Source: Verrucomicrobiota bacterium
GTDB taxonomy: Bacteria; Verrucomicrobiota; Verrucomicrobiia; Limisphaerales; AAA164-E04
Direction of reading: 5' to 3'
Length of the DNA stretch: 64,000 nucleotides
NCBI GenBank assembly: GCA_047947115.1
Contig: CP170459.1
Coordinates: forward strand, 2,720,001-2,784,000
Shown: one piece after another, positions 1-64,000 of the stretch
How positions within the stretch are numbered: position 1 is the stretch's first letter
Layout: the number at the start of each line of letters is the position of its first letter
The notes under the pieces: generated by a model
The model's database searches: none
The model's input: only the letters and a program-made list of their open reading frames with translations
What the model was told of the DNA's origin: nothing
Translations under genes and position numbers: made by a program

Positions 1-1500
1 TCCTATCGTTCCCTGGTCGATATCCTGCCGGTTGGTTTGTTCAGGTCCAACACCATGGGTAAATTTACCTATGTCAACAACGTCTTCGCCAATCTGGTGG
101 ACCGGACTGCCGAGTCGCTGGAAGGGGTGGAGTTCAACAAGGTTTTCCATGGAGAATGTTCGGCAAAATTAAAGCAAACACTTTCCAAGGTCATCACCAG
201 CAATACGACGGTTGAAGTCGAATTGCCCGTCGACAAGGATGGGAGCCATCAACGCACTCTGCTGTGCGTGGCAACGCCACTCTATGATCAATATGGAAAG
301 ATCGAAGGCGTTCAAAGTGTCCTGCTGGATGTGACCAATCAGAAGCAGATACAAGCCGACAAAGAAGCATCCAACACCCTTGGCGCTTTGCAGTCTGGCT
401 TGTCCACGATGGCAAATGAATTAAACAACGCTCTGGCTCCAATTTTGTTGGATGCAGAGAATCTCAGGGATTCCGATTTATCTGGTATTCCCAAAGACAC
501 CATCGACCGGATTGAAAGTTCCGTTCAAAAGGCCAGAAGTGTGTTGAGGCCTTTCCTGGTTTCCACTCAGAAAGTGGGGCCGCGTTCAGAGTTGCTGGAT
601 GCTTACAAGATTATCCTGCACAGCTTGGCCGATGTTAAGAATGGATTGCCCGCTTACCTCAAGTTGGAGACAAGTTTGCCGGAGCGGTTGAAGTCTGTTC
701 AAGGAGATGCTTCCTTATTGCACAAGATGTTGGTCAACGTCATGAAAAATGCCGCGGAATCCATGACCCATACGGGGTTGATTTCCGTCGGGGCCGGTCT
801 GGAATTGCTGGATGCCACATCTGATGCTTGTCTTTCTCTGGATTTGAAACCGGGTGAGTATTTGCATATCACCATCAGGGATCAAGGGCAGGGCATTGCG
901 CCACATTTGGTACAACGTGTGTTTGAGCCCTTCTATACGACCAAGGAGGAACCTCATACCGGGGTGGGATTGACTGAGACATTGGGTATAGTCAAGAGCC
1001 ATCACGGAAACCTGAGGCTGGTGAGCGAGCCTTCCAAGGGGACGAATTTCCACATCTACCTTCCTGTGACTGATACCAAGACTCGTCCGGCAGCCAAGAA
1101 CAAGGATATTGTGCCAGCTCTTCAAAGTGCAAACGGCAAGAATCTGATACTGTTTGCTGATGACGAGGACAACATCATCAAATCAGTCACCATGTTGTTG
1201 CGCCACAAGGGTTACAAGGTTATTTCAGCGTCCAACGGCGCGGAAGCACTGTCGAAGTTCAGCGAACATCAGGCGGAGATAGGATTGGTGATTACCGACT
1301 TTGCCATGCCGGTGATGGATGGTCCAGCCCTGATCAGGGCCATTCGGCAGATATCTCCGAGTGTCAGCATTGTGCTCTGCACAGGGATGGAAATGCAGGA
1401 TACCTGTGATGAGATTAGTGGACTGGACATCAATGGTACGATTTTCAAACCATTCAGTGCCGCGACATTGGCGGAGATAGTTGCAACCCATTTGAGTTGA
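1..1500 (+). CDS. PAS-domain hybrid sensor kinase/response regulator, 5'-partial, degenerate H-box
   Basis: Frame is open from base 1. PAS/PAC region, HisKA-like MANELNNALAP, HATPase boxes (NVMKNA, DQGQGI, FEPFYTTK) and C-terminal receiver (ADDE...TDFAMP...KPF). Confidence 0.9.
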   Translation, partial: SYRSLVDILPVGLFRSNTMGKFTYVNNVFANLVDRTAESLEGVEFNKVFHGECSAKLKQTLSKVITSNTTVEVELPVDKDGSHQRTLLCVATPLYDQYGKIEGVQSVLLDVTNQKQIQADKEASNTLGALQSGLSTMANELNNALAPILLDAENLRDSDLSGIPKDTIDRIESSVQKARSVLRPFLVSTQKVGPRSELLDAYKIILHSLADVKNGLPAYLKLETSLPERLKSVQGDASLLHKMLVNVMKNAAESMTHTGLISVGAGLELLDATSDACLSLDLKPGEYLHITIRDQGQGIAPHLVQRVFEPFYTTKEEPHTGVGLTETLGIVKSHHGNLRLVSEPSKGTNFHIYLPVTDTKTRPAAKNKDIVPALQSANGKNLILFADDEDNIIKSVTMLLRHKGYKVISASNGAEALSKFSEHQAEIGLVITDFAMPVMDGPALIRAIRQISPSVSIVLCTGMEMQDTCDEISGLDINGTIFKPFSAATLAEIVATHLS

Positions 1501-1529
1501 AAATTCCCTGGCCCAATCCAGGTTGGGAG

Positions 1530-2654
1530 TCAATCTTCCATCATGCAAAGCAGGCAGGGGATGACAAGGCAGGTGGCGGCGAGTGCGATCAGAAACGTCA
1601 TCGCACAGAGGCTCCCAAACTGAGCCAAAGGCGGAAAGGATGATCCGCTAAAGACGGCAAAGGTGAAGACCAGGATCAGACTTGTAAAAACAATGGGGCG
1701 TCCTTTAACGCTTAAGGTTTCTTCCAGTGCTTTGCTCGGCGGTATTCCAGCAGAATGCATGCGTTGCCAGTAGGCGATAAAATGTACGGCATCGTCGATG
1801 GCGATGCCGAAAGCCATGGCTCCGATCATGACGGTAAAGGTATTGAATGGGATATTCAGCCATCCTGCGGCACCCACCACCAGGATGACTGAGCCCAGGT
1901 TGACGATGACAGCGATCAACCCCAGTTTGACGGATCTCCACAAAAGGACGAGCAGCATCAGGACAATTACGGCCGTCCAGACACTGGATTTGGCAAGACT
2001 CCGCACCATGCGATGGTCTGATTCCATGACTTGGTACAAACCGTCCGTCACGTTTAATTGACATTCCTCAGGCAGTTTTTTTTCAGCGATTTCCACGATG
2101 TCCCGTATCAACTGGACATATTGACTGCCAGGCATGTTCGGTGTGCGAATGATGAGAAACGACCTTTGGAATTCACGATCGGCGAGTGCCTGCATGAACG
2201 GGTAGTTCTGCATTTTCAATACGGTGGCAAAAGTGCCCATCACCAGATCTGATTTGGGGAGTTGGAAAGAGCCGGGAGCTTCCATTTCCCAGATTTGATT
2301 CATCATGGCCAGCAGTTGGGCGTAGGAATAAACACCTGTGACACCCGGTTTGGATGCTGCCTCAGTCTGGAGTTGCTCCAAATAGTTCAATACTTGGCGG
2401 CGATGAAGACCGTTGGGTTTTCCTGTGTCCACCTCCATTTGAAAGATGTTGGCACCCCCGTAAATGTTGTCAAAATGCTCCAAACCTTTGCGCGTTTCAG
2501 TTTCAGGGTTTAAAAACGATTTAATGCGAATATCGATCGATAAATGTTGAATGCCCCACGCTCCCGCTATGACAAGTAAGGCACAAAGCGGAAGGAACCA
2601 GTTTCGATGATTGAGAATGAGTGACAGGAATGGGGGGGGGGCTGTGAAGTTGAG
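1530..2654 (-). CDS. MMPL/RND-family transporter, C-terminal part (frameshifted from the upstream ORF)
   Basis: Multiple TM helices and GIAIDDAVH motif. The frame stays open upstream of the listed 2483 start to a stop at 2655-2657 and encodes a TM helix plus DIRIKSFLNPE. Confidence 0.85.
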   Translation of the reverse strand, partial: LNFTAPPPFLSLILNHRNWFLPLCALLVIAGAWGIQHLSIDIRIKSFLNPETETRKGLEHFDNIYGGANIFQMEVDTGKPNGLHRRQVLNYLEQLQTEAASKPGVTGVYSYAQLLAMMNQIWEMEAPGSFQLPKSDLVMGTFATVLKMQNYPFMQALADREFQRSFLIIRTPNMPGSQYVQLIRDIVEIAEKKLPEECQLNVTDGLYQVMESDHRMVRSLAKSSVWTAVIVLMLLVLLWRSVKLGLIAVIVNLGSVILVVGAAGWLNIPFNTFTVMIGAMAFGIAIDDAVHFIAYWQRMHSAGIPPSKALEETLSVKGRPIVFTSLILVFTFAVFSGSSFPPLAQFGSLCAMTFLIALAATCLVIPCLLCMMED

Positions 2655-3784
2655 TCAAAGTGGAGGCGACCGTTTTCTCGCTGGGAAAGGTTTGTAGGGA
2701 AAAGGAAATTCATCAAAACCATCCCGGGACCGAACGTGGCAAGATAAATCAATGCCACACCAGTCGCTCCCATCAAGCCGATCTCAGCAATGAAGGGGAC
2801 TTCGCTGCCGGCGAGTGAACCGATGCCCACCATGGTGGTCAGGATGGCAAACGAGGCCGATCTGAAGATGCGGGCGATGCCCGTTTGCACTGGATCCAAC
2901 GTTCCTTGGCGCAAGCATTGCTGGCATGAAGAGATGCAGTGCATGAGGAGGGTCCATTGAATCGTGGCCCAAAAAGGAAGCAACAGCCAGGCGCTCAATG
3001 GGATTCCAGTGCCTGTAAGGGAGAGAACGGCCATCCCCAATAAAAGGCAAAGCACCGATTGAATCAGCATGAACAGCATCAGGCGTAATGAACGTGTGAA
3101 TACCATCAGCATGAGCGTGATGCCGAGTGCCAGGGTCGGAAGCATCCATCGAATATCTTGTCTCAATGATTGCCGCACTTCGTGCTCCGCAAGTGGTAGA
3201 GCGAGATACTTGAACTGGAATCCCCGCTGTGTCCATGGATTTAACAATGCTTTCAGTCTGGGCAGCAGGTTCGTCTGCTGATGCCGGTTCAGCGATTCCC
3301 CGAAGGTGACATTGATCAAAGTATCGCGACCATTCGCAGAAACCATGACATTGCGAATGAGTGGATTGTTGAGGGAATAATCCTCCAGTTTTTTCAAGCC
3401 GGCTTTGTCCAGGCTGTTCGTAGTGGCCAGAGGGACCATTTGAAAACTGAATCCGGAACGGATTGGCTTATAGGAATGCGTCAGGCTCTTGATATCGGAT
3501 GCGCCTTCCAGGGACATGAGGGTCTCGCTTACTTCGTGCAGAGCAGTGAGTCCTTCAGGAGAGAATACACCTTTTGGACATTCCATGCTGACGACCAGCA
3601 CGTCCTGGTTGTTCAGGATCCCCCGTAATTTTGAGAAGGTTTCCTGCTGGCGTTGGTCAGTTTCAAGAAGTTTGTCTGCCTGAGGGGCAAATTGAATTTT
3701 CTTTGCCTCAAAGAACACAGGGATCAAGCAGATCAACAGGACCCACCCCATGCTCTTGGGAAACTTGAGAAACGGGTTGATCAT
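2567..3784 (-). CDS. MMPL/RND-family transporter, N-terminal part
   Basis: N-terminal TM, periplasmic domain and TM bundle. Joins the downstream part if the G7 tract at 2632-2638 is G8 (joined length 751 aa). Confidence 0.85.
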   Translation of the reverse strand: MINPFLKFPKSMGWVLLICLIPVFFEAKKIQFAPQADKLLETDQRQQETFSKLRGILNNQDVLVVSMECPKGVFSPEGLTALHEVSETLMSLEGASDIKSLTHSYKPIRSGFSFQMVPLATTNSLDKAGLKKLEDYSLNNPLIRNVMVSANGRDTLINVTFGESLNRHQQTNLLPRLKALLNPWTQRGFQFKYLALPLAEHEVRQSLRQDIRWMLPTLALGITLMLMVFTRSLRLMLFMLIQSVLCLLLGMAVLSLTGTGIPLSAWLLLPFWATIQWTLLMHCISSCQQCLRQGTLDPVQTGIARIFRSASFAILTTMVGIGSLAGSEVPFIAEIGLMGATGVALIYLATFGPGMVLMNFLFPTNLSQRENGRLHFDSTSQPPPHSCHSFSIIETGSFRFVPYLS

Positions 3785-3835
3785 GTTTTTGAATGCATCC
3801 GGTGTTTTAGTGGAAAGGGTGGGACGCCCAATGGG

Positions 3836-4912
3836 TCAATGCTTCGCCGGTGGCCACGGCAGGTCGCCGGCCACGGCCGTTTTCATGCTCCATAAATGGC
3901 CTCCTGCCGTGATGTAAAGCGTTTTCAAATCATCTCCTCCAAAGGCGCAGTTGGTGACCTCATCATTGGGGATGGATACCTGATCCAACAAGTCACCCCT
4001 CGCCGAAAAAACATAAATGCCAGCGGGATGGGGATCCCTGGTCTCGTGGGGTGGGTGATCCTTGTTCAGGCCTGCTGCCACGTAAACACGGCCAAGCACA
4101 TCCTGGGTCATGCCATCCGGACCTCGGGATGTTTTCCAGTCGAAGATCAGTTTTTGACTTCGGAGATTGAGTGTTCCATCTGATTTGAATTTAAACTGCC
4201 ACAGTTTACGTGCTCCCTGATGTGTATTGTTGTTATTATCTGCCACGTAAAGGTATTTACCGTCTCGCGAAACAAGTACACCGTTCGGGCGGTCGACTTC
4301 ATGGGTGATGACCCGGGTGACGCTGCCATCGAGCTGGATGCAGTAGACCCCTTCTACCAGGTTTCCATCTCCATCCCTCATTTCCATGCTGGATCGGTCC
4401 CCGTACCGGGGATCGGAAAAGTATATCCTGCCGGCTTCGTCCACAGTGATGTCATTGGGTGTGTTGTAGCGTGCACCCTGATAATTGGTCGTGAGAACGG
4501 TCAGTGTGCCGTCCAATTCCTGTCGGGTGACTCGACGTTGCGCCGGTTCGCAGGCCAGCAGTCGACCATGATGGTCGAACAGCAATCCATTGGTCCCGGC
4601 ATTTTCCCGGTGGACCGCAATGCTTCTGGAGAGTTGCCAGCGTTGAATGTTTTGATTGCCACTGAAGAGCAATCCCAACTCCGGGTGCCAGGCGGGACCC
4701 TCGCCCGCTCCTTCTGTGAGCCATTCAACCGGGGTCGCATGGTGAGCCCAGATGGGAGTTTGTTTGTCGGGGAGCGTCCTGCACCCCGATTGGATCAGCA
4801 ACACAGCGATGCACAACAAGCCTGCCATACATCGGCTCGTCGATAATAGAAAATACGATGCGGCAGGATGGTTGGGTAAGTGCCGGTGCAACTGCTCGTC
4901 ATGGGTGCGCAT
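3836..4912 (-). CDS. SMP-30/gluconolactonase/LRE family protein, probable lipoprotein
   Basis: EGPAW, NGL, PND, PNG, GPDGM and VTNCAFGG motifs; lipobox-like LIQSG-C. True start may be the ATG at 4828. Confidence 0.9.
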   Translation of the reverse strand: MRTHDEQLHRHLPNHPAASYFLLSTSRCMAGLLCIAVLLIQSGCRTLPDKQTPIWAHHATPVEWLTEGAGEGPAWHPELGLLFSGNQNIQRWQLSRSIAVHRENAGTNGLLFDHHGRLLACEPAQRRVTRQELDGTLTVLTTNYQGARYNTPNDITVDEAGRIYFSDPRYGDRSSMEMRDGDGNLVEGVYCIQLDGSVTRVITHEVDRPNGVLVSRDGKYLYVADNNNNTHQGARKLWQFKFKSDGTLNLRSQKLIFDWKTSRGPDGMTQDVLGRVYVAAGLNKDHPPHETRDPHPAGIYVFSARGDLLDQVSIPNDEVTNCAFGGDDLKTLYITAGGHLWSMKTAVAGDLPWPPAKH

Positions 4913-5044
4913 GAACCCATGTTACCTTCAGGTTGTTCCGTTCGCAAGAGTCCGTTGTAGCTGGGGAAATCACGTCGTCCGGCAGTGTTTGGGGTGCTTC
5001 TGTGTTTTTGTGTGGATGCGTCAGTTACTTATTCCTTCATTCCG

Positions 5045-5809
5045 CTACCACTCCCCACCTCTGGAAAATTTCTGGTGGGCGGCTTTGCTGAACTGAATGG
5101 AAGCTTCGTCTATGCTCCTCAGAATTTCTTCATTGGTGAGTCCGGTGCATGAACGCGCTGCGTCAATGACTGTGTCGCACTCATTGTTATCCATGAAACG
5201 TGCCGCTTCGAGGACCCGTTTCTCATCTTCGCGGGGGATGGCCAGGAATCCGTGTTTGTCAGCATGAATCAATTGACCTGGTTGGATGGTTTGACCGAAA
5301 ACTTCTACAGTACCGCCCCAGGCAACCGGCCAGGCATAGGCGTGTCCGATGCACAATCTTCGTGCCAGCGCCTTGAAACCACTGTTGGTCATTTCATCCA
5401 GATCTCTGATGGCTCCGTCTGTGATGGTTCCGATGCATCCAAGGGCCTTGTGCACATTGGCATTGACTTCGCCCCAGAACGAACCAATGACGTCGGGTTT
5501 GTCCAGATCCTGAACGATGACGATCTTGGGGCCGGGTTGGCTTGCGATATATTCCCGGTAAGCTCTCCAGGCTCCTTGACGCGCATGGGGGTGTTCAGGT
5601 TCGGATGGTTCGATGACCAACGTTACCGCATACCCTACCATTGGCCCCATTGAGGGCATGAAATCGGTGGTTTCTTCCAGATTGATTCCGTCTCGTGTCC
5701 GGTCGAGCCGGGTTATTTGTTCCCATCCATTGTAGATGGTCGGTGTGTTCCACCTTTTCAATTGCAGTAATTCCGAATGGCTCAGCCTGACTTCTTGTGC
5801 GTCTTGCAT
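5045..5809 (-). CDS. RraA family protein (HMG/CHA aldolase-like)
   Basis: PMVGYAVT, FWGEVN, TDGAIRDL and PGQLIHADKHG motifs. Confidence 0.85.
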   Translation of the reverse strand: MQDAQEVRLSHSELLQLKRWNTPTIYNGWEQITRLDRTRDGINLEETTDFMPSMGPMVGYAVTLVIEPSEPEHPHARQGAWRAYREYIASQPGPKIVIVQDLDKPDVIGSFWGEVNANVHKALGCIGTITDGAIRDLDEMTNSGFKALARRLCIGHAYAWPVAWGGTVEVFGQTIQPGQLIHADKHGFLAIPREDEKRVLEAARFMDNNECDTVIDAARSCTGLTNEEILRSIDEASIQFSKAAHQKFSRGGEW

Positions 5810-5832
5810 ATTAAAAGTAACTCCCGTGTTTG

Positions 5833-6666
5833 TTAAATCACCAGATTTTCTTCCGATACCGCTGAGGTGTCATCCCCCAGAATTGTTTTCATTTCCTTGA
5901 TTTCCTGTCGCAGTGCCCGGGTGAACAGATAAAGGTCATTGCTGCGAACAATAAAGTTTTCCCCATCCCTGGCCCATTTGGCATGGAGTTGAGGATCTTC
6001 ACAAAAGTGGTTCCCTGCGATCAATCCTTTCGATCTTGCTTTGGTGATGATGGTGCGGATGGCATTATGGAAATCCGGGTGATCGTATTGTTCCGGAATC
6101 CCAAGACTGCAAGACAGGTCGTGCGGTCCGATCAGCACACCATCGAGCCCTGGAACCGAGAGTATCTCATCCAGATTTTCAATGGCCGGTCGGCTTTCGA
6201 TGTTGATTAACAAGAAATGATTGCGGTTTTTGGTTTCGAGATATGCGTTCAGATTGGGTTCCAGAGGAGTTCCTGTGTTCAGGAAGTGATCCAACCGCTT
6301 GCCTTTCAAAGGGCGCCATTTGACGGCTCCGACCAATGCTCGAACCTGATCAGGAGATTCAATATAAGGGGCGATTAGCCCAACGGCACCTCCGTCCAGC
6401 ACCTGGCAGGCTTCGTAGGGATCAGGGCTTGGGATGCGAACCACGGGGGGGAGTCCCAATGCAGCATACGTCCGGCACATCCATGATAATTCGGTTCGAT
6501 GAAGGGCGATGTGCTCGGTGTCGATGAATACAAAATCTATCCCTGTTTTGGCAACCAGCGGAGGCCATAGAGGCGATGCTGTCAGGATTGCTGTGCCGTA
6601 AGCGCGTTTCCCTTCAGCCAGGTGTTGTTTGAGTTTGAAACCATCCATTTTGCGAGCTGCGATCAT
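5833..6666 (-). CDS. HpcH/HpaI class II pyruvate aldolase family protein
   Basis: DFVFIDTEH, VRIP, LDGGAVG, NIES and IGPHDLS motifs. Confidence 0.9.
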   Translation of the reverse strand: MIAARKMDGFKLKQHLAEGKRAYGTAILTASPLWPPLVAKTGIDFVFIDTEHIALHRTELSWMCRTYAALGLPPVVRIPSPDPYEACQVLDGGAVGLIAPYIESPDQVRALVGAVKWRPLKGKRLDHFLNTGTPLEPNLNAYLETKNRNHFLLINIESRPAIENLDEILSVPGLDGVLIGPHDLSCSLGIPEQYDHPDFHNAIRTIITKARSKGLIAGNHFCEDPQLHAKWARDGENFIVRSNDLYLFTRALRQEIKEMKTILGDDTSAVSEENLVI

Positions 6667-6841
6667 GATGGTTATTGGGCTGCTTGTCTATCTGGAAAAC
6701 GGCGGGCCCCTACCATGATCCATTTCGTTTTCGCCACAGTGATGATGGTTTGTTCGCAATGGTTGAAAATAAACAGGTTATTCAGGTTGTTCAATTCTGT
6801 AACTATTTAAAAATGAATTAAAATCATTTAAAAAGAGGCAG

Positions 6842-6890
6842 AATGACTCATTAAATCAAAATGACTCAGTAAATGCGTCAAAAGTAGTCA
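6842..6890. promoter_or_regulatory. Repeated AATGACTCA-like boxes in the AT-rich divergent intergenic region (candidate regulator sites)
   Basis: AATGACTCA at 6842 and 6860, AATGCGTCA at 6872, AAGTAGTCA at 6882. Confidence 0.4.
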
Positions 6891-7086
6891 TTAAATTCAA
6901 TGGAAATATGATTGGAAATTTGTAAACCATTAATAATAAGCAAAAATTGAATAAATAAAAAACGGGTACAAAACCTGATAGATGTATGGAGTAATGAGCA
7001 TCGAGCAGGGAGTCCTGCTCTGAAAGAAAAGGCAAGGGCCTTTCGCAATGACAAAACTTATAAACAACAAGAAAGGATACATTATT

Positions 7087-7551
7087 ATGAACACACTCAC
7101 ATTGTTTGATCGCAAATGGAACCCATTCAAAGAAATGGAAGACTTACAGAACAGACTGAACCATTACTTTGGAACACCGACCCCAACCCGCACAGCTGAT
7201 GAAGAGTCCATGGCGCCAGCACGTTGGGCTCCTTTGGTGGATATCGTTGAGGATGAGAAGGAATACTTGATCAAGGCTGAATTACCGGAAATCAAAAAAG
7301 ACGATATTTCGGTCAAGGTTGAAAAAGGCGTCCTTTCGATAGCCGGTGAACGCAAATTCGAGAAAGAAGAAAAGGACAAGAAATATCATCGAGTTGAAAG
7401 GTCTTACGGTCACTTCACTCGAACCTTCAGTTTCCCTGAAGATGCTGATGCGGATCACGTAAAAGCAGAATTCAAGGATGGCGTCTTGCTGGTTCATCTT
7501 CCGAAAGCAGAGAAGGCGAAGCCTAAGCAGATCGAAGTGAGCGTTGCCTGA
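7087..7551 (+). CDS. Hsp20/alpha-crystallin small heat-shock protein
   Basis: WAPLVDI, AELPEI, ERSYGHFTRTF, AEFKDGVL and IEV motifs. The ATG at 7087 follows an AAGAAAGGA RBS. Confidence 0.95.
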   Translation: MNTLTLFDRKWNPFKEMEDLQNRLNHYFGTPTPTRTADEESMAPARWAPLVDIVEDEKEYLIKAELPEIKKDDISVKVEKGVLSIAGERKFEKEEKDKKYHRVERSYGHFTRTFSFPEDADADHVKAEFKDGVLLVHLPKAEKAKPKQIEVSVA

Positions 7552-7571
7552 CCAACCCGATTCGAATAAGA

Positions 7572-7617
7572 AAAGCGCGTGATCGGAGCAACCCCTTGCT
7601 GATCACGCGCTTTGTTT
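7572..7617 (+). terminator. Intrinsic terminator between the convergent hsp20 and oxidoreductase genes
   Basis: AAAGCGCGTGATC...GATCACGCGCTTT stem followed by GTTT. Confidence 0.75.
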
Positions 7618-7645
7618 CAAACCGGAGGAAAACCGGGGTTTTCCT

Positions 7646-9001
7646 CTAGGCCATCCAACCCGGTCGATATTCGCGCTGGATGATGTCTGAAATATCCATG
7701 TTCTTTGCCTGCAGACGTGTGCTGTCCCACTCGATCTTACCGCCGACTCTGAGTGCGGCATTCCCCAGCAGGATGGCTTCTGTCATTTGGGAGGCATAAT
7801 CAAAATTCGACATGGCAGGGCGACCTCCACGCATGGCTTCCACCCATTCGTTCTTCATGCCTTGGTCACCTTGACCATTCCGCGGCAGCCAGGGTGACGG
7901 TCCTTCATAGTCCTTAAAGTCGTCTCCTGGCAAGAGTTTCCAGTCAGAACCATAATCATTTGGTGAATAAAGCACCCCTTTGTCACCGACGAGCAATGAA
8001 CCGCTGTTGGTTGGCTTTTCACCGTAAAAGAGGTCGAGAGGAGGGAGATTTTTCTTACCGTCGGGGAATTTTCCTTCGTACCAGTAATAAGAAACCGGCG
8101 GCATGGTGCCACGGGCGCCAAACTCCGTTTTGGTGGTTGCCCAGGCTGGGAAGGTTTCGTTGTTGATGGGACCGTGATTGATGGATTCAACGCTGAGTGG
8201 GTGCCCCAAATTGAGAGCCATGAAGGCCAGGTTGGCGGTGTGACAGCTCATATCCCCAATGGCTCCCGTGCCAAAGTCCAACCAGCCACGCCAGTTAAAG
8301 GGGTGGTAGGAAGGGTGATAAGGTCGGTCCGGCGCCACGCCCAGGAAGAGATACCAATCCACATGATTGGGAACGGGCGGAGTGTCGGTCGGCCTGGTGG
8401 TGATATCTGGAGCCTGGGGCCAGACCGGGCGGTTGGTCCACACATGGACTTCCCTTACCGGTCCTATTGCTCCTGATTGAATCACTTCAACTCCGCGTCT
8501 TAGGCCGTTGGATGCCGTGCCCTGATTGCCCATTTGAGTGGCAACTTTATATTGGCGAGCAACTTGCCCCATTCGGCGTGCTTCATAAATTGAATGGGTG
8601 AGGGGTTTCTGGCAATACACATGTTTGCCAAGGCTCATGGCCATCAACCCGGCAGGAGCGTGCATGTGGTCAGGTGTGCTGATGGTGACCGCATCAATTT
8701 CCGAATGCATTTCTTCCAGCATCTTGCGGAAATCCTTGTAACGCTTGGCACCGGGAAATTTCTCCCCCTTTTCGTTCATCTTGTTCAGATCAATGTCGCA
8801 AAGAGCCACCACGTCTCCAAGGTTTCCGGCCTGATCAATATCCCCTGATCCTTTTCCTCCAATTCCGATCCCCGCAAAAGCGATGCGATCATTGGCTCCG
8901 AAAACACGTTTTGGGAAAAAATTGAAGGAGAAGGCGGTCGCCGCAGCAGTGCCGATAAATGAGCGACGCGACACATACGTTTTGGAGAATTTTTTCGTCA
9001 T
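7646..9001 (-). CDS. Gfo/Idh/MocA oxidoreductase with Tat signal
   Basis: SRRSFIG twin-arginine signal, GIGIGGKG, STPDHMH, CQKPL and GDMSCH motifs. Start set at ATG 9001. Confidence 0.92.
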   Translation of the reverse strand: MTKKFSKTYVSRRSFIGTAAATAFSFNFFPKRVFGANDRIAFAGIGIGGKGSGDIDQAGNLGDVVALCDIDLNKMNEKGEKFPGAKRYKDFRKMLEEMHSEIDAVTISTPDHMHAPAGLMAMSLGKHVYCQKPLTHSIYEARRMGQVARQYKVATQMGNQGTASNGLRRGVEVIQSGAIGPVREVHVWTNRPVWPQAPDITTRPTDTPPVPNHVDWYLFLGVAPDRPYHPSYHPFNWRGWLDFGTGAIGDMSCHTANLAFMALNLGHPLSVESINHGPINNETFPAWATTKTEFGARGTMPPVSYYWYEGKFPDGKKNLPPLDLFYGEKPTNSGSLLVGDKGVLYSPNDYGSDWKLLPGDDFKDYEGPSPWLPRNGQGDQGMKNEWVEAMRGGRPAMSNFDYASQMTEAILLGNAALRVGGKIEWDSTRLQAKNMDISDIIQREYRPGWMA

Positions 9002-9221
9002 ATTCTTTTTATCTGAGTTAATGGGCTTTCTCAACTGGAATGGATACGAAACTAAGAAAATAATCCGCGAAAGGCAAGGCTTGTTGTGTGAATAATGAAG
9101 GGCTTCATGTGCTTGGTTTTTCTCTTCGTGACTTTTTTGGAACGAATTTGTTGGACCCATCCGGGCTTGGATTTTATGCTGCTTCCAGCAGTTAACCAAA
9201 AAAAGTAAATCACGCTGAACC

Positions 9222-9923
9222 ATGAAAAAATCACTTGGACGTGGATTGTCACAGTTGATGCGGGAGAACGCGCCGGAGGAGACGGTATCCAAGCTCTCAA
9301 GAGCGGCGTCTGCGCCTGAAGGCGGTCCCTCAGAGCGCCGCTCAGGTGTGTCCCGATTGATGCAGGGGCGTGATGAAACCAGACCTTCAAAACCGGAACC
9401 CATCCATCACGAAAATCCGTTCCAATCCTCTGAGAGTCGCCAGACCGAATTTTCAGTGCGCAGGGTACCTGACTGGATTTTTTACCTGGGAGATCTGGTG
9501 CTGCTTTCTGCCGTGGTCTGGATGGTAATTCTCAACCCTACCGCCCCTACCTGGGTTGAGTGGACTACCAGTTTGCTATTGACGATTGTTGCCGCCTTGA
9601 TGGGGATCTATCCGTGGGCCAGAAACGTCCTGGGAAATGACTCGATCAATCAGGGAGATGAAGTTCCCCAATGGAGTCTTGCTCACAAGTTGCTGCCGGA
9701 TGGCACTGAAAAAGTTTATGTGATTCATCTTCACGAACCTTTCACAGCTGTGGAAATTACCGAAACAACATGGAGTGGCGTTCAACCCAAACCTATCTGG
9801 TTGTCCGGTGCTCCGGATATTTCACCTGAGCATATGAAACGCCTGCTGCTGGGAGCTGCTGAATACTATAAGCAACAGTGCTCCAAGAACGATAGCCATA
9901 ACTCGGCTGTCAGTGCAGCCTGA
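9222..9923 (+). CDS. Hypothetical two-TM membrane protein with a ParB-like N-terminal peptide
   Basis: MKKSLGRGLSQLM N-terminus, low-complexity linker, two hydrophobic helices and a soluble C-terminal domain. Confidence 0.75.
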   Translation: MKKSLGRGLSQLMRENAPEETVSKLSRAASAPEGGPSERRSGVSRLMQGRDETRPSKPEPIHHENPFQSSESRQTEFSVRRVPDWIFYLGDLVLLSAVVWMVILNPTAPTWVEWTTSLLLTIVAALMGIYPWARNVLGNDSINQGDEVPQWSLAHKLLPDGTEKVYVIHLHEPFTAVEITETTWSGVQPKPIWLSGAPDISPEHMKRLLLGAAEYYKQQCSKNDSHNSAVSAA

Positions 9924-10138
9924 TCTTTCTTCCCCAAACAAAGTTAGTTAGGGGGCTGCAGCGGAGCTGATCGCTTTCGAGTCCCTGACAAACATCCTCA
10001 AACAATCCCAAGGGTGTCCGTATCGAGCGGCCGTGCATCACCTCAAAAAGTGTCAATAGTAGGGACTGACCCCCAAGAGGTACGGGGGGAGCTGCGGATT
10101 TCTTCTAATAGTTTGCGGCTTTTGGGTGTCCATGATGT

Positions 10139-13100
10139 ATGATGCATCGCATGTGCAGGTTTATTGGAACGTGTTTTCTTTTGGTTGTTTTTTCGCTGAG
10201 TGGTCATGCTCAGAAAAATCCGTGGGATGAGGTCCAGTTTCAAAAGGCAGAGCGCTTGTTCGGCGAGGGCTCTTATCAACTTGCATGGGAGGCATATCAG
10301 CGCATTTCTGAGGCTGATCTTGACGGTCAATCGGATGCGTTTTTTTGGCTGAAGTTCCGTCTTCTGGATGCCAAATGGAGGGCTGAAAGCGGATCTCGTC
10401 CCAATGATTCCGGTCAAACAGATGACATATGGGGAGATTTGGAACGTTTGATTTCGGATCGAGACCCTCGGACCGAGCCGGGTGAATTGGACGCCATCCT
10501 GATGGAGTCTGCGGGGGATTTTTGGTGGATCTCCCGTTTCAGGCGTGATTGGGCCAGAGCTTGGACTTATTACGAAAAGGCACTGGATATTTGGGCGCGA
10601 TCTCCGGACGTTTCTCATGCCAGAGATGAATATCTATCCATCATCTGGAAAGCCTCTCGTCCGGACGATGCCAATCGCTTCTACAGTTATGGGGGGTATG
10701 GAAACATCATTCCGGTGGAGGCGTTGGAGAATGCTGTTCGCATTGCAGAATCGCCTGAGGACATTGCTCACGCCCATTACCTCCTGGCCAGGTCACTTCA
10801 ATCGACGTACGGGCTTTCCGAGTTCACGTACGAAAGGACCCAGCGCGCATTTCAGCAGGCAACTTCCGGGCATGAAAAACATGCGTGGCTGGATGATGCG
10901 CTTGCTCAATATGCCCAGTGGCTTTCGCATCAGGGCAAACCTGTCAGGGAGGCCAGTGGTCAATGGTCGTTTCATTCCGATTTTCCGGCAGCGGTGAAGG
11001 TTTGGGAAAAACTGCTGGATTTGTATGAAAGGGAAGAAACGCGTTACCACAGTGATGCGGTCAGCCAGATCCGCGACATTACTGAAGCCCGTTTGGATTT
11101 GAACGTGGATGACGCTTTTGTTCCCGGATCCAACATTCGTTTTTATGCGAACTGGCGCAACATTAAGGAATTTCGATTGAAGTTGTATCCAATCGATTTG
11201 GTAAAAGATATTCAACTGACGGATGGTGAACTTGGCCCCGATGAATGCATGCAATCGGTTCAAATCGCGGGACGAGAAGCTGTCCTGGAAAAAAGCATCA
11301 CCACCGAAGACACAGGGCAACATGAGCCTGGATCTCGGGAAATCGTTCTCGAGGATTCTCTCAAGGAAGGGGCGTATCTCGCGGTGTCCTATGCCGACGG
11401 CGCTGAGGAACACAGGGAATTGGTTTTGGTCAGCCACTTGTCAGTCGTGGCAAAAGCATTCAGCAATCGCATGCTCATTTGGGTGTGCGATGCCAGGAAC
11501 GGGCTCCCGATTGCCAACGCGGAAGTCAAACTATGGAAGCGATATCGGGAAGATCGAAAACGCTTTTGGGAGGGGATGACCCGCATGACGGATGATCAGG
11601 GTCTGGTTGTGGTGGATCTGCAGGACATGACTTCGCACGAATGGTTGGTCAGCGCACGACATGAGCAGCAGCAAAACCTCACCATGTGCCGGACCACTGG
11701 GTATCGGGTGGGGGCTCAACAGTGGAAAGTTTATGCGTATACGGATCGGCCTGCTTATCGGCCTGAGGATTTGGTCCACTGGAAAACGATCATAAGATCT
11801 CGTTCAGAGGATGGTTATTCCACCCCGAGAGGGTATGATTGCAAAGTCAGGATTTATGACCCCAAAAATGCCGTGATCTTGGAAGAAGAGGTCACATTGA
11901 ACGATTTTGGATCTGCGCAAGGCGAATGGAAACCGTCCAAGGAAGCCGCGTTGGGGATGTATCGCATATCATTTTTGAACGGGGAAAACAAACAGATAGG
12001 GAGCGCGGATTTGTTCCGTTTGGAAGAATACAAACGTCCCGAAATGAAACTTTCCATAGGCTGGCCTGAGACCGTGAACAATCAAGAAGCACCCGTGTCC
12101 AGACCCGGGGATCGCATCAAGTTGGAAGTGACAGCAGGGTATTATTTTGGAGGTCCTGTGGTCAATGGCGAGGCAGAAGTACGTGTTTATCGCAGGCCTC
12201 ATTATTTCTCGTTTCCCGTTCAACGTCCCTATGCTTGGCTATATGAAGACTTCAACGCAATCGGGGAAAGAAATCAACGCAGCTATTGGCGGCGGAGCGA
12301 GACACTGGATCATGAATTGACGGCCAAAACAGACGCCAAAGGAAAGGCTGTCATTGAGTTTGAAAGCTCCGATGATTTGTCGAGCGACATGAACTATCGT
12401 GTCGAAGTGCGTTTAACGGACAGTTCCCGTCGGGAAGTGGTCGCCGAACACGAAGTGCGAGTATCACGTCAGGGGCATTTTGTTCAAACCAAGTTGGACC
12501 GCAAACTGGTGCAACCGGGGGAAAAGGCCACGTTCCATTTCGAGGTTCTGGATGTGAATGAACGTCCTCTCCAAATGGAAGGGGATATTAAAATCATACG
12601 CAAACGATGGCGCGAGGTTTGGTTGAATCCTGAAGGATTGGAATTGGAGGGTGCCGCTCTTGAGCGAGTGCGCCAAACACATTCCGTTTTTCCTCCGCCG
12701 TTGTCCCGACCAGACCAGCGTCCGTGGCGGTTGAAAGAAAAGGGCTACGCTCCGGAAGTCGTTATGGAACGAACCATCACCACCGATGGCCGGGGACAAG
12801 CCGAACTGACCTTTACACCTGCGCAGTCCGGATATTACACCGCACTTTGGACGAGTGAGGACAAGCGCCCGGGAGGTTTGGCCGGACCGGGTAAGGAAAT
12901 CAGGTCCGAGACCGATCTGTGGGTGCGAGGCGCAGGGGACGACGCAATGGGCTATCATAGTGAGAGTGTGGAAATCATCATCGATAAGGACACCTTCAAG
13001 TCTGGCGAAACAGCTCCGGTCATGTTGACCGTGCCCACCCATGATCGATGGGTGCTGTTAACCCTGGCAGCCGAAAGCATGATCGAGCATCATGTGATTC

Positions 13101-16100
13101 ACGTGGAAGGAACGACGCGGATGGTCCCCATTGAAATCCATGCCGCCCACGTCCCGAATTTTTACATTCAGGCGGTGATGGTGGGGGATTATCGAGTTAG
13201 CACGGATCAGGAGCAAGTGACGGTTCCTCCGGTTCAGGAATTTCTGAATGTGAATGTGAGGCCAGACAAAACCGATTACCGGCCACGTGAAAAAGCCGTG
13301 GTGGACATTCAGGTCACCAACAACGAAGGACAACCTGTCGAAGGCGAAATATCACTGGCTGTGTTCGACGAATCCGTAACCTACATTCAGCAGGACATTG
13401 CCGGAGATCCACGTTCATACTTTTATGGAGACACTCGCAGGTTGATCTCAGAGGAAAGGGGGCCGTGGCGTGGTTTTGTGAACTTGAAATTGCTCAAGGA
13501 TGGTCGAGTGATGTCGGAGGAAGAGTTAAGGCGATATCGCGAAATGGGGGTTGATCCGGAGAACCTCGAAAAGGACTTGAGTTTCTTTTGGGATCAAATG
13601 AATGCTCGAAAAGATTTGGGTTTTCCCGTGTTTGGAGGAGTTTCCGGATTTGGAGGGGGCGGTTATGGTGGGATGATGGAGGAATCACAATTAGAGCCCC
13701 TGACTGGCCTTCCACAAGCCTCACAAATGATGCGTCGGTATGGGCTCGTGCCAAGTGAGCGAGGCTCTATGGCTGGTGGGACTGCTCCTGGATTGATGGC
13801 TTTTGATGCGGCTCTTCCCAAGGCGATGGCTTCATTGGCTGAATCTTCGAGCGACCAGGTCGATGTCGTCGTTCGCAATGACTTGCGAGCCACTGCGTTT
13901 TGGGAACCCTCCATCCAGACCGATCATGAAGGAAACGGACGTTTCGAATTCGAAATGCCCGACACATTGACCACATGGAAACTGGATGCCAGAGCCGTAA
14001 CACAGGAAACCAAGGTCGGAAAGGGAGAAGCAAGCGTGGGCACCCGGCATCCCCTGGTTGTCCGATTGCAGCATCCAAGGTTTCTGGTGATAGGAGATCA
14101 GGCAGTGTTTTCCACGATCGTCAACAACCAGACCAATGCCGATATTCGGGCAAAAGTCACTCTTGAAACCGAAAACATCATCTGGGCTGAAACCATTGAA
14201 ACTCCCGGCGTGATCACCGTTCCCGCGCACGGGGAATACCATATCGACTGGCCCGGCGCTCTGGCTGTGGAGACAGGGGACATAAAGCTCCATGCCACAG
14301 TGAAGAGTGATGCCTACGCAGACGCCGTGGAAATGACCCTGCCCGCATATGAACATGGTATCGAGCAGTTCCTCGCCTGGACCGGGAAGAGTTCCGAATC
14401 CGAGGTTCAAATTCCGGTGCAGCTGCCGGGTAAAAGAAAAAAGGGGACCACTGAATTGGTCGTGCAAGTTTCACCCAGCCTTGCGGTGACCATGCTGGAT
14501 GCCGTGCCCTATCTGATCGATTATCCATACGGTTGCACCGAACAGACCTTGAGCCGATTCCTGCCCGCGATCGTTGTGCGAAAAACCTTGGCGGATTTGG
14601 GGCTGCCCGTAGATGCGATCGAAGCAGGGAAATTCGGCGGGGTGGATCCTGCTCATGTGCGAGCCACGCATCGATCGGGTTACGAAGCTTTGACGAACAT
14701 CGACAAGGTGGCAGAAGAAGGTTTGAAGCGTTTGAAGGATCTGCAGCATGCCGATGGAGGGTGGTCATGGTGGGAGAGTGGGGATGCGGATTTGTTCATG
14801 AGCGCTTACGTGGTGTGGGGATTAAGTTTGGCCAAGAAATCCGGACTGGAGTTTGATCGGGACCTGCTGATTCGCGGGCGCAATTTTCTGGCAACCCAAA
14901 TCGTTCGGTCGGAAACCATGCCCGATTTGCAGGCCTGGTTGTTGCATGCAATACACAGTGTGGGCGTGCGAGGTCTGGATGACAAACCGCGTCGGGCGGT
15001 CGAAGCGGCTTGGGACAATGCCTGGGGAAAACGGGATTCACTGAACGCTTATTCACGGGCCTTGTTGGCCTTGGCGGCTCACGATGCAGGGATGGCAGAT
15101 GAGGCCGAAACATTGGTCCGCAATCTGGAAAATGCTGTGGTTCACACTGAAGCCTCTGCTCCCTCCCAACTCCAATCAGGAACCTTGTCGGGTGGTTCAG
15201 GTGCCACCGCGCATTGGGGAGAGGACGGCATCTATCATCGTTGGTCCGATGGCGGGGTTGAGGCGACATCCGTAGCCTTGCGGGCTCTGCTTGTGATTGA
15301 TCCGGACAACGCTCTGATTGAACCGGTGGTTCGCTGGCTGATTCAAAACCGACGCGGGGCTCACTGGTCCAACACACGCGACACCGCGATGACCTTGCTT
15401 GCTCTTAATGATTATCTCAAGATCAGTGGTGAATTGGAATCCGAATTGCAGTATGAAATCCATGCCGGGGACAAACTGGTTGCGACCGAACGCGTGACAC
15501 CCGAAAACTTGTTCAAAGCGCCCAGCCGTTTTGTGATTCCCAACGATTTGGTGAATGATTCGACATCGATTCGAATTGTGAAAACGGATGGTGACGCTCC
15601 GGTTTATTACGCGGTGGAGGCCTCATGGTTCAGCTTGGCGGAACCCGTTCCAGCAGCCGGAAATCACTTGTTCGTTCGCAGGGATTACTTTCGGTTGAAA
15701 GAAACACCTACACTGCTCAAAGGAACGACCCTTGAGCGCGTCCCGATTGGGGAAGGGGAAGCCCTTGTCAGCGGCGATCGAGTTGAAGTGGTCCTGACCG
15801 TGGAGACCCGCAATCATTATGAGTATTTGTTGTTTGAAGATTTCAAACCTGCGGGATTGGAAGCGGTCGAGCTTCAAAGCGGCGGACTTGCATCGATGCG
15901 CCAATTGTCACGGCGAAGTATTGATCAAATGAAAGCCGAAGGTACGCCTTCCTTGACTGCAGATCGTTCCTGGAGATTTACAGGGCGACAACAGCGTGCG
16001 CATCAGGAATGGCGAGATCGCAAGGTCGCCCTGTTTGTGGATCGTTTGAGCGAGGGTGTTTGGGAAATGCGATATACCTTGCGTGCGGAAGTTCCCGGTC

Positions 16101-16231
16101 AATTTCACGCGCTGCCGGCGATGGGACATGCCATGTACATCCCCGAGATTCGAGGGAACAGTGAAGAACAGCTTTTTGAAATGGTGAAAGATCGGTCCTT
16201 ACAGGGTTTTGAATTGAATGCCCAGGAATAA
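10139..16231 (+). CDS. Bacterial alpha-2-macroglobulin family protein
   Basis: Signal peptide, MG2 motif YTDRPAYRP, TAFWEP and MPDTLTTW, thioester motif YPYGCTEQ, QHADGGWSWW, C-terminal receptor-binding-like domain. Confidence 0.95.
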   Translation: MMHRMCRFIGTCFLLVVFSLSGHAQKNPWDEVQFQKAERLFGEGSYQLAWEAYQRISEADLDGQSDAFFWLKFRLLDAKWRAESGSRPNDSGQTDDIWGDLERLISDRDPRTEPGELDAILMESAGDFWWISRFRRDWARAWTYYEKALDIWARSPDVSHARDEYLSIIWKASRPDDANRFYSYGGYGNIIPVEALENAVRIAESPEDIAHAHYLLARSLQSTYGLSEFTYERTQRAFQQATSGHEKHAWLDDALAQYAQWLSHQGKPVREASGQWSFHSDFPAAVKVWEKLLDLYEREETRYHSDAVSQIRDITEARLDLNVDDAFVPGSNIRFYANWRNIKEFRLKLYPIDLVKDIQLTDGELGPDECMQSVQIAGREAVLEKSITTEDTGQHEPGSREIVLEDSLKEGAYLAVSYADGAEEHRELVLVSHLSVVAKAFSNRMLIWVCDARNGLPIANAEVKLWKRYREDRKRFWEGMTRMTDDQGLVVVDLQDMTSHEWLVSARHEQQQNLTMCRTTGYRVGAQQWKVYAYTDRPAYRPEDLVHWKTIIRSRSEDGYSTPRGYDCKVRIYDPKNAVILEEEVTLNDFGSAQGEWKPSKEAALGMYRISFLNGENKQIGSADLFRLEEYKRPEMKLSIGWPETVNNQEAPVSRPGDRIKLEVTAGYYFGGPVVNGEAEVRVYRRPHYFSFPVQRPYAWLYEDFNAIGERNQRSYWRRSETLDHELTAKTDAKGKAVIEFESSDDLSSDMNYRVEVRLTDSSRREVVAEHEVRVSRQGHFVQTKLDRKLVQPGEKATFHFEVLDVNERPLQMEGDIKIIRKRWREVWLNPEGLELEGAALERVRQTHSVFPPPLSRPDQRPWRLKEKGYAPEVVMERTITTDGRGQAELTFTPAQSGYYTALWTSEDKRPGGLAGPGKEIRSETDLWVRGAGDDAMGYHSESVEIIIDKDTFKSGETAPVMLTVPTHDRWVLLTLAAESMIEHHVIHVEGTTRMVPIEIHAAHVPNFYIQAVMVGDYRVSTDQEQVTVPPVQEFLNVNVRPDKTDYRPREKAVVDIQVTNNEGQPVEGEISLAVFDESVTYIQQDIAGDPRSYFYGDTRRLISEERGPWRGFVNLKLLKDGRVMSEEELRRYREMGVDPENLEKDLSFFWDQMNARKDLGFPVFGGVSGFGGGGYGGMMEESQLEPLTGLPQASQMMRRYGLVPSERGSMAGGTAPGLMAFDAALPKAMASLAESSSDQVDVVVRNDLRATAFWEPSIQTDHEGNGRFEFEMPDTLTTWKLDARAVTQETKVGKGEASVGTRHPLVVRLQHPRFLVIGDQAVFSTIVNNQTNADIRAKVTLETENIIWAETIETPGVITVPAHGEYHIDWPGALAVETGDIKLHATVKSDAYADAVEMTLPAYEHGIEQFLAWTGKSSESEVQIPVQLPGKRKKGTTELVVQVSPSLAVTMLDAVPYLIDYPYGCTEQTLSRFLPAIVVRKTLADLGLPVDAIEAGKFGGVDPAHVRATHRSGYEALTNIDKVAEEGLKRLKDLQHADGGWSWWESGDADLFMSAYVVWGLSLAKKSGLEFDRDLLIRGRNFLATQIVRSETMPDLQAWLLHAIHSVGVRGLDDKPRRAVEAAWDNAWGKRDSLNAYSRALLALAAHDAGMADEAETLVRNLENAVVHTEASAPSQLQSGTLSGGSGATAHWGEDGIYHRWSDGGVEATSVALRALLVIDPDNALIEPVVRWLIQNRRGAHWSNTRDTAMTLLALNDYLKISGELESELQYEIHAGDKLVATERVTPENLFKAPSRFVIPNDLVNDSTSIRIVKTDGDAPVYYAVEASWFSLAEPVPAAGNHLFVRRDYFRLKETPTLLKGTTLERVPIGEGEALVSGDRVEVVLTVETRNHYEYLLFEDFKPAGLEAVELQSGGLASMRQLSRRSIDQMKAEGTPSLTADRSWRFTGRQQRAHQEWRDRKVALFVDRLSEGVWEMRYTLRAEVPGQFHALPAMGHAMYIPEIRGNSEEQLFEMVKDRSLQGFELNAQE

Positions 16232-16426
16232 TGTCATCATTACCATTCCGAATATTACCATGGCAGTTAGCCCCCATAAGAGCATGTTGACACATTTCTC
16301 GGTGAGTGGTTGATTCGGATCGCGGATTGTTTCCCAGTCTTCGCGCCAGCGTGGAATCATTTCACGGCACCAGGCAAAGCCCAATCCACAGAGCGCTATG
16401 ACCATCAGGAATGCCACTCGAGACAT
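16199..16426 (-). CDS. Small two-TM hypothetical protein
   Basis: 75 aa with two hydrophobic segments and a GGAGA RBS-like sequence upstream; overlaps the 3' end of the macroglobulin gene by 33 nt. Confidence 0.55.
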   Translation of the reverse strand: MSRVAFLMVIALCGLGFAWCREMIPRWREDWETIRDPNQPLTEKCVNMLLWGLTAMVIFGMVMMTLFLGIQFKTL

Positions 16427-16479
16427 GGTGTCTTCTCCATTTTTGTCTTCGCTATGTGAGGAGGATCAAACATCGATCT

Positions 16480-17823
16480 TCAAACCGGATAAATCCAAGG
16501 CTTTCGATAATCTCTGCGGACCATCCCATTCGCTTCCACGTCTCCGGGGATGGTTTCTTTGTCGCCGTCCCAGTTAATGCTGCGTCCCAGTTTGTGGGAG
16601 ATCATGCCCAGCATGGGGAGGACGCTGGATCGGTGGGCGACTTGGATGTTGGCAACGGTCGTTCCTCCATTGTCCGCTGCGTTAAGAAAGTCGTTCCACA
16701 AAGGTGTGATGTTGTGGCCATCTTGTTCATTGTCAAATTTCGGATCTTCGTGAACGATCGGGTCGCTGTCGTTCTTTGGGTGAAAGGTCCAGCCATCGCG
16801 CCAACCCATGTGGAACACGCCGCTGGTTCCGTAAAAGTAGGCGCCAATGCGATGTTTCTCCTGGTTGCTGCCCGCGTATTTTCGGTGCTCCCAGATGGCG
16901 GTGAAGTTCTCGAATGCGTAGGTTACCGTTTGGGTGTCCGGTGCATCCGTGGTGGAGCCGTCTTGATCATTGAATACGACGGGCCCCAGGATCGGGCGTC
17001 CACCGGTTGAGTAAACGCTCTTCGGATGTTGTTCATCCGTCCACCAGAGCAATTGGTCCAGCCAATGCACTCCCCAGTCCCCGAGGGTTCCATTGGCGTA
17101 ATCCAGAAAGTTTCGCCAACCACCCGGAGTCAATTTGCGACAATAGGGCCGATAAGGGGCAGGACCGCACCACGTGTCCCAATCCATGCCTGAAGGGGCT
17201 TTGCTATGGGGGGTGGGGGATTCCGGTCCGTTGCCTCCGCCACTGACGAAGAGTTTGACCATGCCGATTCTTCCTACTTTGCCGGATTTCAGAAACGCCA
17301 TACCGGATAGGTGATGCGGGCCGATGCGTCGATGCAATCCTACTTGGACCGAACGTCCGGCGGCTTCTGCGGCGTTCAGCATGCAGCGGCTTTCCCCGAT
17401 GGTATGCGCCGTGGGCTTTTCGACATAGACATGGGCTCCTGATTTAAGTGCCTCAATCGCCGGCAAGGCATGCCAATGGTCCGGAGTGGCGATGATAACG
17501 ATTTCGGGTCGTTCCTTTTTGATGAGTTCCCGGTAGTCTTTGTAGAGATTGGGTTTGTCACCCGTCAATTGATCAACCTCATCCTGTGATGCCAGCATGG
17601 GGCGTTCATAGACATCACACAACCCCACCACCTTCGCCCGTCCGGCGCTCATGGCTTCGCGCAGGATGTTCATGCCCCACCAACCACACCCGATCAATGC
17701 CGTACGGTAGCGGATCGGCGGCGCTGATTTGATATAGGGCATGGCTCCAAGGAACAGTCCGGCACTTAATCCTTGGTGCAGGAACTGGCGGCGACTGGAG
17801 CTTTTGAATGCTTGTTTCTTCAT
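16480..17823 (-). CDS. Gfo/Idh/MocA oxidoreductase with Tat signal
   Basis: SRRQFL, IGCGWWG, ATPDHWH, VEKP and DWGVHWLD motifs. Confidence 0.93.
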   Translation of the reverse strand: MKKQAFKSSSRRQFLHQGLSAGLFLGAMPYIKSAPPIRYRTALIGCGWWGMNILREAMSAGRAKVVGLCDVYERPMLASQDEVDQLTGDKPNLYKDYRELIKKERPEIVIIATPDHWHALPAIEALKSGAHVYVEKPTAHTIGESRCMLNAAEAAGRSVQVGLHRRIGPHHLSGMAFLKSGKVGRIGMVKLFVSGGGNGPESPTPHSKAPSGMDWDTWCGPAPYRPYCRKLTPGGWRNFLDYANGTLGDWGVHWLDQLLWWTDEQHPKSVYSTGGRPILGPVVFNDQDGSTTDAPDTQTVTYAFENFTAIWEHRKYAGSNQEKHRIGAYFYGTSGVFHMGWRDGWTFHPKNDSDPIVHEDPKFDNEQDGHNITPLWNDFLNAADNGGTTVANIQVAHRSSVLPMLGMISHKLGRSINWDGDKETIPGDVEANGMVRRDYRKPWIYPV

Positions 17824-17855
17824 GGGTTGCTTGGAAAGTGGAGGCTAATTGGTGC

Positions 17856-19070
17856 TCAAGAGCGAAGGTCCAGACAGATGAGTCGCCCTCTGGAATTGCG
17901 CAGGTAAACCAGGCCGTTTGACAACACTGGAACGGTCCAGCATTTGCCGTCCAATACATTTGCGCGTGCCGTGGGGTGGAATCCTTCGGGGGAAGCCTTG
18001 GCCACGATCAGTTCGCCTTTGTCGCTGATGACAATGAGCTGGTCGCCGGCGGCTGTCAGCGCGCCATACCTCAGTTCTTCCGCTTCCCAGACAACGTTGC
18101 CCGTCTTGAAATCCACACATTTCAGAGGAGATTTTTTTCCGGCATCGCCATCGAAACCATAGAGATGATCACCGATCAAAACAGGAGGATTTTGCTGGGA
18201 CTTCAGGTCGCTGTTTGTCCATACTTCGCTGGCATTGCTTCCATCCATGTTGAAAAGTCCGTTTCCTTTACCATATCCGGAACCGATCCAGACTTGCTCA
18301 CCCACTACAATGGGATCGGCCGCGTTGACGCCATAACGCGTGGGCCAGGAGATTTCCCAGGTTTTCTCTCCGGTGGCGGCTTCGGCTGCCAGGAAGCCTT
18401 TCCCGGAACTCAGAGCCACGAAATGTTTGCCGTCCAGGCTGAACGGCAGGGGAGTGGAATACCCGGCTTCTTCATCATTGGAACGCCAGATTGTCTTTCC
18501 TGAAGTCTTGTCCACCGCCATCCCGCCGCCGCCCACATTCAGGATCAGCATGTTGCCATGGACGAGCGGTGATCCGTTGAAACCCCAATCGGGCAGTCGC
18601 AATCCTTCTTCCTTTTCCAGCTGGCGTTGCCAGATGATATTTCCATCCGCCGCATTCAAACAGAACAGATCGCCCCACTTGCCCAAAGCATATACCTGCT
18701 CCCCATCGACGGTGGGAGTGGAGCCGGGACCTCCTTCGTAGAATTTGGAACCGATGTCGCTTGCGTAGCTATGTGTCCAGATGGTTTTACCGTTTGTTGC
18801 GTCGAATGCGTACACCGTATCCTTTTTGTCTTCGTTTCCCAAAGTAAAGACACGGCCGTTCGCAACACTCACCGAGGAAAACCCGGTGCCGACCGCTGCT
18901 TCCCAGAGTTTGGCGGGACCGGATTCCGGCCAGTTGATTTTCCAGTCGGTTTCCGAGGAAATGCCGTCGTGATTCGGACCGCGGAACATGGGCCAATCCG
19001 AAGCTTTGATCGGTGGGTGTAAGCTGACGATGACGCACGTGGCGCAGAGAGACAGGATGTGATGTTTCAT
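17856..19070 (-). CDS. PQQ-binding-like beta-propeller protein (BamB-like)
   Basis: Signal peptide, DWPMFRGP, repeated A.DG..IW blades and STP/SP motifs. Start set at ATG 19070. Confidence 0.9.
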   Translation of the reverse strand: MKHHILSLCATCVIVSLHPPIKASDWPMFRGPNHDGISSETDWKINWPESGPAKLWEAAVGTGFSSVSVANGRVFTLGNEDKKDTVYAFDATNGKTIWTHSYASDIGSKFYEGGPGSTPTVDGEQVYALGKWGDLFCLNAADGNIIWQRQLEKEEGLRLPDWGFNGSPLVHGNMLILNVGGGGMAVDKTSGKTIWRSNDEEAGYSTPLPFSLDGKHFVALSSGKGFLAAEAATGEKTWEISWPTRYGVNAADPIVVGEQVWIGSGYGKGNGLFNMDGSNASEVWTNSDLKSQQNPPVLIGDHLYGFDGDAGKKSPLKCVDFKTGNVVWEAEELRYGALTAAGDQLIVISDKGELIVAKASPEGFHPTARANVLDGKCWTVPVLSNGLVYLRNSRGRLICLDLRS

Positions 19071-19256
19071 GATAAGAAGCTTCCACTTATACACAAAAGA
19101 AGGATTGGTCTTCAAGTCTGGGCTCATGGAATTCTACGCATGAGGGCGAAGCAGGCATTGAATAAGTATTGACAAACAACCCGGTCACCTGTCTTAATCC
19201 CCACCGTTATTAAAAGAACCAAACCGACATTAATCTAGACAAAACCTTTAACGATT

Positions 19257-21095
19257 ATGAGCTTTTCAAAATCGACCTTCTTAGGTGCGGCGCTAGGATT
19301 GGGGCTTTCCCAGTTCGCGCAGGATTCAAATGCAGGTCTATTCAAAATAGACTTCGGGCATCTTCAAAACGAAGCTCCCATATTGGAATATGAAATCGAC
19401 TATTTCGATGGGGAAGTTTTTGGTGGACCTGAGGAAATCGATTCCCAGCCGGCAGAGCCTTTGACCGATTGGGATGTGATTCCAACCTTTACCTTTGCCG
19501 ACCCCAATGCGGAAGTGACCGAAGGAAGCGCCAGTCTCATGGGGGAAGCGAACGAAGCCGGCACCGAAGTCACCTGGTCCTTGCGTGATTTTTCCGAATC
19601 GGGCAGCGACAGTGATGTCACCATGACCATTCTGGACAACACGGCATTGCCTCCTGCGATGCTCGGGATGACTGCCAACAACCCAACCCACGAAGGTTTC
19701 AAATATGTGGATTTTGACGGGAACGCCATCCCACTGCCGCAATACCAACATGTCCCGGAAATTATTTATGACGGTGTCCTTGTTCCATTTGTGGTGAAGG
19801 ATGATTATCTCTACCGGAATCCGGACAATGCTGGAACCGAGTCCTTGATGCGTTTTGGAAATCTTGATCCTGGCTTTTACAAGGTCACCGTGTTTGAGGG
19901 GCGAACCACTGATGGCAATGGTCGATTCGGAAAAGTGTGGGCAGGTGATATCAACGGCTCCAACCATCCTGACGAACAGAACACTGGCAATTATGCCGGT
20001 ATCTATGATTCCGGGGAAATCGCCCCACAAGGACAGCCACGCTCCGTGGTGGTTGAAGTCAAGGCTGGCGAATATCTGTGGTTTGCTGAAATGGAGGATA
20101 ACTCCGGTGGCATTAGCGGCATGATCGTTCGTTCTGTTGATTTCCCACCTCCTCCCGCCGATGTGGCCACATCACCCGGTTTGTTCAAGATTGATTTTGG
20201 CCATCATGAAAATGATAAAGAAGGTGTGGAAGCGCTTTCAGATTGGAACGTGATTCCCACCTGGACATTCAGTGATCCCAACAGCGATGTCGCAGAGGGA
20301 AGCTCCAGCCTTGAAGGCACCGCCAATGCCGCTCAAACCGAAGTCACCTGGGCATTGACCGACTTCTCAAATGACAAGAATGCCAACGTGACCATGACTA
20401 TCATGGACAATGCAGCCTTGACAGCAGCCACAGGGCAGCCTCCTGCATTGGGGCAGATCTCCAACAATCCAACGCTCGAAAAATATGAAGGCCATTACGA
20501 TGGGGTTTTCATTCCTGCCATCGTCAAAAACGACTACAACTATCGCAATCCGGATACTGCCGGCTCCGAGCTTTTGATGCGTTTCGATGGACTGAAGCCC
20601 GGGACGTACAACGTGACGGTTTTCGAAGGTCGCACGACAGATGGCAACGGCCGATTCGGTAAAGTCTGGGTGGATGATATGAGTGGCGGCAACGCCCCTG
20701 CTGAACAGAACACCGGAAACTATGCCGGTATGGTCAACCCAGGAAGCGGTGCTGTGATTGCTCCTGCCGGAAACCCTCAGACCGTCACCGTCAATCTTGG
20801 CGAAGGACAGCATCTCTGGTTTGCTGAAATGGAAGACAACTCGGGTGGTATCAGCGGATTGATCATCCGTGGTGTCAGCGGAGGCAGCACCGGCGGTGGT
20901 GATCCCGAGCCGGGAGGTGGCCCTGCCAATGTGGCGATTTCTGCCTCGACGGACAAGGTGACCCTTTCATGGGAGGGTACGGGCGCTCTGCAAAAAGCAG
21001 ATGCCGTGACTGGTCCCTGGAGCAATGTAGCCGGAGCCACCAGTCCATATGAGGCTGCCGCTACCGGGGCGGCAGCATTCTTCCGAGTGCGATAA
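19257..21095 (+). CDS. Secreted acidic protein with a tandemly duplicated unknown domain and a C-terminal FFR-type domain
   Basis: Signal peptide, two copies of GLFKIDFGH...EMEDNSGGISG, Gly/Pro linker and C-terminal ...GPW...SPY...FFRVR. Confidence 0.88.
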   Translation: MSFSKSTFLGAALGLGLSQFAQDSNAGLFKIDFGHLQNEAPILEYEIDYFDGEVFGGPEEIDSQPAEPLTDWDVIPTFTFADPNAEVTEGSASLMGEANEAGTEVTWSLRDFSESGSDSDVTMTILDNTALPPAMLGMTANNPTHEGFKYVDFDGNAIPLPQYQHVPEIIYDGVLVPFVVKDDYLYRNPDNAGTESLMRFGNLDPGFYKVTVFEGRTTDGNGRFGKVWAGDINGSNHPDEQNTGNYAGIYDSGEIAPQGQPRSVVVEVKAGEYLWFAEMEDNSGGISGMIVRSVDFPPPPADVATSPGLFKIDFGHHENDKEGVEALSDWNVIPTWTFSDPNSDVAEGSSSLEGTANAAQTEVTWALTDFSNDKNANVTMTIMDNAALTAATGQPPALGQISNNPTLEKYEGHYDGVFIPAIVKNDYNYRNPDTAGSELLMRFDGLKPGTYNVTVFEGRTTDGNGRFGKVWVDDMSGGNAPAEQNTGNYAGMVNPGSGAVIAPAGNPQTVTVNLGEGQHLWFAEMEDNSGGISGLIIRGVSGGSTGGGDPEPGGGPANVAISASTDKVTLSWEGTGALQKADAVTGPWSNVAGATSPYEAAATGAAAFFRVR

Positions 21096-21120
21096 GACGC
21101 CCCTTATCAACAAATTCATC

Positions 21121-21155
21121 AAAGGTCGGACCGATAGGTCCGACCTTTTTGTTTT
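21121..21155 (+). terminator. Intrinsic terminator
   Basis: Perfect stem AAAGGTCGGACC-GATA-GGTCCGACCTTT followed by TTGTTTT. Confidence 0.85.
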
Positions 21156-21205
21156 CCCGGAGAAGCTGGCAAATTCCCATGGAATTCAGTGCGGAATCAT
21201 TCCGG

Positions 21206-21934
21206 CTATTTTCCTGTCCCCAGTGGATGCCATTGATCCACTGGATTCGGATCTGAAGCATAGGTGGTTTCAAACCTTTCAACGGACGCATGTCCGTCCG
21301 CATATCCATAGACGGATCGATCATCCTTTCCATGCCTGTCTTTGTCGACCGAGGATGTCATGCCCTGATCCCAGAAATGTGCCATGATGTGATCGGCTCC
21401 ATCGGCGACTTCACCTAACAGAATGGTTTCGGTCGGTTGGGGGAGGGAAGTTTGCTTCCTCCATGTCTTGGGACGCCCACGGTAGTCATCGGCTTCTTCC
21501 AGTTCGAAGTAAACATTCAACCCATAACTCCATCGGGCAAGCTTTCCTGCTTTGGGGCATCTGAACACACCGTTGTGAAGTGCTGACATGCCCTCGGATG
21601 ATTGGAGTGCTTCCAGCCCGACATAAGGCCGGACCGTGATTTCCCATGGGGGTTGATGATAGGCGAAGGAAGAGTGCTGACTTCTGGGGAACGTGTCTTC
21701 GAAATCATCGGCATACATACGGATGCCAAGACTCAAATGGCGGATGTTATTAAGACATTGAATCCGTGAGGCACTGGTTTTTGCCTTGCTCAGTGCCGGA
21801 AGCAGCATGCCTGCCAAAATGGCAATAATGGCTATGACGACCAGCAATTCGATGAGTGTGAAACCGGAGCGCACGCACTTTTTATGAAAGCAAGTGCACC
21901 CATTCTGATCGGATTTGAATCGCATTAGATTCAT
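21206..21934 (-). CDS. Prepilin-type N-terminal cleavage/methylation protein with H-X9-DG-like C-terminus (DUF1559-like)
   Basis: [38 protein letters not shown] and RH...YADGH motifs. Confidence 0.92.
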
Positions 21935-22770
21935 TCTGCTTCTTCGTGTGATACCAGGCGAAAGAACATTCCTTGATACGAATGGTCCAGAATAACCGTG
22001 GCGTTTCCATCAATCATCACCGGCGTTTGATGCATGGGTTGCCATTCTCCTGACTCAAGATCTGTGGTCGACTGAAGATGGTAATGCCCGACAGGCTGTG
22101 GCCAACTTAGTACGATTTTCTGTGAAATACCTAATGCCGGAACGACGTCCGAATGCTCGGCTGTCCATAAAAGGGTGAAGGTGATTCCTCCGATGTCTGC
22201 TCGTCGTTTCCCTGAGTCCAGATCCACGACAAAGGCTTCGAAATCAGCCGACAATGGGCCGCTGCCTTGAAGCGCTGCGAAGGCCGGATGAAACATGCGC
22301 ATATCCCATTCGAAGATCTTGCTGGAATCATGTGTGCCGAACATGGGGGTCCAGATTTGTTCGTCATCACTGATGCTTCGATAGGTGTAGGCCTCCAAAC
22401 CGTGATCTGCTGAAACCAATTGGATCCAAATCGCCGTCCCAAGTGGGAGCAGATCGCTGGCTCCGTCCATGACAAAGCCGTATTGTCGATTGAATGCTTT
22501 CCCCTGGTGGTCGGGATCCAGGTCCTCATACCAAGGGGAGGTTGGATGGAAGTGCATGTCGGGATGACTTTCCTCCAAAGGTGTCAAATGGGGAATTTCG
22601 GAAGGCATGGTCACCATCAAGTGACCGTGTTCAGCCATATAACGAATGGCGGGCATGACCATGCCTCCCTGCATGGGGACTGAACCAAGTTGCGTTTCCT
22701 GTGCCTGTAAGTTGACGACAGTTGAAGCCGCAATAAGGGTCGATGTGACGATAAATGTGCTTAAATTCAT
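21931..22770 (-). CDS. Secreted Met/His-rich hypothetical protein with a C-terminal FFR-type domain
   Basis: Signal peptide, MQGGMVM...MAEHGHLM...HPDMHFH, C-terminal LSWP...LQSTTDL...W...FFRL. ATGA overlap with the pilin-like gene. Confidence 0.85.
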
Positions 22771-22920
22771 GTATATTTATGGTTTTGTTTGATTTTTAAT
22801 GGCTTGAAGCCTGCGAGTCCTCGGGTGATGACTGCAGATGTCGCCTCGTGGCCCTACCGATTCAAAGGAGGCCAGGGTACACGAAACTATGTAGAGGCTT
22901 GGTTGCCTCCAATGTGTTGA

Positions 22921-23301
22921 TCACGACAAAACCAAACGGGGAGGGGGAAGGTCGGGAGGCGCGCGTAACGTTGTGAACCCGCGCACCACAGGAGAGGTGT
23001 CTTTCTGGACATTGGGTGCCATCAGAGCAATGGCAGATCCCTGGTGAAAGAGGTCCAGTTTGATGTTGGATTTGAGGAAGTCTTGATGTGATTCCTGTTT
23101 CTTACCTTCCCGGACGAGTCGGCAGATTTCGCAGGAAGTTTCGGAATCAAAAGTTTTTGATATGGCGCTGATCAAGGATCGATCTTGGGAAAAATCCAGG
23201 ATCATGTTCGCCCACCCAATTGTCTGCAACAGCCCCCAATGGCCACCAATACTGATGGTCAGGCTTACGACAACGATGAATCTGGCGAACAAGTGACGCA
23301 C
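22921..23301 (-). CDS. CxxC/RAPP leader protein (DUF2946/CruR/CutF-like)
   Basis: Hydrophobic N-terminus, CEIC, C-terminal LRAPPDLPPPR. Confidence 0.75.
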   Translation of the reverse strand: MRHLFARFIVVVSLTISIGGHWGLLQTIGWANMILDFSQDRSLISAISKTFDSETSCEICRLVREGKKQESHQDFLKSNIKLDLFHQGSAIALMAPNVQKDTSPVVRGFTTLRAPPDLPPPRLVLS

Positions 23302-23403
23302 TTCAGGTGAACACTGCTCCGACCGTCCTGTGTAGTCAAAGGAAATGTTTCAATTGAAGGTTAGTCCGATGCAGGAACTCTTCAAATTCAATCCTCAAGT
23401 TGA

Positions 23404-23715
23404 CTAAGCTGCGCTTAGAGGACGTATGCGTTTTACATCTTTGTGGATCGCTTTGCTGGCGTTCCATAGATCAACTGCTCGTTGTGCGTTTAGCCAGAAT
23501 TCAGGGCTATTGCCAAAAAGTCGCGCAAGCCGCAATGCCATCTCTGGACTTATTGATCGCCGTTCCCGTAAAAGTTCGTTAATGGACTGGCGTGACACGC
23601 CAATCGCATTCGCCAAACCGGAAACGGAAAGTTCGAAATCCGGCAAATAGTCTTCTCGCAACATCTCTCCTGGATGCGTCGGTCGGCGTTTGATTCCTGT
23701 GTTTGCTATTCCCAT
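23404..23715 (-). CDS. higA: HigA family antitoxin (HTH-XRE)
   Basis: PTHPGEMLREDYL, LANAIGVSRQSINE, ISPEMALRLARLFG and FWLNAQ motifs. Confidence 0.93.
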   Translation of the reverse strand: MGIANTGIKRRPTHPGEMLREDYLPDFELSVSGLANAIGVSRQSINELLRERRSISPEMALRLARLFGNSPEFWLNAQRAVDLWNASKAIHKDVKRIRPLSAA

Positions 23716-23728
23716 GGCATCTTTTTTA

Positions 23729-24010
23729 TTAGTGATAATCACAGACTTCTACTTCGTATGCATCACCATCTTTAAATCTGAAACATATCCTCCACTGATC
23801 GTTGATGAAAATGGCATGCTGACCCTTTCTATCCCCGGCAAGGGCATGCAGTCGATTTCCTGGAGGGGAACGCAGATCGTCTAATTTGGATGCCAAGTCC
23901 ACATACTCAAGCTTTCTGCCGGCACGTTTTGCAACATCAGCAGGGAAGCGTTTTGCTTTCCCTGATTCATATAACTCCTTCGTGCGTCGATCAGCAAAGG
24001 TTGTGATCAC
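23729..24010 (-). CDS. higB: HigB (RelE/ParE superfamily) toxin
   Basis: DLRSPPGNRLHALAGDRKGQ, INDQWRICFRF and DYH C-terminus. GTG start at 24010. Confidence 0.93.
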   Translation of the reverse strand: MITTFADRRTKELYESGKAKRFPADVAKRAGRKLEYVDLASKLDDLRSPPGNRLHALAGDRKGQHAIFINDQWRICFRFKDGDAYEVEVCDYH

Positions 24011-24016
24011 TGCCAA

Positions 24017-24044
24017 AGTGTAATGTATGGCGTGACAGTGTCAA
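24017..24044 (-). promoter_or_regulatory. Sigma70-type promoter and operator of higBA
   Basis: TTGACA (24044-24039), 16-nt spacer, TACACT (24022-24017); overlapped by the palindrome TGACAGTGTCA and the imperfect GTAATG-N5-CGTGAC. Confidence 0.7.
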
Positions 24045-24075
24045 TGTTTCCTTCTTTTGAAAAATAGATTTGCCA

Positions 24076-27000
24076 TTACGGCGCTATCGTCCACGGTCCG
24101 TTCACCGTGGGTGCCGTTTCCAGTGGTCCTTCCACCTGGATGAGGATGGTTGTTGGATCTTCTCCAAGGATGATCAGGTTTCGACCACGATAGAATCGGG
24201 CAGCCTCTGTGGCTTCGATGGAGAGTGTGCGAATGCTTGGTCCGACGACGGGTCCGTCGCATTCGTCCGGGATGCCGTTTCCGTCCAGATCATCGACAAA
24301 GCCCAGGGCAATTTCGTCCGCATCGAGGATGCCGTTCATGTTGCAGTCACCACTGCCGAATGGATCGCATTCGTCCGGTTTCATGTCGTCATTCAGATCA
24401 TTGGAAAATCCCGATTGAATGTCGCATCGATCCGGAATGCCGTTGCCGTTGCAATCGGCGACCAGACCTTCGGTAATGGCAAGGATGTCGTTGACCCCGT
24501 CTCCGTCGCAGTCTTCACCGCTCGGAATGCTTACCATGTATTCGCGAATGCTTTGGGTTTCTCCGTTTGCAAAGGTGGCGACTAGGTGGCCGATGCCGGA
24601 TGCGTGCGGTTGGAGTTGGATGCTGCGGAACTCGCCGCTTGCTTCATGTGTGATGGGTGTCGGACCGGATATCAGTTCACCATTTTCATTCACCCACGCA
24701 GTCAACACTGCCGCTTCGTCCGCTCCTTCGATCCATGCAAGGAGATAGGTGTTGATCCCATCGATTTGTAACGGCAGGACATTGATGTCGTTGCCCGGTG
24801 TGAATAGTGTCGTGGATGGCATGGGGGTAAACTGGCCGCTGTCTGCATCCCATTGATGCAAGGTGATCGATTGATCTTCCATGATGCCAGCCGTGATCAG
24901 ATTTCCCTGATGGCCCTGGTGCACGTCGAAGGGTGAGCGAATGTTTGAAAGAGCGAGACTTGGGGACGGCCAAGTCGCTCCATTCCAGTCCAGAGTATAA
25001 AGTTCATTGGCAGGATTGGAGACGCTGAGTTTGGCGGCGATTTCATCCACCGCGTTGAGTTCATAATGGACCCATTCACCGTTTGCGAGCGCCAGATCGG
25101 GTCCCACCCAGACCCCGTTAATAAAGGACATGGTATGGAGGGAACGGTTCCGACCCAGCGGACCTTCATCTGTGATGAAAAATGCCGCCATGGCACCGGT
25201 GCCGATGGATGTCAGGTCCAATTGATAAATGGCGTCTTCGGAGGACATCAATTCCACGGGGGTGCTCCATTGTCGACCGGAAGGATCCGATTGCAGTGAT
25301 TTCAAAACCGTCGAGGGGTAGGGGGTGAGGATATCGGTGTCTTCCAGTTCGCTCCAGACGACCAACCATGAACCGTCTGCAAGTTGTTCGGAAGCGACGG
25401 AGACCATGCCATGGGACCGGGCGAGTTCCTGGGGTGCCTGCCATCCATTGTCAGTCATTTGACTCATCAGGAGGGTCATTTCACCTGTTTCTGGATCGGT
25501 GCCGGTGTAGACCAGAGAGGTGCCGTTTCCTGATGAAAAGTCCATGTGACCCGCATCATAGAAATCCTTCACGAGTGTTCCACCCGTGCCGACGAATTGT
25601 GACGGCAGGGCGGTCATGGGAGTGATGATGATGGATGAGGTGTTTAATGGAGTTAAATCAAAGGTCGGCACGGAAGCACGTTCGATGTTGAAAGTAAGCA
25701 GGTCGTATTGCCAGGATTTGCTGATACTGGTGACGTACAGGTTTAACTTGGCTGAGAAGACAAAACTGATGGCTCCTGTGATTTTCTTGACGAGAGGTTG
25801 TCGCCCCAGATCGTTGATATCGATAAACACTCCGTCCACATCCGACTGTCCTTTTGGGGCTCCGAGTTGAACCTTGCCAGATGCAGTGAGTGAATTATTG
25901 GCGATGCTTCCCTTGAGTCCCAACGCTACCCGGACGATTAATTTCTTCTCATTGGAGATCTTGGTGTTGTCCTTGATATCGGTGGCCACGTCATTGACCG
26001 TGCCAATCATGTTGTATCCGGGCGTGGTGGGGGGCGGATCGTTCCGGCCTGTCGTGGCCCCGAGATCGCGTCCTTTGGGGATGCTGTGCTCGAACTTGAC
26101 GGTCACCTTGGCACCCGTGGTCACTTCAAAAAATGCTTCCAGGCTGAGTGCGGTATAACCAAAAATATCCTCGATGGCTTCATTGAGTTCCTGAATGGGC
26201 TTACCGTATGGCAGCAGTTCGATGACGGGGGTAATATCGACACCGACACCCAGGTCAACGGTTCCCTGAGCTTCGAGGATGCCTGTGGACATGGACAGGC
26301 GATTCACGCCGGCGCTTCCTGAGTCAAAGGTCTGGCAGTTGGCGAACTTTGCGGAGATGCTCACCTTGGGCCCGCTGAAATTCACTCGATCACCGACGAG
26401 TTCCTTTGCTCGGGCCGCCAGTTTGGGAATGTATTTGTCCTTGGATCTTTCTTTGTCAATTTCGGCTTCATTGGCAAGAACGACCGCAATACATGCCTGA
26501 TTATCGCCCCCGGAAACCTCAAATTCTGCATCCACTCCCGCACCGCTGATCTTTAAGCCCATATATTTTGCAGCAAGCGACATCGGACCCCGCTGAGGGC
26601 TGTCTTCGCCGATGGGGAGTTCGATGCCCAGTACGTATTTGTAGGTTATATAGAGATTGTCTGCCAATAGATCCTCGGTGGGATTGAAGACATACCGGCT
26701 TTCGCTATCAGGCGCGGTGTTGATGGGCACCACCCCGATACGTGCTTCTATTTTTCCGGATTGAGCCAGTTTCAGGAATCGATCCCCAAAATTCTTGTTC
26801 AGTTCGCCGGTTCCTTGTCTTTGGGTGGTAGCTTGGGCTTCCTCGTCCTCATCCTCTTCAGGAGCACCAACGCTTGGAAGTGTGGATGCGGCTCCGACAA
26901 CTTCCAGAATGTTGGCAGCCCAACGTGGCATGGTCATCCCTCTCAACGGGGCGGCTTTTTTGGGACCATCGTCGCCGGGGACATCCGGTAGCTCATAATC

Positions 27001-29553
27001 ATGGAATGTCACTCCACCGTTTTTGGAGATCACCACCGCCATGGGTTTGAATTCACCTGCCGGCAGTTCCCAGAGTCGCAGTTTTCCTTCGAACTCATCA
27101 TCCTCGTTGATATCTCCTTTGAGGGCAATTTTATGAACCACATAATAAGGTTCACCATCTTTCTGTGCGCTGGATATTTCCGCCAGCCATTCCCGTGTCG
27201 TGACATAATTCACCGTTGATGGAATGCTTAAATCCCAAACTTGTTCATCGTTCACGCTTGGATTTTTGAAGAAGCGCTTGTCCACCAGCCAAACCTCTTC
27301 GATTTCGTCTCTGACTCTGCTTGTTTGATCAGGTGTGGCTTGTTCGTTTTCGCCCACAAAACCTGGTAATGTCAGCGAATAGCTTTGTGGGTCGGCTGCA
27401 ACTTTCCAGGTGGCAGTCAGTTTCCCGCGGCTTGCTTCCGGATTCAGACCTACTGAACTCAGGTTGCTGTCGGTAGCTTTGGTAACTCCGGGGATGAACA
27501 TGCCAAATCGGTTCAATGTAAACTTGGTGACCTCCGGTCCCGGGACTTTGCTCATGGTCAGGTTTTGATCAAGAAAATCCGGTTCGTCGAGATTGGTGGG
27601 CGCATATTTGATTCGGAGTGGTTTGTATCCTCTTCGGTTGATGTCCAGAAAAGTGGTCTGAGGAACAAGTCGCGCCACGGAAAATCGACCGTTGGCATCG
27701 GTAATGGCATTGCTGATGGGATTGCCATAACGGTTGCGTGCCACTATGGCGGCGCCGGGAATGTTTTCTCCGTCCTCGCCTTTCAGCGTTCCCGTGATCA
27801 ACATGGCTCGTTGCATGTTTACGGTAAGCCTGAGCAATCTTGCTTCGGGATCGATCACTTCAACTTTGCTGGGAGGCCAGAAAGCATACGTCCATTGCCC
27901 CGGTTTCTGTTCGGCTCCAGAAGGGTAGGGATTTCCCGTGAATGTGGATGTTTCCCCTGCTGGAAGGGTTTGAGGTGGATTCCCGTTGAAGCTTACTGTC
28001 ACGTTTGGAATCTGGCGATTGGGATCACCTGTGCTGACGGCTCGAATATCCAATTGATAATTCTTCAGATTTCCAACCTGAGTGCTCCCTGCCGAATTTC
28101 CCAAATAGATGGGGGAATTTGCCAGGGAGAAATTGTCAAGCGGCCCACCTATGATCGCACGTTCCAGATTTGCCGGGCCCGCCCCACCAACTTTAAACCA
28201 ACTGGCATTTTGTAGCCAGACAATGTAGTTGCCCTTTGGAATACCTTCCCCAAAAGCATAGACGAACACTTTGTTTCCGGTTGCCGAACTCATGAAGAAT
28301 TCCGGTCGTTGAAGGCCATGGTATACATATCCGTCGTCTGGCCCATCGTAGCGTGAGCTTTCTATGAACACTTCCCCTTTGTATTTCCAATCTGCTTCGA
28401 TGTTGAATTGTTCCGTGCAATGGGAAATACCTGGAAAAAAGTAAGTAGGGGTGAACGGTTCGACTCGGGGCAACACTCCCGGAGCATCCCAGCCCTCGAT
28501 TGAAAACTGCACGGGGGGAGCGTCGTAATCTTCATGGATGAGTTCCAAGGTGTAGTCGCCGGGCAGCAGATATTTCATCAGGAAAAAATTGTCACTTCGC
28601 ATGGTTGTTTCCAGAGTGACTGGTCCTGTGACCCGGATGCGGGCATCGGTGGCCAGGAGGTGCTTGTAAGGAAATGTTTGGAGTCCGGTGCCGTCTTCGT
28701 TCATTCTGAGAACCTGGTTTCCGAAAGGTTCATTGGTTGTGTTGATTCGTCCGCCTGTATGGATGTAGTGCCGATGCACAAACAGATCCAATTGATAATG
28801 GTGGGATGAATCAAACCGCAATCCCGCCTTGTGGTGGCCGAATTCAAAATTGCCGTAAGGCCAGGTGTCGGGATAAGGCCACCCGGATTCCACGGGAGGG
28901 ATGCCGCCGGTCAAATCTCCGAATTCGACGTTGTGTCCTGCGTAGCCATTCATGGTCGGGATCTTTACCCCATAGATGCCGGGGAGAATGGTGGCGGTGT
29001 AATTGCCTGCTTCATCGGTGTCGACGCTCAATACTTTGTGCGTATCGTCCAACTGTTGAATGATTTGGTGTTCGATGAACTCGATGCCATCGTGAGCGAT
29101 TTGATAAAAGACACGGTTGGGTTCGGAATAACAAGGTTCGAAATCCAGATTGCCATTTGTGTCGGTGGCCCACAGGCGCCCTTGGATGGTGGCCGGAATG
29201 GGGTTCAGATCGATGAACGCGGTCTCTGTTTTCCCTGGATCCACTTCAGCATAGGTTTCTTGGGGGAAGAATTTGATGTGAAACGCCTCAGGACCTTGTA
29301 ATGGTCCTGACTGACTTGGAAGGTTTTGGAGTGTTGCTTCGTGCACGACCTGCAGCCAATACCTTCCAGGCATTAAATTTTCGAACAATACTTTGACGAA
29401 CAATCCATCCTCGTCCAGAGCGGTCATGGCCTCTCGCGTGATGCCTTCAGCACTGGAACCATCCACCCCTCGAAGTACAACGCGGGCGCCTTCCAGAATG
29501 TCCGTGTTCTCATAGGGTGAATCAAGGATCACCTCCACTTTGGTGGGCAACAA
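24076..29553 (-). CDS. Very large extracellular protein, main part (carboxypeptidase-regulatory-like domains, propeller-like region, DCxxNG calcium-binding repeats)
   Basis: TDEAGNY and TDANGRFS beta-sandwich motifs; C-terminal repeats DCDGDGVND, DCNGNGIPDRCD, DLNDDMKPDECD, DCNMNGILD, DLDGNGIPDECD. Confidence 0.85.
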   Translation of the reverse strand: MLPTKVEVILDSPYENTDILEGARVVLRGVDGSSAEGITREAMTALDEDGLFVKVLFENLMPGRYWLQVVHEATLQNLPSQSGPLQGPEAFHIKFFPQETYAEVDPGKTETAFIDLNPIPATIQGRLWATDTNGNLDFEPCYSEPNRVFYQIAHDGIEFIEHQIIQQLDDTHKVLSVDTDEAGNYTATILPGIYGVKIPTMNGYAGHNVEFGDLTGGIPPVESGWPYPDTWPYGNFEFGHHKAGLRFDSSHHYQLDLFVHRHYIHTGGRINTTNEPFGNQVLRMNEDGTGLQTFPYKHLLATDARIRVTGPVTLETTMRSDNFFLMKYLLPGDYTLELIHEDYDAPPVQFSIEGWDAPGVLPRVEPFTPTYFFPGISHCTEQFNIEADWKYKGEVFIESSRYDGPDDGYVYHGLQRPEFFMSSATGNKVFVYAFGEGIPKGNYIVWLQNASWFKVGGAGPANLERAIIGGPLDNFSLANSPIYLGNSAGSTQVGNLKNYQLDIRAVSTGDPNRQIPNVTVSFNGNPPQTLPAGETSTFTGNPYPSGAEQKPGQWTYAFWPPSKVEVIDPEARLLRLTVNMQRAMLITGTLKGEDGENIPGAAIVARNRYGNPISNAITDANGRFSVARLVPQTTFLDINRRGYKPLRIKYAPTNLDEPDFLDQNLTMSKVPGPEVTKFTLNRFGMFIPGVTKATDSNLSSVGLNPEASRGKLTATWKVAADPQSYSLTLPGFVGENEQATPDQTSRVRDEIEEVWLVDKRFFKNPSVNDEQVWDLSIPSTVNYVTTREWLAEISSAQKDGEPYYVVHKIALKGDINEDDEFEGKLRLWELPAGEFKPMAVVISKNGGVTFHDYELPDVPGDDGPKKAAPLRGMTMPRWAANILEVVGAASTLPSVGAPEEDEDEEAQATTQRQGTGELNKNFGDRFLKLAQSGKIEARIGVVPINTAPDSESRYVFNPTEDLLADNLYITYKYVLGIELPIGEDSPQRGPMSLAAKYMGLKISGAGVDAEFEVSGGDNQACIAVVLANEAEIDKERSKDKYIPKLAARAKELVGDRVNFSGPKVSISAKFANCQTFDSGSAGVNRLSMSTGILEAQGTVDLGVGVDITPVIELLPYGKPIQELNEAIEDIFGYTALSLEAFFEVTTGAKVTVKFEHSIPKGRDLGATTGRNDPPPTTPGYNMIGTVNDVATDIKDNTKISNEKKLIVRVALGLKGSIANNSLTASGKVQLGAPKGQSDVDGVFIDINDLGRQPLVKKITGAISFVFSAKLNLYVTSISKSWQYDLLTFNIERASVPTFDLTPLNTSSIIITPMTALPSQFVGTGGTLVKDFYDAGHMDFSSGNGTSLVYTGTDPETGEMTLLMSQMTDNGWQAPQELARSHGMVSVASEQLADGSWLVVWSELEDTDILTPYPSTVLKSLQSDPSGRQWSTPVELMSSEDAIYQLDLTSIGTGAMAAFFITDEGPLGRNRSLHTMSFINGVWVGPDLALANGEWVHYELNAVDEIAAKLSVSNPANELYTLDWNGATWPSPSLALSNIRSPFDVHQGHQGNLITAGIMEDQSITLHQWDADSGQFTPMPSTTLFTPGNDINVLPLQIDGINTYLLAWIEGADEAAVLTAWVNENGELISGPTPITHEASGEFRSIQLQPHASGIGHLVATFANGETQSIREYMVSIPSGEDCDGDGVNDILAITEGLVADCNGNGIPDRCDIQSGFSNDLNDDMKPDECDPFGSGDCNMNGILDADEIALGFVDDLDGNGIPDECDGPVVGPSIRTLSIEATEAARFYRGRNLIILGEDPTTILIQVEGPLETAPTVNGPWTIAP

Positions 29554-30248
29554 GTCGAGTTGGTGCTGATTTTTGCAAAACCACCCGCGGGTTGTTGCCG
29601 GATTTCGAATTCCTTGGGTTCATATCCCAGCTTGGCGACGGACAGTTTGTAAGGAATTCCCACCAAATTCGTATAGGCGTGTTTTCCGGCAGTGTCCGTT
29701 AACATGGTGGTTTGAGGTAGCACAACACTGTCGAATTGAAAATCGTAACCGGTCATCTGCAGCACCACATCACGCATCGGCGCGTTTTCCTCCTCATTGA
29801 CAGGGTTATATCCTTTGACCTCCACTTCCATGCCTGTGCGAATGGGTTTCATGTAAACGCCGGCCATGTGATCCCGAATCAGCCTGAGCTTGTCGCCTGC
29901 TATGGGGCCCAGGGACGGATCGGGTGTGTAGACGATATCTTCCCAACCGGTACGTCTCATGGTGAACCGATAGAATCCGTTCTCCAAAAACTGGATGGAT
30001 CCTTTGCACAGTTCATTTGCATTCGCCCGGAAAACGCTGTCCGCATTGCCTGAAATGGTTCCGTCCGGCAACCAATATTCGGCTTCGATTTGAGCACCTT
30101 CCAACGGTACCATGGTGGCGAGATCATAAACCTCAAAATCCACATCAAAGACGGGCGTGACATTGGCCTGGGTAAGGCGGATGAGTTTGTGGGGTTTGTC
30201 AGCTTGATCCTCAACAACGTGCCTCCTCTTAACACGATACGACATCAT
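29529..30248 (-). CDS. N-terminal part of the same extracellular protein (frameshifted)
   Basis: PLEGAQI and TDTAGKH...KLGYEP carboxypeptidase-regulatory-like repeats. Joins the downstream ORF if the T5 at 29570-29574 is T6. Confidence 0.7.
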   Translation of the reverse strand: MMSYRVKRRHVVEDQADKPHKLIRLTQANVTPVFDVDFEVYDLATMVPLEGAQIEAEYWLPDGTISGNADSVFRANANELCKGSIQFLENGFYRFTMRRTGWEDIVYTPDPSLGPIAGDKLRLIRDHMAGVYMKPIRTGMEVEVKGYNPVNEEENAPMRDVVLQMTGYDFQFDSVVLPQTTMLTDTAGKHAYTNLVGIPYKLSVAKLGYEPKEFEIRQQPAGGFAKISTNSTCCPPKWR

Positions 30249-30414
30249 CTTGGCGCATTCACATAGAGATTGACAAGTTTAATACACGAAAAGAAATCCC
30301 GCGACCCTATGATCCAACATGAGGTATTCGGGTGCTTCGGAATGTTTCACACTGATCCGGCCCTGACACGAAAATGAGCTTAACAGCTGAGTATTTGTTG
30401 ATTATCCTCGAGGC

Positions 30415-32637
30415 ATGATGCATTCCGATCGATTTCATTTACGCATATTCCAATTGGTATTGGTTCTACTGTTACCGGTTCAAATCACCCAAGGCGCGGA
30501 TTTGGGGGATTTGAAACCCGTTGAACAATGGGAACCGGTTGCCTCAGGTGTCTGGAGGGCTGAGTTGGGGGAAATGCAGGGAGAAATTCGTTACTCGGAC
30601 CTTGCGGCCGCTCCTCCACGGTTGGATGCTTTGAATGAATTGTCGGAAGCGACTTTTCCATTTGCCGGCGGCTCCGTTGGATATCTGGCTGAGAACGGCC
30701 ATCAGGTTATGGTGCGTATTCCAACTAGTCCCGATGAAACCTTGTACGGATTTGGATTGCAGTTGGACGGGATCAAACATTCACGAAAGGTCATGACCTT
30801 GAACGTTGATCATTGGAGTAAGGGAGGGGGGAGAACGCATGCTCCTGTGCCCTTTTATATCTCAAGTAAAGGGTATGGTGTGTTTTTCAATACGGCCCGG
30901 TTTTTAAAGATCTACAATCAGGTTGGTAATCGCAAGGATTCCCTCAACAACCCTTCCGAAGTCGATCGTAATCCTCCCGAGGACGAACCCCAACCCGGTC
31001 CATGGCTGGCCCAACCACCCGGAGACTCGGTGGAGGCACAGGTCAACGGTCCGGGACTGGAATTGTTGGTGTTTTCCGGAAGCACCATCCTCGAAGTGGT
31101 GCAACGCTATAACCTCTATCATGGCGGGGGAACATTGCCCCCACTTTGGGGATTGGGATTCTGGCATCGTGTACATGCCGAGTTCAACGCAGATCAGGTG
31201 CGTCAGGAGCTTGCTGATTTTGAAGAAAAGAATTTTCCTGTGGATGTGATCGGGTTGGAACCGGGGTGGATGACCAAGTCCTATCCTTGCACCTTCGAGT
31301 GGCAGACCAAGCGTTTTCCGGACCCCGAAGGGTTCACCCGTGAGTTGCTGAACAAGGGCATCCGATTAAACCTATGGGAAAACCCCTACATTTCCAAGAA
31401 CAGCCGTTTGTATGAACGTATGTTTCCACTCTCGGGATCGCATCTGGTTTGGCTGGGGATCGTACCTGATTACACCATACCGGAAGCAAGGCGTTTGCTG
31501 GCCGAGCAACATGGCGAAGATCACATCGCCATCGGGATCAGCGGATATAAAATCGACGAAGTGGACGGATACGATTTCTGGTTGTGGCCGGATCATGCAA
31601 CGTTTCCATCAGGCGTATCCGGAGAGGCCATGCGTCAATCGTATGGCCTGCTCATGCAGAACATGCTCTACCAGGATCTGTTCAAGCAACGCAATGTCCG
31701 CACTTATGGGTTGGTGCGTGCGGCGAATGGTGGCGCTTCGGGGTATCCTTTTGTCATTTACAGTGACGCTTATCGGCACAAGGAATATTTGACCGGTATG
31801 GCGACGTCGAGTTTGTGTGGGATTCTTTGGACACCGGAAGCGCGGTCCGCTTCGAATGATCGCGAGTGGTTGAACCGAATGCAGACAACTTGTTTTTCGG
31901 CTCTGGCACAATTGAATGCCTGGTCATCCGGTAAGAAACCTTGGAGTTATGATTCCGTGACCGATGCAGTCCGGGAATCGATTCGACTGCGGATGCAATT
32001 ATTGCCTTACCTTTACACTGCTTTTTCCGATTATTATTTCCAGGGCATTCCGCCCATTCGTGCGATGATCCTCGAACAAGGTTTTGACGGAACGGCGGAC
32101 CGAATCGTGAAAGGCAAACTCGACAGCGAAACCAATCCATACGCGATGGATCAACGCATTGAAAAGACGGATCAATACATGTTTGGTCCATCCATACTCG
32201 TTGCGCCCTTTTACGAAGACCAGGCCACCCAACGAGACGTGCAATTGCCTGCTGGAAACTGGTATGACTTTTATTCGGGCAAACTTGTGGGTAACGGGGA
32301 AACGATTTCCGTGTCGGCATCCGATCTGCGGGACAGGATCCCCTTGTTCGTCAAGGACGGAGCGATCATTCCCATGCTCACCCAGCCTGTTGATCGCGCC
32401 AAAGAGGCCGTGGGCCATCCACTCGAACTCCGTTGGTACGGTGAAGCACTCGGCCAGGGGCACCTTTACGAAGACGATACTGAGACTTTTGACTACGAAA
32501 ACGGCCGGTATCGGCGGCGCATTTTCAAGATGCGCCATGGATCAGACAATGTTCCATCTCTCGAAATCGAAACAATGGGTCAACCTGACCAAAGCTTGTT
32601 CGGAGAGATCAACAGGTTTACTCCCATGAGTCGATGA
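30415..32637 (+). CDS. Glycoside hydrolase family 31 (alpha-glucosidase/xylosidase-like), secreted
   Basis: YGFG, HAPVPFYISSKGYGVFFN, PPLWGLG, RFPDP, GYKIDE, RMQLLPYLYT, DQYMFGPSILVAP and LYEDD motifs. Confidence 0.92.
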   Translation: MMHSDRFHLRIFQLVLVLLLPVQITQGADLGDLKPVEQWEPVASGVWRAELGEMQGEIRYSDLAAAPPRLDALNELSEATFPFAGGSVGYLAENGHQVMVRIPTSPDETLYGFGLQLDGIKHSRKVMTLNVDHWSKGGGRTHAPVPFYISSKGYGVFFNTARFLKIYNQVGNRKDSLNNPSEVDRNPPEDEPQPGPWLAQPPGDSVEAQVNGPGLELLVFSGSTILEVVQRYNLYHGGGTLPPLWGLGFWHRVHAEFNADQVRQELADFEEKNFPVDVIGLEPGWMTKSYPCTFEWQTKRFPDPEGFTRELLNKGIRLNLWENPYISKNSRLYERMFPLSGSHLVWLGIVPDYTIPEARRLLAEQHGEDHIAIGISGYKIDEVDGYDFWLWPDHATFPSGVSGEAMRQSYGLLMQNMLYQDLFKQRNVRTYGLVRAANGGASGYPFVIYSDAYRHKEYLTGMATSSLCGILWTPEARSASNDREWLNRMQTTCFSALAQLNAWSSGKKPWSYDSVTDAVRESIRLRMQLLPYLYTAFSDYYFQGIPPIRAMILEQGFDGTADRIVKGKLDSETNPYAMDQRIEKTDQYMFGPSILVAPFYEDQATQRDVQLPAGNWYDFYSGKLVGNGETISVSASDLRDRIPLFVKDGAIIPMLTQPVDRAKEAVGHPLELRWYGEALGQGHLYEDDTETFDYENGRYRRRIFKMRHGSDNVPSLEIETMGQPDQSLFGEINRFTPMSR

Positions 32638-32707
32638 TGTTTGGTTGGCTGGATTTTGAATTCTTAAGAAGTCATGCTGCCGTACGGGTTTTGAAGAGTT
32701 TTGGACT

Positions 32708-33985
32708 ATGAATATCTGGAAAATGATTTTCGGTGAGTTGATCCACCGAAAAGGGAATTTTGTTTCTGCCGTCCTTTCGGTGGGTGGGGCCGTTGCCTGT
32801 TTGGTTTCGACCCTGACTTTGCTTCGTATTGATCAAGCCCAGACCAACGCATTACTAGCCCAAAAACAGGCCGCCGTTGAAGCGGCTGGATTGCAGTTGG
32901 AAGATGCCATGCGGGTGATCACCAAGGGGCTTGGCTTCAATGTGATCATTCTTCCGGAGGATCAGGACCTCAACGAACTGCACCTGGAAGGCAGTTTGAC
33001 CAGGACCATGCCCGAATCGTTGGTGGAAAAACTGTCCGAATCGGACATTGTCACCGTCAATCACCTGCTGCCCACCATTGTCAAAAAATTGACCTGGCCC
33101 GAGCATGAACTTCCCATCCTGGTTTATGGAACCAGAGGGGAAGTGCCCATCATGCATCGTGATCCCAAGAAACCCTTGTTGGATGCAGTTCCTCGTGATC
33201 AGATGATTGTTGGTTTTGAGATTGCTCAAAAGCTTGGGCTCAAGGAAGGGGAGCAAACGACGTTGATGGGGACGGAATTCACCATCATCAAAACCCACGG
33301 GCAACGCGGCAATCTGGACGACAGCACGGTTTGGCTGAACTTGAAACAGGCGCAGGAAATGTTCGGTTTGCAAAATCTCATCCATGCGATTCAGGCTCTT
33401 GAATGTCATTGCGCCGGTGACCGGATCACGGCCATCCGAAAAGAAATTGCGGGTATCCTTCCCGGTACCCAAGTGATCGAACGAGGCCCTCCCGCACTCG
33501 CCAGAGCCGAGGCTCGCAACACCGCCAAGGAAACCGCCGAAGCCGCATTGGAACGCGAGAAGGCATCGCGAGCCGCCGTCAGGGCTCAACGTGAGCGTAT
33601 GGCATCAATGGTGATTCCAGTAGTGCTCGTTGCCAGTGCCATGTGGATCGCCTTTCTCGCATACGGCAATGTGCGCGAACGACGCGGCGAGGTGGGTGTG
33701 TTGCGTGCGATCGGGTATACATCAGGCAAGATATCCGGATTGTTTTTGGGCAAGTTTTTGATCGTTGCTTTGGTGGGGGCTTTCATCGGTTATGTGGCGG
33801 GTAGTGTTATCGGAGTGGGACTTGGTGAAGGTTACATGAACCTTGGAGCGCTTCAAAACCAGTTCGTCCCAACCGACCTTGCCATTGCTTCCGGCCTCGC
33901 GCTGTTCATATCCACCGTTGGCAGTTGGATCCCTGCCATGATGGCCGTCAAACTGGACCCCGCCGAAATCCTGCAACGGGATTAG
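32708..33985 (+). CDS. ABC transporter permease (MacB/FtsX-like)
   Basis: N-terminal TM, large periplasmic domain, NVRERRGEVGVLRAIG and WIPA...DPAEIL motifs. Confidence 0.9.
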   Translation: MNIWKMIFGELIHRKGNFVSAVLSVGGAVACLVSTLTLLRIDQAQTNALLAQKQAAVEAAGLQLEDAMRVITKGLGFNVIILPEDQDLNELHLEGSLTRTMPESLVEKLSESDIVTVNHLLPTIVKKLTWPEHELPILVYGTRGEVPIMHRDPKKPLLDAVPRDQMIVGFEIAQKLGLKEGEQTTLMGTEFTIIKTHGQRGNLDDSTVWLNLKQAQEMFGLQNLIHAIQALECHCAGDRITAIRKEIAGILPGTQVIERGPPALARAEARNTAKETAEAALEREKASRAAVRAQRERMASMVIPVVLVASAMWIAFLAYGNVRERRGEVGVLRAIGYTSGKISGLFLGKFLIVALVGAFIGYVAGSVIGVGLGEGYMNLGALQNQFVPTDLAIASGLALFISTVGSWIPAMMAVKLDPAEILQRD

Positions 33986-33992
33986 GGGCGGT

Positions 33993-34043
33993 TGAATGGT
34001 GAATAGTGAATTTAGAATGGTGAATTAGTGGTGAGTGGTGAGG
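33993..34043. repeat. Degenerate heptamer tandem repeat (TGAATGG-like)
   Basis: TGAATGG TGAATAG TGAATTT AGAATGG TGAATTA, then GTGGTGA twice. Confidence 0.6.
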
Positions 34044-34110
34044 AAAACACCTGAGCGAATCGATCGCCCAACGGAGTGCGGCGTTGTGATCACCGTATTC
34101 CAGACCGATC

Positions 34111-37100
34111 TTACTCAAACCGAATTCTTACGAATTCTTGCTTTTGCGATTCAACTGGTCGTGTGCTGCGATAGATCAGGGTTTCGCGTTGGATTCCCCG
34201 GAGCGTGCCAGTGTGGACGATGCGTCCGGGATCACTGTTCCATGTGATGAGGTCCGGGGAGACTTCAACGACGGCTCGAATATCCGTCACCAAAGGATCA
34301 TGTGTGAATCGAATGGTTAGATAATCACCAGGAGGCTGCATTGTTTCATCAGGTTCGATGCTGAATTGAATGGCTTCTCTCGCATCATTCGGATTCTGGT
34401 CGCTGGTTCCCAGATAGCGCTCTACCATGGCAGCCAATCCATCCTGATCAGCATCTATCGAAGTGTTTGTTGCGCCTGGAGTGCCGCCCTTTGTCGAACT
34501 GGCTTGCCACGAAGCCGGATCTTGAGGATCCATGTCTCCATGAGTGTTCTTGAGCACCAAGCTGAACCCATCGCCATCAGCCGATTCGGGCCATGGAGCC
34601 TTGTCATTGTACCGGAAGGACTGGATCACGATCCCGTCGGCATCCTTCAGAGTGATGGTTTCTCCGTTGTTGGCCAGTGCGGAATCATTTTGAAAAACGC
34701 CTGCGAAGGGAATATCGGGATAAGCGAGCGCAAACTGTTCGGCGTTGCGGACCAGGACCAGGCTGCTGTAGGACTCCATGATAGCGTCATCTGCGAAGTC
34801 GAAATCAATGCCAGCCGTGAACCGGACGCCTGTGAGGGAAAGTGGTTGGCCAGAAAGATTCAGCAGTTCTATGAATTCCAGCGCTTCCGACAGCGAAGGA
34901 TGATACATGATTTCTGAAATGATCAGATGATCAGACGTTGCTGGCGCTTCCAAACGAAAGGAGGTTTCCACCAACGCCGACCATTCCCCTTGATGAAAGG
35001 CTCGTGTCTTCAGCTGGGCCGATTCGGTCAGGACGAGCGAAGAGTCATAGATCTGAGCGGACGTGTTCATGCTGGAGGCGTCCAGGCGAGAAGCCACGAT
35101 TCTGGGGGTAATGAGCAGATCACTACTGGTCAGGCTGGTATTGAGTCCGTGGATGGCCAGGATGTTGGTGCCCGCCACCAGCAGGTCCATGTGGGAGGTG
35201 ATATCAAAAGAGATGAAGGTGGTGGCCTCGTTGTCGGCATGCGAGGTAAGGGCCAGTGAATTCCAGCCGGGGGTTCCGAAAGGCGCGTTCTCCTGTGCGA
35301 CCCGGACGCCGTTCAGATAGGCTATGAAACCGTCATCATACCGCATTTGCAGTTGGAGGGAGGTCATGGATCTCAACGTTGCCGGATCATCCAGTTCGAA
35401 TGGAACCCGGATATAGACGCTGCCATTTTGATTCCGCATTTCCCCGACATCCAATCCGATGAATCCTTTGTAGTCGGATGGAGTCGTTTCATATCCCACA
35501 CCCGTGCGCCCGGTTTTCCAAGCGGCGGTTTCCCGGAAGGAACGTTGGATCCAATCTTCACCCAGGCTGTCATCCAGAGGGATGAGTGCGCTGACCGGCG
35601 CTCCGTCGTTGAGCAGGATGGTCTGGATCAGTTTCGCTTCCTGCCGCGGGTCGGTTCCGTCGATGGTGTAGTAGATGATGCCTTCCGGAGCGTTGATCTG
35701 GATGGGATTGTTGATTGTCAGATGCCCACCCGCAGGTGATATCGTCGGCGCATCGATACCTGGGAAAAGTCCGGCGGATCGCAATTCGTTTACGATGGCG
35801 AACTGGCTGGAGGGATCATGCAGTGTCGGGAGGTAATGGTCGAGGATGTTGTCACGTTCCACCAGCCAGGAATCCTCACGCGTGAAATAAATATCCGGTG
35901 CATGCGGTGCGGGAGGGTAGTGGTCGTGATCAACGTTGGTGCGCGGGCTGGGTTGTTGAACGGAATTACCGTAGGGCGTGCTGGCCTGGGTGTCGCCCCA
36001 GCGGGCCGATTCCGCAACAATTGCCTTGTCGATTTGATTGGCCAGATTGAGGTAACGCTGACGACTTTGGTTCAGACTCAGGGCTCCGTCGTTGAAAAGA
36101 TGTTTTTGAACACGGTCTGCAAACAAGTTTTTGAATGCGGTGCTTTGCTTCAGTTTTTGGAACACACCCCCTGCGCCATCCGCCTTGAAATATGGATTCC
36201 AACTGAACTTGTCCAATGCGATTTCCTGATCCCAGACAAAAAAACGAAAACGCCCGTCACCGGATAAAGGATTTGCCGCTGCGTAACCGTTGTGATGTGG
36301 CCAATCTTCCGCGTCCGCATAAAAGTGCAGCAGGAAATAATCGGAGATGTTTTCCACATCCAGATATTCCTGTATCTCGGCATAACCTTCAGGGGTGGAG
36401 GCGTCGATGCGCGACATTTGATTCCATCTCGTGCCCGGGCTGCCGAAATCTTCGTTGATTTCCCAATCCTCCGGTTCGCCGCCCAGATGAGAGGCATAGA
36501 AATCATCGCCCAATCGTTCGGTCAGGTTATGAAGGCCGAAGTAAAGGCCGTTTACGTAAAGGTGGACAAAGTTACCATAACTCGAAGGTTGACCTAATGC
36601 CCGCATAGATTCCTTCATCCATATATCACGCAAGTATTGCGAATCATTCGGGCGATACCGGGAGCTTCCCCAACTGACCAATCCCCAACTGTCGGTAAAA
36701 CACGCACGCAAGACGAGTTGATTGAAACGTTCGACAGGCGAATCTGGGAACAGAGGGTATTGCAGTTTTGACGCTCCTTGTTCGGATGTGAAAGTGACGC
36801 GCAAGGAATGTTTCTGCATGCGCCAGGGGCGTCGGCTGGAGTTTCCGTGCACTTCGATTTTGCAGTTTTCCTGAAATCCCTTGCTTCCGTCCGGCAGGAT
36901 GTATTCCATCGAGCAGGCCCGTTCAATTCGGCTTTGGGGGATGGCGTAAATACCTCGTCCCGGTTCGATGAATTCGTCCTGATCCATCACGATGGAGACG
37001 CTGGGGATATCCAGCAGGGCATCACGTATCCCGTATCCTGGAAGCGTGTTTTCGACGACACGGGGATCCATTTCATAGTCGGCGGGCACGATGCCACTGC

Positions 37101-38868
37101 CCGCGCCGTCGTTGTTGTTGACCTCGCTGTTGGTTCCCCAATTGTCCGGCCAACCATCTGGACGTGCGGGTTGACGGGCGACATCTTCCACGAAGATGTA
37201 GGTGTGGGTGTCGACGTTGGTTGAAAGCCAGCCGTCGCGATAGGCCATGGCGCGCAGGGTGGTGGTCGTATTGATGGGGATGGGGCCAAGGTAAAGTAAA
37301 CCGTTGGTCGGCGAGGGTTCGCTTCCGTCCATGGTATAACGAATCTTCGCCTGATCGGATTCAGTGGTGATGGAGAGGTTGAAAGGGGTGTCGTAAAACC
37401 CTCGATCCACTGAGAAGCGGGTGTCACCAACCACACCTTCCAGCCCGTTGTCGTTGGCCCGCCCTGGGCTTGGGCGTGTGAAGTAGGCCCATTGTCCCGA
37501 GAGATCGTACCCGTATGAGACATCCTCGAGTTGGTGTGGGTATCCGGGATCCAGGACGAATTCGAATGTCCTTCCATCCGGCCTCACCAAGGCCAGGAAT
37601 TCGCCGGCCGCATTCAGGTTGAAGTTGAAGTGGTAATGCCCCCCCGCGTCGCGGTAGTCGGAAGACGTGATGCCGTCCACTTCCGGTGCTCCTCCATATA
37701 AAACCACGAAACCTCCCGCAGGAATGCGAATGTCCGGGAAAGTCCATTGAGTCAGGTTATCAGGATCGTCCGTGAGATGGTACCCGCGGAGATCGATCGT
37801 TTCTGAAAGTGGATTGTAGAGTTCGATCCAGTCGACCGCGTTTCCGTCACCATCAAAATGGGCGGAACGATCGGAGGCCATGAATTCATTGATGCGCACG
37901 GGTTCGACGAATTCTTCTCCATTTCGAACTTCGATTTGAAGAATGGCTTCGAAGGTTTTTCCACTTTCGGAAGTGGACCGAATGCGCAGCGACAACACGG
38001 TGCCCTGCGGAACAGCGATGAAGCTTTTGCGTGTGACCAGTCGGTCCTGACGGATTTCAAATGACGCATTATGATCATCACCCTTGCCGGAGACCAATGC
38101 ATAAGAAAATTCCGATGCGTTGTTCATGCCCAGAGTACTCAGCGTTCCGATTTCACTGCCGACAACATTCGAACGGTAGGCGATGCGCTGGGGTAGATCG
38201 ATGCCTGTTGGCCCATCGGGAACATCGGTAGGGTCACCCATTTCCATGCCGTTCATCAATACATTGAAATAAGGTCCCGGAGGATTGCCGCTTCTTGCCT
38301 CAATGATGGCCTCGCCTTCCGAATCGGCGGTGATTGAGAAGCGGACTCGATGGTCTTGCAAGGTTTGAGGCTCAGGGTCGTTGCCATTGAAAACAAAGGG
38401 AGTGCCGTTCCAGGTCGATCGCCTTTCATCGCGACTGGACGTGTCGTATCCCCATACCGTAACGGGGTAGGTGGCGAAGGGGATCAAACCGCTGATGAGG
38501 AGATCGAGTCCTTCGGCGGCTCCCAAGCTGCGTGGCACGTAAACAAAATCGCGCCACATGGCCGCTTCGTCTCCGCCGCCATTGATGGTGCGGCGGTCGC
38601 GGGTGTCGAGTGGTTCATTGCCGGCAGGAACCATCTCGAGCGTTATCCCGTTGAAAAAGACCTTGGACCAGGGGATGCCCAGTTCGGTGTCTTCTGCGCT
38701 GATGGACTGCCAACCGGATTGAGTCTCGGTCGCGTGATTGATATCAACAAGCAGCGTGGATGCATGACAAACTCCAGGCCATGGTAAAAGGTAGGCCAGG
38801 AGCGCGGTCAGGCAGGGGAACCAAGGTTTCCAATTGACTGGATTCAATTTGTTTGAGGCTTTATCCAC
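34111..38868 (-). CDS. CotH kinase-family protein with lamin-tail, cadherin-like and FN3-associated domains
   Basis: INEFMA...DWIELYN and ISEIMYHP...EFIEL (lamin-tail), YTMDGSEP, HLYVNGLYFG...ER, DWPHHN and WDQE (CotH). Confidence 0.9.
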   Translation of the reverse strand: MDKASNKLNPVNWKPWFPCLTALLAYLLPWPGVCHASTLLVDINHATETQSGWQSISAEDTELGIPWSKVFFNGITLEMVPAGNEPLDTRDRRTINGGGDEAAMWRDFVYVPRSLGAAEGLDLLISGLIPFATYPVTVWGYDTSSRDERRSTWNGTPFVFNGNDPEPQTLQDHRVRFSITADSEGEAIIEARSGNPPGPYFNVLMNGMEMGDPTDVPDGPTGIDLPQRIAYRSNVVGSEIGTLSTLGMNNASEFSYALVSGKGDDHNASFEIRQDRLVTRKSFIAVPQGTVLSLRIRSTSESGKTFEAILQIEVRNGEEFVEPVRINEFMASDRSAHFDGDGNAVDWIELYNPLSETIDLRGYHLTDDPDNLTQWTFPDIRIPAGGFVVLYGGAPEVDGITSSDYRDAGGHYHFNFNLNAAGEFLALVRPDGRTFEFVLDPGYPHQLEDVSYGYDLSGQWAYFTRPSPGRANDNGLEGVVGDTRFSVDRGFYDTPFNLSITTESDQAKIRYTMDGSEPSPTNGLLYLGPIPINTTTTLRAMAYRDGWLSTNVDTHTYIFVEDVARQPARPDGWPDNWGTNSEVNNNDGAGSGIVPADYEMDPRVVENTLPGYGIRDALLDIPSVSIVMDQDEFIEPGRGIYAIPQSRIERACSMEYILPDGSKGFQENCKIEVHGNSSRRPWRMQKHSLRVTFTSEQGASKLQYPLFPDSPVERFNQLVLRACFTDSWGLVSWGSSRYRPNDSQYLRDIWMKESMRALGQPSSYGNFVHLYVNGLYFGLHNLTERLGDDFYASHLGGEPEDWEINEDFGSPGTRWNQMSRIDASTPEGYAEIQEYLDVENISDYFLLHFYADAEDWPHHNGYAAANPLSGDGRFRFFVWDQEIALDKFSWNPYFKADGAGGVFQKLKQSTAFKNLFADRVQKHLFNDGALSLNQSRQRYLNLANQIDKAIVAESARWGDTQASTPYGNSVQQPSPRTNVDHDHYPPAPHAPDIYFTREDSWLVERDNILDHYLPTLHDPSSQFAIVNELRSAGLFPGIDAPTISPAGGHLTINNPIQINAPEGIIYYTIDGTDPRQEAKLIQTILLNDGAPVSALIPLDDSLGEDWIQRSFRETAAWKTGRTGVGYETTPSDYKGFIGLDVGEMRNQNGSVYIRVPFELDDPATLRSMTSLQLQMRYDDGFIAYLNGVRVAQENAPFGTPGWNSLALTSHADNEATTFISFDITSHMDLLVAGTNILAIHGLNTSLTSSDLLITPRIVASRLDASSMNTSAQIYDSSLVLTESAQLKTRAFHQGEWSALVETSFRLEAPATSDHLIISEIMYHPSLSEALEFIELLNLSGQPLSLTGVRFTAGIDFDFADDAIMESYSSLVLVRNAEQFALAYPDIPFAGVFQNDSALANNGETITLKDADGIVIQSFRYNDKAPWPESADGDGFSLVLKNTHGDMDPQDPASWQASSTKGGTPGATNTSIDADQDGLAAMVERYLGTSDQNPNDAREAIQFSIEPDETMQPPGDYLTIRFTHDPLVTDIRAVVEVSPDLITWNSDPGRIVHTGTLRGIQRETLIYRSTRPVESQKQEFVRIRFE

Positions 38869-38892
38869 GCTTTTTGACAGCGGTTTTCATGC

Positions 38893-39171
38893 CTATTTGT
38901 AGGCAATCGCAGCGCTGGCAGGTCCGGCGAGATGTAAGACATCAAAACGACGGAAACCGGCTTCCTGACACCAACCTCGAAAATCAGCTCCGGTGTAGTC
39001 AAACCCGCCACCCGTCTCGATCAGCATGTTGAGAGACATGAGCAGACCGAACACATTTTCGCGGCGTGCATCTTCGATCAAGGACTCGATGGCGATGAGT
39101 AAAGTTTTTGCGTTCCAGAAGGCAAATGCCGACTGCATGATGGGTTCGTGAGTTGCTTCCGTATTTGGCAT
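38893..39171 (-). pseudogene. Internally deleted SAM-dependent O-methyltransferase remnant
   Basis: Family-like N-terminus ([15 protein letters not shown]) fused directly to the family C-terminus ([27 protein letters not shown]...AIAYK); no GxG SAM-binding motif. Confidence 0.75.
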
Positions 39172-39262
39172 GGCGGCACATTAATTTACTGCTTTGCCTA
39201 AATCAAACCCGGATGCAAAAGCGTCCAAGGATGGAGCTGCCCCCCCAGGGGCGGGGGGAGTG

Positions 39263-40903
39263 TCAGGGTTTCCATTGGCTGCCGTTACGGAAGATGGTTG
39301 TTTTGGTGATGCTTTTCGGCGGGTCAAAGGTCAGGGGGCTTCTTCCTGCCGCCCACGTGCAGCCTCGCTGGATGAGGTTGGCGGCGTGATGGATTGAGTC
39401 GGAGGAGTGGCCCAGGAGGGTTTGAAAGACACGCCCGTCTCCTACTTCATACGCCCAGGCCATGGGTTCGTCCTTGCCCGTTACTTTGGAGTGGGCGGTC
39501 GCCAATGGGTGGATGGGAGCATCGCCTGCTTGCCGAAAGTAGAGTTCGTCGATCGTTTCAAATTTGTAAAAATTGTTCGTGATGGGGTGTTTGGAGGAGG
39601 TGATTTCCACAGTGAATTCACCATAAGGATCGTGCCCACTGTCGGCTTTGTGGTCCCAGACGCGACGCACAAGTTCACGGTATCCAGGCCAGTCCGAGGA
39701 CTCAGCGCCGGGAAGGGAGTGGTGAAAGGCTCCGTTGCCGAAATGAATGACCGCAAAGCCACCACCTTTGCGAACGTAGTCATCCAGTCGCTTTCTTGCC
39801 TTTTCGTTCCAGCCCGGGCTTTCCCAGTTGCAGTAGTTCATGACCAGCACGTCGTAGTCGGATGGATCGTTCTCCGTGAGCCATTGTTCCGGGCTTTCGG
39901 TCACGTGCGCAATGTTGCGGGGGTCGAGTTCGATGGCGTGTATCAGTGCGGCAGTGGTTTCTTTCCATGGATGTGCCGGGTGGTTGTCGCCGGTCAGGAT
40001 CATGACCTTGAATCGATCTTCAAGCTTGCTTTCGATGCCTTCTTGGGGGGGCTCGTTTCCAGCGGTCCAGGTCACCGCGTTCAGCAGCATTTTGCGGAAA
40101 TCGGATATCCACCAACTGTCATGGAAATGCCCTCCTGTGAAACCGAACCCTCGAGAGCCGTTGTCCCTTTCGATCGCCCAGGCGACGGTGTCTGCTGGAT
40201 CGTCTCCGGGTGGCTCTACTTTCAGGATCGATTGGAGCCTGGGGTCCGCCTCACGGAATTTGACGTTGTAGTAATACTCATCTTTCAGTTTGAAAGGAGC
40301 GACGCCATTGAGCACGGGGTGCCCGGGGGAGGCAAGTTGCACAGTGTCTTCCCAGGTTTGAATCTTTGAAAACCATTTGTTTGCTCCCGGACCGGTTTCG
40401 TAATCGAAGTATCCACCCACCCATTCGGTGATCTCGTCATGGTGTCTGGCCGGGTGGAATGTGGACCAGTGCAGGAGCATGAGTCCGCAACCCCGATCCA
40501 TCTGCTTTTTCAATACCTGAAACCGGTCCTCTCGGTAGAATGGGTGCATGGTTTCATCATGATCACTGCCGTCCGATACCAGTAGAATCAGGTCGGCAAG
40601 TTCCAGAATGGCAGGGTTGGTGGGCCAGCCTTGGTAGTGGGCGGAAATGTTCATGACCGGGGCGTTTGGGGATGTTTCCAGGCAGTGCTTGATCAACGTC
40701 ACCGCCTTTTCGTATTCATGGGCATCCTTGGGGTGGCCCGTGATTGGACCGGCGATCAGGACCACTTGCCTGGGGTATTCTTTGGGGTTTGTAAGCTGTG
40801 CGTTAACGGATGGAACGCTGAGCATCAGGGTGAGAAAAAACCATTTCAGGTAAACGGCCTGTGAACGGAGCAGTCGGGAGCCATGGTGACAAAGTGAATG
40901 CAT
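39263..40903 (-). CDS. Secreted protein with two ThuA-like domains
   Basis: AHEY, DEYY, GFTGGH in domain 1; NHPAHPW, GHDPY, DELY, RVFQTLLGH in domain 2. Confidence 0.88.
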   Translation of the reverse strand: MHSLCHHGSRLLRSQAVYLKWFFLTLMLSVPSVNAQLTNPKEYPRQVVLIAGPITGHPKDAHEYEKAVTLIKHCLETSPNAPVMNISAHYQGWPTNPAILELADLILLVSDGSDHDETMHPFYREDRFQVLKKQMDRGCGLMLLHWSTFHPARHHDEITEWVGGYFDYETGPGANKWFSKIQTWEDTVQLASPGHPVLNGVAPFKLKDEYYYNVKFREADPRLQSILKVEPPGDDPADTVAWAIERDNGSRGFGFTGGHFHDSWWISDFRKMLLNAVTWTAGNEPPQEGIESKLEDRFKVMILTGDNHPAHPWKETTAALIHAIELDPRNIAHVTESPEQWLTENDPSDYDVLVMNYCNWESPGWNEKARKRLDDYVRKGGGFAVIHFGNGAFHHSLPGAESSDWPGYRELVRRVWDHKADSGHDPYGEFTVEITSSKHPITNNFYKFETIDELYFRQAGDAPIHPLATAHSKVTGKDEPMAWAYEVGDGRVFQTLLGHSSDSIHHAANLIQRGCTWAAGRSPLTFDPPKSITKTTIFRNGSQWKP

Positions 40904-41157
40904 GGATAAATTTTTGGCGAAAAGTGTGGCGAATTGCCAGATGTTTGTTATTGCTTGTGCGTTCCGCCGATCCTGGTTCGTTGTTTCTGTGATCTTGACA
41001 GCGGGGCACAGGTTGTCGTTTGCTTCGGTTTCCTGTTCTTGTTGTATCCTTTTCCTGACGTATCTGTTGAGCCTGTAGGGAATGCTGTTTCGATGGCATT
41101 GCCGCGGTTTTTGTATGCCCCTTTGGGGAGATTTTAACTTTTGATTTTTAAAGCGCT

Positions 41158-42978
41158 ATGGCAGCAACCAAACATAATTACGACGAAAGCAAGATCAAGA
41201 CGCTGTCTTCTCTGGAGCACATCCGGTTGCGCACCGGCATGTATATCGGCCGCATCGGTGACGGCAGTCATTACGATGACGGCGCCTACATTTTGCTCAA
41301 AGAGGTCATCGACAATGCCATCGACGAATATATCATGGGCTTCGGCAAGGAAGTCCACATTGACATTCAGGACAAGAAGGTCAGTGTCCGCGACTTTGGG
41401 CGTGGGATTCCGTTGGGCAAGATCGTTGACTGCGTCTCCACCATCAACACAGGAGCCAAATACAACGACGAAGTCTTCCAGTTCAGCGTTGGCTTGAATG
41501 GTGTGGGAACCAAAGCTGTCAATGCCCTTTCGCAATCCTTTCTCGTCAAATCACATCGAGATGGCAAATATGCCGAAGCTTCCTTTTCCAGAGGGGGTCT
41601 GATTGACCAGAAAAAAGGGCAATGCAAGGATGAACCGAACGGCACGTTTGTTGAATTCGTTCCGGATGCGACAATTTTCAAAAAACTCCAGCTTCGTCCC
41701 GAACTGATCGAACGGCGTCTCAAGCATTACAGTTACCTGAACTCAGGGCTGAAGCTGATCTGCAACGGTGAAACATTTTATTCGCGGCACGGGCTGTTGG
41801 ATCTGATCAGGGAAGATGTGGATGACGAAGCCATTTATCCTCCACTTTATTATAGTTCCAAAACCCTTGAGTTTTGCTTTACCCACAGTACCGGTCGTTC
41901 CGGGGAGACTTTCTTTTCCTTTGTCAACGGTCAGTACACCTCCGACGGTGGCACCCACTTGAGCGCCTTTCGTGAAGGATTGTTGAAGGCGGTCAATGAA
42001 TACGCCAAAGGCAAGTATGACGGAGATGATGTGCGAGAGTGCATGGTGGGCGCGGTGGCGATCCGGCTGCAGGATCCGATGTTCGAATCCCAGACCAAGA
42101 ACAAGTTGGGAAACACCGAAATCAGGTCCGAATTGGTGGCACAAGTGCGTGAGCAGGTGCTGCACCTTTTGCACAAAGAAAAGGACACGGCCGACAAGTT
42201 GATGGCCAAGGTGGAGGACACCCGCAAGTTGCGCAAGGAGTTGATGGCAGTCAAAAAACTGGCCCGTGAACGCGCCAAAGCGGTGAGCCTTCGCATTCCC
42301 CAGCTCAAGGATTGCAAGAAACATCTCAACAAGAAAAAGGAAAAAGGCTACGACACCATGCTGTTCATCACCGAGGGTGTCTCCGCTGCCGGTTCGATCG
42401 TGAGCTGTCGAGATGTCAATTCGCAGGCGATCTTCACCCTGAAAGGCAAGCCGCTCAATGTCTGGGATCTCAAACGCGACGTCGTTTACAAGAACGATGA
42501 GATGTACAACCTGATGTGTTGTCTGGGGATTGAGAATTCGTTGGATGAATTGCGTTACGACAAAGTGATTCTGGCCACGGATGCGGATGTGGACGGATTG
42601 CACATCCGCAACCTGATGATCACTTACTTCTTCAAGTTCTTCGAGCAACTCATTTACGAAGGCCATTTGTATGTCTTGGAAACGCCCTTGTTCCGGGTTC
42701 GAAACAAGAAGAAGACCATTTATTGCTATTCGGAATCCGAGCGGGACAAAGCGGTGAAGGAACTGTCGCGAGGCGTGGAGATCACCCGATTCAAAGGTCT
42801 AGGGGAAATTTCTCCGCATGAGTTCAAACACTTCATCGGCGATGACATGCGATTGAACCAGGTGGAGTATGCCTCACACAGCGATGCCAGTCACATTCTT
42901 TCCTTTTATATGGGGCGCAACACGCCGCAACGCCGGGATTACATCATGGATAACCTTGTGGTTCCTGTTGAGGATTAA
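41158..42978 (+). CDS. parE: DNA topoisomerase IV subunit B
   Basis: EHIRLRTGMYIG, EVIDNAIDE, GLNGVG, FESQTK, TDADVDG and RFKGLGE motifs; 606 aa. Confidence 0.93.
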   Translation: MAATKHNYDESKIKTLSSLEHIRLRTGMYIGRIGDGSHYDDGAYILLKEVIDNAIDEYIMGFGKEVHIDIQDKKVSVRDFGRGIPLGKIVDCVSTINTGAKYNDEVFQFSVGLNGVGTKAVNALSQSFLVKSHRDGKYAEASFSRGGLIDQKKGQCKDEPNGTFVEFVPDATIFKKLQLRPELIERRLKHYSYLNSGLKLICNGETFYSRHGLLDLIREDVDDEAIYPPLYYSSKTLEFCFTHSTGRSGETFFSFVNGQYTSDGGTHLSAFREGLLKAVNEYAKGKYDGDDVRECMVGAVAIRLQDPMFESQTKNKLGNTEIRSELVAQVREQVLHLLHKEKDTADKLMAKVEDTRKLRKELMAVKKLARERAKAVSLRIPQLKDCKKHLNKKKEKGYDTMLFITEGVSAAGSIVSCRDVNSQAIFTLKGKPLNVWDLKRDVVYKNDEMYNLMCCLGIENSLDELRYDKVILATDADVDGLHIRNLMITYFFKFFEQLIYEGHLYVLETPLFRVRNKKKTIYCYSESERDKAVKELSRGVEITRFKGLGEISPHEFKHFIGDDMRLNQVEYASHSDASHILSFYMGRNTPQRRDYIMDNLVVPVED

Positions 42979-43002
42979 AAGCATTTAAAATTTTCAGAGA
43001 CC

Positions 43003-45129
43003 ATGCCCAGGAAGAAGAAAAGCAAAGGCTCGGATGACCAGGAACTTCCCATCGACGCCAACTATGATTTCGGCGAAGAGGAAGAAACAACGGAAGCCAC
43101 CGAAGAACCACAGGAAACCGCCGAAGTGGCCGAAGATGATGCGACCAGTCAAGACGCCGCACCTGAAGACGAAGCCGAGGTGAAGAAGGAGCGGAGCCGC
43201 CTCCACAAGCGGATGGATACGAATTTCCTTGAGTATGCCTCCTACGTGATCCGTGACCGCGCCATCCCTAATCTGGTGGACGGACTCAAGCCCGTGCAAC
43301 GCCGCATCATGTGGTCCTTGCATCAGAATGATGACGGCAAGTTCATCAAAGTAGCCAACATCGTTGGTCACTGTATGCAGTATCATCCGCATGGCGATGC
43401 GTCGATTGGTGATGCGTTGGTGGTGTTGACCAACAAGCAGTATTTGATCGAGGGGCAGGGGAATTTCGGAAATGTGTTCACTGGAGATCCCGCCGCGGCA
43501 TCCCGATATATCGAGTGTCGGTTGACGGAACTCGCTCGGACACAGCTTTTCAATGATGAATTGACCGAGTTTGTTCCCAGTTACGACGGTCGAAACAAGG
43601 AGCCGGTCTGTTTGCCAAGCAAGTTGCCTTTGTTATTGATGTTGGGTGCTGAAGGAATTGCAGTGGGATTGTCCGCCAAAATTTTATCCCACAACTTTTG
43701 CGAATTGCTTGAAGCGCAGATAGCAATTTTACGCAAGCAGTCCTTTGAGGTGCTGCCGGACTTTATCGCCGGTGGTCTGATGGATGCCTCCAATTATGAT
43801 GACGGCCGAGGAAGCATCCGTATCCGGGCCAAGATCGAGGTGAAGGATCAGTCCACCTTGCACATCACCGAGATCCCTCCTGCGACCACGACAGAATCCT
43901 TGATGGCCTCCATCGAAGATGCCGCGCGCAAGGGCAAGCTGAAGGTACGGAGCATCAATGATTTCACCTCTGAACGAATCGAAATCGAAATCAAATCCCC
44001 CCCGGGAGTGCCTGCTGAAAAGCTGGTCCCGGCCCTTTATGCGTTCACCGGATGTGAGACCAGTATTTCCAGCCGCCTGATCGTGATCCGGGATAATCGC
44101 CCGGTGGAAATGTCCGTGAGTGAGGTGCTGAAGGCGAACACCGAGCAATTGGTTGCCTTGCTTCAGCGTGAACTGGAGTTGAAAGAAAACAAGTTGCTGG
44201 AAGACCTCTTCTTCAAGACGCTGGTTCGCATCTTTATCGAGAACCGAATTTACAAGAAGATCGAAACTTGTAAGACGAATGAAGCGATCTACCAGGCGAT
44301 CTACAAAGGATTTGAACCCTTCCGCGACGAGTATTATCGCGATCTGCAGGACAGTGACATTGAAATGTTGCTCGGTGTGCGCATTCGCCGTATTTCGCTT
44401 TTCGACATCAACCGGCATAAGGAGGATATCGAAAAGGTCCAGGCCGAACTGGATCAGACCCGCAAGTATTTGAAATCGATCGTTCGATACACAATTTCCC
44501 ACATCAATGGCTTGTTGAAGCAATACGGCGATCTTTATCCCCGCCGGACGAAGATTGCGGAATTTGAAGCTGTCACAGCCAAGGAAGCGGCCTTTAAGTC
44601 GCTGAAGTTTTCTTACGACCGGGACAAAGGGTATTTGGGGCATAAAATCTCCGGAGAGGAGTTCCAAATGGCTTGTTCGAAATACGACAAGGTGTTGATT
44701 GTGTTCAAAGACGGTCTCTACAAAGTGATCGAAATTCCAGACAAACTCTTTGTGGATAAGGATGTTCTTTTCTGTGGAAAGCCGGATCGAGATCAGGTCG
44801 TCACGATGGCGTATCAACACAAGAAGGTGACTTATCTGAAGCGGTTTACCTTTGGAGGAACCATTTTGAACAAGGAATACCGCTTGGCGCCGGAGAAATC
44901 CAGGGTGTTGTTCTTCGAGGAGGGGACGCCGGATGAACTGTATATCAAATACAAACCGGCTCCTCGCCAGAAAGTGACTCAACAAATCGCCAAACCGGGT
45001 GAGCTGGCTGTGAAAGCTGCAAAGGCCAAGGGCAACCAGATATCGATCAAGGAGGTCCATTCTATTCGGACGAAACCCCCTCGCAACTGGGAACCCGATG
45101 CGGCCACGACCGAACTGAAGTTTTCCTGA
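43003..45129 (+). CDS. parC: DNA topoisomerase IV subunit A
   Basis: RAIP..DGLKPVQRR, YHPHGD and AASRYIE (catalytic Tyr); short C-terminal domain with no GyrA-box seen. Confidence 0.92.
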   Translation: MPRKKKSKGSDDQELPIDANYDFGEEEETTEATEEPQETAEVAEDDATSQDAAPEDEAEVKKERSRLHKRMDTNFLEYASYVIRDRAIPNLVDGLKPVQRRIMWSLHQNDDGKFIKVANIVGHCMQYHPHGDASIGDALVVLTNKQYLIEGQGNFGNVFTGDPAAASRYIECRLTELARTQLFNDELTEFVPSYDGRNKEPVCLPSKLPLLLMLGAEGIAVGLSAKILSHNFCELLEAQIAILRKQSFEVLPDFIAGGLMDASNYDDGRGSIRIRAKIEVKDQSTLHITEIPPATTTESLMASIEDAARKGKLKVRSINDFTSERIEIEIKSPPGVPAEKLVPALYAFTGCETSISSRLIVIRDNRPVEMSVSEVLKANTEQLVALLQRELELKENKLLEDLFFKTLVRIFIENRIYKKIETCKTNEAIYQAIYKGFEPFRDEYYRDLQDSDIEMLLGVRIRRISLFDINRHKEDIEKVQAELDQTRKYLKSIVRYTISHINGLLKQYGDLYPRRTKIAEFEAVTAKEAAFKSLKFSYDRDKGYLGHKISGEEFQMACSKYDKVLIVFKDGLYKVIEIPDKLFVDKDVLFCGKPDRDQVVTMAYQHKKVTYLKRFTFGGTILNKEYRLAPEKSRVLFFEEGTPDELYIKYKPAPRQKVTQQIAKPGELAVKAAKAKGNQISIKEVHSIRTKPPRNWEPDAATTELKFS

Positions 45130-45446
45130 AGCAACTTTGAACTTCCAGGATGTGGCGACTTGATTCTGGTTTGGATGCGTCAGAGAAACGCTTTGGTTAG
45201 CGGGGATCCAGGGATGCTTATCTGCCCAAAAGGCAACCGCACCAACCAGCGGGATCCGTTTTTTAGCGATTGTGCTTGTCTGGGAGTGGCGGGCTGTATT
45301 CAAAACGATGCTTCGCACCGCTCTCGACAGGCTCCACATTTGTACTCGAAACACGTTCCTTTATTTTTCACAATCCCCTCATGTTTTCCCCGTTGAACAT
45401 GAATCCAGCCCGGGTGTCGCGTTATTCAGCAAAGCGGCACGTTCAC

Positions 45447-46835
45447 ATGAGTATTCGCATTTTTTTGGCAGTAATCGCCAGCATTTTTGTTGGTAGCGCG
45501 ATCCAGATGAAAGGAGCCAGCAAGCCCAATATCGTCATGATCTTTGTGGATGATCTGGGCTATGGCGATCTGGGGGTCTATGGGAATCCAACCATTCGTA
45601 CCCCTCATCTGGATCGCATGGCGCAGGAGGGGATGCGGTTCACCGATTTTTATTCGGCTGCCTCGGTCTGTACTCCAAGTCGAGCGGGATTGCTGACCGG
45701 TCGTTATCCCGTTCGAAGTGGCATGTGCAGTGATCGGCGCCGGGTGCTGTTTCCGAATTCGAAAGGCGGTTTGCCGGCCTCGGAATGGACGATGGCCGAG
45801 GCTCTCAAGGGACAGGGTTATGCAACAGCTGCTGTGGGCAAGTGGCATTTGGGCCATTTGACACAGTTTCTACCGACCAGCCATGGATTCGATTCGTATT
45901 TCGGCATTCCTTATTCAAACGACATGGACCTGTTGCCTGGATCTCCCGGCGGAGCCGCCAGAAGTCTGGAGCCCGAGGTGGAATGGTGGAATGTTCCATT
46001 GATGCGAGATGAAAAGGTGGTTGAACGTCCTGCGGACCAGACCACCATCACACGTCGTTACACACAGGAGGCGGTGACATTCATCAAATCGAATCAGGAA
46101 AAACCATTTTTCCTCTACCTGGCGCATTCTTTGCCTCACGTTCCCTTGTTTCGCTCTCCGCAATTTGAAAACAAAAGTCTTCGGGGACTGTTCGGTGATG
46201 TCGTGGAAGAAGTGGACTGGAGTGTAGGGCAAGTGTTGAACACCCTGCGTGAAACGGGGCTTGATCAACATACACTGGTGTTCTTCACCAGTGACAACGG
46301 ACCATGGCTGACGCAGGGGCCCGCAGGAGGCACTGCTGGACTGTTGCATGAAGGAAAAGGCAGCACCTGGGAAGGGGGGATGCGCGAACCGGCCATTGCC
46401 TGGTGGCCCGGAAAAATTAAGGCAGGTGGGATCACCAGTGAATTGGCTTCCACACTCGACCTTTTTCCTACTTTCGCCCGGCTGTCCGGTATTCCTGAAT
46501 CGGAAATCACTCAAAAGGATGGCTATGATCTGGCTTCGGTGTTGTTTGAGAATGGGCGTTCAGCCAGGCCTCACTTTGCCTTTTATCGTGGCACCCGTAT
46601 CTTTGCCTTGCGTATGGGGGCGTATAAAGCTCATTACCTGACCAAGTCAGCCTATGGTAGAGATCCGGTGGTGGAACATGAAAATCCGTTGATTTTCAAT
46701 CTGTTGCATGATCCATCCGAGCGCTTTGATATTGCCGGACAACGGCCAGAATTGGTGAAGGCATTTGAAAACCTCAGGACCCATTATTTGAATGAAGTGG
46801 AAGTGGTTCCTTCTCAATTGGAAATAGTGGATTAA
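45447..46835 (+). CDS. Arylsulfatase (formylglycine-dependent, S1 family)
   Basis: KPNIVMIFVDDLG, CTPSRAGLLTGR, GKWHLG, SDNG and EGGMREP motifs. Start set at the ATG before the signal peptide. Confidence 0.95.
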   Translation: MSIRIFLAVIASIFVGSAIQMKGASKPNIVMIFVDDLGYGDLGVYGNPTIRTPHLDRMAQEGMRFTDFYSAASVCTPSRAGLLTGRYPVRSGMCSDRRRVLFPNSKGGLPASEWTMAEALKGQGYATAAVGKWHLGHLTQFLPTSHGFDSYFGIPYSNDMDLLPGSPGGAARSLEPEVEWWNVPLMRDEKVVERPADQTTITRRYTQEAVTFIKSNQEKPFFLYLAHSLPHVPLFRSPQFENKSLRGLFGDVVEEVDWSVGQVLNTLRETGLDQHTLVFFTSDNGPWLTQGPAGGTAGLLHEGKGSTWEGGMREPAIAWWPGKIKAGGITSELASTLDLFPTFARLSGIPESEITQKDGYDLASVLFENGRSARPHFAFYRGTRIFALRMGAYKAHYLTKSAYGRDPVVEHENPLIFNLLHDPSERFDIAGQRPELVKAFENLRTHYLNEVEVVPSQLEIVD

Positions 46836-46886
46836 CCGAGTGAGGAGAGAGGGATTGGCTTGGTTCGGTGAAGCATGATGAGGGAA

Positions 46887-46929
46887 GTTCCGAACCGCCC
46901 CCTGAAATGAAAATGGGGCGGTTCGGAAC
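46887..46929. repeat. Perfect 15-bp inverted repeat (REP-like element or terminator)
   Basis: GTTCCGAACCGCCCC-N13-GGGGCGGTTCGGAAC. Confidence 0.7.
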
Positions 46930-47248
46930 CAATTGCAGTTGAACCAAGAAACAACCACAAAAGGTTTGGGAATCCGGACCCACAGCGCAGGGCGGAGCAA
47001 CCAAGCAAAACCGCCTCGACACCATGTTTCAATCTCAACCTGACCACTTCACCCACCCTCTTTAACATATGGGTGACCTGTTCAGGCTAAAAATTGAGAA
47101 GGTCCGAAAGAGTATCCTCCCTCAAGGATTCCCCCCTCATATTATAAATGCGTAAAAAAGGTCGGATCGGTGTCAGAAAAAATTAAAAAAAATTAATTTT
47201 CTCATTTTCACTCGTCATTCGAAGGCGGATCACTTAATTTTCAGACCT

Positions 47249-48395
47249 ATGTTTGAGCAGATTAAAGAAGAGTTAGTCGCTTTGAGAGAGAAACTTTCGC
47301 ATTTACGGAGGTTTCTTTGACGAGGATCGATTAAAAAAACGCCTTACTGAGCTTGAAGCTCAGATGAGTCGCGAAGATTTCTGGAATGACCGGGATGCGG
47401 CTCAAAAACTCATGGACGAAGCCAGCTCCATCCGGAGAAAGCTGGACCCTCTCAGGACAGGTGCCAGCAAACTGGATGATGTCGAGGTCATGCTGGAACT
47501 CGGAGAGGAGGAGCCGGAGGAGATTCAGGAGACCATCGAGACCGATCTGAAAAAGGATTTGCAGTTGTTTCGTAAAGACTTTGAAGCATTGGAGTTGAGT
47601 TCGTTTCTCAACGGTCCTCACGATGCCAACAACTGCATTCTCAGTATCAATGCGGGCGCAGGTGGAACCGAATCCTGTGATTGGGCGGACATGATGATGC
47701 GCATGTATCAGCGCTGGGCCGAGGAACGTGGTTGGAAAGTCGAGGTAACCGATTTGCTGGAAGGCGATTCGGCGGGAATCAAGAGTGTGGTGATGTTGGT
47801 TACCGGAGATAATGCCTACGGATTCTGCAAAGCTGAACGAGGCGTGCACCGGCTCGTGCGCATTTCTCCATTTGATTCCAACAAACGCAGGCACACCAGT
47901 TTTGCGAGTGTGGATGTGATTGCTGAAATCGCTGAAGCCGAACAGGAAGAACTTCCTCCCACTGAGTTTCGTGTTGATACGTTCCGTTCTGGCGGCAAGG
48001 GGGGGCAGAACGTTAACAAGGTGGAAACCGCGGTTCGAATCACTCATATCCCAACCGGTATTTCCGTTGCCAGCCAAGCCCAACGATCTCAGCACCAAAA
48101 CAGAGCCACTGCTATGAACTTGTTGTTGTCCAGGATTTTTGCTCTGAAACAGGATCAGCAGAAAAAGGATATGGAGCGATTTTACGGTGAAAAAGGCAGT
48201 GTTTCCTGGGGGAATCAGATTCGCAGTTATGTGTTTCAGCCCTACCGCATGGTCAAGGATTTACGAACTGGCATCGAAACCAGTGATGTCCAGGGGGTCA
48301 TGGACGGTGATTTGGACGATTTCGTCAATGGCTGGTTGCGCGCAGGGTGCCCCGTCAAGAAAATTGCCGGCGGCAGCGAGGAGGGGGATGCATGA
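47249..48395 (+). CDS. prfB: Peptide chain release factor 2 (programmed +1 frameshift)
   Basis: ATG 47249 runs to CTT TGA C at 47315-47321; the +1 frame carries the SPF and GGQ motifs. Confidence 0.97.
47306..47321 (+). promoter_or_regulatory. prfB autoregulatory frameshift site
   Basis: Internal SD-like CGGAGG, then TTT, then CTT TGA C. Confidence 0.93.
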
Positions 48396-49192
48396 CCATT
48401 CTTGATAAAATCGTAGAGACCAAGAAAAAGGAAGTCAGCCTTTTGCCTTCGGTTTGCGCCGCAGTCGGAGATGTTGCGGCCAAAGCTCAACAACGGGGCG
48501 TAAGAAACTTCTTAGAAGCCCTGCGCAAACCCCGGAGAGGCGATGTTGCACTGATAGCGGAGGTCAAGAAGGCGTCCCCGTCCAAAGGCGTGATTTGTCC
48601 CGATTTCGATCCGGTTCAAGTTGCCAGGGCCTATCAATCCGCGGGCGCGACCTGTTTGTCCGTGTTGACTGATACGGATTATTTTCAGGGTTCGCTGGAT
48701 TACTTGAAGCAGGTGAGGGAAGTGGTTGATTTGCCGCTGCTTCGAAAGGATTTTATGATCGACGCGCGTCAGATTGAAGAGGCGGTTGATTATGGCGCTG
48801 ACGCCATTTTGTTGATTGCCGCCATTCTGGAGGATGATCAACTGGCGTCTCTGCATCAATTTGCCGTGGACGCCGGATTGACTGCATTGGTTGAAGTGCA
48901 TGACGAAGAGGAACTGCGGCGTGTGATGGATGTTGGGGCCGTGCTGGTGGGGGTTAATAATCGGAATTTAAAGGACTTTTCAGTCGATTTGGACACAACA
49001 CATCGACTTGCTTCAATCTGGCAGCAGTCCGGACGGCCTGATGGCGCTCTGTTGGTTGCCGAAAGCGGGATCTACACTCGAGACGACGTCCGGACGGTTA
49101 CCAAAGGAGGGGCCGGTGCCATTTTGGTTGGAGAATCATTGATGCGCGAAACTTCCTTGATCAGTCAGAAAGTGGAAGAATTGTTGGGATAA
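48392..49192 (+). CDS. trpC: Indole-3-glycerol phosphate synthase
   Basis: IAEVKKASPSKG, SVLTD, LRKDF, GVNNRNL, VAESGI and LVGESLM motifs; ATGA overlap with prfB. Confidence 0.96.
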   Translation: MTILDKIVETKKKEVSLLPSVCAAVGDVAAKAQQRGVRNFLEALRKPRRGDVALIAEVKKASPSKGVICPDFDPVQVARAYQSAGATCLSVLTDTDYFQGSLDYLKQVREVVDLPLLRKDFMIDARQIEEAVDYGADAILLIAAILEDDQLASLHQFAVDAGLTALVEVHDEEELRRVMDVGAVLVGVNNRNLKDFSVDLDTTHRLASIWQQSGRPDGALLVAESGIYTRDDVRTVTKGGAGAILVGESLMRETSLISQKVEELLG

Positions 49193-49243
49193 AGTTTATT
49201 GAGTTACCTGGGATATATTCCTTAAGATGGTCAGGTCTACCTT

Positions 49244-50527
49244 ATGAAATTAGAAACACTATGTTTACATGGCGGGCATACGCCCGATATCGCATCCAAT
49301 GCTCGTGCCGTTCCTGTTTATCGGACCAGCTCCTTTGTTTTCAGGGATACCGAGCATGCTGCCAATCTATTCGCTCTGAAAGAGCTCGGGAACATTTACT
49401 CCCGAATCATGAATCCGACGCAGGATGTGTTGGAACAGCGGGTTGCGGCGCTGGATAATGGAGCAGCTGCTCTTGCGCTTTCATCCGGAACGAGTGCCAT
49501 TTTTTACACCATTATCAATCTTTGTCAGGCCGGGGATGAGATTGTATCGGCCAATAATCTGTATGGCGGCACCTTTACGCAGTTCAACGACATCCTGCCC
49601 CAGTTCAATATCAAGACCAACTTTGTTGATTCCAACGACCCGGAGAATTTCGCCAAGGCGATTACTCCTAAGACCAAGCTGCTTTTTTGTGAAACAGTGA
49701 GTAATCCCGGATTGGATGTTGCCGACATCGAGGCCATTGCCAAGATCGCCCACGATCATGGTCTGCCTCTGGTGGTGGATTCCACTTTTTCAACACCTTA
49801 CCTCGAACGTCCCATCGATCATGGTGCCGATATCGTGATTCATTCCCTGACCAAATGGCTGGGCGGACACGGAACGGGGATTGGCGGCATTGTTGTGGAT
49901 TCTGGTAAATTTGATTGGAAGTCGGACAAATTCCCCCTGATGAATGAGCCCGAGTCCAGCTATCATGGCGTCCGATGGGCGCATGATTTGGGAGATCTGA
50001 GCCCGATTGCTTTCATTCTTCGCATGCGGGTGGTTCCCTTGCGGAATCTGGGCGCCTGCATCACTCCCGATAATGCCTGGATGTTCCTGCAGGGAATCGA
50101 AACACTGCCCCTGAGAATGGACCGCCATTGTGATAACGCATTGGCTTTGGCGAAACACCTTCAATCCCATCCCGGTGTGGACTGGGTGCGTTATCCTTCA
50201 CTTGACGGTGATAAGAATAAGGCGCTGGCCGATAAATACCTGGGTGGCAAGGGTGGTTCCATGGTGGTGTTCGGAATCAAAGGTGGCGCAAAGGCTGGAA
50301 GCAAGTTCATCGAAAACCTGAAACTGTTTTCGCACCTTGCCAATGTGGGCGATGCCAAGAGTCTTGCCATCCATCCTGCCACGACAACCCATTCCCAGTT
50401 GTCTGCCGAAGCGCAGCAGGCCGGCGGGATTGCACCTGAATTGATCCGTTTGTCCGTCGGGTTGGAGCACATTGATGACATTATCGCCGATGTCGACCAA
50501 GCCATCGAGTCTTCCGTCGGGGCTTGA
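49244..50527 (+). CDS. metY: O-acetylhomoserine aminocarboxypropyltransferase (sulfhydrylase)
   Basis: YSRIMNPT, HSLTKWLGGHG (PLP Lys) and HLANVGDAKSLAIHPATTTHSQL motifs. Confidence 0.95.
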   Translation: MKLETLCLHGGHTPDIASNARAVPVYRTSSFVFRDTEHAANLFALKELGNIYSRIMNPTQDVLEQRVAALDNGAAALALSSGTSAIFYTIINLCQAGDEIVSANNLYGGTFTQFNDILPQFNIKTNFVDSNDPENFAKAITPKTKLLFCETVSNPGLDVADIEAIAKIAHDHGLPLVVDSTFSTPYLERPIDHGADIVIHSLTKWLGGHGTGIGGIVVDSGKFDWKSDKFPLMNEPESSYHGVRWAHDLGDLSPIAFILRMRVVPLRNLGACITPDNAWMFLQGIETLPLRMDRHCDNALALAKHLQSHPGVDWVRYPSLDGDKNKALADKYLGGKGGSMVVFGIKGGAKAGSKFIENLKLFSHLANVGDAKSLAIHPATTTHSQLSAEAQQAGGIAPELIRLSVGLEHIDDIIADVDQAIESSVGA

Positions 50528-50553
50528 CGCGCGGCTCTTGTTTTTTAAGGCAG

Positions 50554-50659
50554 GGCACCCCTTGGCGATTGGTCCTCGGGGTGCCGTTGCTTTTGGTTCT
50601 TGAAATAGGTTGGACACTACCGACAGGCCCGAAAGGATGGCGCCTGACGGATACAACTA
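50554..50659 (+). other. Structured intergenic element between metY and metX (hairpin plus long GAAA-capped stem-loop)
   Basis: GGCACCCC/GGGGTGCC stem, then TAGGTTG..CCG.CAGGC.CC-GAAA-GG..GCCTG.CGG..CAACTA. Confidence 0.4.
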
Positions 50660-50686
50660 ACAGCTTTGTCTTGCTCATTTTCCGGT

Positions 50687-51844
50687 ATGGATCAGATGGA
50701 AACACATTTCATTCAAGTCGGCACAGAGGATCATCCTTTGGAACTCTATCATGGTGGAGGGTTGAAGGATGTCCACGTGGCTTACGAGACTTTTGGACGC
50801 CTCAACGAAGCGCGAGACAATGCCATCCTGCTCTTTCACGCCCTTTCCGGAAGCCAGCATGCCTCGGGTCTGAATCACCAGGTGGACGCAGCCGGTCCGG
50901 ATGGGCGTTATTGGACCGATGATTGTCATGAAGGATGGTGGTCTGATTTCATCGGGCCGGGAAAAGCGTTGAACACCGACCGTTTCTTTGTGGTCTGTGC
51001 CAACTATCTGGGGGGATGCTACGGCACCACGGGGCCTTCCTCTCTGAATCGTTCCACCGGTAAACCCTATGGTTCTCTGTTTCCGAGTATTGCCATTCGG
51101 GATATCGTCGATTCCCAGGCCCGTTTATTGGACGGCTTGGGTATCGAATGTCTGCATGCGGTGGTGGGGGGGTCCATGGGGGGGATGGCGTGTTTGAGTT
51201 TTGCAACCCGGTACCCGGATCGGGTGCGGGTGGTCATTCCGATGGCGACCAGTCTGTATGCAACGACCCTGCACCGCATTCACAATTTTGAGCAGATCTA
51301 TGCAATTGAGGCGGATCCGTTTTTTAACGGGGGCGATTACTATGAAGGGGAATATCCGGAGCAGGGCCTTGCCCTGGCCAGGATGATTGCTCACAAGACC
51401 TATGTTTCCCTGCACACCATGGAGGACCGCGCGCGTGATGAAATCATACAGCCATCCAGCGGGTTCAAACAATATCGGTTCAGTCACCCCATCGAATCCT
51501 ACTTGCTTCATCAGGGTACCAAATTCGTACGTCGATTTGATGCCAACACATATGTGCGGCTGTGCGAAGCCTGGTTGCGGTTTGATTTACTGAAGGAAGC
51601 AGGGAAGGAGGATTTTGAATCCTTGCTGGAACCTTGTGCCCATCAAAAATACATGATCTTCAGTGTGGATTCCGATGTTTGTTTTTATCCGGAAGATCAG
51701 GTTCAGATGGCTCGCATCCTCAAGCAAAGCGGCATCGACTGCCGACACATCACCATTCACTCCGAAAAAGGTCACGATGCGTTTCTGTTGGAGCCGGCTT
51801 TGTTGGAACCTCACTTGAGGCACTCCTTGGAAAATCCGTGGTGA
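50687..51844 (+). CDS. metX: Homoserine O-acyl(acetyl)transferase
   Basis: HALSG, GWW..IGPGK, GGSMGG (nucleophile Ser), RFDAN and GHDAFL motifs. Confidence 0.94.
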   Translation: MDQMETHFIQVGTEDHPLELYHGGGLKDVHVAYETFGRLNEARDNAILLFHALSGSQHASGLNHQVDAAGPDGRYWTDDCHEGWWSDFIGPGKALNTDRFFVVCANYLGGCYGTTGPSSLNRSTGKPYGSLFPSIAIRDIVDSQARLLDGLGIECLHAVVGGSMGGMACLSFATRYPDRVRVVIPMATSLYATTLHRIHNFEQIYAIEADPFFNGGDYYEGEYPEQGLALARMIAHKTYVSLHTMEDRARDEIIQPSSGFKQYRFSHPIESYLLHQGTKFVRRFDANTYVRLCEAWLRFDLLKEAGKEDFESLLEPCAHQKYMIFSVDSDVCFYPEDQVQMARILKQSGIDCRHITIHSEKGHDAFLLEPALLEPHLRHSLENPW

Positions 51845-52006
51845 GCACCTTGGATTGATAGTGGCTGCCATTGGAAATATCAAAAAAACTCGGCGTCACT
51901 GCGGCGCTATTTCCGATGCATCAGAACGGGGCTGAGAATCGGATAGCCTGGCAAATCCGGTTCGGTAAACACTTTTGGCAATCGGAATAAATCCCTTTGG
52001 GCAAAT

Positions 52007-52042
52007 AAAAACCGGCGGGGACGCATCCCCGCCGGTTAGTTT
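52007..52042. terminator. Bidirectional intrinsic terminator
   Basis: AACCGGCGGGGA-CGCA-TCCCCGCCGGTT flanked by A and T tracts, between convergent genes. Confidence 0.8.
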
Positions 52043-52066
52043 GGACCAACGATTAGCAACTCAGGA

Positions 52067-52930
52067 CTAGAAGCTGATAATCAAATCGACGGTGTAACGA
52101 TCATCAAAGATGCCGTCGTTACTGCTGAGGCTGTTTTCATAGGCGAACCCGAGATCAAGGTTCTTGTGCAGTTTGGAACGGAAACCAAAGCCCAAGGTGC
52201 TGTAGGTGTCGCCATCCGCCGCTGCGGAACCGAAATTGATCAAATCGTAACCTTCCACAGGAATACCGCCCGTGCCTCCGGACAACACTGTGAAGGAGTT
52301 GAATGCAACGAACGGAATGAACCATTTACAGGTATAGTAGTCGACTTGAGCGCTCCAGTGGAGGAAGGATGATTCGTCATCACCGTCGTTAGGGATGCGC
52401 AGTCCGACGCTGCCTGTCAGGTGAAGGTTGTCGGATCCTTTTACGGCGGTCACAAAAGCGTTCCACTCGCCGTTACCGTTGTTTTGGAATACGTCTGCCG
52501 AACCGGTCGGGATTTCCAGTTTGAGACCGGGGGTGACCAGTAACTGATTTTCTTCATCATCCACCACGGCGTATTTCAGACCGAAAGCAATATCAGCCCA
52601 GCCGCTGCCGGAGATGCCTGCTGCGGGCATGTCAAGATCGACGTAGCCATCCTTGGTTGCGATGATGGCCAACCTGTCATTGACAGCCCATCTCGCCTGG
52701 ACGGCATAAACATTGGCATCACCGCCACCGAGGAACGAGGTGGGTAATTCATGGTGGATGAAAATGGGACGAATTTCTGTGTTGATTTGTGCAGCCTCGA
52801 AAAACAGAGGATTTGTCACAGGGGCGATGGACTTGTCTTTCCAAGACTCGCCTTGCATTACGTTGGATTGTGAGAGAACCAAAGCCACGGTTCCAGCCAT
52901 TAGTAACTTGCATGGGTTATTCATACGCAA
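52067..52930 (-). CDS. Hypothetical exported protein, probable outer-membrane beta-barrel
   Basis: Signal peptide, PVTNP motif, amphipathic strands and C-terminal Phe (VDLIISF). Confidence 0.7.
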   Translation of the reverse strand: MRMNNPCKLLMAGTVALVLSQSNVMQGESWKDKSIAPVTNPLFFEAAQINTEIRPIFIHHELPTSFLGGGDANVYAVQARWAVNDRLAIIATKDGYVDLDMPAAGISGSGWADIAFGLKYAVVDDEENQLLVTPGLKLEIPTGSADVFQNNGNGEWNAFVTAVKGSDNLHLTGSVGLRIPNDGDDESSFLHWSAQVDYYTCKWFIPFVAFNSFTVLSGGTGGIPVEGYDLINFGSAAADGDTYSTLGFGFRSKLHKNLDLGFAYENSLSSNDGIFDDRYTVDLIISF

Positions 52931-53056
52931 GTCATCTTAGCCCCTTTCAACTATTGCACCTCACCTGTGTTGCCCTTTTTATTACCGATTTTGTGGTGGG
53001 TTTCCCCAATAATGGGGCGGGAATCAATGTCTGTGTCCCGTCATGCTTTTGTCGAA

Positions 53057-53953
53057 CTATTCGGTGAGTCTGCGGTAGGCTTCCAGGTATTTGTTCTGGG
53101 TCTTGCTGACGATTTCAGCCGGGAGTGCCGGAGCAGGTGGAGTTTTGTCCCAGTCCAGGCTTTCAAGGTAATCACGCACGAACTGTTTGTCGAAACTTGG
53201 TTGAGCTTGTCCCGGTTGATAGGCGTCTGCAGGCCAGAATCGGGAGGAATCCGGTGTCAATACTTCATCAATAAGCAATAGGGTATCGTCCAGATAACCG
53301 AATTCAAATTTGGTGTCGGCAATGATGATTCCTTTTTCACGCGCGAAGGCTCTTGCCTGTTTGTAGATTTCCAGACTCAGGGTGCGCACTTTTTTCGCCG
53401 TTTCCAACCCGACAATCCGGGCGGCCTGTTCGAATGAAATGTTTTCGTCGTGGCCTGTTTCCGCTTTGGTGGCGGGAGTGAAGATAGGCTCAGGGAGTTC
53501 GGAAGATTCCTTCAGCCCGTTGGGCAGCCGGATGCCGCACACCGTCTGGTTTGCCTGATATTCCTTCCAACCCGATCCGGCAAGGTATCCCCGAACCACG
53601 CATTCGATTGCCAACGGTTTTGCTTTTTTAACGATCATGCTCCGCCCATTCACCTGTTCAGCGAAGGGTTGAAGTGCTGCTGGAAGCGGTTCATGACCGC
53701 CCAAGGCGCGGTGGTTGGGGACCAGTGCACTCATTTGATCAAACCAGAAGTGGGAAATTTGCGTCAGGATTTCGCCTTTGCCGGGAATTCCGTTGGGCAT
53801 GATGCAGTCAAAGGCGGAGATGCGATCGGTCGCCACAAAAAGAAACGTGTCTCCCAGGTCAAAAATTTCACGGACTTTGCCTGATTTTACATGTTGGATG
53901 CCTGGAAGGTTCAATTGCAGCAGTGCCGGGCGATGGATGTTTTGCAAGGACAT
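53057..53953 (-). CDS. purC: Phosphoribosylaminoimidazole-succinocarboxamide synthase
   Basis: [39 protein letters not shown] and DKQFVRD motifs. Confidence 0.97.
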
Positions 53954-53971
53954 GTTCTGAGAATTAAGTCA

Positions 53972-54640
53972 TCAAGGGTTGTTACGAATTTTTATCAAAG
54001 TATCCGAATATTGACGTGCCAAAGAGGTGAGTGTGGACCAATCATCCTGTTCCATGATGGAGCGCGTCAGCAGAGAAGAACCTACTCCGAGTGCGACACA
54101 TCCTGCTTTCAGGAACGCTTCCATTGTTTCAAGATTCACCCCACCCGTCGGGACGATGGGCAAATGGGGCAGGGGAGCACGCAGTGCTTTGATGTAGTTG
54201 GGTCCCAGTCCGTCAGCGGGGAAGATTTTGACCATGTCGGCACCCGCCTCATAGGCCGTCTGCGCTTCGGTCGGGGTGTAGGCTCCCACCATGATGGGAC
54301 GATTGGCTGCGTGTGCCGTGGGGATCAGCTCAGTACGGGTGATCGGAGTGACCACAAACTGTGCACCGGCATCGAGAGCGGCCCTGCATTGATCGGGCTG
54401 AATGACCGTGCCCACCCCTACAATGGCTTCATCTCCAAAAGCATTTATGACGTCCGCGATGGCTTTCGGGGCATTGGGGGTTGAAAAAGTGATTTCAATG
54501 GCACGAATACCTCCATCGAGCAAAGCGCGAGAAATCGGCAAGGCCTGCTCCGTGCTCCTGGCCCTTACCACGGCGATCAAACCGGCCGATTTGAGGGACT
54601 CAACAATTTGATTTCTGGGTGATATGGGATTTTCGGTCAT
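53972..54640 (-). CDS. eda: KDPG/KHG aldolase
   Basis: IAVVR, IEIT, GVGTV, TPTE, KIFP and PTGGV motifs. Confidence 0.92.
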   Translation of the reverse strand: MTENPISPRNQIVESLKSAGLIAVVRARSTEQALPISRALLDGGIRAIEITFSTPNAPKAIADVINAFGDEAIVGVGTVIQPDQCRAALDAGAQFVVTPITRTELIPTAHAANRPIMVGAYTPTEAQTAYEAGADMVKIFPADGLGPNYIKALRAPLPHLPIVPTGGVNLETMEAFLKAGCVALGVGSSLLTRSIMEQDDWSTLTSLARQYSDTLIKIRNNP

Positions 54641-54718
54641 AGAGACGTGCGGGATGTTACCGTTCCGGACCTTTCAAGGCGACACAAATGGTATTCAAAA
54701 AAAAAATCAAATCAGCTC

Positions 54719-54747
54719 TTGAAATGCTCCAAAAGGCCACTTATAAA
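54719..54747 (+). promoter_or_regulatory. Sigma70-type promoter of tRNA-Gly
   Basis: TTGAAA-N17-TATAAA, 20 nt upstream of the tRNA. Confidence 0.6.
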
Positions 54748-54767
54748 GTTCTCACTCTTTTACGAGA

Positions 54768-54843
54768 GCGAGTGTAGCTCAGTTGGTAGAGCGCAACCTT
54801 GCCAAGGTTGATGTCGAGAGTTCGAATCTCTTCACTCGCTCCA
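54768..54843 (+). tRNA. tRNA-Gly(GCC)
   Basis: 76-nt cloverleaf, acceptor stem GCGAGTG/CACTCGC, anticodon GCC at 54801-54803, TTCGAAT T-loop, encoded CCA. Confidence 0.98.
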
Positions 54844-54949
54844 TTTTTTTGTACTCATACCTTTTCTCCCGCCCATCGAGGGGTGTTTTCTTATTGACTA
54901 TAAGTGACCATAGAACACTATTTCCTTTGTAAGTCGATGAGAACCAACT

Positions 54950-57900
54950 TTGAAAATGGTGCGTAATACGATTTTTTACATCCTGTATATTCAGTTGTTC
55001 CTTTTGTTGACAGGTCAAGCTGGGGAATCTTCGCGGATCCTATCGGCATTCCTGACTGTCGGAGGTGGATTGCAAATGGAGTTCGAGGCCAGAGATGGAG
55101 ATTATTATACTCTTTATCACGGACATCATCCCCATGACATCTGCGTTCCACTTCAAATGGCTCTGCCGGAGGGGAGTAGTGGTCGCTTTTTGGTTGATCC
55201 GGAAATACTTTCGAACGCAGAACAGCATTTCTTTGTTTTGAGGTCTGCCTCCATGTCCGATCCTAGGGATACTGATATGGACGGCATTGATGATCTGTTC
55301 GAATGGTTCACTCCCCGCCTGAACCCGCTGGATGCTTCGGACGCCGCACAGGACTGGGATCATGATGGGGCAACCAATGTGGAGGAGTATGTCATGGGAA
55401 CCCAGTTGTCTGTTGCGGATGTCTTTCATCTGACATCTTTGATGGATGATTTGTTGGTTGAAAGGGTTCATGAAGATATTGTAATTCCCATTCGGGCTGC
55501 GTATGCCGACGGGCGTCCCGCGTCCTCTCAATGGGTGACTCTTGAAACGAGGCTTGGGGATGAGTTGACCCGGAAGGAAAAGTTCCTGACCAATGAAGAC
55601 GGGTGGATTCGACCAGTGATCACAGTCGCTCTGGGCACATTGAGAGTTACCTTTACCAGCGAACATTCTCCTAGGCCACTTGAACACTTGATTGCAAGCG
55701 CCCGGATGGAGGTCGTGGGGGATCAAGTGAAGCAGATGCCTGTTGGATCGGAAACTCGTTTTGAATTTCGTATTCTTGGAGATTTGCCGTTGGAAAAAAT
55801 GAAACGGCATCCCTTTCAGATCACAGCCCAACATGTCTCAGGTGATTATTTGCCTGTGACTGCCAGTAGTATCGATGGTTTTGGTGTTGCCAAATTAATG
55901 ACACCCGAGGGGGGCACGCGTGTTCATATTGCATCCCCTTTGTTTCCGGGGCAGGATCTTTTTGTTGAAGTGGAAGGTTTGGTATTTGCCGCGCACAAAT
56001 TGGAGTTTCCAGAACCTTCACCTTCAGATGGGCAAACGACCTGGGTGAAGCAAAATCAATGGAAACAGTTTTCTGTTCAGGCAAAAAATGAAGCAGGTCA
56101 ACCTCAACCAGGAGTTCCCGTCTCCTTCAGGATTCTTGAAGGAGTAGCGCGTTTTGGTCCTGACAAGGCGTTTACCGATCAAAACGGTGTTGCAAAAGTA
56201 TCCGTCCTGCCGATGGGGCCGGGTATTCTGTCCTTGGAGGTGACAAGTGGAGCGGTGCAACCTGCAGTGAAATCAGTCGCAACCAGGCCCATCACATACG
56301 AGCAGGATGTTCGTCCGGTTTTTGCCAAGTGTGTTGTCTGTCATGATGCGAATCATGGGTTACCCTTTGAAACGTACGAGCAGGTTCGCCATGGTGTGAG
56401 CCCGTGGACACAAAAGCCCGTGGTCAATGCTACTCAACCCGACTTGAGTCCGTTGATATATCTGACGGAACCGCCCTATGGAGCGATGTATCAGAATGCC
56501 CTGTGGGCAAATCCAGATGATCCCCTGACTGAAAACGATGCAGCACTACTAGGAGACTGGGTGCGTTCAGGTGCATTGAGATCGTTTGATCTGCCAGGTG
56601 CGCCTGAAGAGATACAGTTTGTATCTTTCCTAGACCAATTGGGCGTGCCTGAAACTCGATTTCCGGTTTCATTGACATTCAGGGTGTTGGATGGGCGTTC
56701 CCGGCCGGTTCCTCTGGCCGATGCTGTCGTTTCGAGTAACGTGTCAGGGGACATTCTCAAGACAAGTGGTAAAACAGATTTTGATGGAAAAGTGCATTTG
56801 ACTCTTGAGTTCGATCAGGATTCTCGAGATCGAAGAATCTTGATTCAGGTTCCCGAGAGCCCGGCAATGAAGACGTTGTCATTACCTATGAATCCAAGTT
56901 ATGATGCCGGATTTCTGGGAAGTTCAACCAGTCCCGTGGATCAGGCGTTGGCGGGAGTTTTGAAGGCGCACAATCTGTCACCAGCTCAACGCACCTCCAA
57001 AAGTGAGTTCCTCAGGCGGATTGTAGCTGATGCGACAGGGCGTCATCCTGACTTGAATGATCCGCTGATTGGGCCGGTCATTGCCGAGTATATCTCGGTT
57101 GATTCCGATACAAAGGAAGATCGAATGCGACTGATCGAAAACTTGGTGGACAGTGAGTTGTTCCTTGATCATTGGATAGGAGAGAGAATATCCACCTGGA
57201 TTGAAGTGCCTGCCGAAGCCGATCCGCGGCACGGATCCCCCAAGTTTGATGCACCGGTGAAAGCTTTATTGCAACAAAACGATTCACTTGGAGATTTGGT
57301 AGCGACCTTGGGTTTGCTTGGCGGCAATGGGCCGAGTTGGGAGTCAGTTCCATTTTCAGAAGCCGGTTTTGCCATTACCTCCACGCATGATGTCATGGAA
57401 TTTGGAAGGAATAGTCTGGATCAGTTATTGGGGGCGTTCACAGGTCAGAGCATTGCCTGTGCTCGTTGTCATGATCATAAATTGACGGGCCCAGAGGACG
57501 AAGTGACATGGACCCAGGAGCAAGCGCATGATGTCTACGCATTCTCAGTGTTGAACATTGCCGGACTGGACATGATTCAGATCGATGGCAGCATCAAGAA
57601 GCACGAAGTCGAGTTTCCGGTGTGGTGGGGTAGTGGGGATGAATTGCCTTATCGCTCGGAGATTGCTCTTGCGTCACCTGGCGGTGAATGGATCGCTAAT
57701 CAGATCCGGCATAGAGCGGAACTTTGGAGCTGGATCGTAAAAAGCCCCCTCTTTTCACGCGCTGTTTCGCATCGTCTTTGGGCGGAACTTTGGGCACCGA
57801 TGGTGGATCCTGTTGATATTCGAAACAGTACATTGGAACCTCTGAGGAAAAACGGTTTGATTGAAGTCATGCAGGCTTTGCAGGATCAATTCCTAGCGGA

Positions 57901-58462
57901 TGACATGGGGTTGCGGCGGTTTTTGAAATCCCTGTTTTCGACGCATGCCTACCAGCTTTCCTCTGAAGCTCCCGAGGGATACGCTGCTTTAGGGGATTCA
58001 TTTTTCGCAAGATTTCCAGTACGCAGGCACTTTGCCGAAGTGTTGGATCATGGCTTTTATTCCATTGCCCAATTTCCTTTCTCTGGACACGCATTTCTGC
58101 CTTTGAAACTGATGGGATATCCACAAAGACGTATCGTTCCATACTGGGACCATCGTAGAAATCCTGCAGGTGTTACCGAGGCTTTGATGTTGCTCAATAG
58201 CCGTGAGACTGTTGATTGGAAAGCCAATCACTTCCTATCGAGGATTCAAAATCAAACAGCTCTCAGTCTGGCTAAAGCAACCACAAGAGAGGCCAGAACG
58301 AGCCTGTATCTGGAAGCCGCACGAGAAATGGTTTTCCTTTCCCTGATGAGAGATCCAACGGAAGAAGAATTCGATGCGATTCGAGTCCTTGAACCCAGTG
58401 TGGAAAGTCTGGTGGATCTTGCGGTGGCCTTGGGAGTGAGTTCGGAGTTTGTTTTTAGATAG
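54950..58462 (+). CDS. Multidomain DUF1549/DUF1553-like c-type cytochrome with Ig-like domains
   Basis: TYEQDVRPVF.KCVVCH (planctomycete-type cytochrome c), EFLRR, CARCHDHK, R.WAEL, S.HAYQLSS, ALMLLNS and SSEFVF motifs; Big-1-like TD.NG repeats. Confidence 0.85.
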   Translation: MKMVRNTIFYILYIQLFLLLTGQAGESSRILSAFLTVGGGLQMEFEARDGDYYTLYHGHHPHDICVPLQMALPEGSSGRFLVDPEILSNAEQHFFVLRSASMSDPRDTDMDGIDDLFEWFTPRLNPLDASDAAQDWDHDGATNVEEYVMGTQLSVADVFHLTSLMDDLLVERVHEDIVIPIRAAYADGRPASSQWVTLETRLGDELTRKEKFLTNEDGWIRPVITVALGTLRVTFTSEHSPRPLEHLIASARMEVVGDQVKQMPVGSETRFEFRILGDLPLEKMKRHPFQITAQHVSGDYLPVTASSIDGFGVAKLMTPEGGTRVHIASPLFPGQDLFVEVEGLVFAAHKLEFPEPSPSDGQTTWVKQNQWKQFSVQAKNEAGQPQPGVPVSFRILEGVARFGPDKAFTDQNGVAKVSVLPMGPGILSLEVTSGAVQPAVKSVATRPITYEQDVRPVFAKCVVCHDANHGLPFETYEQVRHGVSPWTQKPVVNATQPDLSPLIYLTEPPYGAMYQNALWANPDDPLTENDAALLGDWVRSGALRSFDLPGAPEEIQFVSFLDQLGVPETRFPVSLTFRVLDGRSRPVPLADAVVSSNVSGDILKTSGKTDFDGKVHLTLEFDQDSRDRRILIQVPESPAMKTLSLPMNPSYDAGFLGSSTSPVDQALAGVLKAHNLSPAQRTSKSEFLRRIVADATGRHPDLNDPLIGPVIAEYISVDSDTKEDRMRLIENLVDSELFLDHWIGERISTWIEVPAEADPRHGSPKFDAPVKALLQQNDSLGDLVATLGLLGGNGPSWESVPFSEAGFAITSTHDVMEFGRNSLDQLLGAFTGQSIACARCHDHKLTGPEDEVTWTQEQAHDVYAFSVLNIAGLDMIQIDGSIKKHEVEFPVWWGSGDELPYRSEIALASPGGEWIANQIRHRAELWSWIVKSPLFSRAVSHRLWAELWAPMVDPVDIRNSTLEPLRKNGLIEVMQALQDQFLADDMGLRRFLKSLFSTHAYQLSSEAPEGYAALGDSFFARFPVRRHFAEVLDHGFYSIAQFPFSGHAFLPLKLMGYPQRRIVPYWDHRRNPAGVTEALMLLNSRETVDWKANHFLSRIQNQTALSLAKATTREARTSLYLEAAREMVFLSLMRDPTEEEFDAIRVLEPSVESLVDLAVALGVSSEFVFR

Positions 58463-58471
58463 GGGAGTCTG

Positions 58472-59920
58472 ATGAAACTTGATAGAAGAAAGTTTTTACA
58501 AGGAGGATCACTGGGTATTGGCTCAAGTGTTCTGGGATTGAGTTGGTTGGATCAGGTGGTGTTGCAGGAGGTGGCTGCCAAGGATCTCACGTCGACACGA
58601 CAATATGATGCTGCAATTCTCGTTTATTACGAAGGAGGTCCTTCACAGATTGATTCATTTGATCCCAAACCGGGTTCCATTGGAAACCGTTATCCAGGGG
58701 TGATGGTTCCCGGACTCGAGGATATTTACGGCCAACCGGTTCAGGTTAGCAATCTGCTGTCAAGATTTGGGGCATTGGATGGCTCAAGTGGCATGCATGC
58801 CGAGGGGCACGGCACTATTCGGTTTGGGTTTATTCGAAGCATGCACCATGGAATTCCAGTGCACCAGTTTGCTCAAAAGTTTACCACCAATTTCTGGCAA
58901 AGCCCTGTTGGATTTGATTACCCGCCTGTGGCTCCTGTCATGTCCCACTATTTTTCCAAGTATGGGGCAACCACAGGGTTGCCGGGCTCGGTTTTTATTC
59001 GAGGAGGAACAGGGCGTGATGCCAATGCGCTGCGTGGAGGACGAGTGCCGCTGGCTCTTGAAGTGGATGGTTCCGTACAGGGGATGGATCTGATGCCTGA
59101 AATGTTACATGCTCCTGATGGGGTTCACCTGGCACAGCGTGTTCAACTTGCACAGTTGTTTAGTAACAAACATCGGCAAAAGCGTGATCAAGCGGAGATC
59201 ACCAGTTGGGTGCAATCTGTTAAACAGGCAGCTGAATTGACCTTGGGAGGTGTGGCAGAACAAGCTTTTCGATTGGATAAGAACAATTTGTTGTCCAAGG
59301 GAAACCCCAATATTTTCGAGGGTTCAAAACAGCGCTTCACTCTGGCAGCGCAGTTGGTTAAACACGGCGTTCCATTTGTACAGGTCGGTATTGAAGGCAA
59401 CGATGATGGACATTTCAACAACACCAAGGCGGTGGAAAACATTTTTGGGCAACTCACTGATGATCTTGTCAGGGAGATGGTGTTGTCACTGGAAGATTGG
59501 TGTGTGACTCAGCAGAAGAGGGTTTTGGTTTTAATGATGGGGGAGTTCGGGCGAAATCCACATCAGGTTCCCAAGTTAAATGGAGCTGATACACGCGGTC
59601 ACTGGGCCTCCGGTTTTACATGGTCGTTGATCTCCATCAATCATTCCCAGTTTCAGAGCACCGTCATTGGTGACACCGGCCCAGAAGGTGCCCATACCCT
59701 CAGCGATGGACCGCTGCTGCATCCTGTCCGTCCCAGTGCGGTGGGTGGGTTGTTGTATCATGTCATGGGATTTCCTCCGGACATGGCTGATAACTATGTT
59801 CAGATGATGGACGGGCGCATGGTCTCTCCTGTTGATTTGAGTTTCGTGAAAAATGAACCAGATGGTTCCATGGTTGAGGGAAACACACCCTGGTTGATGA
59901 AACAATTCGGTCTTGCTTAG
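58472..59920 (+). CDS. DUF1501 family protein with Tat signal
   Basis: DRRKFL, GGPSQIDSFDPKP, IRSMHH and MGEFGRNP motifs. Confidence 0.9.
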   Translation: MKLDRRKFLQGGSLGIGSSVLGLSWLDQVVLQEVAAKDLTSTRQYDAAILVYYEGGPSQIDSFDPKPGSIGNRYPGVMVPGLEDIYGQPVQVSNLLSRFGALDGSSGMHAEGHGTIRFGFIRSMHHGIPVHQFAQKFTTNFWQSPVGFDYPPVAPVMSHYFSKYGATTGLPGSVFIRGGTGRDANALRGGRVPLALEVDGSVQGMDLMPEMLHAPDGVHLAQRVQLAQLFSNKHRQKRDQAEITSWVQSVKQAAELTLGGVAEQAFRLDKNNLLSKGNPNIFEGSKQRFTLAAQLVKHGVPFVQVGIEGNDDGHFNNTKAVENIFGQLTDDLVREMVLSLEDWCVTQQKRVLVLMMGEFGRNPHQVPKLNGADTRGHWASGFTWSLISINHSQFQSTVIGDTGPEGAHTLSDGPLLHPVRPSAVGGLLYHVMGFPPDMADNYVQMMDGRMVSPVDLSFVKNEPDGSMVEGNTPWLMKQFGLA

Positions 59921-59944
59921 ACATCGCAGCAACTGAGGTTGGGA

Positions 59945-62900
59945 TCAAAGGGATGCAACCACACGGAAATAGCGGTGGGGGAGAAGCGGATCAAATGCCT
60001 CGGTGAAGGTGAGCGTTTCCTCCTCTGCGCGTATTGTTTCCACATCCACCCAGTTACTCAAATCATCCGACGCTTGTAGGGTATATTGTCTGCCGGTTTC
60101 GGCATTGGTGATGATGCGTATTTCTTGGTCGGCAATCATTCCGATGGATTCGATTTGTAGCCGGAAGTCGGGATCGAACCGCGTGACTTGAATAGAGACT
60201 TTTCCTGTGTTGCTGTATTTAAACCCATCCCAAACACGCCACGTAAAGCTGTCCGATCCCGTGTATCCTGGATCCGGTGTGTAAACCAATTCTTTTTCCA
60301 AACCCGAAAGGGTCCCGTGTTTCGGACCTTCCAAAATGACTCGGTTTAGAATGTCTTCATCAATGTCCTCAACATCCAGCAGGAATGTTTTCGGAAGGTT
60401 CCTCTGTAGCAGGACGGATTGATTGTTGCCAGTGGGCTTGTGATTGGGGTATTGGACCTCGATCACCACGGTGCCCGGGTTGCTGTCAAATTCACCGTCG
60501 TTGGCAACGAATTGAATGCGGTCAAATCCGAAAAAGTCCGGATCCGGGTGATACGTCAGGTTGGGGGGATCTCCGGATATGGTTCCGTTTTCAGGAAGGA
60601 GCAACCATTCAAAGGTGAGGGGATTGTTTTCTCTGTCTTCGATACCCAGTTCGAAGGATTCATCCTTGTTGCCGAAAATTTCCACGCCGATATCGCGTGC
60701 TTTCGGGGCGGTGTTTTCATCGGTTACTTCGAAGGTGATCTGGGCCGTTCCGGTTGCGCCCAGGTTGTCCATCACCTGAAGGATTGCTTCGGTTTTCCCG
60801 ACGAAATCTTTGGCTGGCAGATAGAGCAGGGTGGATTCTGACAAGGTCAGCGTTCCTGATTCCGGATGGGATGCGATCGAGAATTCGAATGGGTCTTCAT
60901 CCACATCTTCAGCTTCCAGCTCAACGTCCACCTCCTGGTTCACTGCGGTGATGATGTATTGATCGTTCACATCTGGATGGTTGTTTTCATCGCCAATGAC
61001 GAATTCCACCGTTGCGATGGGACCATCCGTTTTTCCGTCGTTGGCTCTGTAAGTGAATTGGTCTGTGCCGGTATATCCGAACTCAGGGCTGTAGGTCGCC
61101 ACGTCGGGAAACGCAAGCACGCGCCCGTGTTCCGGTCCTTCGATAATTTCAAAACTCAACGGGTCCTGATCTGGATCATGGGCTGTAAAGGTGATGTTTT
61201 GTTCGCGGTTGCGGTTCATTGCAAATTGCTGGGATTTGGCGACTGGCGGATCGTTGATACCGGTGACCAGCAGTGAAGCTTCACCTACGGACTGAACGCC
61301 GTTGCTGTCTTCGATCATGTAGGTGAAGGTGTCCGCTCCCGAAAAATCCGGTTTGGGCACATATAAAAATTTATCGGAATCCAAGCGAGTAAGGGTGCCA
61401 CTCATAGGGGATGTCCATTCTATCAATGTGAAAGGGTCCTCATCCGGATCGACATCGTTTTCAAGTGGATCAAACTCTACGGATTCATCCTCAACAACGA
61501 CGATTCTGTCTTCTTTGGCAACCGGGGCATCATTGACCGGCTGAATGACAAGGACGACCTCTCCTATTGCCATGCCGCCTTCATCATCCACGATGACATA
61601 TTGAAAGGAATCTTCGCCATTGATGTCTTCATTGGGCTCGTAGTGAACAATTCCCTCGCCTCGCTTGAATGCCCTGCCTTGTAACGGTGGAGAGAGTTCA
61701 AGAATTCTCAATGGGAGTCCTTTGGGATGTTCGTCATTGACCAGGAGGTTGATGTCTACCGGCTGATCCTCCTCTGTCTCGATCTGATCCGTCACAGCTA
61801 TGGGGGGCTGATACCCTTCAAGGATGCTGAAGTTTGCGGTCAATTGGTCGCTCGCTCCTTCGGGATCGGTAAGCCGGAAGGTTAACACCTCAGTCCCGGT
61901 CCATTCCGGCTCCAGTGGGACCAGATTCAACTGGTTGAAGTCATCCAGTTCCAATCCCAGGTTCTCGTTGCCTTCGATGGTCCACTGCAGTTCATTTGGA
62001 GCATGATCAGGGTCGCTTCCAAATCGGTTGAGGTTGATGGGGAAAAATGCTTCTCCAAGTGGGATGGTTTGGCTCAGGATGGGGCGGATTTCGGGGGGCT
62101 GGTTCACGCGTACAGACTCATCAAAACGACCGCTGCGTTGATTGTCCTTTTGATAGGTTGGCCATGGAAGCAAGTCTTCTCGGTAGGGTGCGTCGAGGGC
62201 CCAGGCGTATATGCTGTGGCGATTTTTAAGTCCGATACGGGGGTGGTCGCGGGCGTAAGCGATATCTACTGTAGTAGAGCTGACCACATCCAATCGGCCG
62301 TCTCCATCCAGATCCGTGATGGTAGGTGGAGCGTTCTTGATCAGGGAACCGCTGGGAAGTTCAATCCAAAGTCTGTCTTTTCCTTCATCGCCACCAAATA
62401 AGACGGGGACGCCCGACGCGTTCCACGCCCGGAGTCCGGTTGTTTTGTCATATTCGTCCGTGGCCAATAGTGTGAAAGTGGATCCGTAGGTGGGGGAAAG
62501 GGTGTCCAGGATTTCGTTGCCATCCACATCGGCTATGAGAGGTGTGCTCCGGATCAATCCATCCCGGATGGGGCCTATGGGCCAGTTGTTGAGGGGGAAT
62601 CCGTGGTGATGGATGGCGTAAAGCATGCGGGTTCGATGACTGGAAACCACAATCTCCAAATCATCATCCCCGTCGAGATCCGCCAGGGCCGGCGCGCTGT
62701 CGAAGTGTTCTTCGAACACGGCTGGGAAGTTTGGAAGCATGCCTCCATTTCGATAAAAGGCATAGATGCCGCCGCGTGTGTTCTCTTCTGATCCGTCCGC
62801 CACAACGACAATTTCATTGGTGCCATCCCGGTCCAGGTCCCCGATGACGGGGGACGTGATCAGTTTGCCGCTGGTGATGAATGCGTTGAGAGTGACGTTG

Positions 62901-64000
62901 TTGGGGAGTTCGAGATCGTAGATGCCAACTGATTTACAATCATTCACGCAGATAATCTCAAGTTCCGGATCGTCGTCCATATTGGCAACGGCGGGGAGGA
63001 GTTCCATGACATCCAGATCATGATCACAGGCCAGCAGATTCCACCTGTTCATGATTTCTCCATTAGCCTTGATGACCATGAGTTGCCGGTTGTTCGAAAA
63101 TCCCCCGCTGGCCGGTTCGTGGGCAAGTGCGATGATTTCCTGCGTTCCGTCTCCATCCAGATCGGCCATTATTTTTCCAAGAGATTTATAACCGGTTCGA
63201 ACAGGCCATCCGTCGGAGAAGGGAGTGCCGTCGTGATGAAATCCCTGCAGCAGGCCGCCGCTTCCGCCCTCGGTGAAAATCTCCATGGTGCCATCACCGT
63301 CCATATCTCCCACCAAGGGCAGATCATGAAAGGGGACAGCATCCCCCAGCGTGGTCTGCCAGGCGGGTTTGCCATCGTGATGATAAACATAAAGCATGGT
63401 TGGCATCCCAAACAGATCTCCGACTTCGATCAGTACGATTTCCTGGTCTCCGTCCTGATCCAGATCTTCCACCACCACCGGACGCCAGTCATCACCCGTT
63501 GCTTCCTTGCCAATCGAATGATAAAGCGGAAAACCCGGCAGCAGGTTCGCTTCCAGATGGATTGCCTGCACGATATGAGCCGTTGATGCTCCCTGGTCAT
63601 CGGTTGCGGTGAGTCGTAAGGAGTAGAGAGAATCAGGTTTCATCTGGCGTGTGTCCCAAATGGCGAGGGTGTCCTGAAAGGGGGTCAGGTCGCCGTGATC
63701 GCTTTGTTCGATTCCAATCTGGGTCCATGTTTCCGGGGTGGCTCCGGTTCCGATTTCCAGGGTGTAGGTCCGAGCTCTGCCAAACACGCTGCCTTTGATT
63801 TCGATGATGTCGCCGGATCGCAGGATGTCGTTGTTTTGTGGGGAAATGATTTCAACATTCACGACTTCAACCGACTTTGTGACCGTGTTGGTCTGGCCGA
63901 GAGAGTCCGTCACTTCGATCCGGAAGGTGTGGGTGCCGTCCGTTAAATTCTCCGTATTGAATCCTGCCAACAACGTTGCATCGTTGAGAGGTTGATCGCT
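59945..64000 (-). CDS. Large secreted protein with FG-GAP/VCBS repeats and tandem Ig-like (Big_9/cadherin-like) repeats, 5'-partial
   Basis: Repeated DLDGDG..EI motifs; repeated N.PP.A...G.D.FTY units; C-terminal LQASDDL.NW...YFRV. Frame is open to the window edge. Confidence 0.9.
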   Translation of the reverse strand, partial: SDQPLNDATLLAGFNTENLTDGTHTFRIEVTDSLGQTNTVTKSVEVVNVEIISPQNNDILRSGDIIEIKGSVFGRARTYTLEIGTGATPETWTQIGIEQSDHGDLTPFQDTLAIWDTRQMKPDSLYSLRLTATDDQGASTAHIVQAIHLEANLLPGFPLYHSIGKEATGDDWRPVVVEDLDQDGDQEIVLIEVGDLFGMPTMLYVYHHDGKPAWQTTLGDAVPFHDLPLVGDMDGDGTMEIFTEGGSGGLLQGFHHDGTPFSDGWPVRTGYKSLGKIMADLDGDGTQEIIALAHEPASGGFSNNRQLMVIKANGEIMNRWNLLACDHDLDVMELLPAVANMDDDPELEIICVNDCKSVGIYDLELPNNVTLNAFITSGKLITSPVIGDLDRDGTNEIVVVADGSEENTRGGIYAFYRNGGMLPNFPAVFEEHFDSAPALADLDGDDDLEIVVSSHRTRMLYAIHHHGFPLNNWPIGPIRDGLIRSTPLIADVDGNEILDTLSPTYGSTFTLLATDEYDKTTGLRAWNASGVPVLFGGDEGKDRLWIELPSGSLIKNAPPTITDLDGDGRLDVVSSTTVDIAYARDHPRIGLKNRHSIYAWALDAPYREDLLPWPTYQKDNQRSGRFDESVRVNQPPEIRPILSQTIPLGEAFFPINLNRFGSDPDHAPNELQWTIEGNENLGLELDDFNQLNLVPLEPEWTGTEVLTFRLTDPEGASDQLTANFSILEGYQPPIAVTDQIETEEDQPVDINLLVNDEHPKGLPLRILELSPPLQGRAFKRGEGIVHYEPNEDINGEDSFQYVIVDDEGGMAIGEVVLVIQPVNDAPVAKEDRIVVVEDESVEFDPLENDVDPDEDPFTLIEWTSPMSGTLTRLDSDKFLYVPKPDFSGADTFTYMIEDSNGVQSVGEASLLVTGINDPPVAKSQQFAMNRNREQNITFTAHDPDQDPLSFEIIEGPEHGRVLAFPDVATYSPEFGYTGTDQFTYRANDGKTDGPIATVEFVIGDENNHPDVNDQYIITAVNQEVDVELEAEDVDEDPFEFSIASHPESGTLTLSESTLLYLPAKDFVGKTEAILQVMDNLGATGTAQITFEVTDENTAPKARDIGVEIFGNKDESFELGIEDRENNPLTFEWLLLPENGTISGDPPNLTYHPDPDFFGFDRIQFVANDGEFDSNPGTVVIEVQYPNHKPTGNNQSVLLQRNLPKTFLLDVEDIDEDILNRVILEGPKHGTLSGLEKELVYTPDPGYTGSDSFTWRVWDGFKYSNTGKVSIQVTRFDPDFRLQIESIGMIADQEIRIITNAETGRQYTLQASDDLSNWVDVETIRAEEETLTFTEAFDPLLPHRYFRVVASL

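Follow-up and report, generated by a model that had tools for sequence, protein, structure and literature searches.

The window analysed here is a 64,000-nt stretch (positions 2,720,001-2,784,000 of CP170459.1) of the 6.08-Mb, single-contig genome of a Verrucomicrobiota bacterium (GCA_047947115.1, 95.8% complete). Genes were taken from 5225 ORFs called by a greedy rule, which places starts approximately and seems to have split some genes. By their database labels, homologues point to Verrucomicrobiota subdivision 3. The feature under study is a terminal domain at 20928-21095 (+), flush with the stop codon of a 612-aa protein (carrier 1; 19257-21095, +), which has a signal-peptide-like start, an internally duplicated body without any family above cut-off, and a Gly/Pro linker. 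Contigs cover the carrier 1 gene in 4 of 4 metatranscriptome runs, these runs having been chosen because they hold it. The domain of carrier 1 represents a short subtype. Further copies end carrier 2 (279 aa, His/Met-rich, 21931-22770, −; domain at 21949-22125, −), carrier 3 (1585 aa, with CotH kinase, LTD and CHB_HEX_C domains, 34111-38868, −; domain at 34114-34350, −) and carrier 4 (FG-GAP and Big_9/cadherin-like repeats, 59945-64000, −; domain at 59954-60130, −). The copy of carrier 3 is of a long subtype, with a longer stretch between strands C′ and E. RNA contigs scarcely cover the carrier 2 gene, and we place no weight on this low coverage. The original prediction had noticed similar tails on these four unrelated proteins: all four were found where it had placed them, and they belong to one domain superfamily. 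It was mistaken in the extent of the fourth ORF, as the gene starts outside the window and encodes 1883 aa in full.

A fifth copy, overlooked at that time, lies at 24079-24234 (−), at the C-terminus of a 1825-aa ORF (24076-29553, −). In this tail the RFYR strand comes first and the GPW loop last; read from sequence, the strand order would be E-F-A-B-C-C′, i.e. a circular permutation, and a re-ordered profile gives it 20-21 bits. The 1825-aa ORF is without a signal peptide. Its start is overlapped by a 239-aa ORF on the same strand (29529-30248, −), and the two may be a single gene that was split, as also seems to be the case for several other carriers of this genome. A candidate divergent copy, N-terminal this time, follows the signal peptide of 54950-58462 at 55016-55249 (+), with a score of 7.6 bits that was equalled by 1 of 230 scored shuffles. 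Next to carrier 2, and overlapping its stop codon, is a gene with a prepilin-type N-terminal cleavage/methylation motif (21206-21934, −; TIGR02532 above cut-off), to which it may be linked. A small Cys-motif gene, carrier 2 and the prepilin-type gene form one run (21206-23301, −), which, from its composition, may be metal-related. The window also encodes a bacterial alpha-2-macroglobulin of 2030 aa (10139-16231, +), a large, exported protein without the terminal domain.

Single-sequence phmmer searches with the four tails did not retrieve any of the other three. Iterative searches seeded from each tail converged on 127 domains in 121 proteins, the strict carrier set, with 0 reversed-protein matches at E 0.1. 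A leave-out profile, built without any window protein, recovered the tails of carriers 1, 2 and 4 with E-values of 7.6e-10, 3.2e-6 and 7.1e-12, respectively. It misses the tail of carrier 3; the long-subtype family, made of 28 matches gathered with this tail as seed, aligned to the main family with HHalign (probability 94.7%, E 5.7e-8, 61 columns). The termini do align significantly; the likeness among the four tails is remote, as the phmmer searches show, yet beyond chance. A genome-wide HMM search with the termini, as proposed in the original prediction, was carried out with three profiles (short, long and permuted) at a cut-off of 14 bits, and yielded 129 carriers and 0 reversed decoys. With the leave-out profile at 12 bits or more, matches were obtained in 121 of 3800 C-terminal protein windows, 10 of 3800 N-terminal ones, 6 of 7702 internal ones (5 of them from one tandem-repeat protein) and 0 of 3800 reversed ones. 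Searched against Pfam and NCBIfam, the 54 short and 26 long members gave nothing more than scattered weak matches, the 30 nearest Atlas clusters are all unnamed for short and long subtype alike, and searches of a mainly open literature brought up no description of the domain. We conclude that the terminal-domain family is real, large, and without a name in catalogues.

In most carriers (117 of 129) the domain lies no more than 15 aa from the C-terminus; it is near the N-terminus in 8 and elsewhere in 4. A single copy is present in 120 of the 121 strict-set carriers. Some copies directly follow the signal peptide, and two precede a 125-residue domain that we take to be CHRD-like. One protein carries 7-8 copies, preceded by Pro-rich linkers, and one mini-protein consists of a signal peptide and the terminal domain alone. 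Tandem arrays of the family reach about ten copies, with a period of 71-90 aa and Pro/Gly linkers; in 78 of the best 150 library matches they run right up to the C-terminus.

Besides the permuted copy of the window, another was found in the same genome (CP170459.1, 4356628-4357221) and four more in four other genomes, one query having been run against 151 genomes; 8 of the 14 matches of this search were ordinary copies. Several permuted copies are preceded by D-x-N-x-N-G-I-x-D repeats. On the evidence of their sequences, we take these copies to be permuted. They retain the C-C′ loop but not the free end of strand F, which means that a free strand-F terminus is not required; they favour recognition of a folded surface and disfavour a C-terminal cleavage chemistry. 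Together with the N-terminal copies and the tandem arrays, they argue against a cleaved, strictly C-terminal signal of the PEP-CTERM or T9SS type. The analogy with the T9SS signal that had been put forward is therefore not supported, given copies that are N-terminal, in tandem, placed before other domains or circularly permuted; nor is a close analogy with PEP-CTERM, given the lack of a membrane helix and of a basic tail.

The structure of the short subtype was predicted by AlphaFold2 from 54 rows (pLDDT 86.2 for the copy of carrier 1). The model has five strands and a short C′ bridge, in the order A-B-C-C′-E-F, and the chain stops at F; the strand letters, including the missing G, follow the usual naming for FN3 domains. 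The predicted fold is an FN3-like sandwich without strand G. FN3 domains filled the Foldseek list (best match 4lpu: E 0.11, probability 0.96, TM 0.51) and made up most of the VIA list (Z 4-5, maximum 5.1). The alignments stop near residue 72-80 of FN3 chains that are 90-107 residues long, hence our reading of the domain as an FN3 lacking strand G. These fold scores, obtained with a model, are middling and on their own no proof of FN3 homology. T9SS CTDs are absent among the fold matches listed by Foldseek and VIA, which does not exclude one. At the sequence level, the best PDB match was the discoidin-type glucanase module 2rv9 (E 9e-4), and partial matches to discoidin/CBM32 were seen for 6 of 54 members (best E 1e-4). 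Three tandem repeats folded from a single sequence gave a pLDDT of 47.9, too low to inform. Conservation is low (mean column identity 19%) and the median net charge is −4. The best-conserved residues are W, F and R, which we take to be ordinary core positions of FN3, and the conserved motif S-x-D-L-x-x-W sits in the C-C′ loop. The profile also matches true FN3 arrays that continue into strand G, so that the 25,612 library clusters found at E 0.001 or better are an over-count.

Cargo was scanned in 47 proteins, i.e. one neighbour and 46 carriers from a hand-extended list of 149 that includes weaker matches. Annotated domains comprised S8 proteases, LamG, Ig, CotH/LTD, LRR, LVIVD, GDSL and other lipases, as well as one serine hydrolase and one FGE-sulfatase domain. 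The cargo is thus unrelated and of extracellular type. A crude rule for type I signal peptides, applied to carriers of at least 300 aa, was satisfied by 85 of 106, versus 1280 of 2505 others and, for P-loop proteins, 43 of 147. Of 20 carriers missed by the rule, several look like split genes or missed signals, and a lipobox was seen in 1 of the 106. The domain is terminal in 125 of 129 carriers, most of them predicted to be exported, in line with the enrichment at the ends of exported proteins that had been expected. By the same crude rule, the residue that follows the predicted cleavage site is Gln in 44 of the 106 carriers, versus 253 of 2505 others; a similar post-cleavage Gln bias exists in Bacteroidota.

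The domain can be replaced by other tails. Among 104 homologues of carrier 2, collected with a query that included the tail and is biased towards carriers for that reason, 100 end in the domain, 1 in PEP-CTERM, and 3 look truncated or frameshifted. Orthologues of two genes of a cassette described below have a different tail of ~330 aa in the place of the domain, in 3 of 18 and 1 of 17 cases. This replacement tail, seen at three loci and possibly at a fourth, reads as three barrel-like repeats; a four-sequence profile did not find it in the source genome. No carrier of the strict set also has PEP-CTERM. Tail swaps between orthologues are a recognised mark of sorting signals, according to the accessible part of PMC3237569. 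Of the sorting or anchoring domain originally proposed, what stands is a terminal module, expanded in this lineage and present on unrelated proteins that mostly bear signal peptides; in orthologues, its slot can be filled by PEP-CTERM or another tail.

In a sample of 201 genomes of the phylum, the short profile matched 91 and the long profile 66, with a union of 102 counted by hand; genomes without a match may contain divergent subtypes that were missed. In the sample of the organism's own order, 40 of 41 genomes were positive, mostly with dozens of copies. Verrucomicrobiota is also the commonest taxon listed for the nearest Atlas clusters. In two genomes, probably of Akkermansia, GH18-LamG-BACON, sialidase and sulfatase proteins bear the long subtype.

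The inventory of secretion genes in the source genome comprises 8 secretin genes, at least 7 GspE/PilB ATPase genes, 3-4 PEP-CTERM proteins and 2 exosortases. No autotransporter barrel was detected in this genome, with a positive control, and no match to Por_Secre_tail, SprA or Slam, for which the controls were also silent. One barrel of the PorV/FadL family reaches 30 bits as PorV (cut-off 90) and scores better as FadL. T2SS/T4P-type machinery and predicted Sec signal peptides on the cargo are both present.

Genes for pilus-like machinery were found close to carriers. In the strict set, 9 of 121 carriers adjoin a prepilin-like gene, versus 2.1 expected, and none of 1000 draws gave as high a number. 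Another carrier lies directly downstream of a T2SS-like operon. At 5785517-5795507, a four-gene cassette with three carriers is located between a secretin of the MUL2/Amuc_1098 type and coaE; PilM-like, Amuc_1100-like and secretin genes precede coaE, with matches below equivalog cut-offs. An exosortase gene (5804966-5805946) precedes the PilM-like gene of this operon by a few genes, on the same strand. The remaining cassette gene, of 491 aa, has a signal-peptide-like start, no paralogue and no copy of the domain. No Pfam or NCBIfam model matched its product. The arrangement was compared at 20 loci of the own order, picked out of 36 for their long contigs. At least two cassette genes follow the MUL2-type secretin at 20 of 20, homologues of the 491-aa gene are present at 18 of 20, and a carrier lies within 8 kb of the secretin at 16 of 20, versus 3 of 40 loci outside the order. 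Cassette gene A is present one gene further from the secretin in two genomes (G207 and G229), and in three genomes of another family the gene after the secretin encodes a giant carrier of the long subtype, which scores at least 14 bits in two of them and 13 in the third.

Phylogenetic profiling for a partner translocon, as had been suggested, was done for three candidates, and no dedicated partner emerged. All 41 own-order genomes have the MUL2-type secretin, whose distribution is broader than that of the terminal domain. As sole reader it was rejected: it is absent from the single-contig, domain-positive genome G177, and none was found in G198 at E 1e-15. Both genomes have other secretins. 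A second secretin, S6, came up as a lead from five small genomes. It is found in 21 of 41 own-order genomes and absent from five domain-rich ones, and was rejected as dedicated partner. One S6 locus (5072551-5079598) is a compact operon of the secretin, two unnamed genes and GspE/PilB; three matches to the S6 secretin were flagged with one internal TGA. The third candidate, the GspE/PilB ATPase, is encoded in 195 of 201 genomes of the phylum, including all 102 domain-positive ones, and the 6 genomes that lack it, which represent two lineages, also lack a domain match. This co-occurrence discriminates little, since the ATPase is near-universal and the absences rest on two lineages. Altogether, the data fit a secretin route without naming the machine.

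Large carriers need a route: 11 of the 21 proteins of at least 2000 aa carry the domain, and the genome has no autotransporter barrel, 3-4 PEP-CTERM proteins and 8 secretins. This need, the gene links, the swaps and the precedent of PelI/Pel3 (see below) lead us to prefer, tentatively and with less than even confidence, the reading that the domain is a folded, uncleaved address tag read by a secretin system of the T2SS or T4P type. Carriers would cross the inner membrane via Sec and then fold in the periplasm. The folded surface of the tag would be recognised there, most plausibly through the C-C′ loop and the exposed edge strand F, and a T2SS or T4P-type secretin would move the tagged periplasmic proteins through the outer membrane, the tag presumably remaining on the protein. 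The secretin that reads the tag may differ between lineages. Besides the failure to find a dedicated partner and the composite, non-portable nature of published T2SS signals, three observations speak against such a tag: the linkage to the secretin is mostly specific to the order, the conserved W, F and R are ordinary FN3 core positions, and arrays of up to ~10 copies are more what one expects of a binding module than of a signal. Such a binding module could be a non-covalent surface anchor, a possible but doubtful alternative in which export signals lie elsewhere and the domain binds an envelope glycan, an outer-membrane protein or a scaffold, like SLH, choline-binding or dockerin domains. An anchor explains better than a tag the arrays behind Pro-rich linkers, with their regular period and frequent flush C-terminal position; it also accommodates placement at either end, the mini-protein made of signal peptide and domain, the swap with PEP-CTERM and the weak sequence likeness to discoidin/CBM32 sugar-binding domains. 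However, nearly all strict-set carriers are single-copy, the negative median charge fits an anionic surface poorly, no scaffold gene was found, and the export signal of ~130 large proteins would be left unexplained. One domain could do both, as secretion tag and anchor.

Two other readings fit less well than a tag or an anchor. The matches to true FN3 arrays with strand G, the low conservation, the cassette-gene homologues without the domain and the lack of a match in about half of the phylum sample are all in line with a passive accessory module, i.e. a small, stable FN3 remnant spread by shuffling, which would play no part in sorting and serve as a cap, a spacer or a weak binder of carbohydrates. 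We find this unlikely, since a spacer would be internal and the domain is overwhelmingly at an end, since it occupies the place of a known sorting signal, PEP-CTERM, and since in a genome with just 2 matches one is on a secretin-linked gene. Even less probable is a cleaved C-terminal signal similar to that of T9SS, with an undiscovered translocon and a sortase that would cleave it off and anchor the protein on the surface. The T9SS CTD has the sandwich topology predicted here, its final strand excepted, and its conserved motif lies in the corresponding loop (accessible part of PMC11285876); the excess of Gln after the predicted cleavage site and the weak PorV/FadL-family barrel also point that way. 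Yet FadL is the better match for this barrel, the domain has no counterpart of strand 7 and its conserved lysine, N-terminal, internal and permuted copies exist, and the searches for Por_Secre_tail and SprA, with silent controls, gave no match.

Returning to the address tag, its boldest version would be that, in Verrucomicrobiota, an FN3 domain with a deleted strand became a secretion tag for T2SS/T4P-type secretins, the first to be portable and phylum-wide; it would work at either end or permuted and bring more than 100 enzymes and adhesins of each cell to its surface, the job of T9SS in Bacteroidota. We hold this to be possible, though rather unlikely. Verrucomicrobiota degrade fucoidan, mucin and other hard glycans, and little is known of how their large enzymes and adhesins get there from the cell interior. 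According to the accessible part of PMC7949064, it has long been asked how T2SS picks out folded cargo that shares no common signal. If the domain is a tag, this choice becomes testable via simple fusions. The domain marks ~130 proteins in one genome, which would provide a ready predictor of the surface proteome, and the presence of the long subtype in probable Akkermansia means that a tractable host may exist.

Among known systems, discoidin/F5_F8 type C domains (CBM32) are jelly-rolls of 130-150 residues, whereas the terminal domain has ~60. PEP-CTERM, sorted by exosortase (TIGR02595, PF07589), is also a suffix on signal-peptide proteins and interchangeable with the domain in one family; as outlined in PMC3237569, in its accessible part, it has a motif-helix-basic architecture, while the terminal domain appears all-beta, soluble and folded from sequence and model. 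The type A CTD of T9SS in Bacteroidota (Por_Secre_tail, TIGR04183/PF18962) is likewise a small terminal sandwich on many unrelated signal-peptide proteins, with a conserved loop between strands 3 and 4 (PMC11285876, accessible part). It has seven strands with a terminal lysine strand and is strictly C-terminal, whereas the terminal domain has six strands, C′ counted, lacks the lysine strand and also occurs N-terminally, in tandem and permuted; the Por_Secre_tail models of Pfam and NCBIfam matched none of the 54 short and 26 long members and nothing genome-wide, the control being silent. Bacterial FN3 domains (Pfam FN3 clan, e.g. PDB 3mpc) share the predicted strand order and the W/F/R core. 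They have ~90 residues and seven strands A-G, whereas the terminal domain ends at F and is found almost solely at protein ends, or in tandem with a period of 71-90; not one of the 54 short and 26 long members was matched by the Pfam FN3 model. The pilus-like MUL2/Amuc_1098-1102 locus of Akkermansiaceae (PMC13174399) shares PilM-like, Amuc_1100-like and secretin genes before coaE, and differs by the four-gene cassette with three carriers inserted here between secretin and coaE; the accessible part of that account is without cassette or domain. A functional analogy, and no more than that, is with the Fn3 domain of PelI/Pel3, whose C-C′ loop is the T2SS signal contacting GspC and GspD (PMC7949064, accessible part). 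The fold is of FN3 type there and predicted to be FN3-like here, and the loop that holds the signal there would hold the conserved motif here; 4u49 was among the structural matches (Z 4.2, rmsd 2.7, 55 aligned). The published T2SS signals covered in that part are composite loops rather than a portable domain. In PelI/Pel3, which belong to a single enzyme family, the signals are composite and distributed over two domains, whereas what we propose here is a portable tag on more than 100 proteins.

Follow-up and report, generated by a model that had tools for sequence, protein, structure and literature searches.

A candidate copper-sensing leader precedes a Met-rich exported protein and its predicted pilin-like partner in Verrucomicrobiota

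Introduction

Two described regulators come closest to the small ORF reported here. In Bordetella pertussis, CruR (Bp2923, DUF2946/PF11162) opens an operon that continues with bfrG (crtA) and a PepSY_TM gene (PMC9426467), and its arrest is shown in PMC12992588. In Rhodobacter capsulatus, CutF is found with cutO, and CutF-like proteins have been described (PMC9973294; bioRxiv 10.1101/2025.02.05.636593). CutF ends in PEPEGPPPRL (bioRxiv 10.1101/2025.02.05.636593), and some CutF-like leaders are not copper-specific (PMC9973294). A third point of comparison is provided by the available source data of PMC12992588, in which DUF1559 genes are enriched downstream of RAPP uORFs (112 for RAPP vs 68 for AAPP, 6.5-fold). 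The papers listed as naming DUF1559 are genome or transcriptome surveys.

Here we describe a three-gene locus from a verrucomicrobial genome, found within a stretch of 64,000 nucleotides (the window). The combined results slightly favour a model in which a copper-sensing leader would stall ribosomes and so control a Met-rich protein and a pilin, predicted to form a complex, that would capture scarce copper.

Results

A conserved three-gene cassette

The three genes lie on the minus strand, to which all feature coordinates below refer unless stated. The first is a 126-aa ORF with a GTG start (22921-23301), the leader. After a spacer of 150 nt (22771-22920) comes gene 2 (21931-22770), encoding an exported protein of 279 aa, which is overlapped via an ATGA by gene 3 (21206-21934), encoding a 242-aa type IV prepilin-like protein (DUF1559/H-X9-DG-like). 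Past the end of the operon and before a convergent gene lies a 12-bp hairpin (21121-21148, no strand assigned), a likely terminator. We confirmed the ORF, the motif positions and the spacer length given in a preliminary description, as well as the ATGA-coupled prepilin with its DHIMAH motif.

The same description had proposed checking the conservation of the gene order, and the order proved very stable. Using a leader HMM, we found the leader 5′ of gene 2 in 80/80 loci, two of these leaders being split or truncated; the plain motif filter alone gave 78/80, and these 78 loci served to build the HMM. The same pilin subfamily follows gene 2 in 76/76 loci that leave 800 nt or more for it. Since the order is kept in all of these loci, the arrangement is more than chance. 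Moreover, among 41 related genomes, gene 2 and the gene 3-type pilin subfamily are found in the same 8, and they are adjacent in every one. The cultured genus Limisphaera (L065, L079) also has the cassette. Contigs from RNA libraries of four studies (4 of 24 listed runs) span portions of all three genes; they reveal no strand, level or single transcript and therefore do not establish expression.

The leader belongs to a large family with an invariant CxxC and a proline-rich ending

The N-terminal part of the leader (23203-23292) comprises a hydrophobic stretch (aa 4-22, read from the sequence), which we infer to be a signal or anchor, followed by G-G-H-W-x-L-Q-x-x-A-W-x-x-M. Both W30 and M33 are invariant, and H21 is present in 122 of 131 aligned relatives. 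Further on, the CxxC motif (CEIC, aa 57-60; 23122-23133) has its two cysteines, C57 and C60, conserved in 131/131 relatives, in the family context TFDGxHPCxLC; the leader of the window is without the family's His55.

RAPP (aa 113-116; 22954-22965) had been put forward as the arrest motif. It was found in only 1/83 cassette leaders, 0/61 phylum-sample leaders and 0/149 representatives, and we reject this role: RAPP is incidental to the leader of the window. The conserved ending of the family is instead PPxP(P/R)P(R/K), represented here by PPDLPPPR (22936-22959), a candidate arrest motif whose PPPR stands 4 residues from the end of the protein. In the window, 58 residues lie between C60 and PPPR, compared with 52 to RAPP, and among 121 representatives scored for both motifs, 114 have a CxxC-to-PxP[R/K] spacing of 57-60. 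The linker diverges while the proline run near the stop stays at a near-fixed distance from CxxC, and the earlier expectation that CxxC and a proline-rich tail are conserved holds.

The family is large in Verrucomicrobiota, with 1675 clusters (50% identity) at E ≤ 1e-3 and members in 70/301 phylum genomes. It has no Pfam or NCBIfam name, and fold and PDB searches with the leader gave no specific match. Membership of DUF2946, also suggested at the outset, was rejected. Indeed, PF11162 matched neither the leader of the window (E ≤ 1) nor the 131 members (E ≤ 0.1), and 0/28 PF11162 matches in 301 genomes coincide with a leader locus. Profile-profile comparison with DUF2946 reached a probability of 33-45%, for a local match around CxxC only. 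In addition, RAPP is not conserved, and the spacing falls outside 45 ± 2; seven DUF2946-like peptides of the same phylum have a CxxC-RAPP spacing of 43-45.

Copper genes lie behind members of the leader family elsewhere

We examined the first gene behind 61 leaders. Uptake-type proteins account for 39 of them: OprC in 8 (TIGR01778 above cut-off), other TonB receptors in 12 and putative outer-membrane barrels in 19. The remaining first genes are gene 2 (7), TonB (4), ECF sigma factors (3) and others (8). A receptor followed by PepSY_TM, which is the CruR layout, lies behind the leader in L133, L159 and L164, and the family also heads SCO genes. The OprC, TonB receptor and SCO genes headed by the family elsewhere make copper the likely signal of the leader. 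Methylacidiphilum-like contexts (L124, L128 and kin), where TonB or an ECF sigma factor comes next after the leader, have no clear copper link.

Downstream of the pilin, HMA, SCO or CusF-SCO genes were found in 12 of the 64 loci with room, compared with four for efflux genes (CusBA in L012, L025 and L032, and a related RND gene in L067); in 45/64, no gene of the copper and cytochrome set tested follows the pilin. Five further loci have CusB or CusA on the upstream side. The genome of the window has Rho, several secretins and three COX1-family genes, but OprC was not found in it above cut-off.

In a second cassette behind the same leader, the pilin is of the DHFH type and is paired with His-rich GHIHGR proteins, which match the choice-of-anchor M domain weakly (best E 6.6e-6). 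Homology between these proteins and the N-terminal domain of gene 2 is not supported, because the probability of 87% obtained at full length falls to 0.2% once the C-terminal domain common to both is removed (comparison set of 10 sequences, two of them spurious ORFs). This His-rich pair is cited for the idea of ligand-specific pilin modules, considered in the Discussion.

Transcription and RNA features

A promoter-like site (TTGACT, 17 nt, CAGTGT; 23311-23339), read from the sequence in alignment with L002 and L003, ends 9 nt before the leader GTG, which suggests a nearly leaderless mRNA. A scan for a TTG-hexamer, 16-18 nt and [T/C]AnnnT found such sites in 28/53 leader upstream regions, mostly at one position, and in 3/66 spacers vs 4/66 coding controls. 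A stricter consensus scan did not list the site at 23311-23339 and found none in the spacer; a separate promoter in the spacer is not supported.

The spacer of the window has an A-rich start region and no Shine-Dalgarno sequence. Across the family the median spacer length is 213 nt, and Shine-Dalgarno-like sequences occur in just 6/66 spacers. In the window genome, where the spacer folds with z = -2.9, a predicted pairing joins the last leader codons (22934-22926) to 22788-22780, immediately before the gene 2 start. Opening the start region would cost 4.2 kcal/mol when the RNA is free and 1.5 with the leader end covered, a relief of 2.7 kcal/mol, while in L002 the relief is 4.9 kcal/mol. This stem-loop hiding the downstream start is predicted in the window and L002 and is not family-wide. 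Occlusion above 1 kcal/mol was obtained in 16/66 loci vs 4/66 swapped controls, and a family-wide effect is not supported (p = 0.16; 80 loci plus the window, minus 15 with no usable ATG or motif or with a spacer >330 nt). A rut-site signature is likewise not supported, as synonymous sites have no C>G excess (p = 0.81); the C>G excess near the leader stop is due to the Pro codons there. Rfam gave nothing at gathering level, and we found no conserved RNA switch in the leader family.

Gene 2 encodes a Met-rich protein and gene 3 a specific pilin-like subfamily

The gene 2 product, modelled by AlphaFold2 (pLDDT 92), has an N-terminal beta-sandwich (about aa 24-207) and a C-terminal domain (aa 214-276; 21943-22131). 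It has 104 homologs, no Pfam or NCBIfam family at cut-off, no PDB sequence match and no specific match in fold and PDB searches. The best fold match (Z 6.1, rmsd 3.1, 100 aligned) is tied among generic beta-sandwiches, including cupredoxin domains, and multicopper oxidase domains. In the window genome, the C-terminal domain type ends at most 5 residues from the C-terminus in 6/6 matches. PEP-CTERM, absent from the gene 2 protein of the window, replaces it in relatives P0110, L135 and L157. The C-terminal domain is likely a sorting or anchoring domain.

The protein had been described as Met/His-rich, and it carries 22 letters (not shown) and DMRMFH. MAEHGHLM and HPDMHFH are not conserved in the homologs and were rejected as conserved metal motifs. 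The conserved candidate ligands are six Met and one His; conserved residues lie in MQGGMVM (M33, M37, M39; 22654-22674), YGFVMD (M101; 22465-22482) and DMRMFH (M159, H161; 22288-22305); M159 and H161 are invariant in 103/103, and the protein of the window is without M41. Such a set of ligands is of the Cu(I)/Ag(I) type.

Gene 3 carries the prepilin motif GFTLIEL and matches PF07963 (34.6 bits, cut-off 21.2; E 1.2e-8) and TIGR02532 (31.9 bits, cut-off 16.3). Its score for PF07596 (DUF1559) is 22.6 bits for a cut-off of 23.3, and TIGR04294 (H-X9-DG) is not listed among its family matches. The top matches by fold are generic pilins (PilA4: Z 5.4, rmsd 3.9, 120 aligned). The H-X9-DG motif reported previously is the family consensus; the pilin of the window has H-X11-DG (H201...DGH215; 21290-21337), a generic motif that is not among the named residues of the interface described below. 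Gene 3 represents one specific subfamily among the 83 pilin paralogs of the window genome. It is marked by RSQHSSF (21665-21685), which holds the invariant His87, and by DHIMAH (21377-21394), in which D181, H182 and M184 are invariant. Of these invariant residues, His87, His182 and Met184 are rare in the paralogs (13-17%).

The two proteins are predicted to share a Met/His site

Structure prediction of gene 2 with the pilin head gave complex scores of 0.82, 0.82 and 0.81, compared with 0.00 for the best control. The score mark was reached by 116/157 solved vs 2/215 mismatched pairs and is roughly valid with our own alignments. The runs, made with metal-free protein chains, share 83% or more of their contacts, with a partner pLDDT of 86. 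For neither chain did the searches find a similar complex among solved structures.

All seven conserved Met/His columns of gene 2 fall within its predicted interface of 34 residues (hypergeometric 4e-6), as do His87, D181 and Met184 of the pilin on the other side, where Q86-F90 form the core and the invariant His87 touches Met159 of gene 2. Subfamily-specific pilin residues are enriched in the interface (8/21 vs 21/174, p = 0.005), and conservation of the gene 2 interface overall does not exceed background (p = 0.33). Alignments were part of the model input, and conserved residues may therefore have been pulled into the interface. Taking these data together, we regard the predicted complex as probably real. 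The prediction of one gene 2-pilin complex with a shared Met/His site had not been anticipated in the preliminary description.

Discussion

It is quite probable that the leader responds to a metal. We propose that it would be exported co-translationally via its hydrophobic N-terminus and that the ribosome would pause on PPxPPPR, at which point the CxxC, 58 residues back and clear of the tunnel and the translocon, could sample envelope copper. The pause would keep the downstream genes on by shielding them from Rho, as in CruR, and in the window genome it might also free the gene 2 start region; copper binding to the leader would end it. The gene 2 protein, anchored by its C-terminal domain, would bring its Met cluster to His87 and Met184 of the pilin and hold or hand over Cu(I), which may then pass to HMA/SCO chaperones and heme-copper oxidases.

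Whether the pair serves copper uptake or detoxification is nearly balanced, with a slight lean towards uptake. Opposite polarity, as in CutF, where copper would induce the stall, open the gene 2 start and turn on a surface or periplasmic pair that sequesters copper for detoxification, is unlikely but is the most serious competitor. It would account for the resemblance of the leader ending to the PPPRL of CutF, where copper turns the target on, for the leader ends of the window and L002 that are predicted to pair beside the gene 2 start, and for CusBA beside the cassette in several loci. The predominance of uptake-type proteins behind the leader family and of SCO/HMA over efflux genes argues the other way, and start occlusion is not family-wide. 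It is less probable still that the leader senses Zn, Co, Ni or the envelope thiol-redox state and that the pair handles the corresponding metal. The His-rich second cassette, a weak match of 3/103 gene 2 relatives to the Zur-repressed all3515 family (E 0.034) and the CutF-like leaders that are not copper-specific (PMC9973294) are in line with this, while the OprC, SCO, CusF and HMA neighbours and the dominance of Met among the gene 2 ligands speak for copper.

Two further readings concern the proteins themselves. The pilin could be a cargo-specific adaptor, exporting or displaying gene 2 via a type II secretion-like machine, with no metal passing through it; the interface Met would then be hydrophobic contacts or part of a metal site that belongs to gene 2 alone. 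Protein interfaces commonly include Met side chains, the window genome offers 83 pilin paralogs and several secretins, and the C-terminal domain of gene 2 is exchangeable with PEP-CTERM. We nonetheless hold this to be improbable, given the predicted contact between the invariant His87 and Met159 and the rarity of the subfamily's His87, His182 and Met184 in the paralogs. An adaptor is compatible with copper regulation and differs solely in the gene 2-pilin metal step. Least probable of all, the small ORF could be an ordinary exported metal-binding protein or chaperone acting in trans. The strong conservation of H21, W30 and M33 could indeed serve a mature protein, and no conserved RNA switch was found, but the ORF stands first in its unit, ahead of a long spacer and of many unrelated gene types, and its proline run keeps its distance from CxxC while the linker diverges.

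We therefore retain, with a slight preference, the copper-sensing leader controlling a copper-capturing pair in the cell envelope. A bolder extension, which we consider doubtful, is that an anchored Met-rich scavenger passes Cu(I) via the shared site to a copper-dedicated pilin of a retractile (pseudo)pilus, which delivers it to SCO/HMA chaperones, filling the slot that OprC has behind the same leader in other genomes. On a wider view, each of the 80-plus DUF1559-like pilins per genome could be a ligand-specific module with its own anchored partner.

These results add a large family of copper-type leaders that so far has no name (1675 clusters) and that Pfam- and RAPP-based surveys would miss because its ending is PPPR/PRPR. 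For one subfamily of the hugely expanded DUF1559-like pilins, they also offer a function that can be tested, with a named partner, a predicted interface and Met/His residues. The predicted pairing would link a large pilin-like family of unknown function to copper handling and, if the pair moves copper, would represent a pilin-based route of metal acquisition that we did not find described in the literature searched.

The regulator resembles the known CruR/CutF kind, and a description of its target was not found in the literature searched. As regards this likeness, which the preliminary description had inferred, the invariant CxxC, the proline-rich end, the promoter-like site ahead and the copper genes behind the family support it, while RAPP and DUF2946 had to be abandoned. 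Like CruR, the leader is a small first gene with a putative export signal, a CxxC, a proline-rich end and a long spacer; the family stands first in units with copper genes and heads OprC and receptor + PepSY_TM operons elsewhere. It differs from CruR by its CxxC spacing (45 to RAPP in CruR; here 52 to RAPP and 58 to PPPR), by its unconserved RAPP, by its target, a Met-rich protein and a pilin, and by the absence of a visible rut signature. With CutF it shares the C-terminal PPPRL, the predicted pairing near the downstream start in the window genome and the size, PP and gene-distance features used to filter CutF-like proteins (<150 aa, a PP among the final 15 residues, a same-strand gene within 1000 nt; PMC9973294), but it has CxxC instead of CxxxC and another target, and the family has few Shine-Dalgarno-like sequences and no family-wide sequestering stem.

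The closest parallel for the target is found among small-protein leaders of the RAPP/RGPP type, since the source data of PMC12992588 also place an arrest-type leader ahead of a DUF1559-like prepilin; the leaders there are RAPP-type and ours is PPPR-type. A pilin-like target is thus not wholly new for such leaders. Among the rows listed in the source data of that article, six with the search motifs of our family are unrelated peptides, and its available passages do not mention a Met-rich partner or complex, DUF1559 being absent from the main text.

Gene 2 is presumably comparable with the Met-rich envelope copper proteins CusF, CopK and PCuAC, having a conserved Met/His cluster, an exported beta fold and a copper gene context; it differs from them by lacking a Pfam or PDB sequence match and by a site predicted to lie between two proteins. 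Finally, gene 3 has the prepilin N-methyl motif and long N-terminal helix of type IV pilins, type II secretion pseudopilins, DUF1559 (PF07596) and H-X9-DG (TIGR04294) proteins, and is distinguished from them by a head with subfamily-specific His/Met motifs that are predicted to dock a dedicated anchored partner.

Organisation and conservation of the cassette

All the elements named in the preliminary description were found on the minus strand: the leader ORF, read in the window sequence at 22921-23301, contains CEIC (23122-23133) and RAPP (22954-22965) and is followed, after a 150-nt spacer, by gene 2, encoding the exported Met-rich protein (21931-22770), and by the prepilin gene, or gene 3 (21206-21934), which overlaps gene 2 by ATGA. 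A 12-bp hairpin separates the operon from a convergent gene (19257-21095, plus strand), whose exported 612-aa product contains an internal two-fold repeat and ends in a short W...FFRVR tail similar to the C-terminal domain of gene 2; its RNA-library contig depth is far above that of the operon, a depth that cannot rank expression. Directly upstream of the leader, a higBA-like toxin-antitoxin pair (23404-24016, minus strand) looks like a recent insertion. It is absent from every relative locus compared, including L002 from the same genus, and one RNA-library contig omits the pair, linking 23418 directly to 24004. The neighbouring 1825-aa protein (24076-29553, minus strand) is syntenic in L002; it combines a carboxypeptidase-regulatory-like domain with Cys/Asp repeats (DCNGNGIPDRC) at its C-terminus.

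Scanning species-representative genomes with a gene 2 alignment yielded 115 relatives, the best 80 of which served for counting gene order. These 80 are mostly from Verrucomicrobiota, Limisphaerales and Kiritimatiellia among them, and we infer that the few under other taxon names are mislabelled. Upstream of gene 2, a plain filter found an ORF with CxxC and a proline tail at 78 of these 80 loci, and an HMM built from those 78 leaders found the leader at all 80, two being split or truncated; downstream, the same pilin subfamily follows at 76/76 loci with room. The three-gene order is thus conserved and the cassette is real, its anatomy, conservation and gene context being directly supported. 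Among 41 related genomes, gene 2 and the pilin subfamily co-occur, side by side, in the same eight, while the leader is present in 17.

Gene 2, the pilin and their predicted complex

Gene 2 is predicted to fold as a beta-sandwich with a small C-terminal domain (pLDDT 92), for which fold searches returned generic matches only. This C-terminal domain probably serves in sorting, since six proteins of the genome end in it and some gene 2 relatives carry PEP-CTERM in its place. The Met/His richness first noted in gene 2 stands in part: M33, M37, M39, M41 (Ala in the window), M101, M159 and H161 are conserved columns, and the remaining His-rich stretches are not conserved. Gene 3 has a pilin-like fold; among 83 pilin paralogs, S[Q/S]HS occurs in gene 3 only and DHxM in gene 3 and one other.

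A complex between the pilin head and gene 2 is predicted, with scores of 0.82, 0.82 and 0.81 against 0.00 for the best control. The score mark, a rough guide with our own alignments, was reached by 116/157 solved and 2/215 mismatched pairs. The runs share at least 83% of contacts (partner pLDDT 86), and the prediction supports binding of gene 2 to the pilin. All seven conserved Met/His columns fall within the 34 predicted interface residues of gene 2 (4e-6 by chance), and in this model of the protein chains alone pilin His87 touches Met159 and pilin Met184 is included. Subfamily-specific pilin residues are enriched in the predicted interface (p = 0.005); overall conservation is not enriched on the gene 2 side (p = 0.33). 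What is surprising here, and directly testable, is the predicted metal site shared by pilin and partner.

A second cassette, again behind a member of the leader family, has a DHFH pilin ahead of His-rich GHIHGR proteins (L064:6178-9037, L077:8442-10600, L180, L181 and L182; at L136 another gene lies between). L064 and L077 carry both cassette types in tandem. The GHIHGR proteins end in PEP-CTERM or in the same C-terminal domain as gene 2 and weakly match a choice-of-anchor M domain; comparison of their N-domain with gene 2 did not establish homology. This second pair suggests that pilin-partner pairing may be a general design. The leader also precedes a third family of exported proteins (L126:1121-1963, L136:2982-4196, L156:1056-3916), which bears the motif WADxTDxxxGDSHR and PEP-CTERM or Ig-like C-termini, with no family match for its N-domain.

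Signal, direction and expression

The mechanism would involve copper sensing, leader stalling, polarity and metal transfer. Met-rich sites prefer Cu(I). For 61 of the 81 phylum matches of the leader family, contained in 60 regions, the first gene after the leader encodes OprC (8), another TonB-dependent receptor (12), a putative outer-membrane barrel (19, our own grouping, one type matching PF13557), gene 2 (7), TonB (4), an ECF sigma factor (3) or other/none (8), and PepSY_TM, SCO, cytochrome c, CusF and CusB genes lie downstream in several regions. After the cassette pilin, HMA, SCO or CusF-SCO genes occur at 12/64 loci with room, and none of the tested copper/cytochrome genes at 45/64. These neighbours of leader and cassette make copper the probable signal and favour uptake as the direction; the efflux genes after the pilin, CusBA at 3/64 loci and a related RND gene at 1/64, argue for the opposite direction. 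L112 (G123:C6) has two tandem leaders, then cytochrome c, SCO and a TonB-dependent receptor. In a small-genome family (L124, L131, L142, L147 and L128, L138, L144) there are two copies of the leader, one preceding a TonB protein and the other an ECF sigma factor; control of a sigma factor by the leader is possible in genomes of the L124/L128 type.

A promoter-like site lies just before the leader at 28/53 loci. A separate promoter for the downstream gene, which would speak against control by the leader, was sought in the spacer, where such sites are not enriched (3/66 spacers versus 4/66 controls); the cassette is therefore probably transcribed as a single unit whose 5′ untranslated region is nearly absent. 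Spacers tend to be long, at a median of 213 nt, and only 6/66 contain a Shine-Dalgarno-like sequence. For the window, RNA folding predicts that the final codons of the leader base-pair immediately 5′ of the start of gene 2 (z = -2.9). When these codons are masked to mimic a stalled ribosome, the predicted cost of opening falls from 4.2 to 1.5 kcal/mol, an effect that is not significant over the 66 loci compared (p = 0.16). The genome encodes Rho (two rho-like genes, G000:C1:4133302-4134540 and 5683551-5684636, one above the cut-off), and no C>G excess was found at synonymous sites. Five loci (L020, L022, L033, L062, L073) have short spacers (72-78 nt), and most of these contain a Shine-Dalgarno-like sequence, which by eye alternative hairpins could hide or expose at L020 and L033; these five may use a CutF-like switch.

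The leader family and known copper leaders

Searches on the leader in Verrucomicrobia, on pilin with copper and PEP-CTERM, and on DUF1559/H-X9-DG function found no account of the cassette in a literature from which subscription journals mostly fall outside. Neither the name Verrucomicrobia nor a prepilin term was found in three supplementary files of PMC9426467; the source data of PMC12992588 show DUF1559 enriched behind RAPP uORFs, and the protein list of PMC9973294 may include the leader family.

Relatives of the leader form 1675 clusters, and the family was found in 70/301 phylum genomes. The CxxC and proline-rich tail, proposed earlier as its hallmarks, are indeed conserved: all 131 aligned sequences share W30, M33, C57 and C60, and the conserved end, PPxP(P/R)P(R/K), follows the second Cys by 57-60 residues in 114/121 scored representatives (slightly longer in the phylum sample, mostly 58-63). 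RAPP, first taken as the arrest motif, is incidental, occurring in 1/83, 0/61 and 0/149 relatives in three sets. The proposed DUF2946 membership was rejected, as the leader matches no Pfam or NCBIfam family, RAPP is not kept and the Cys-to-proline spacing is longer; in a language-model search, clusters named DUF2946 scored just 0.90, which is at most a lead. Canonical DUF2946-like CxxC-RAPP/RGPP peptides occur in the same phylum, separate from the PPPR family (L189, L190, L192, L193, L195, L206, L210), and seven DUF2946-like peptides of Verrucomicrobiota have a spacing of 43-45.

Judged from sequence, the leader is CruR/CutF-like by anatomy, yet not a DUF2946 member. Its proline motif lies 57-60 residues away, whereas in CruR, as given in PMC9426467, RAPP lies at 45, and the C-terminus reported for CutF, PEPEGPPPRL (bioRxiv 10.1101/2025.02.05.636593), matches the leader end more closely than the RAPP of CruR.
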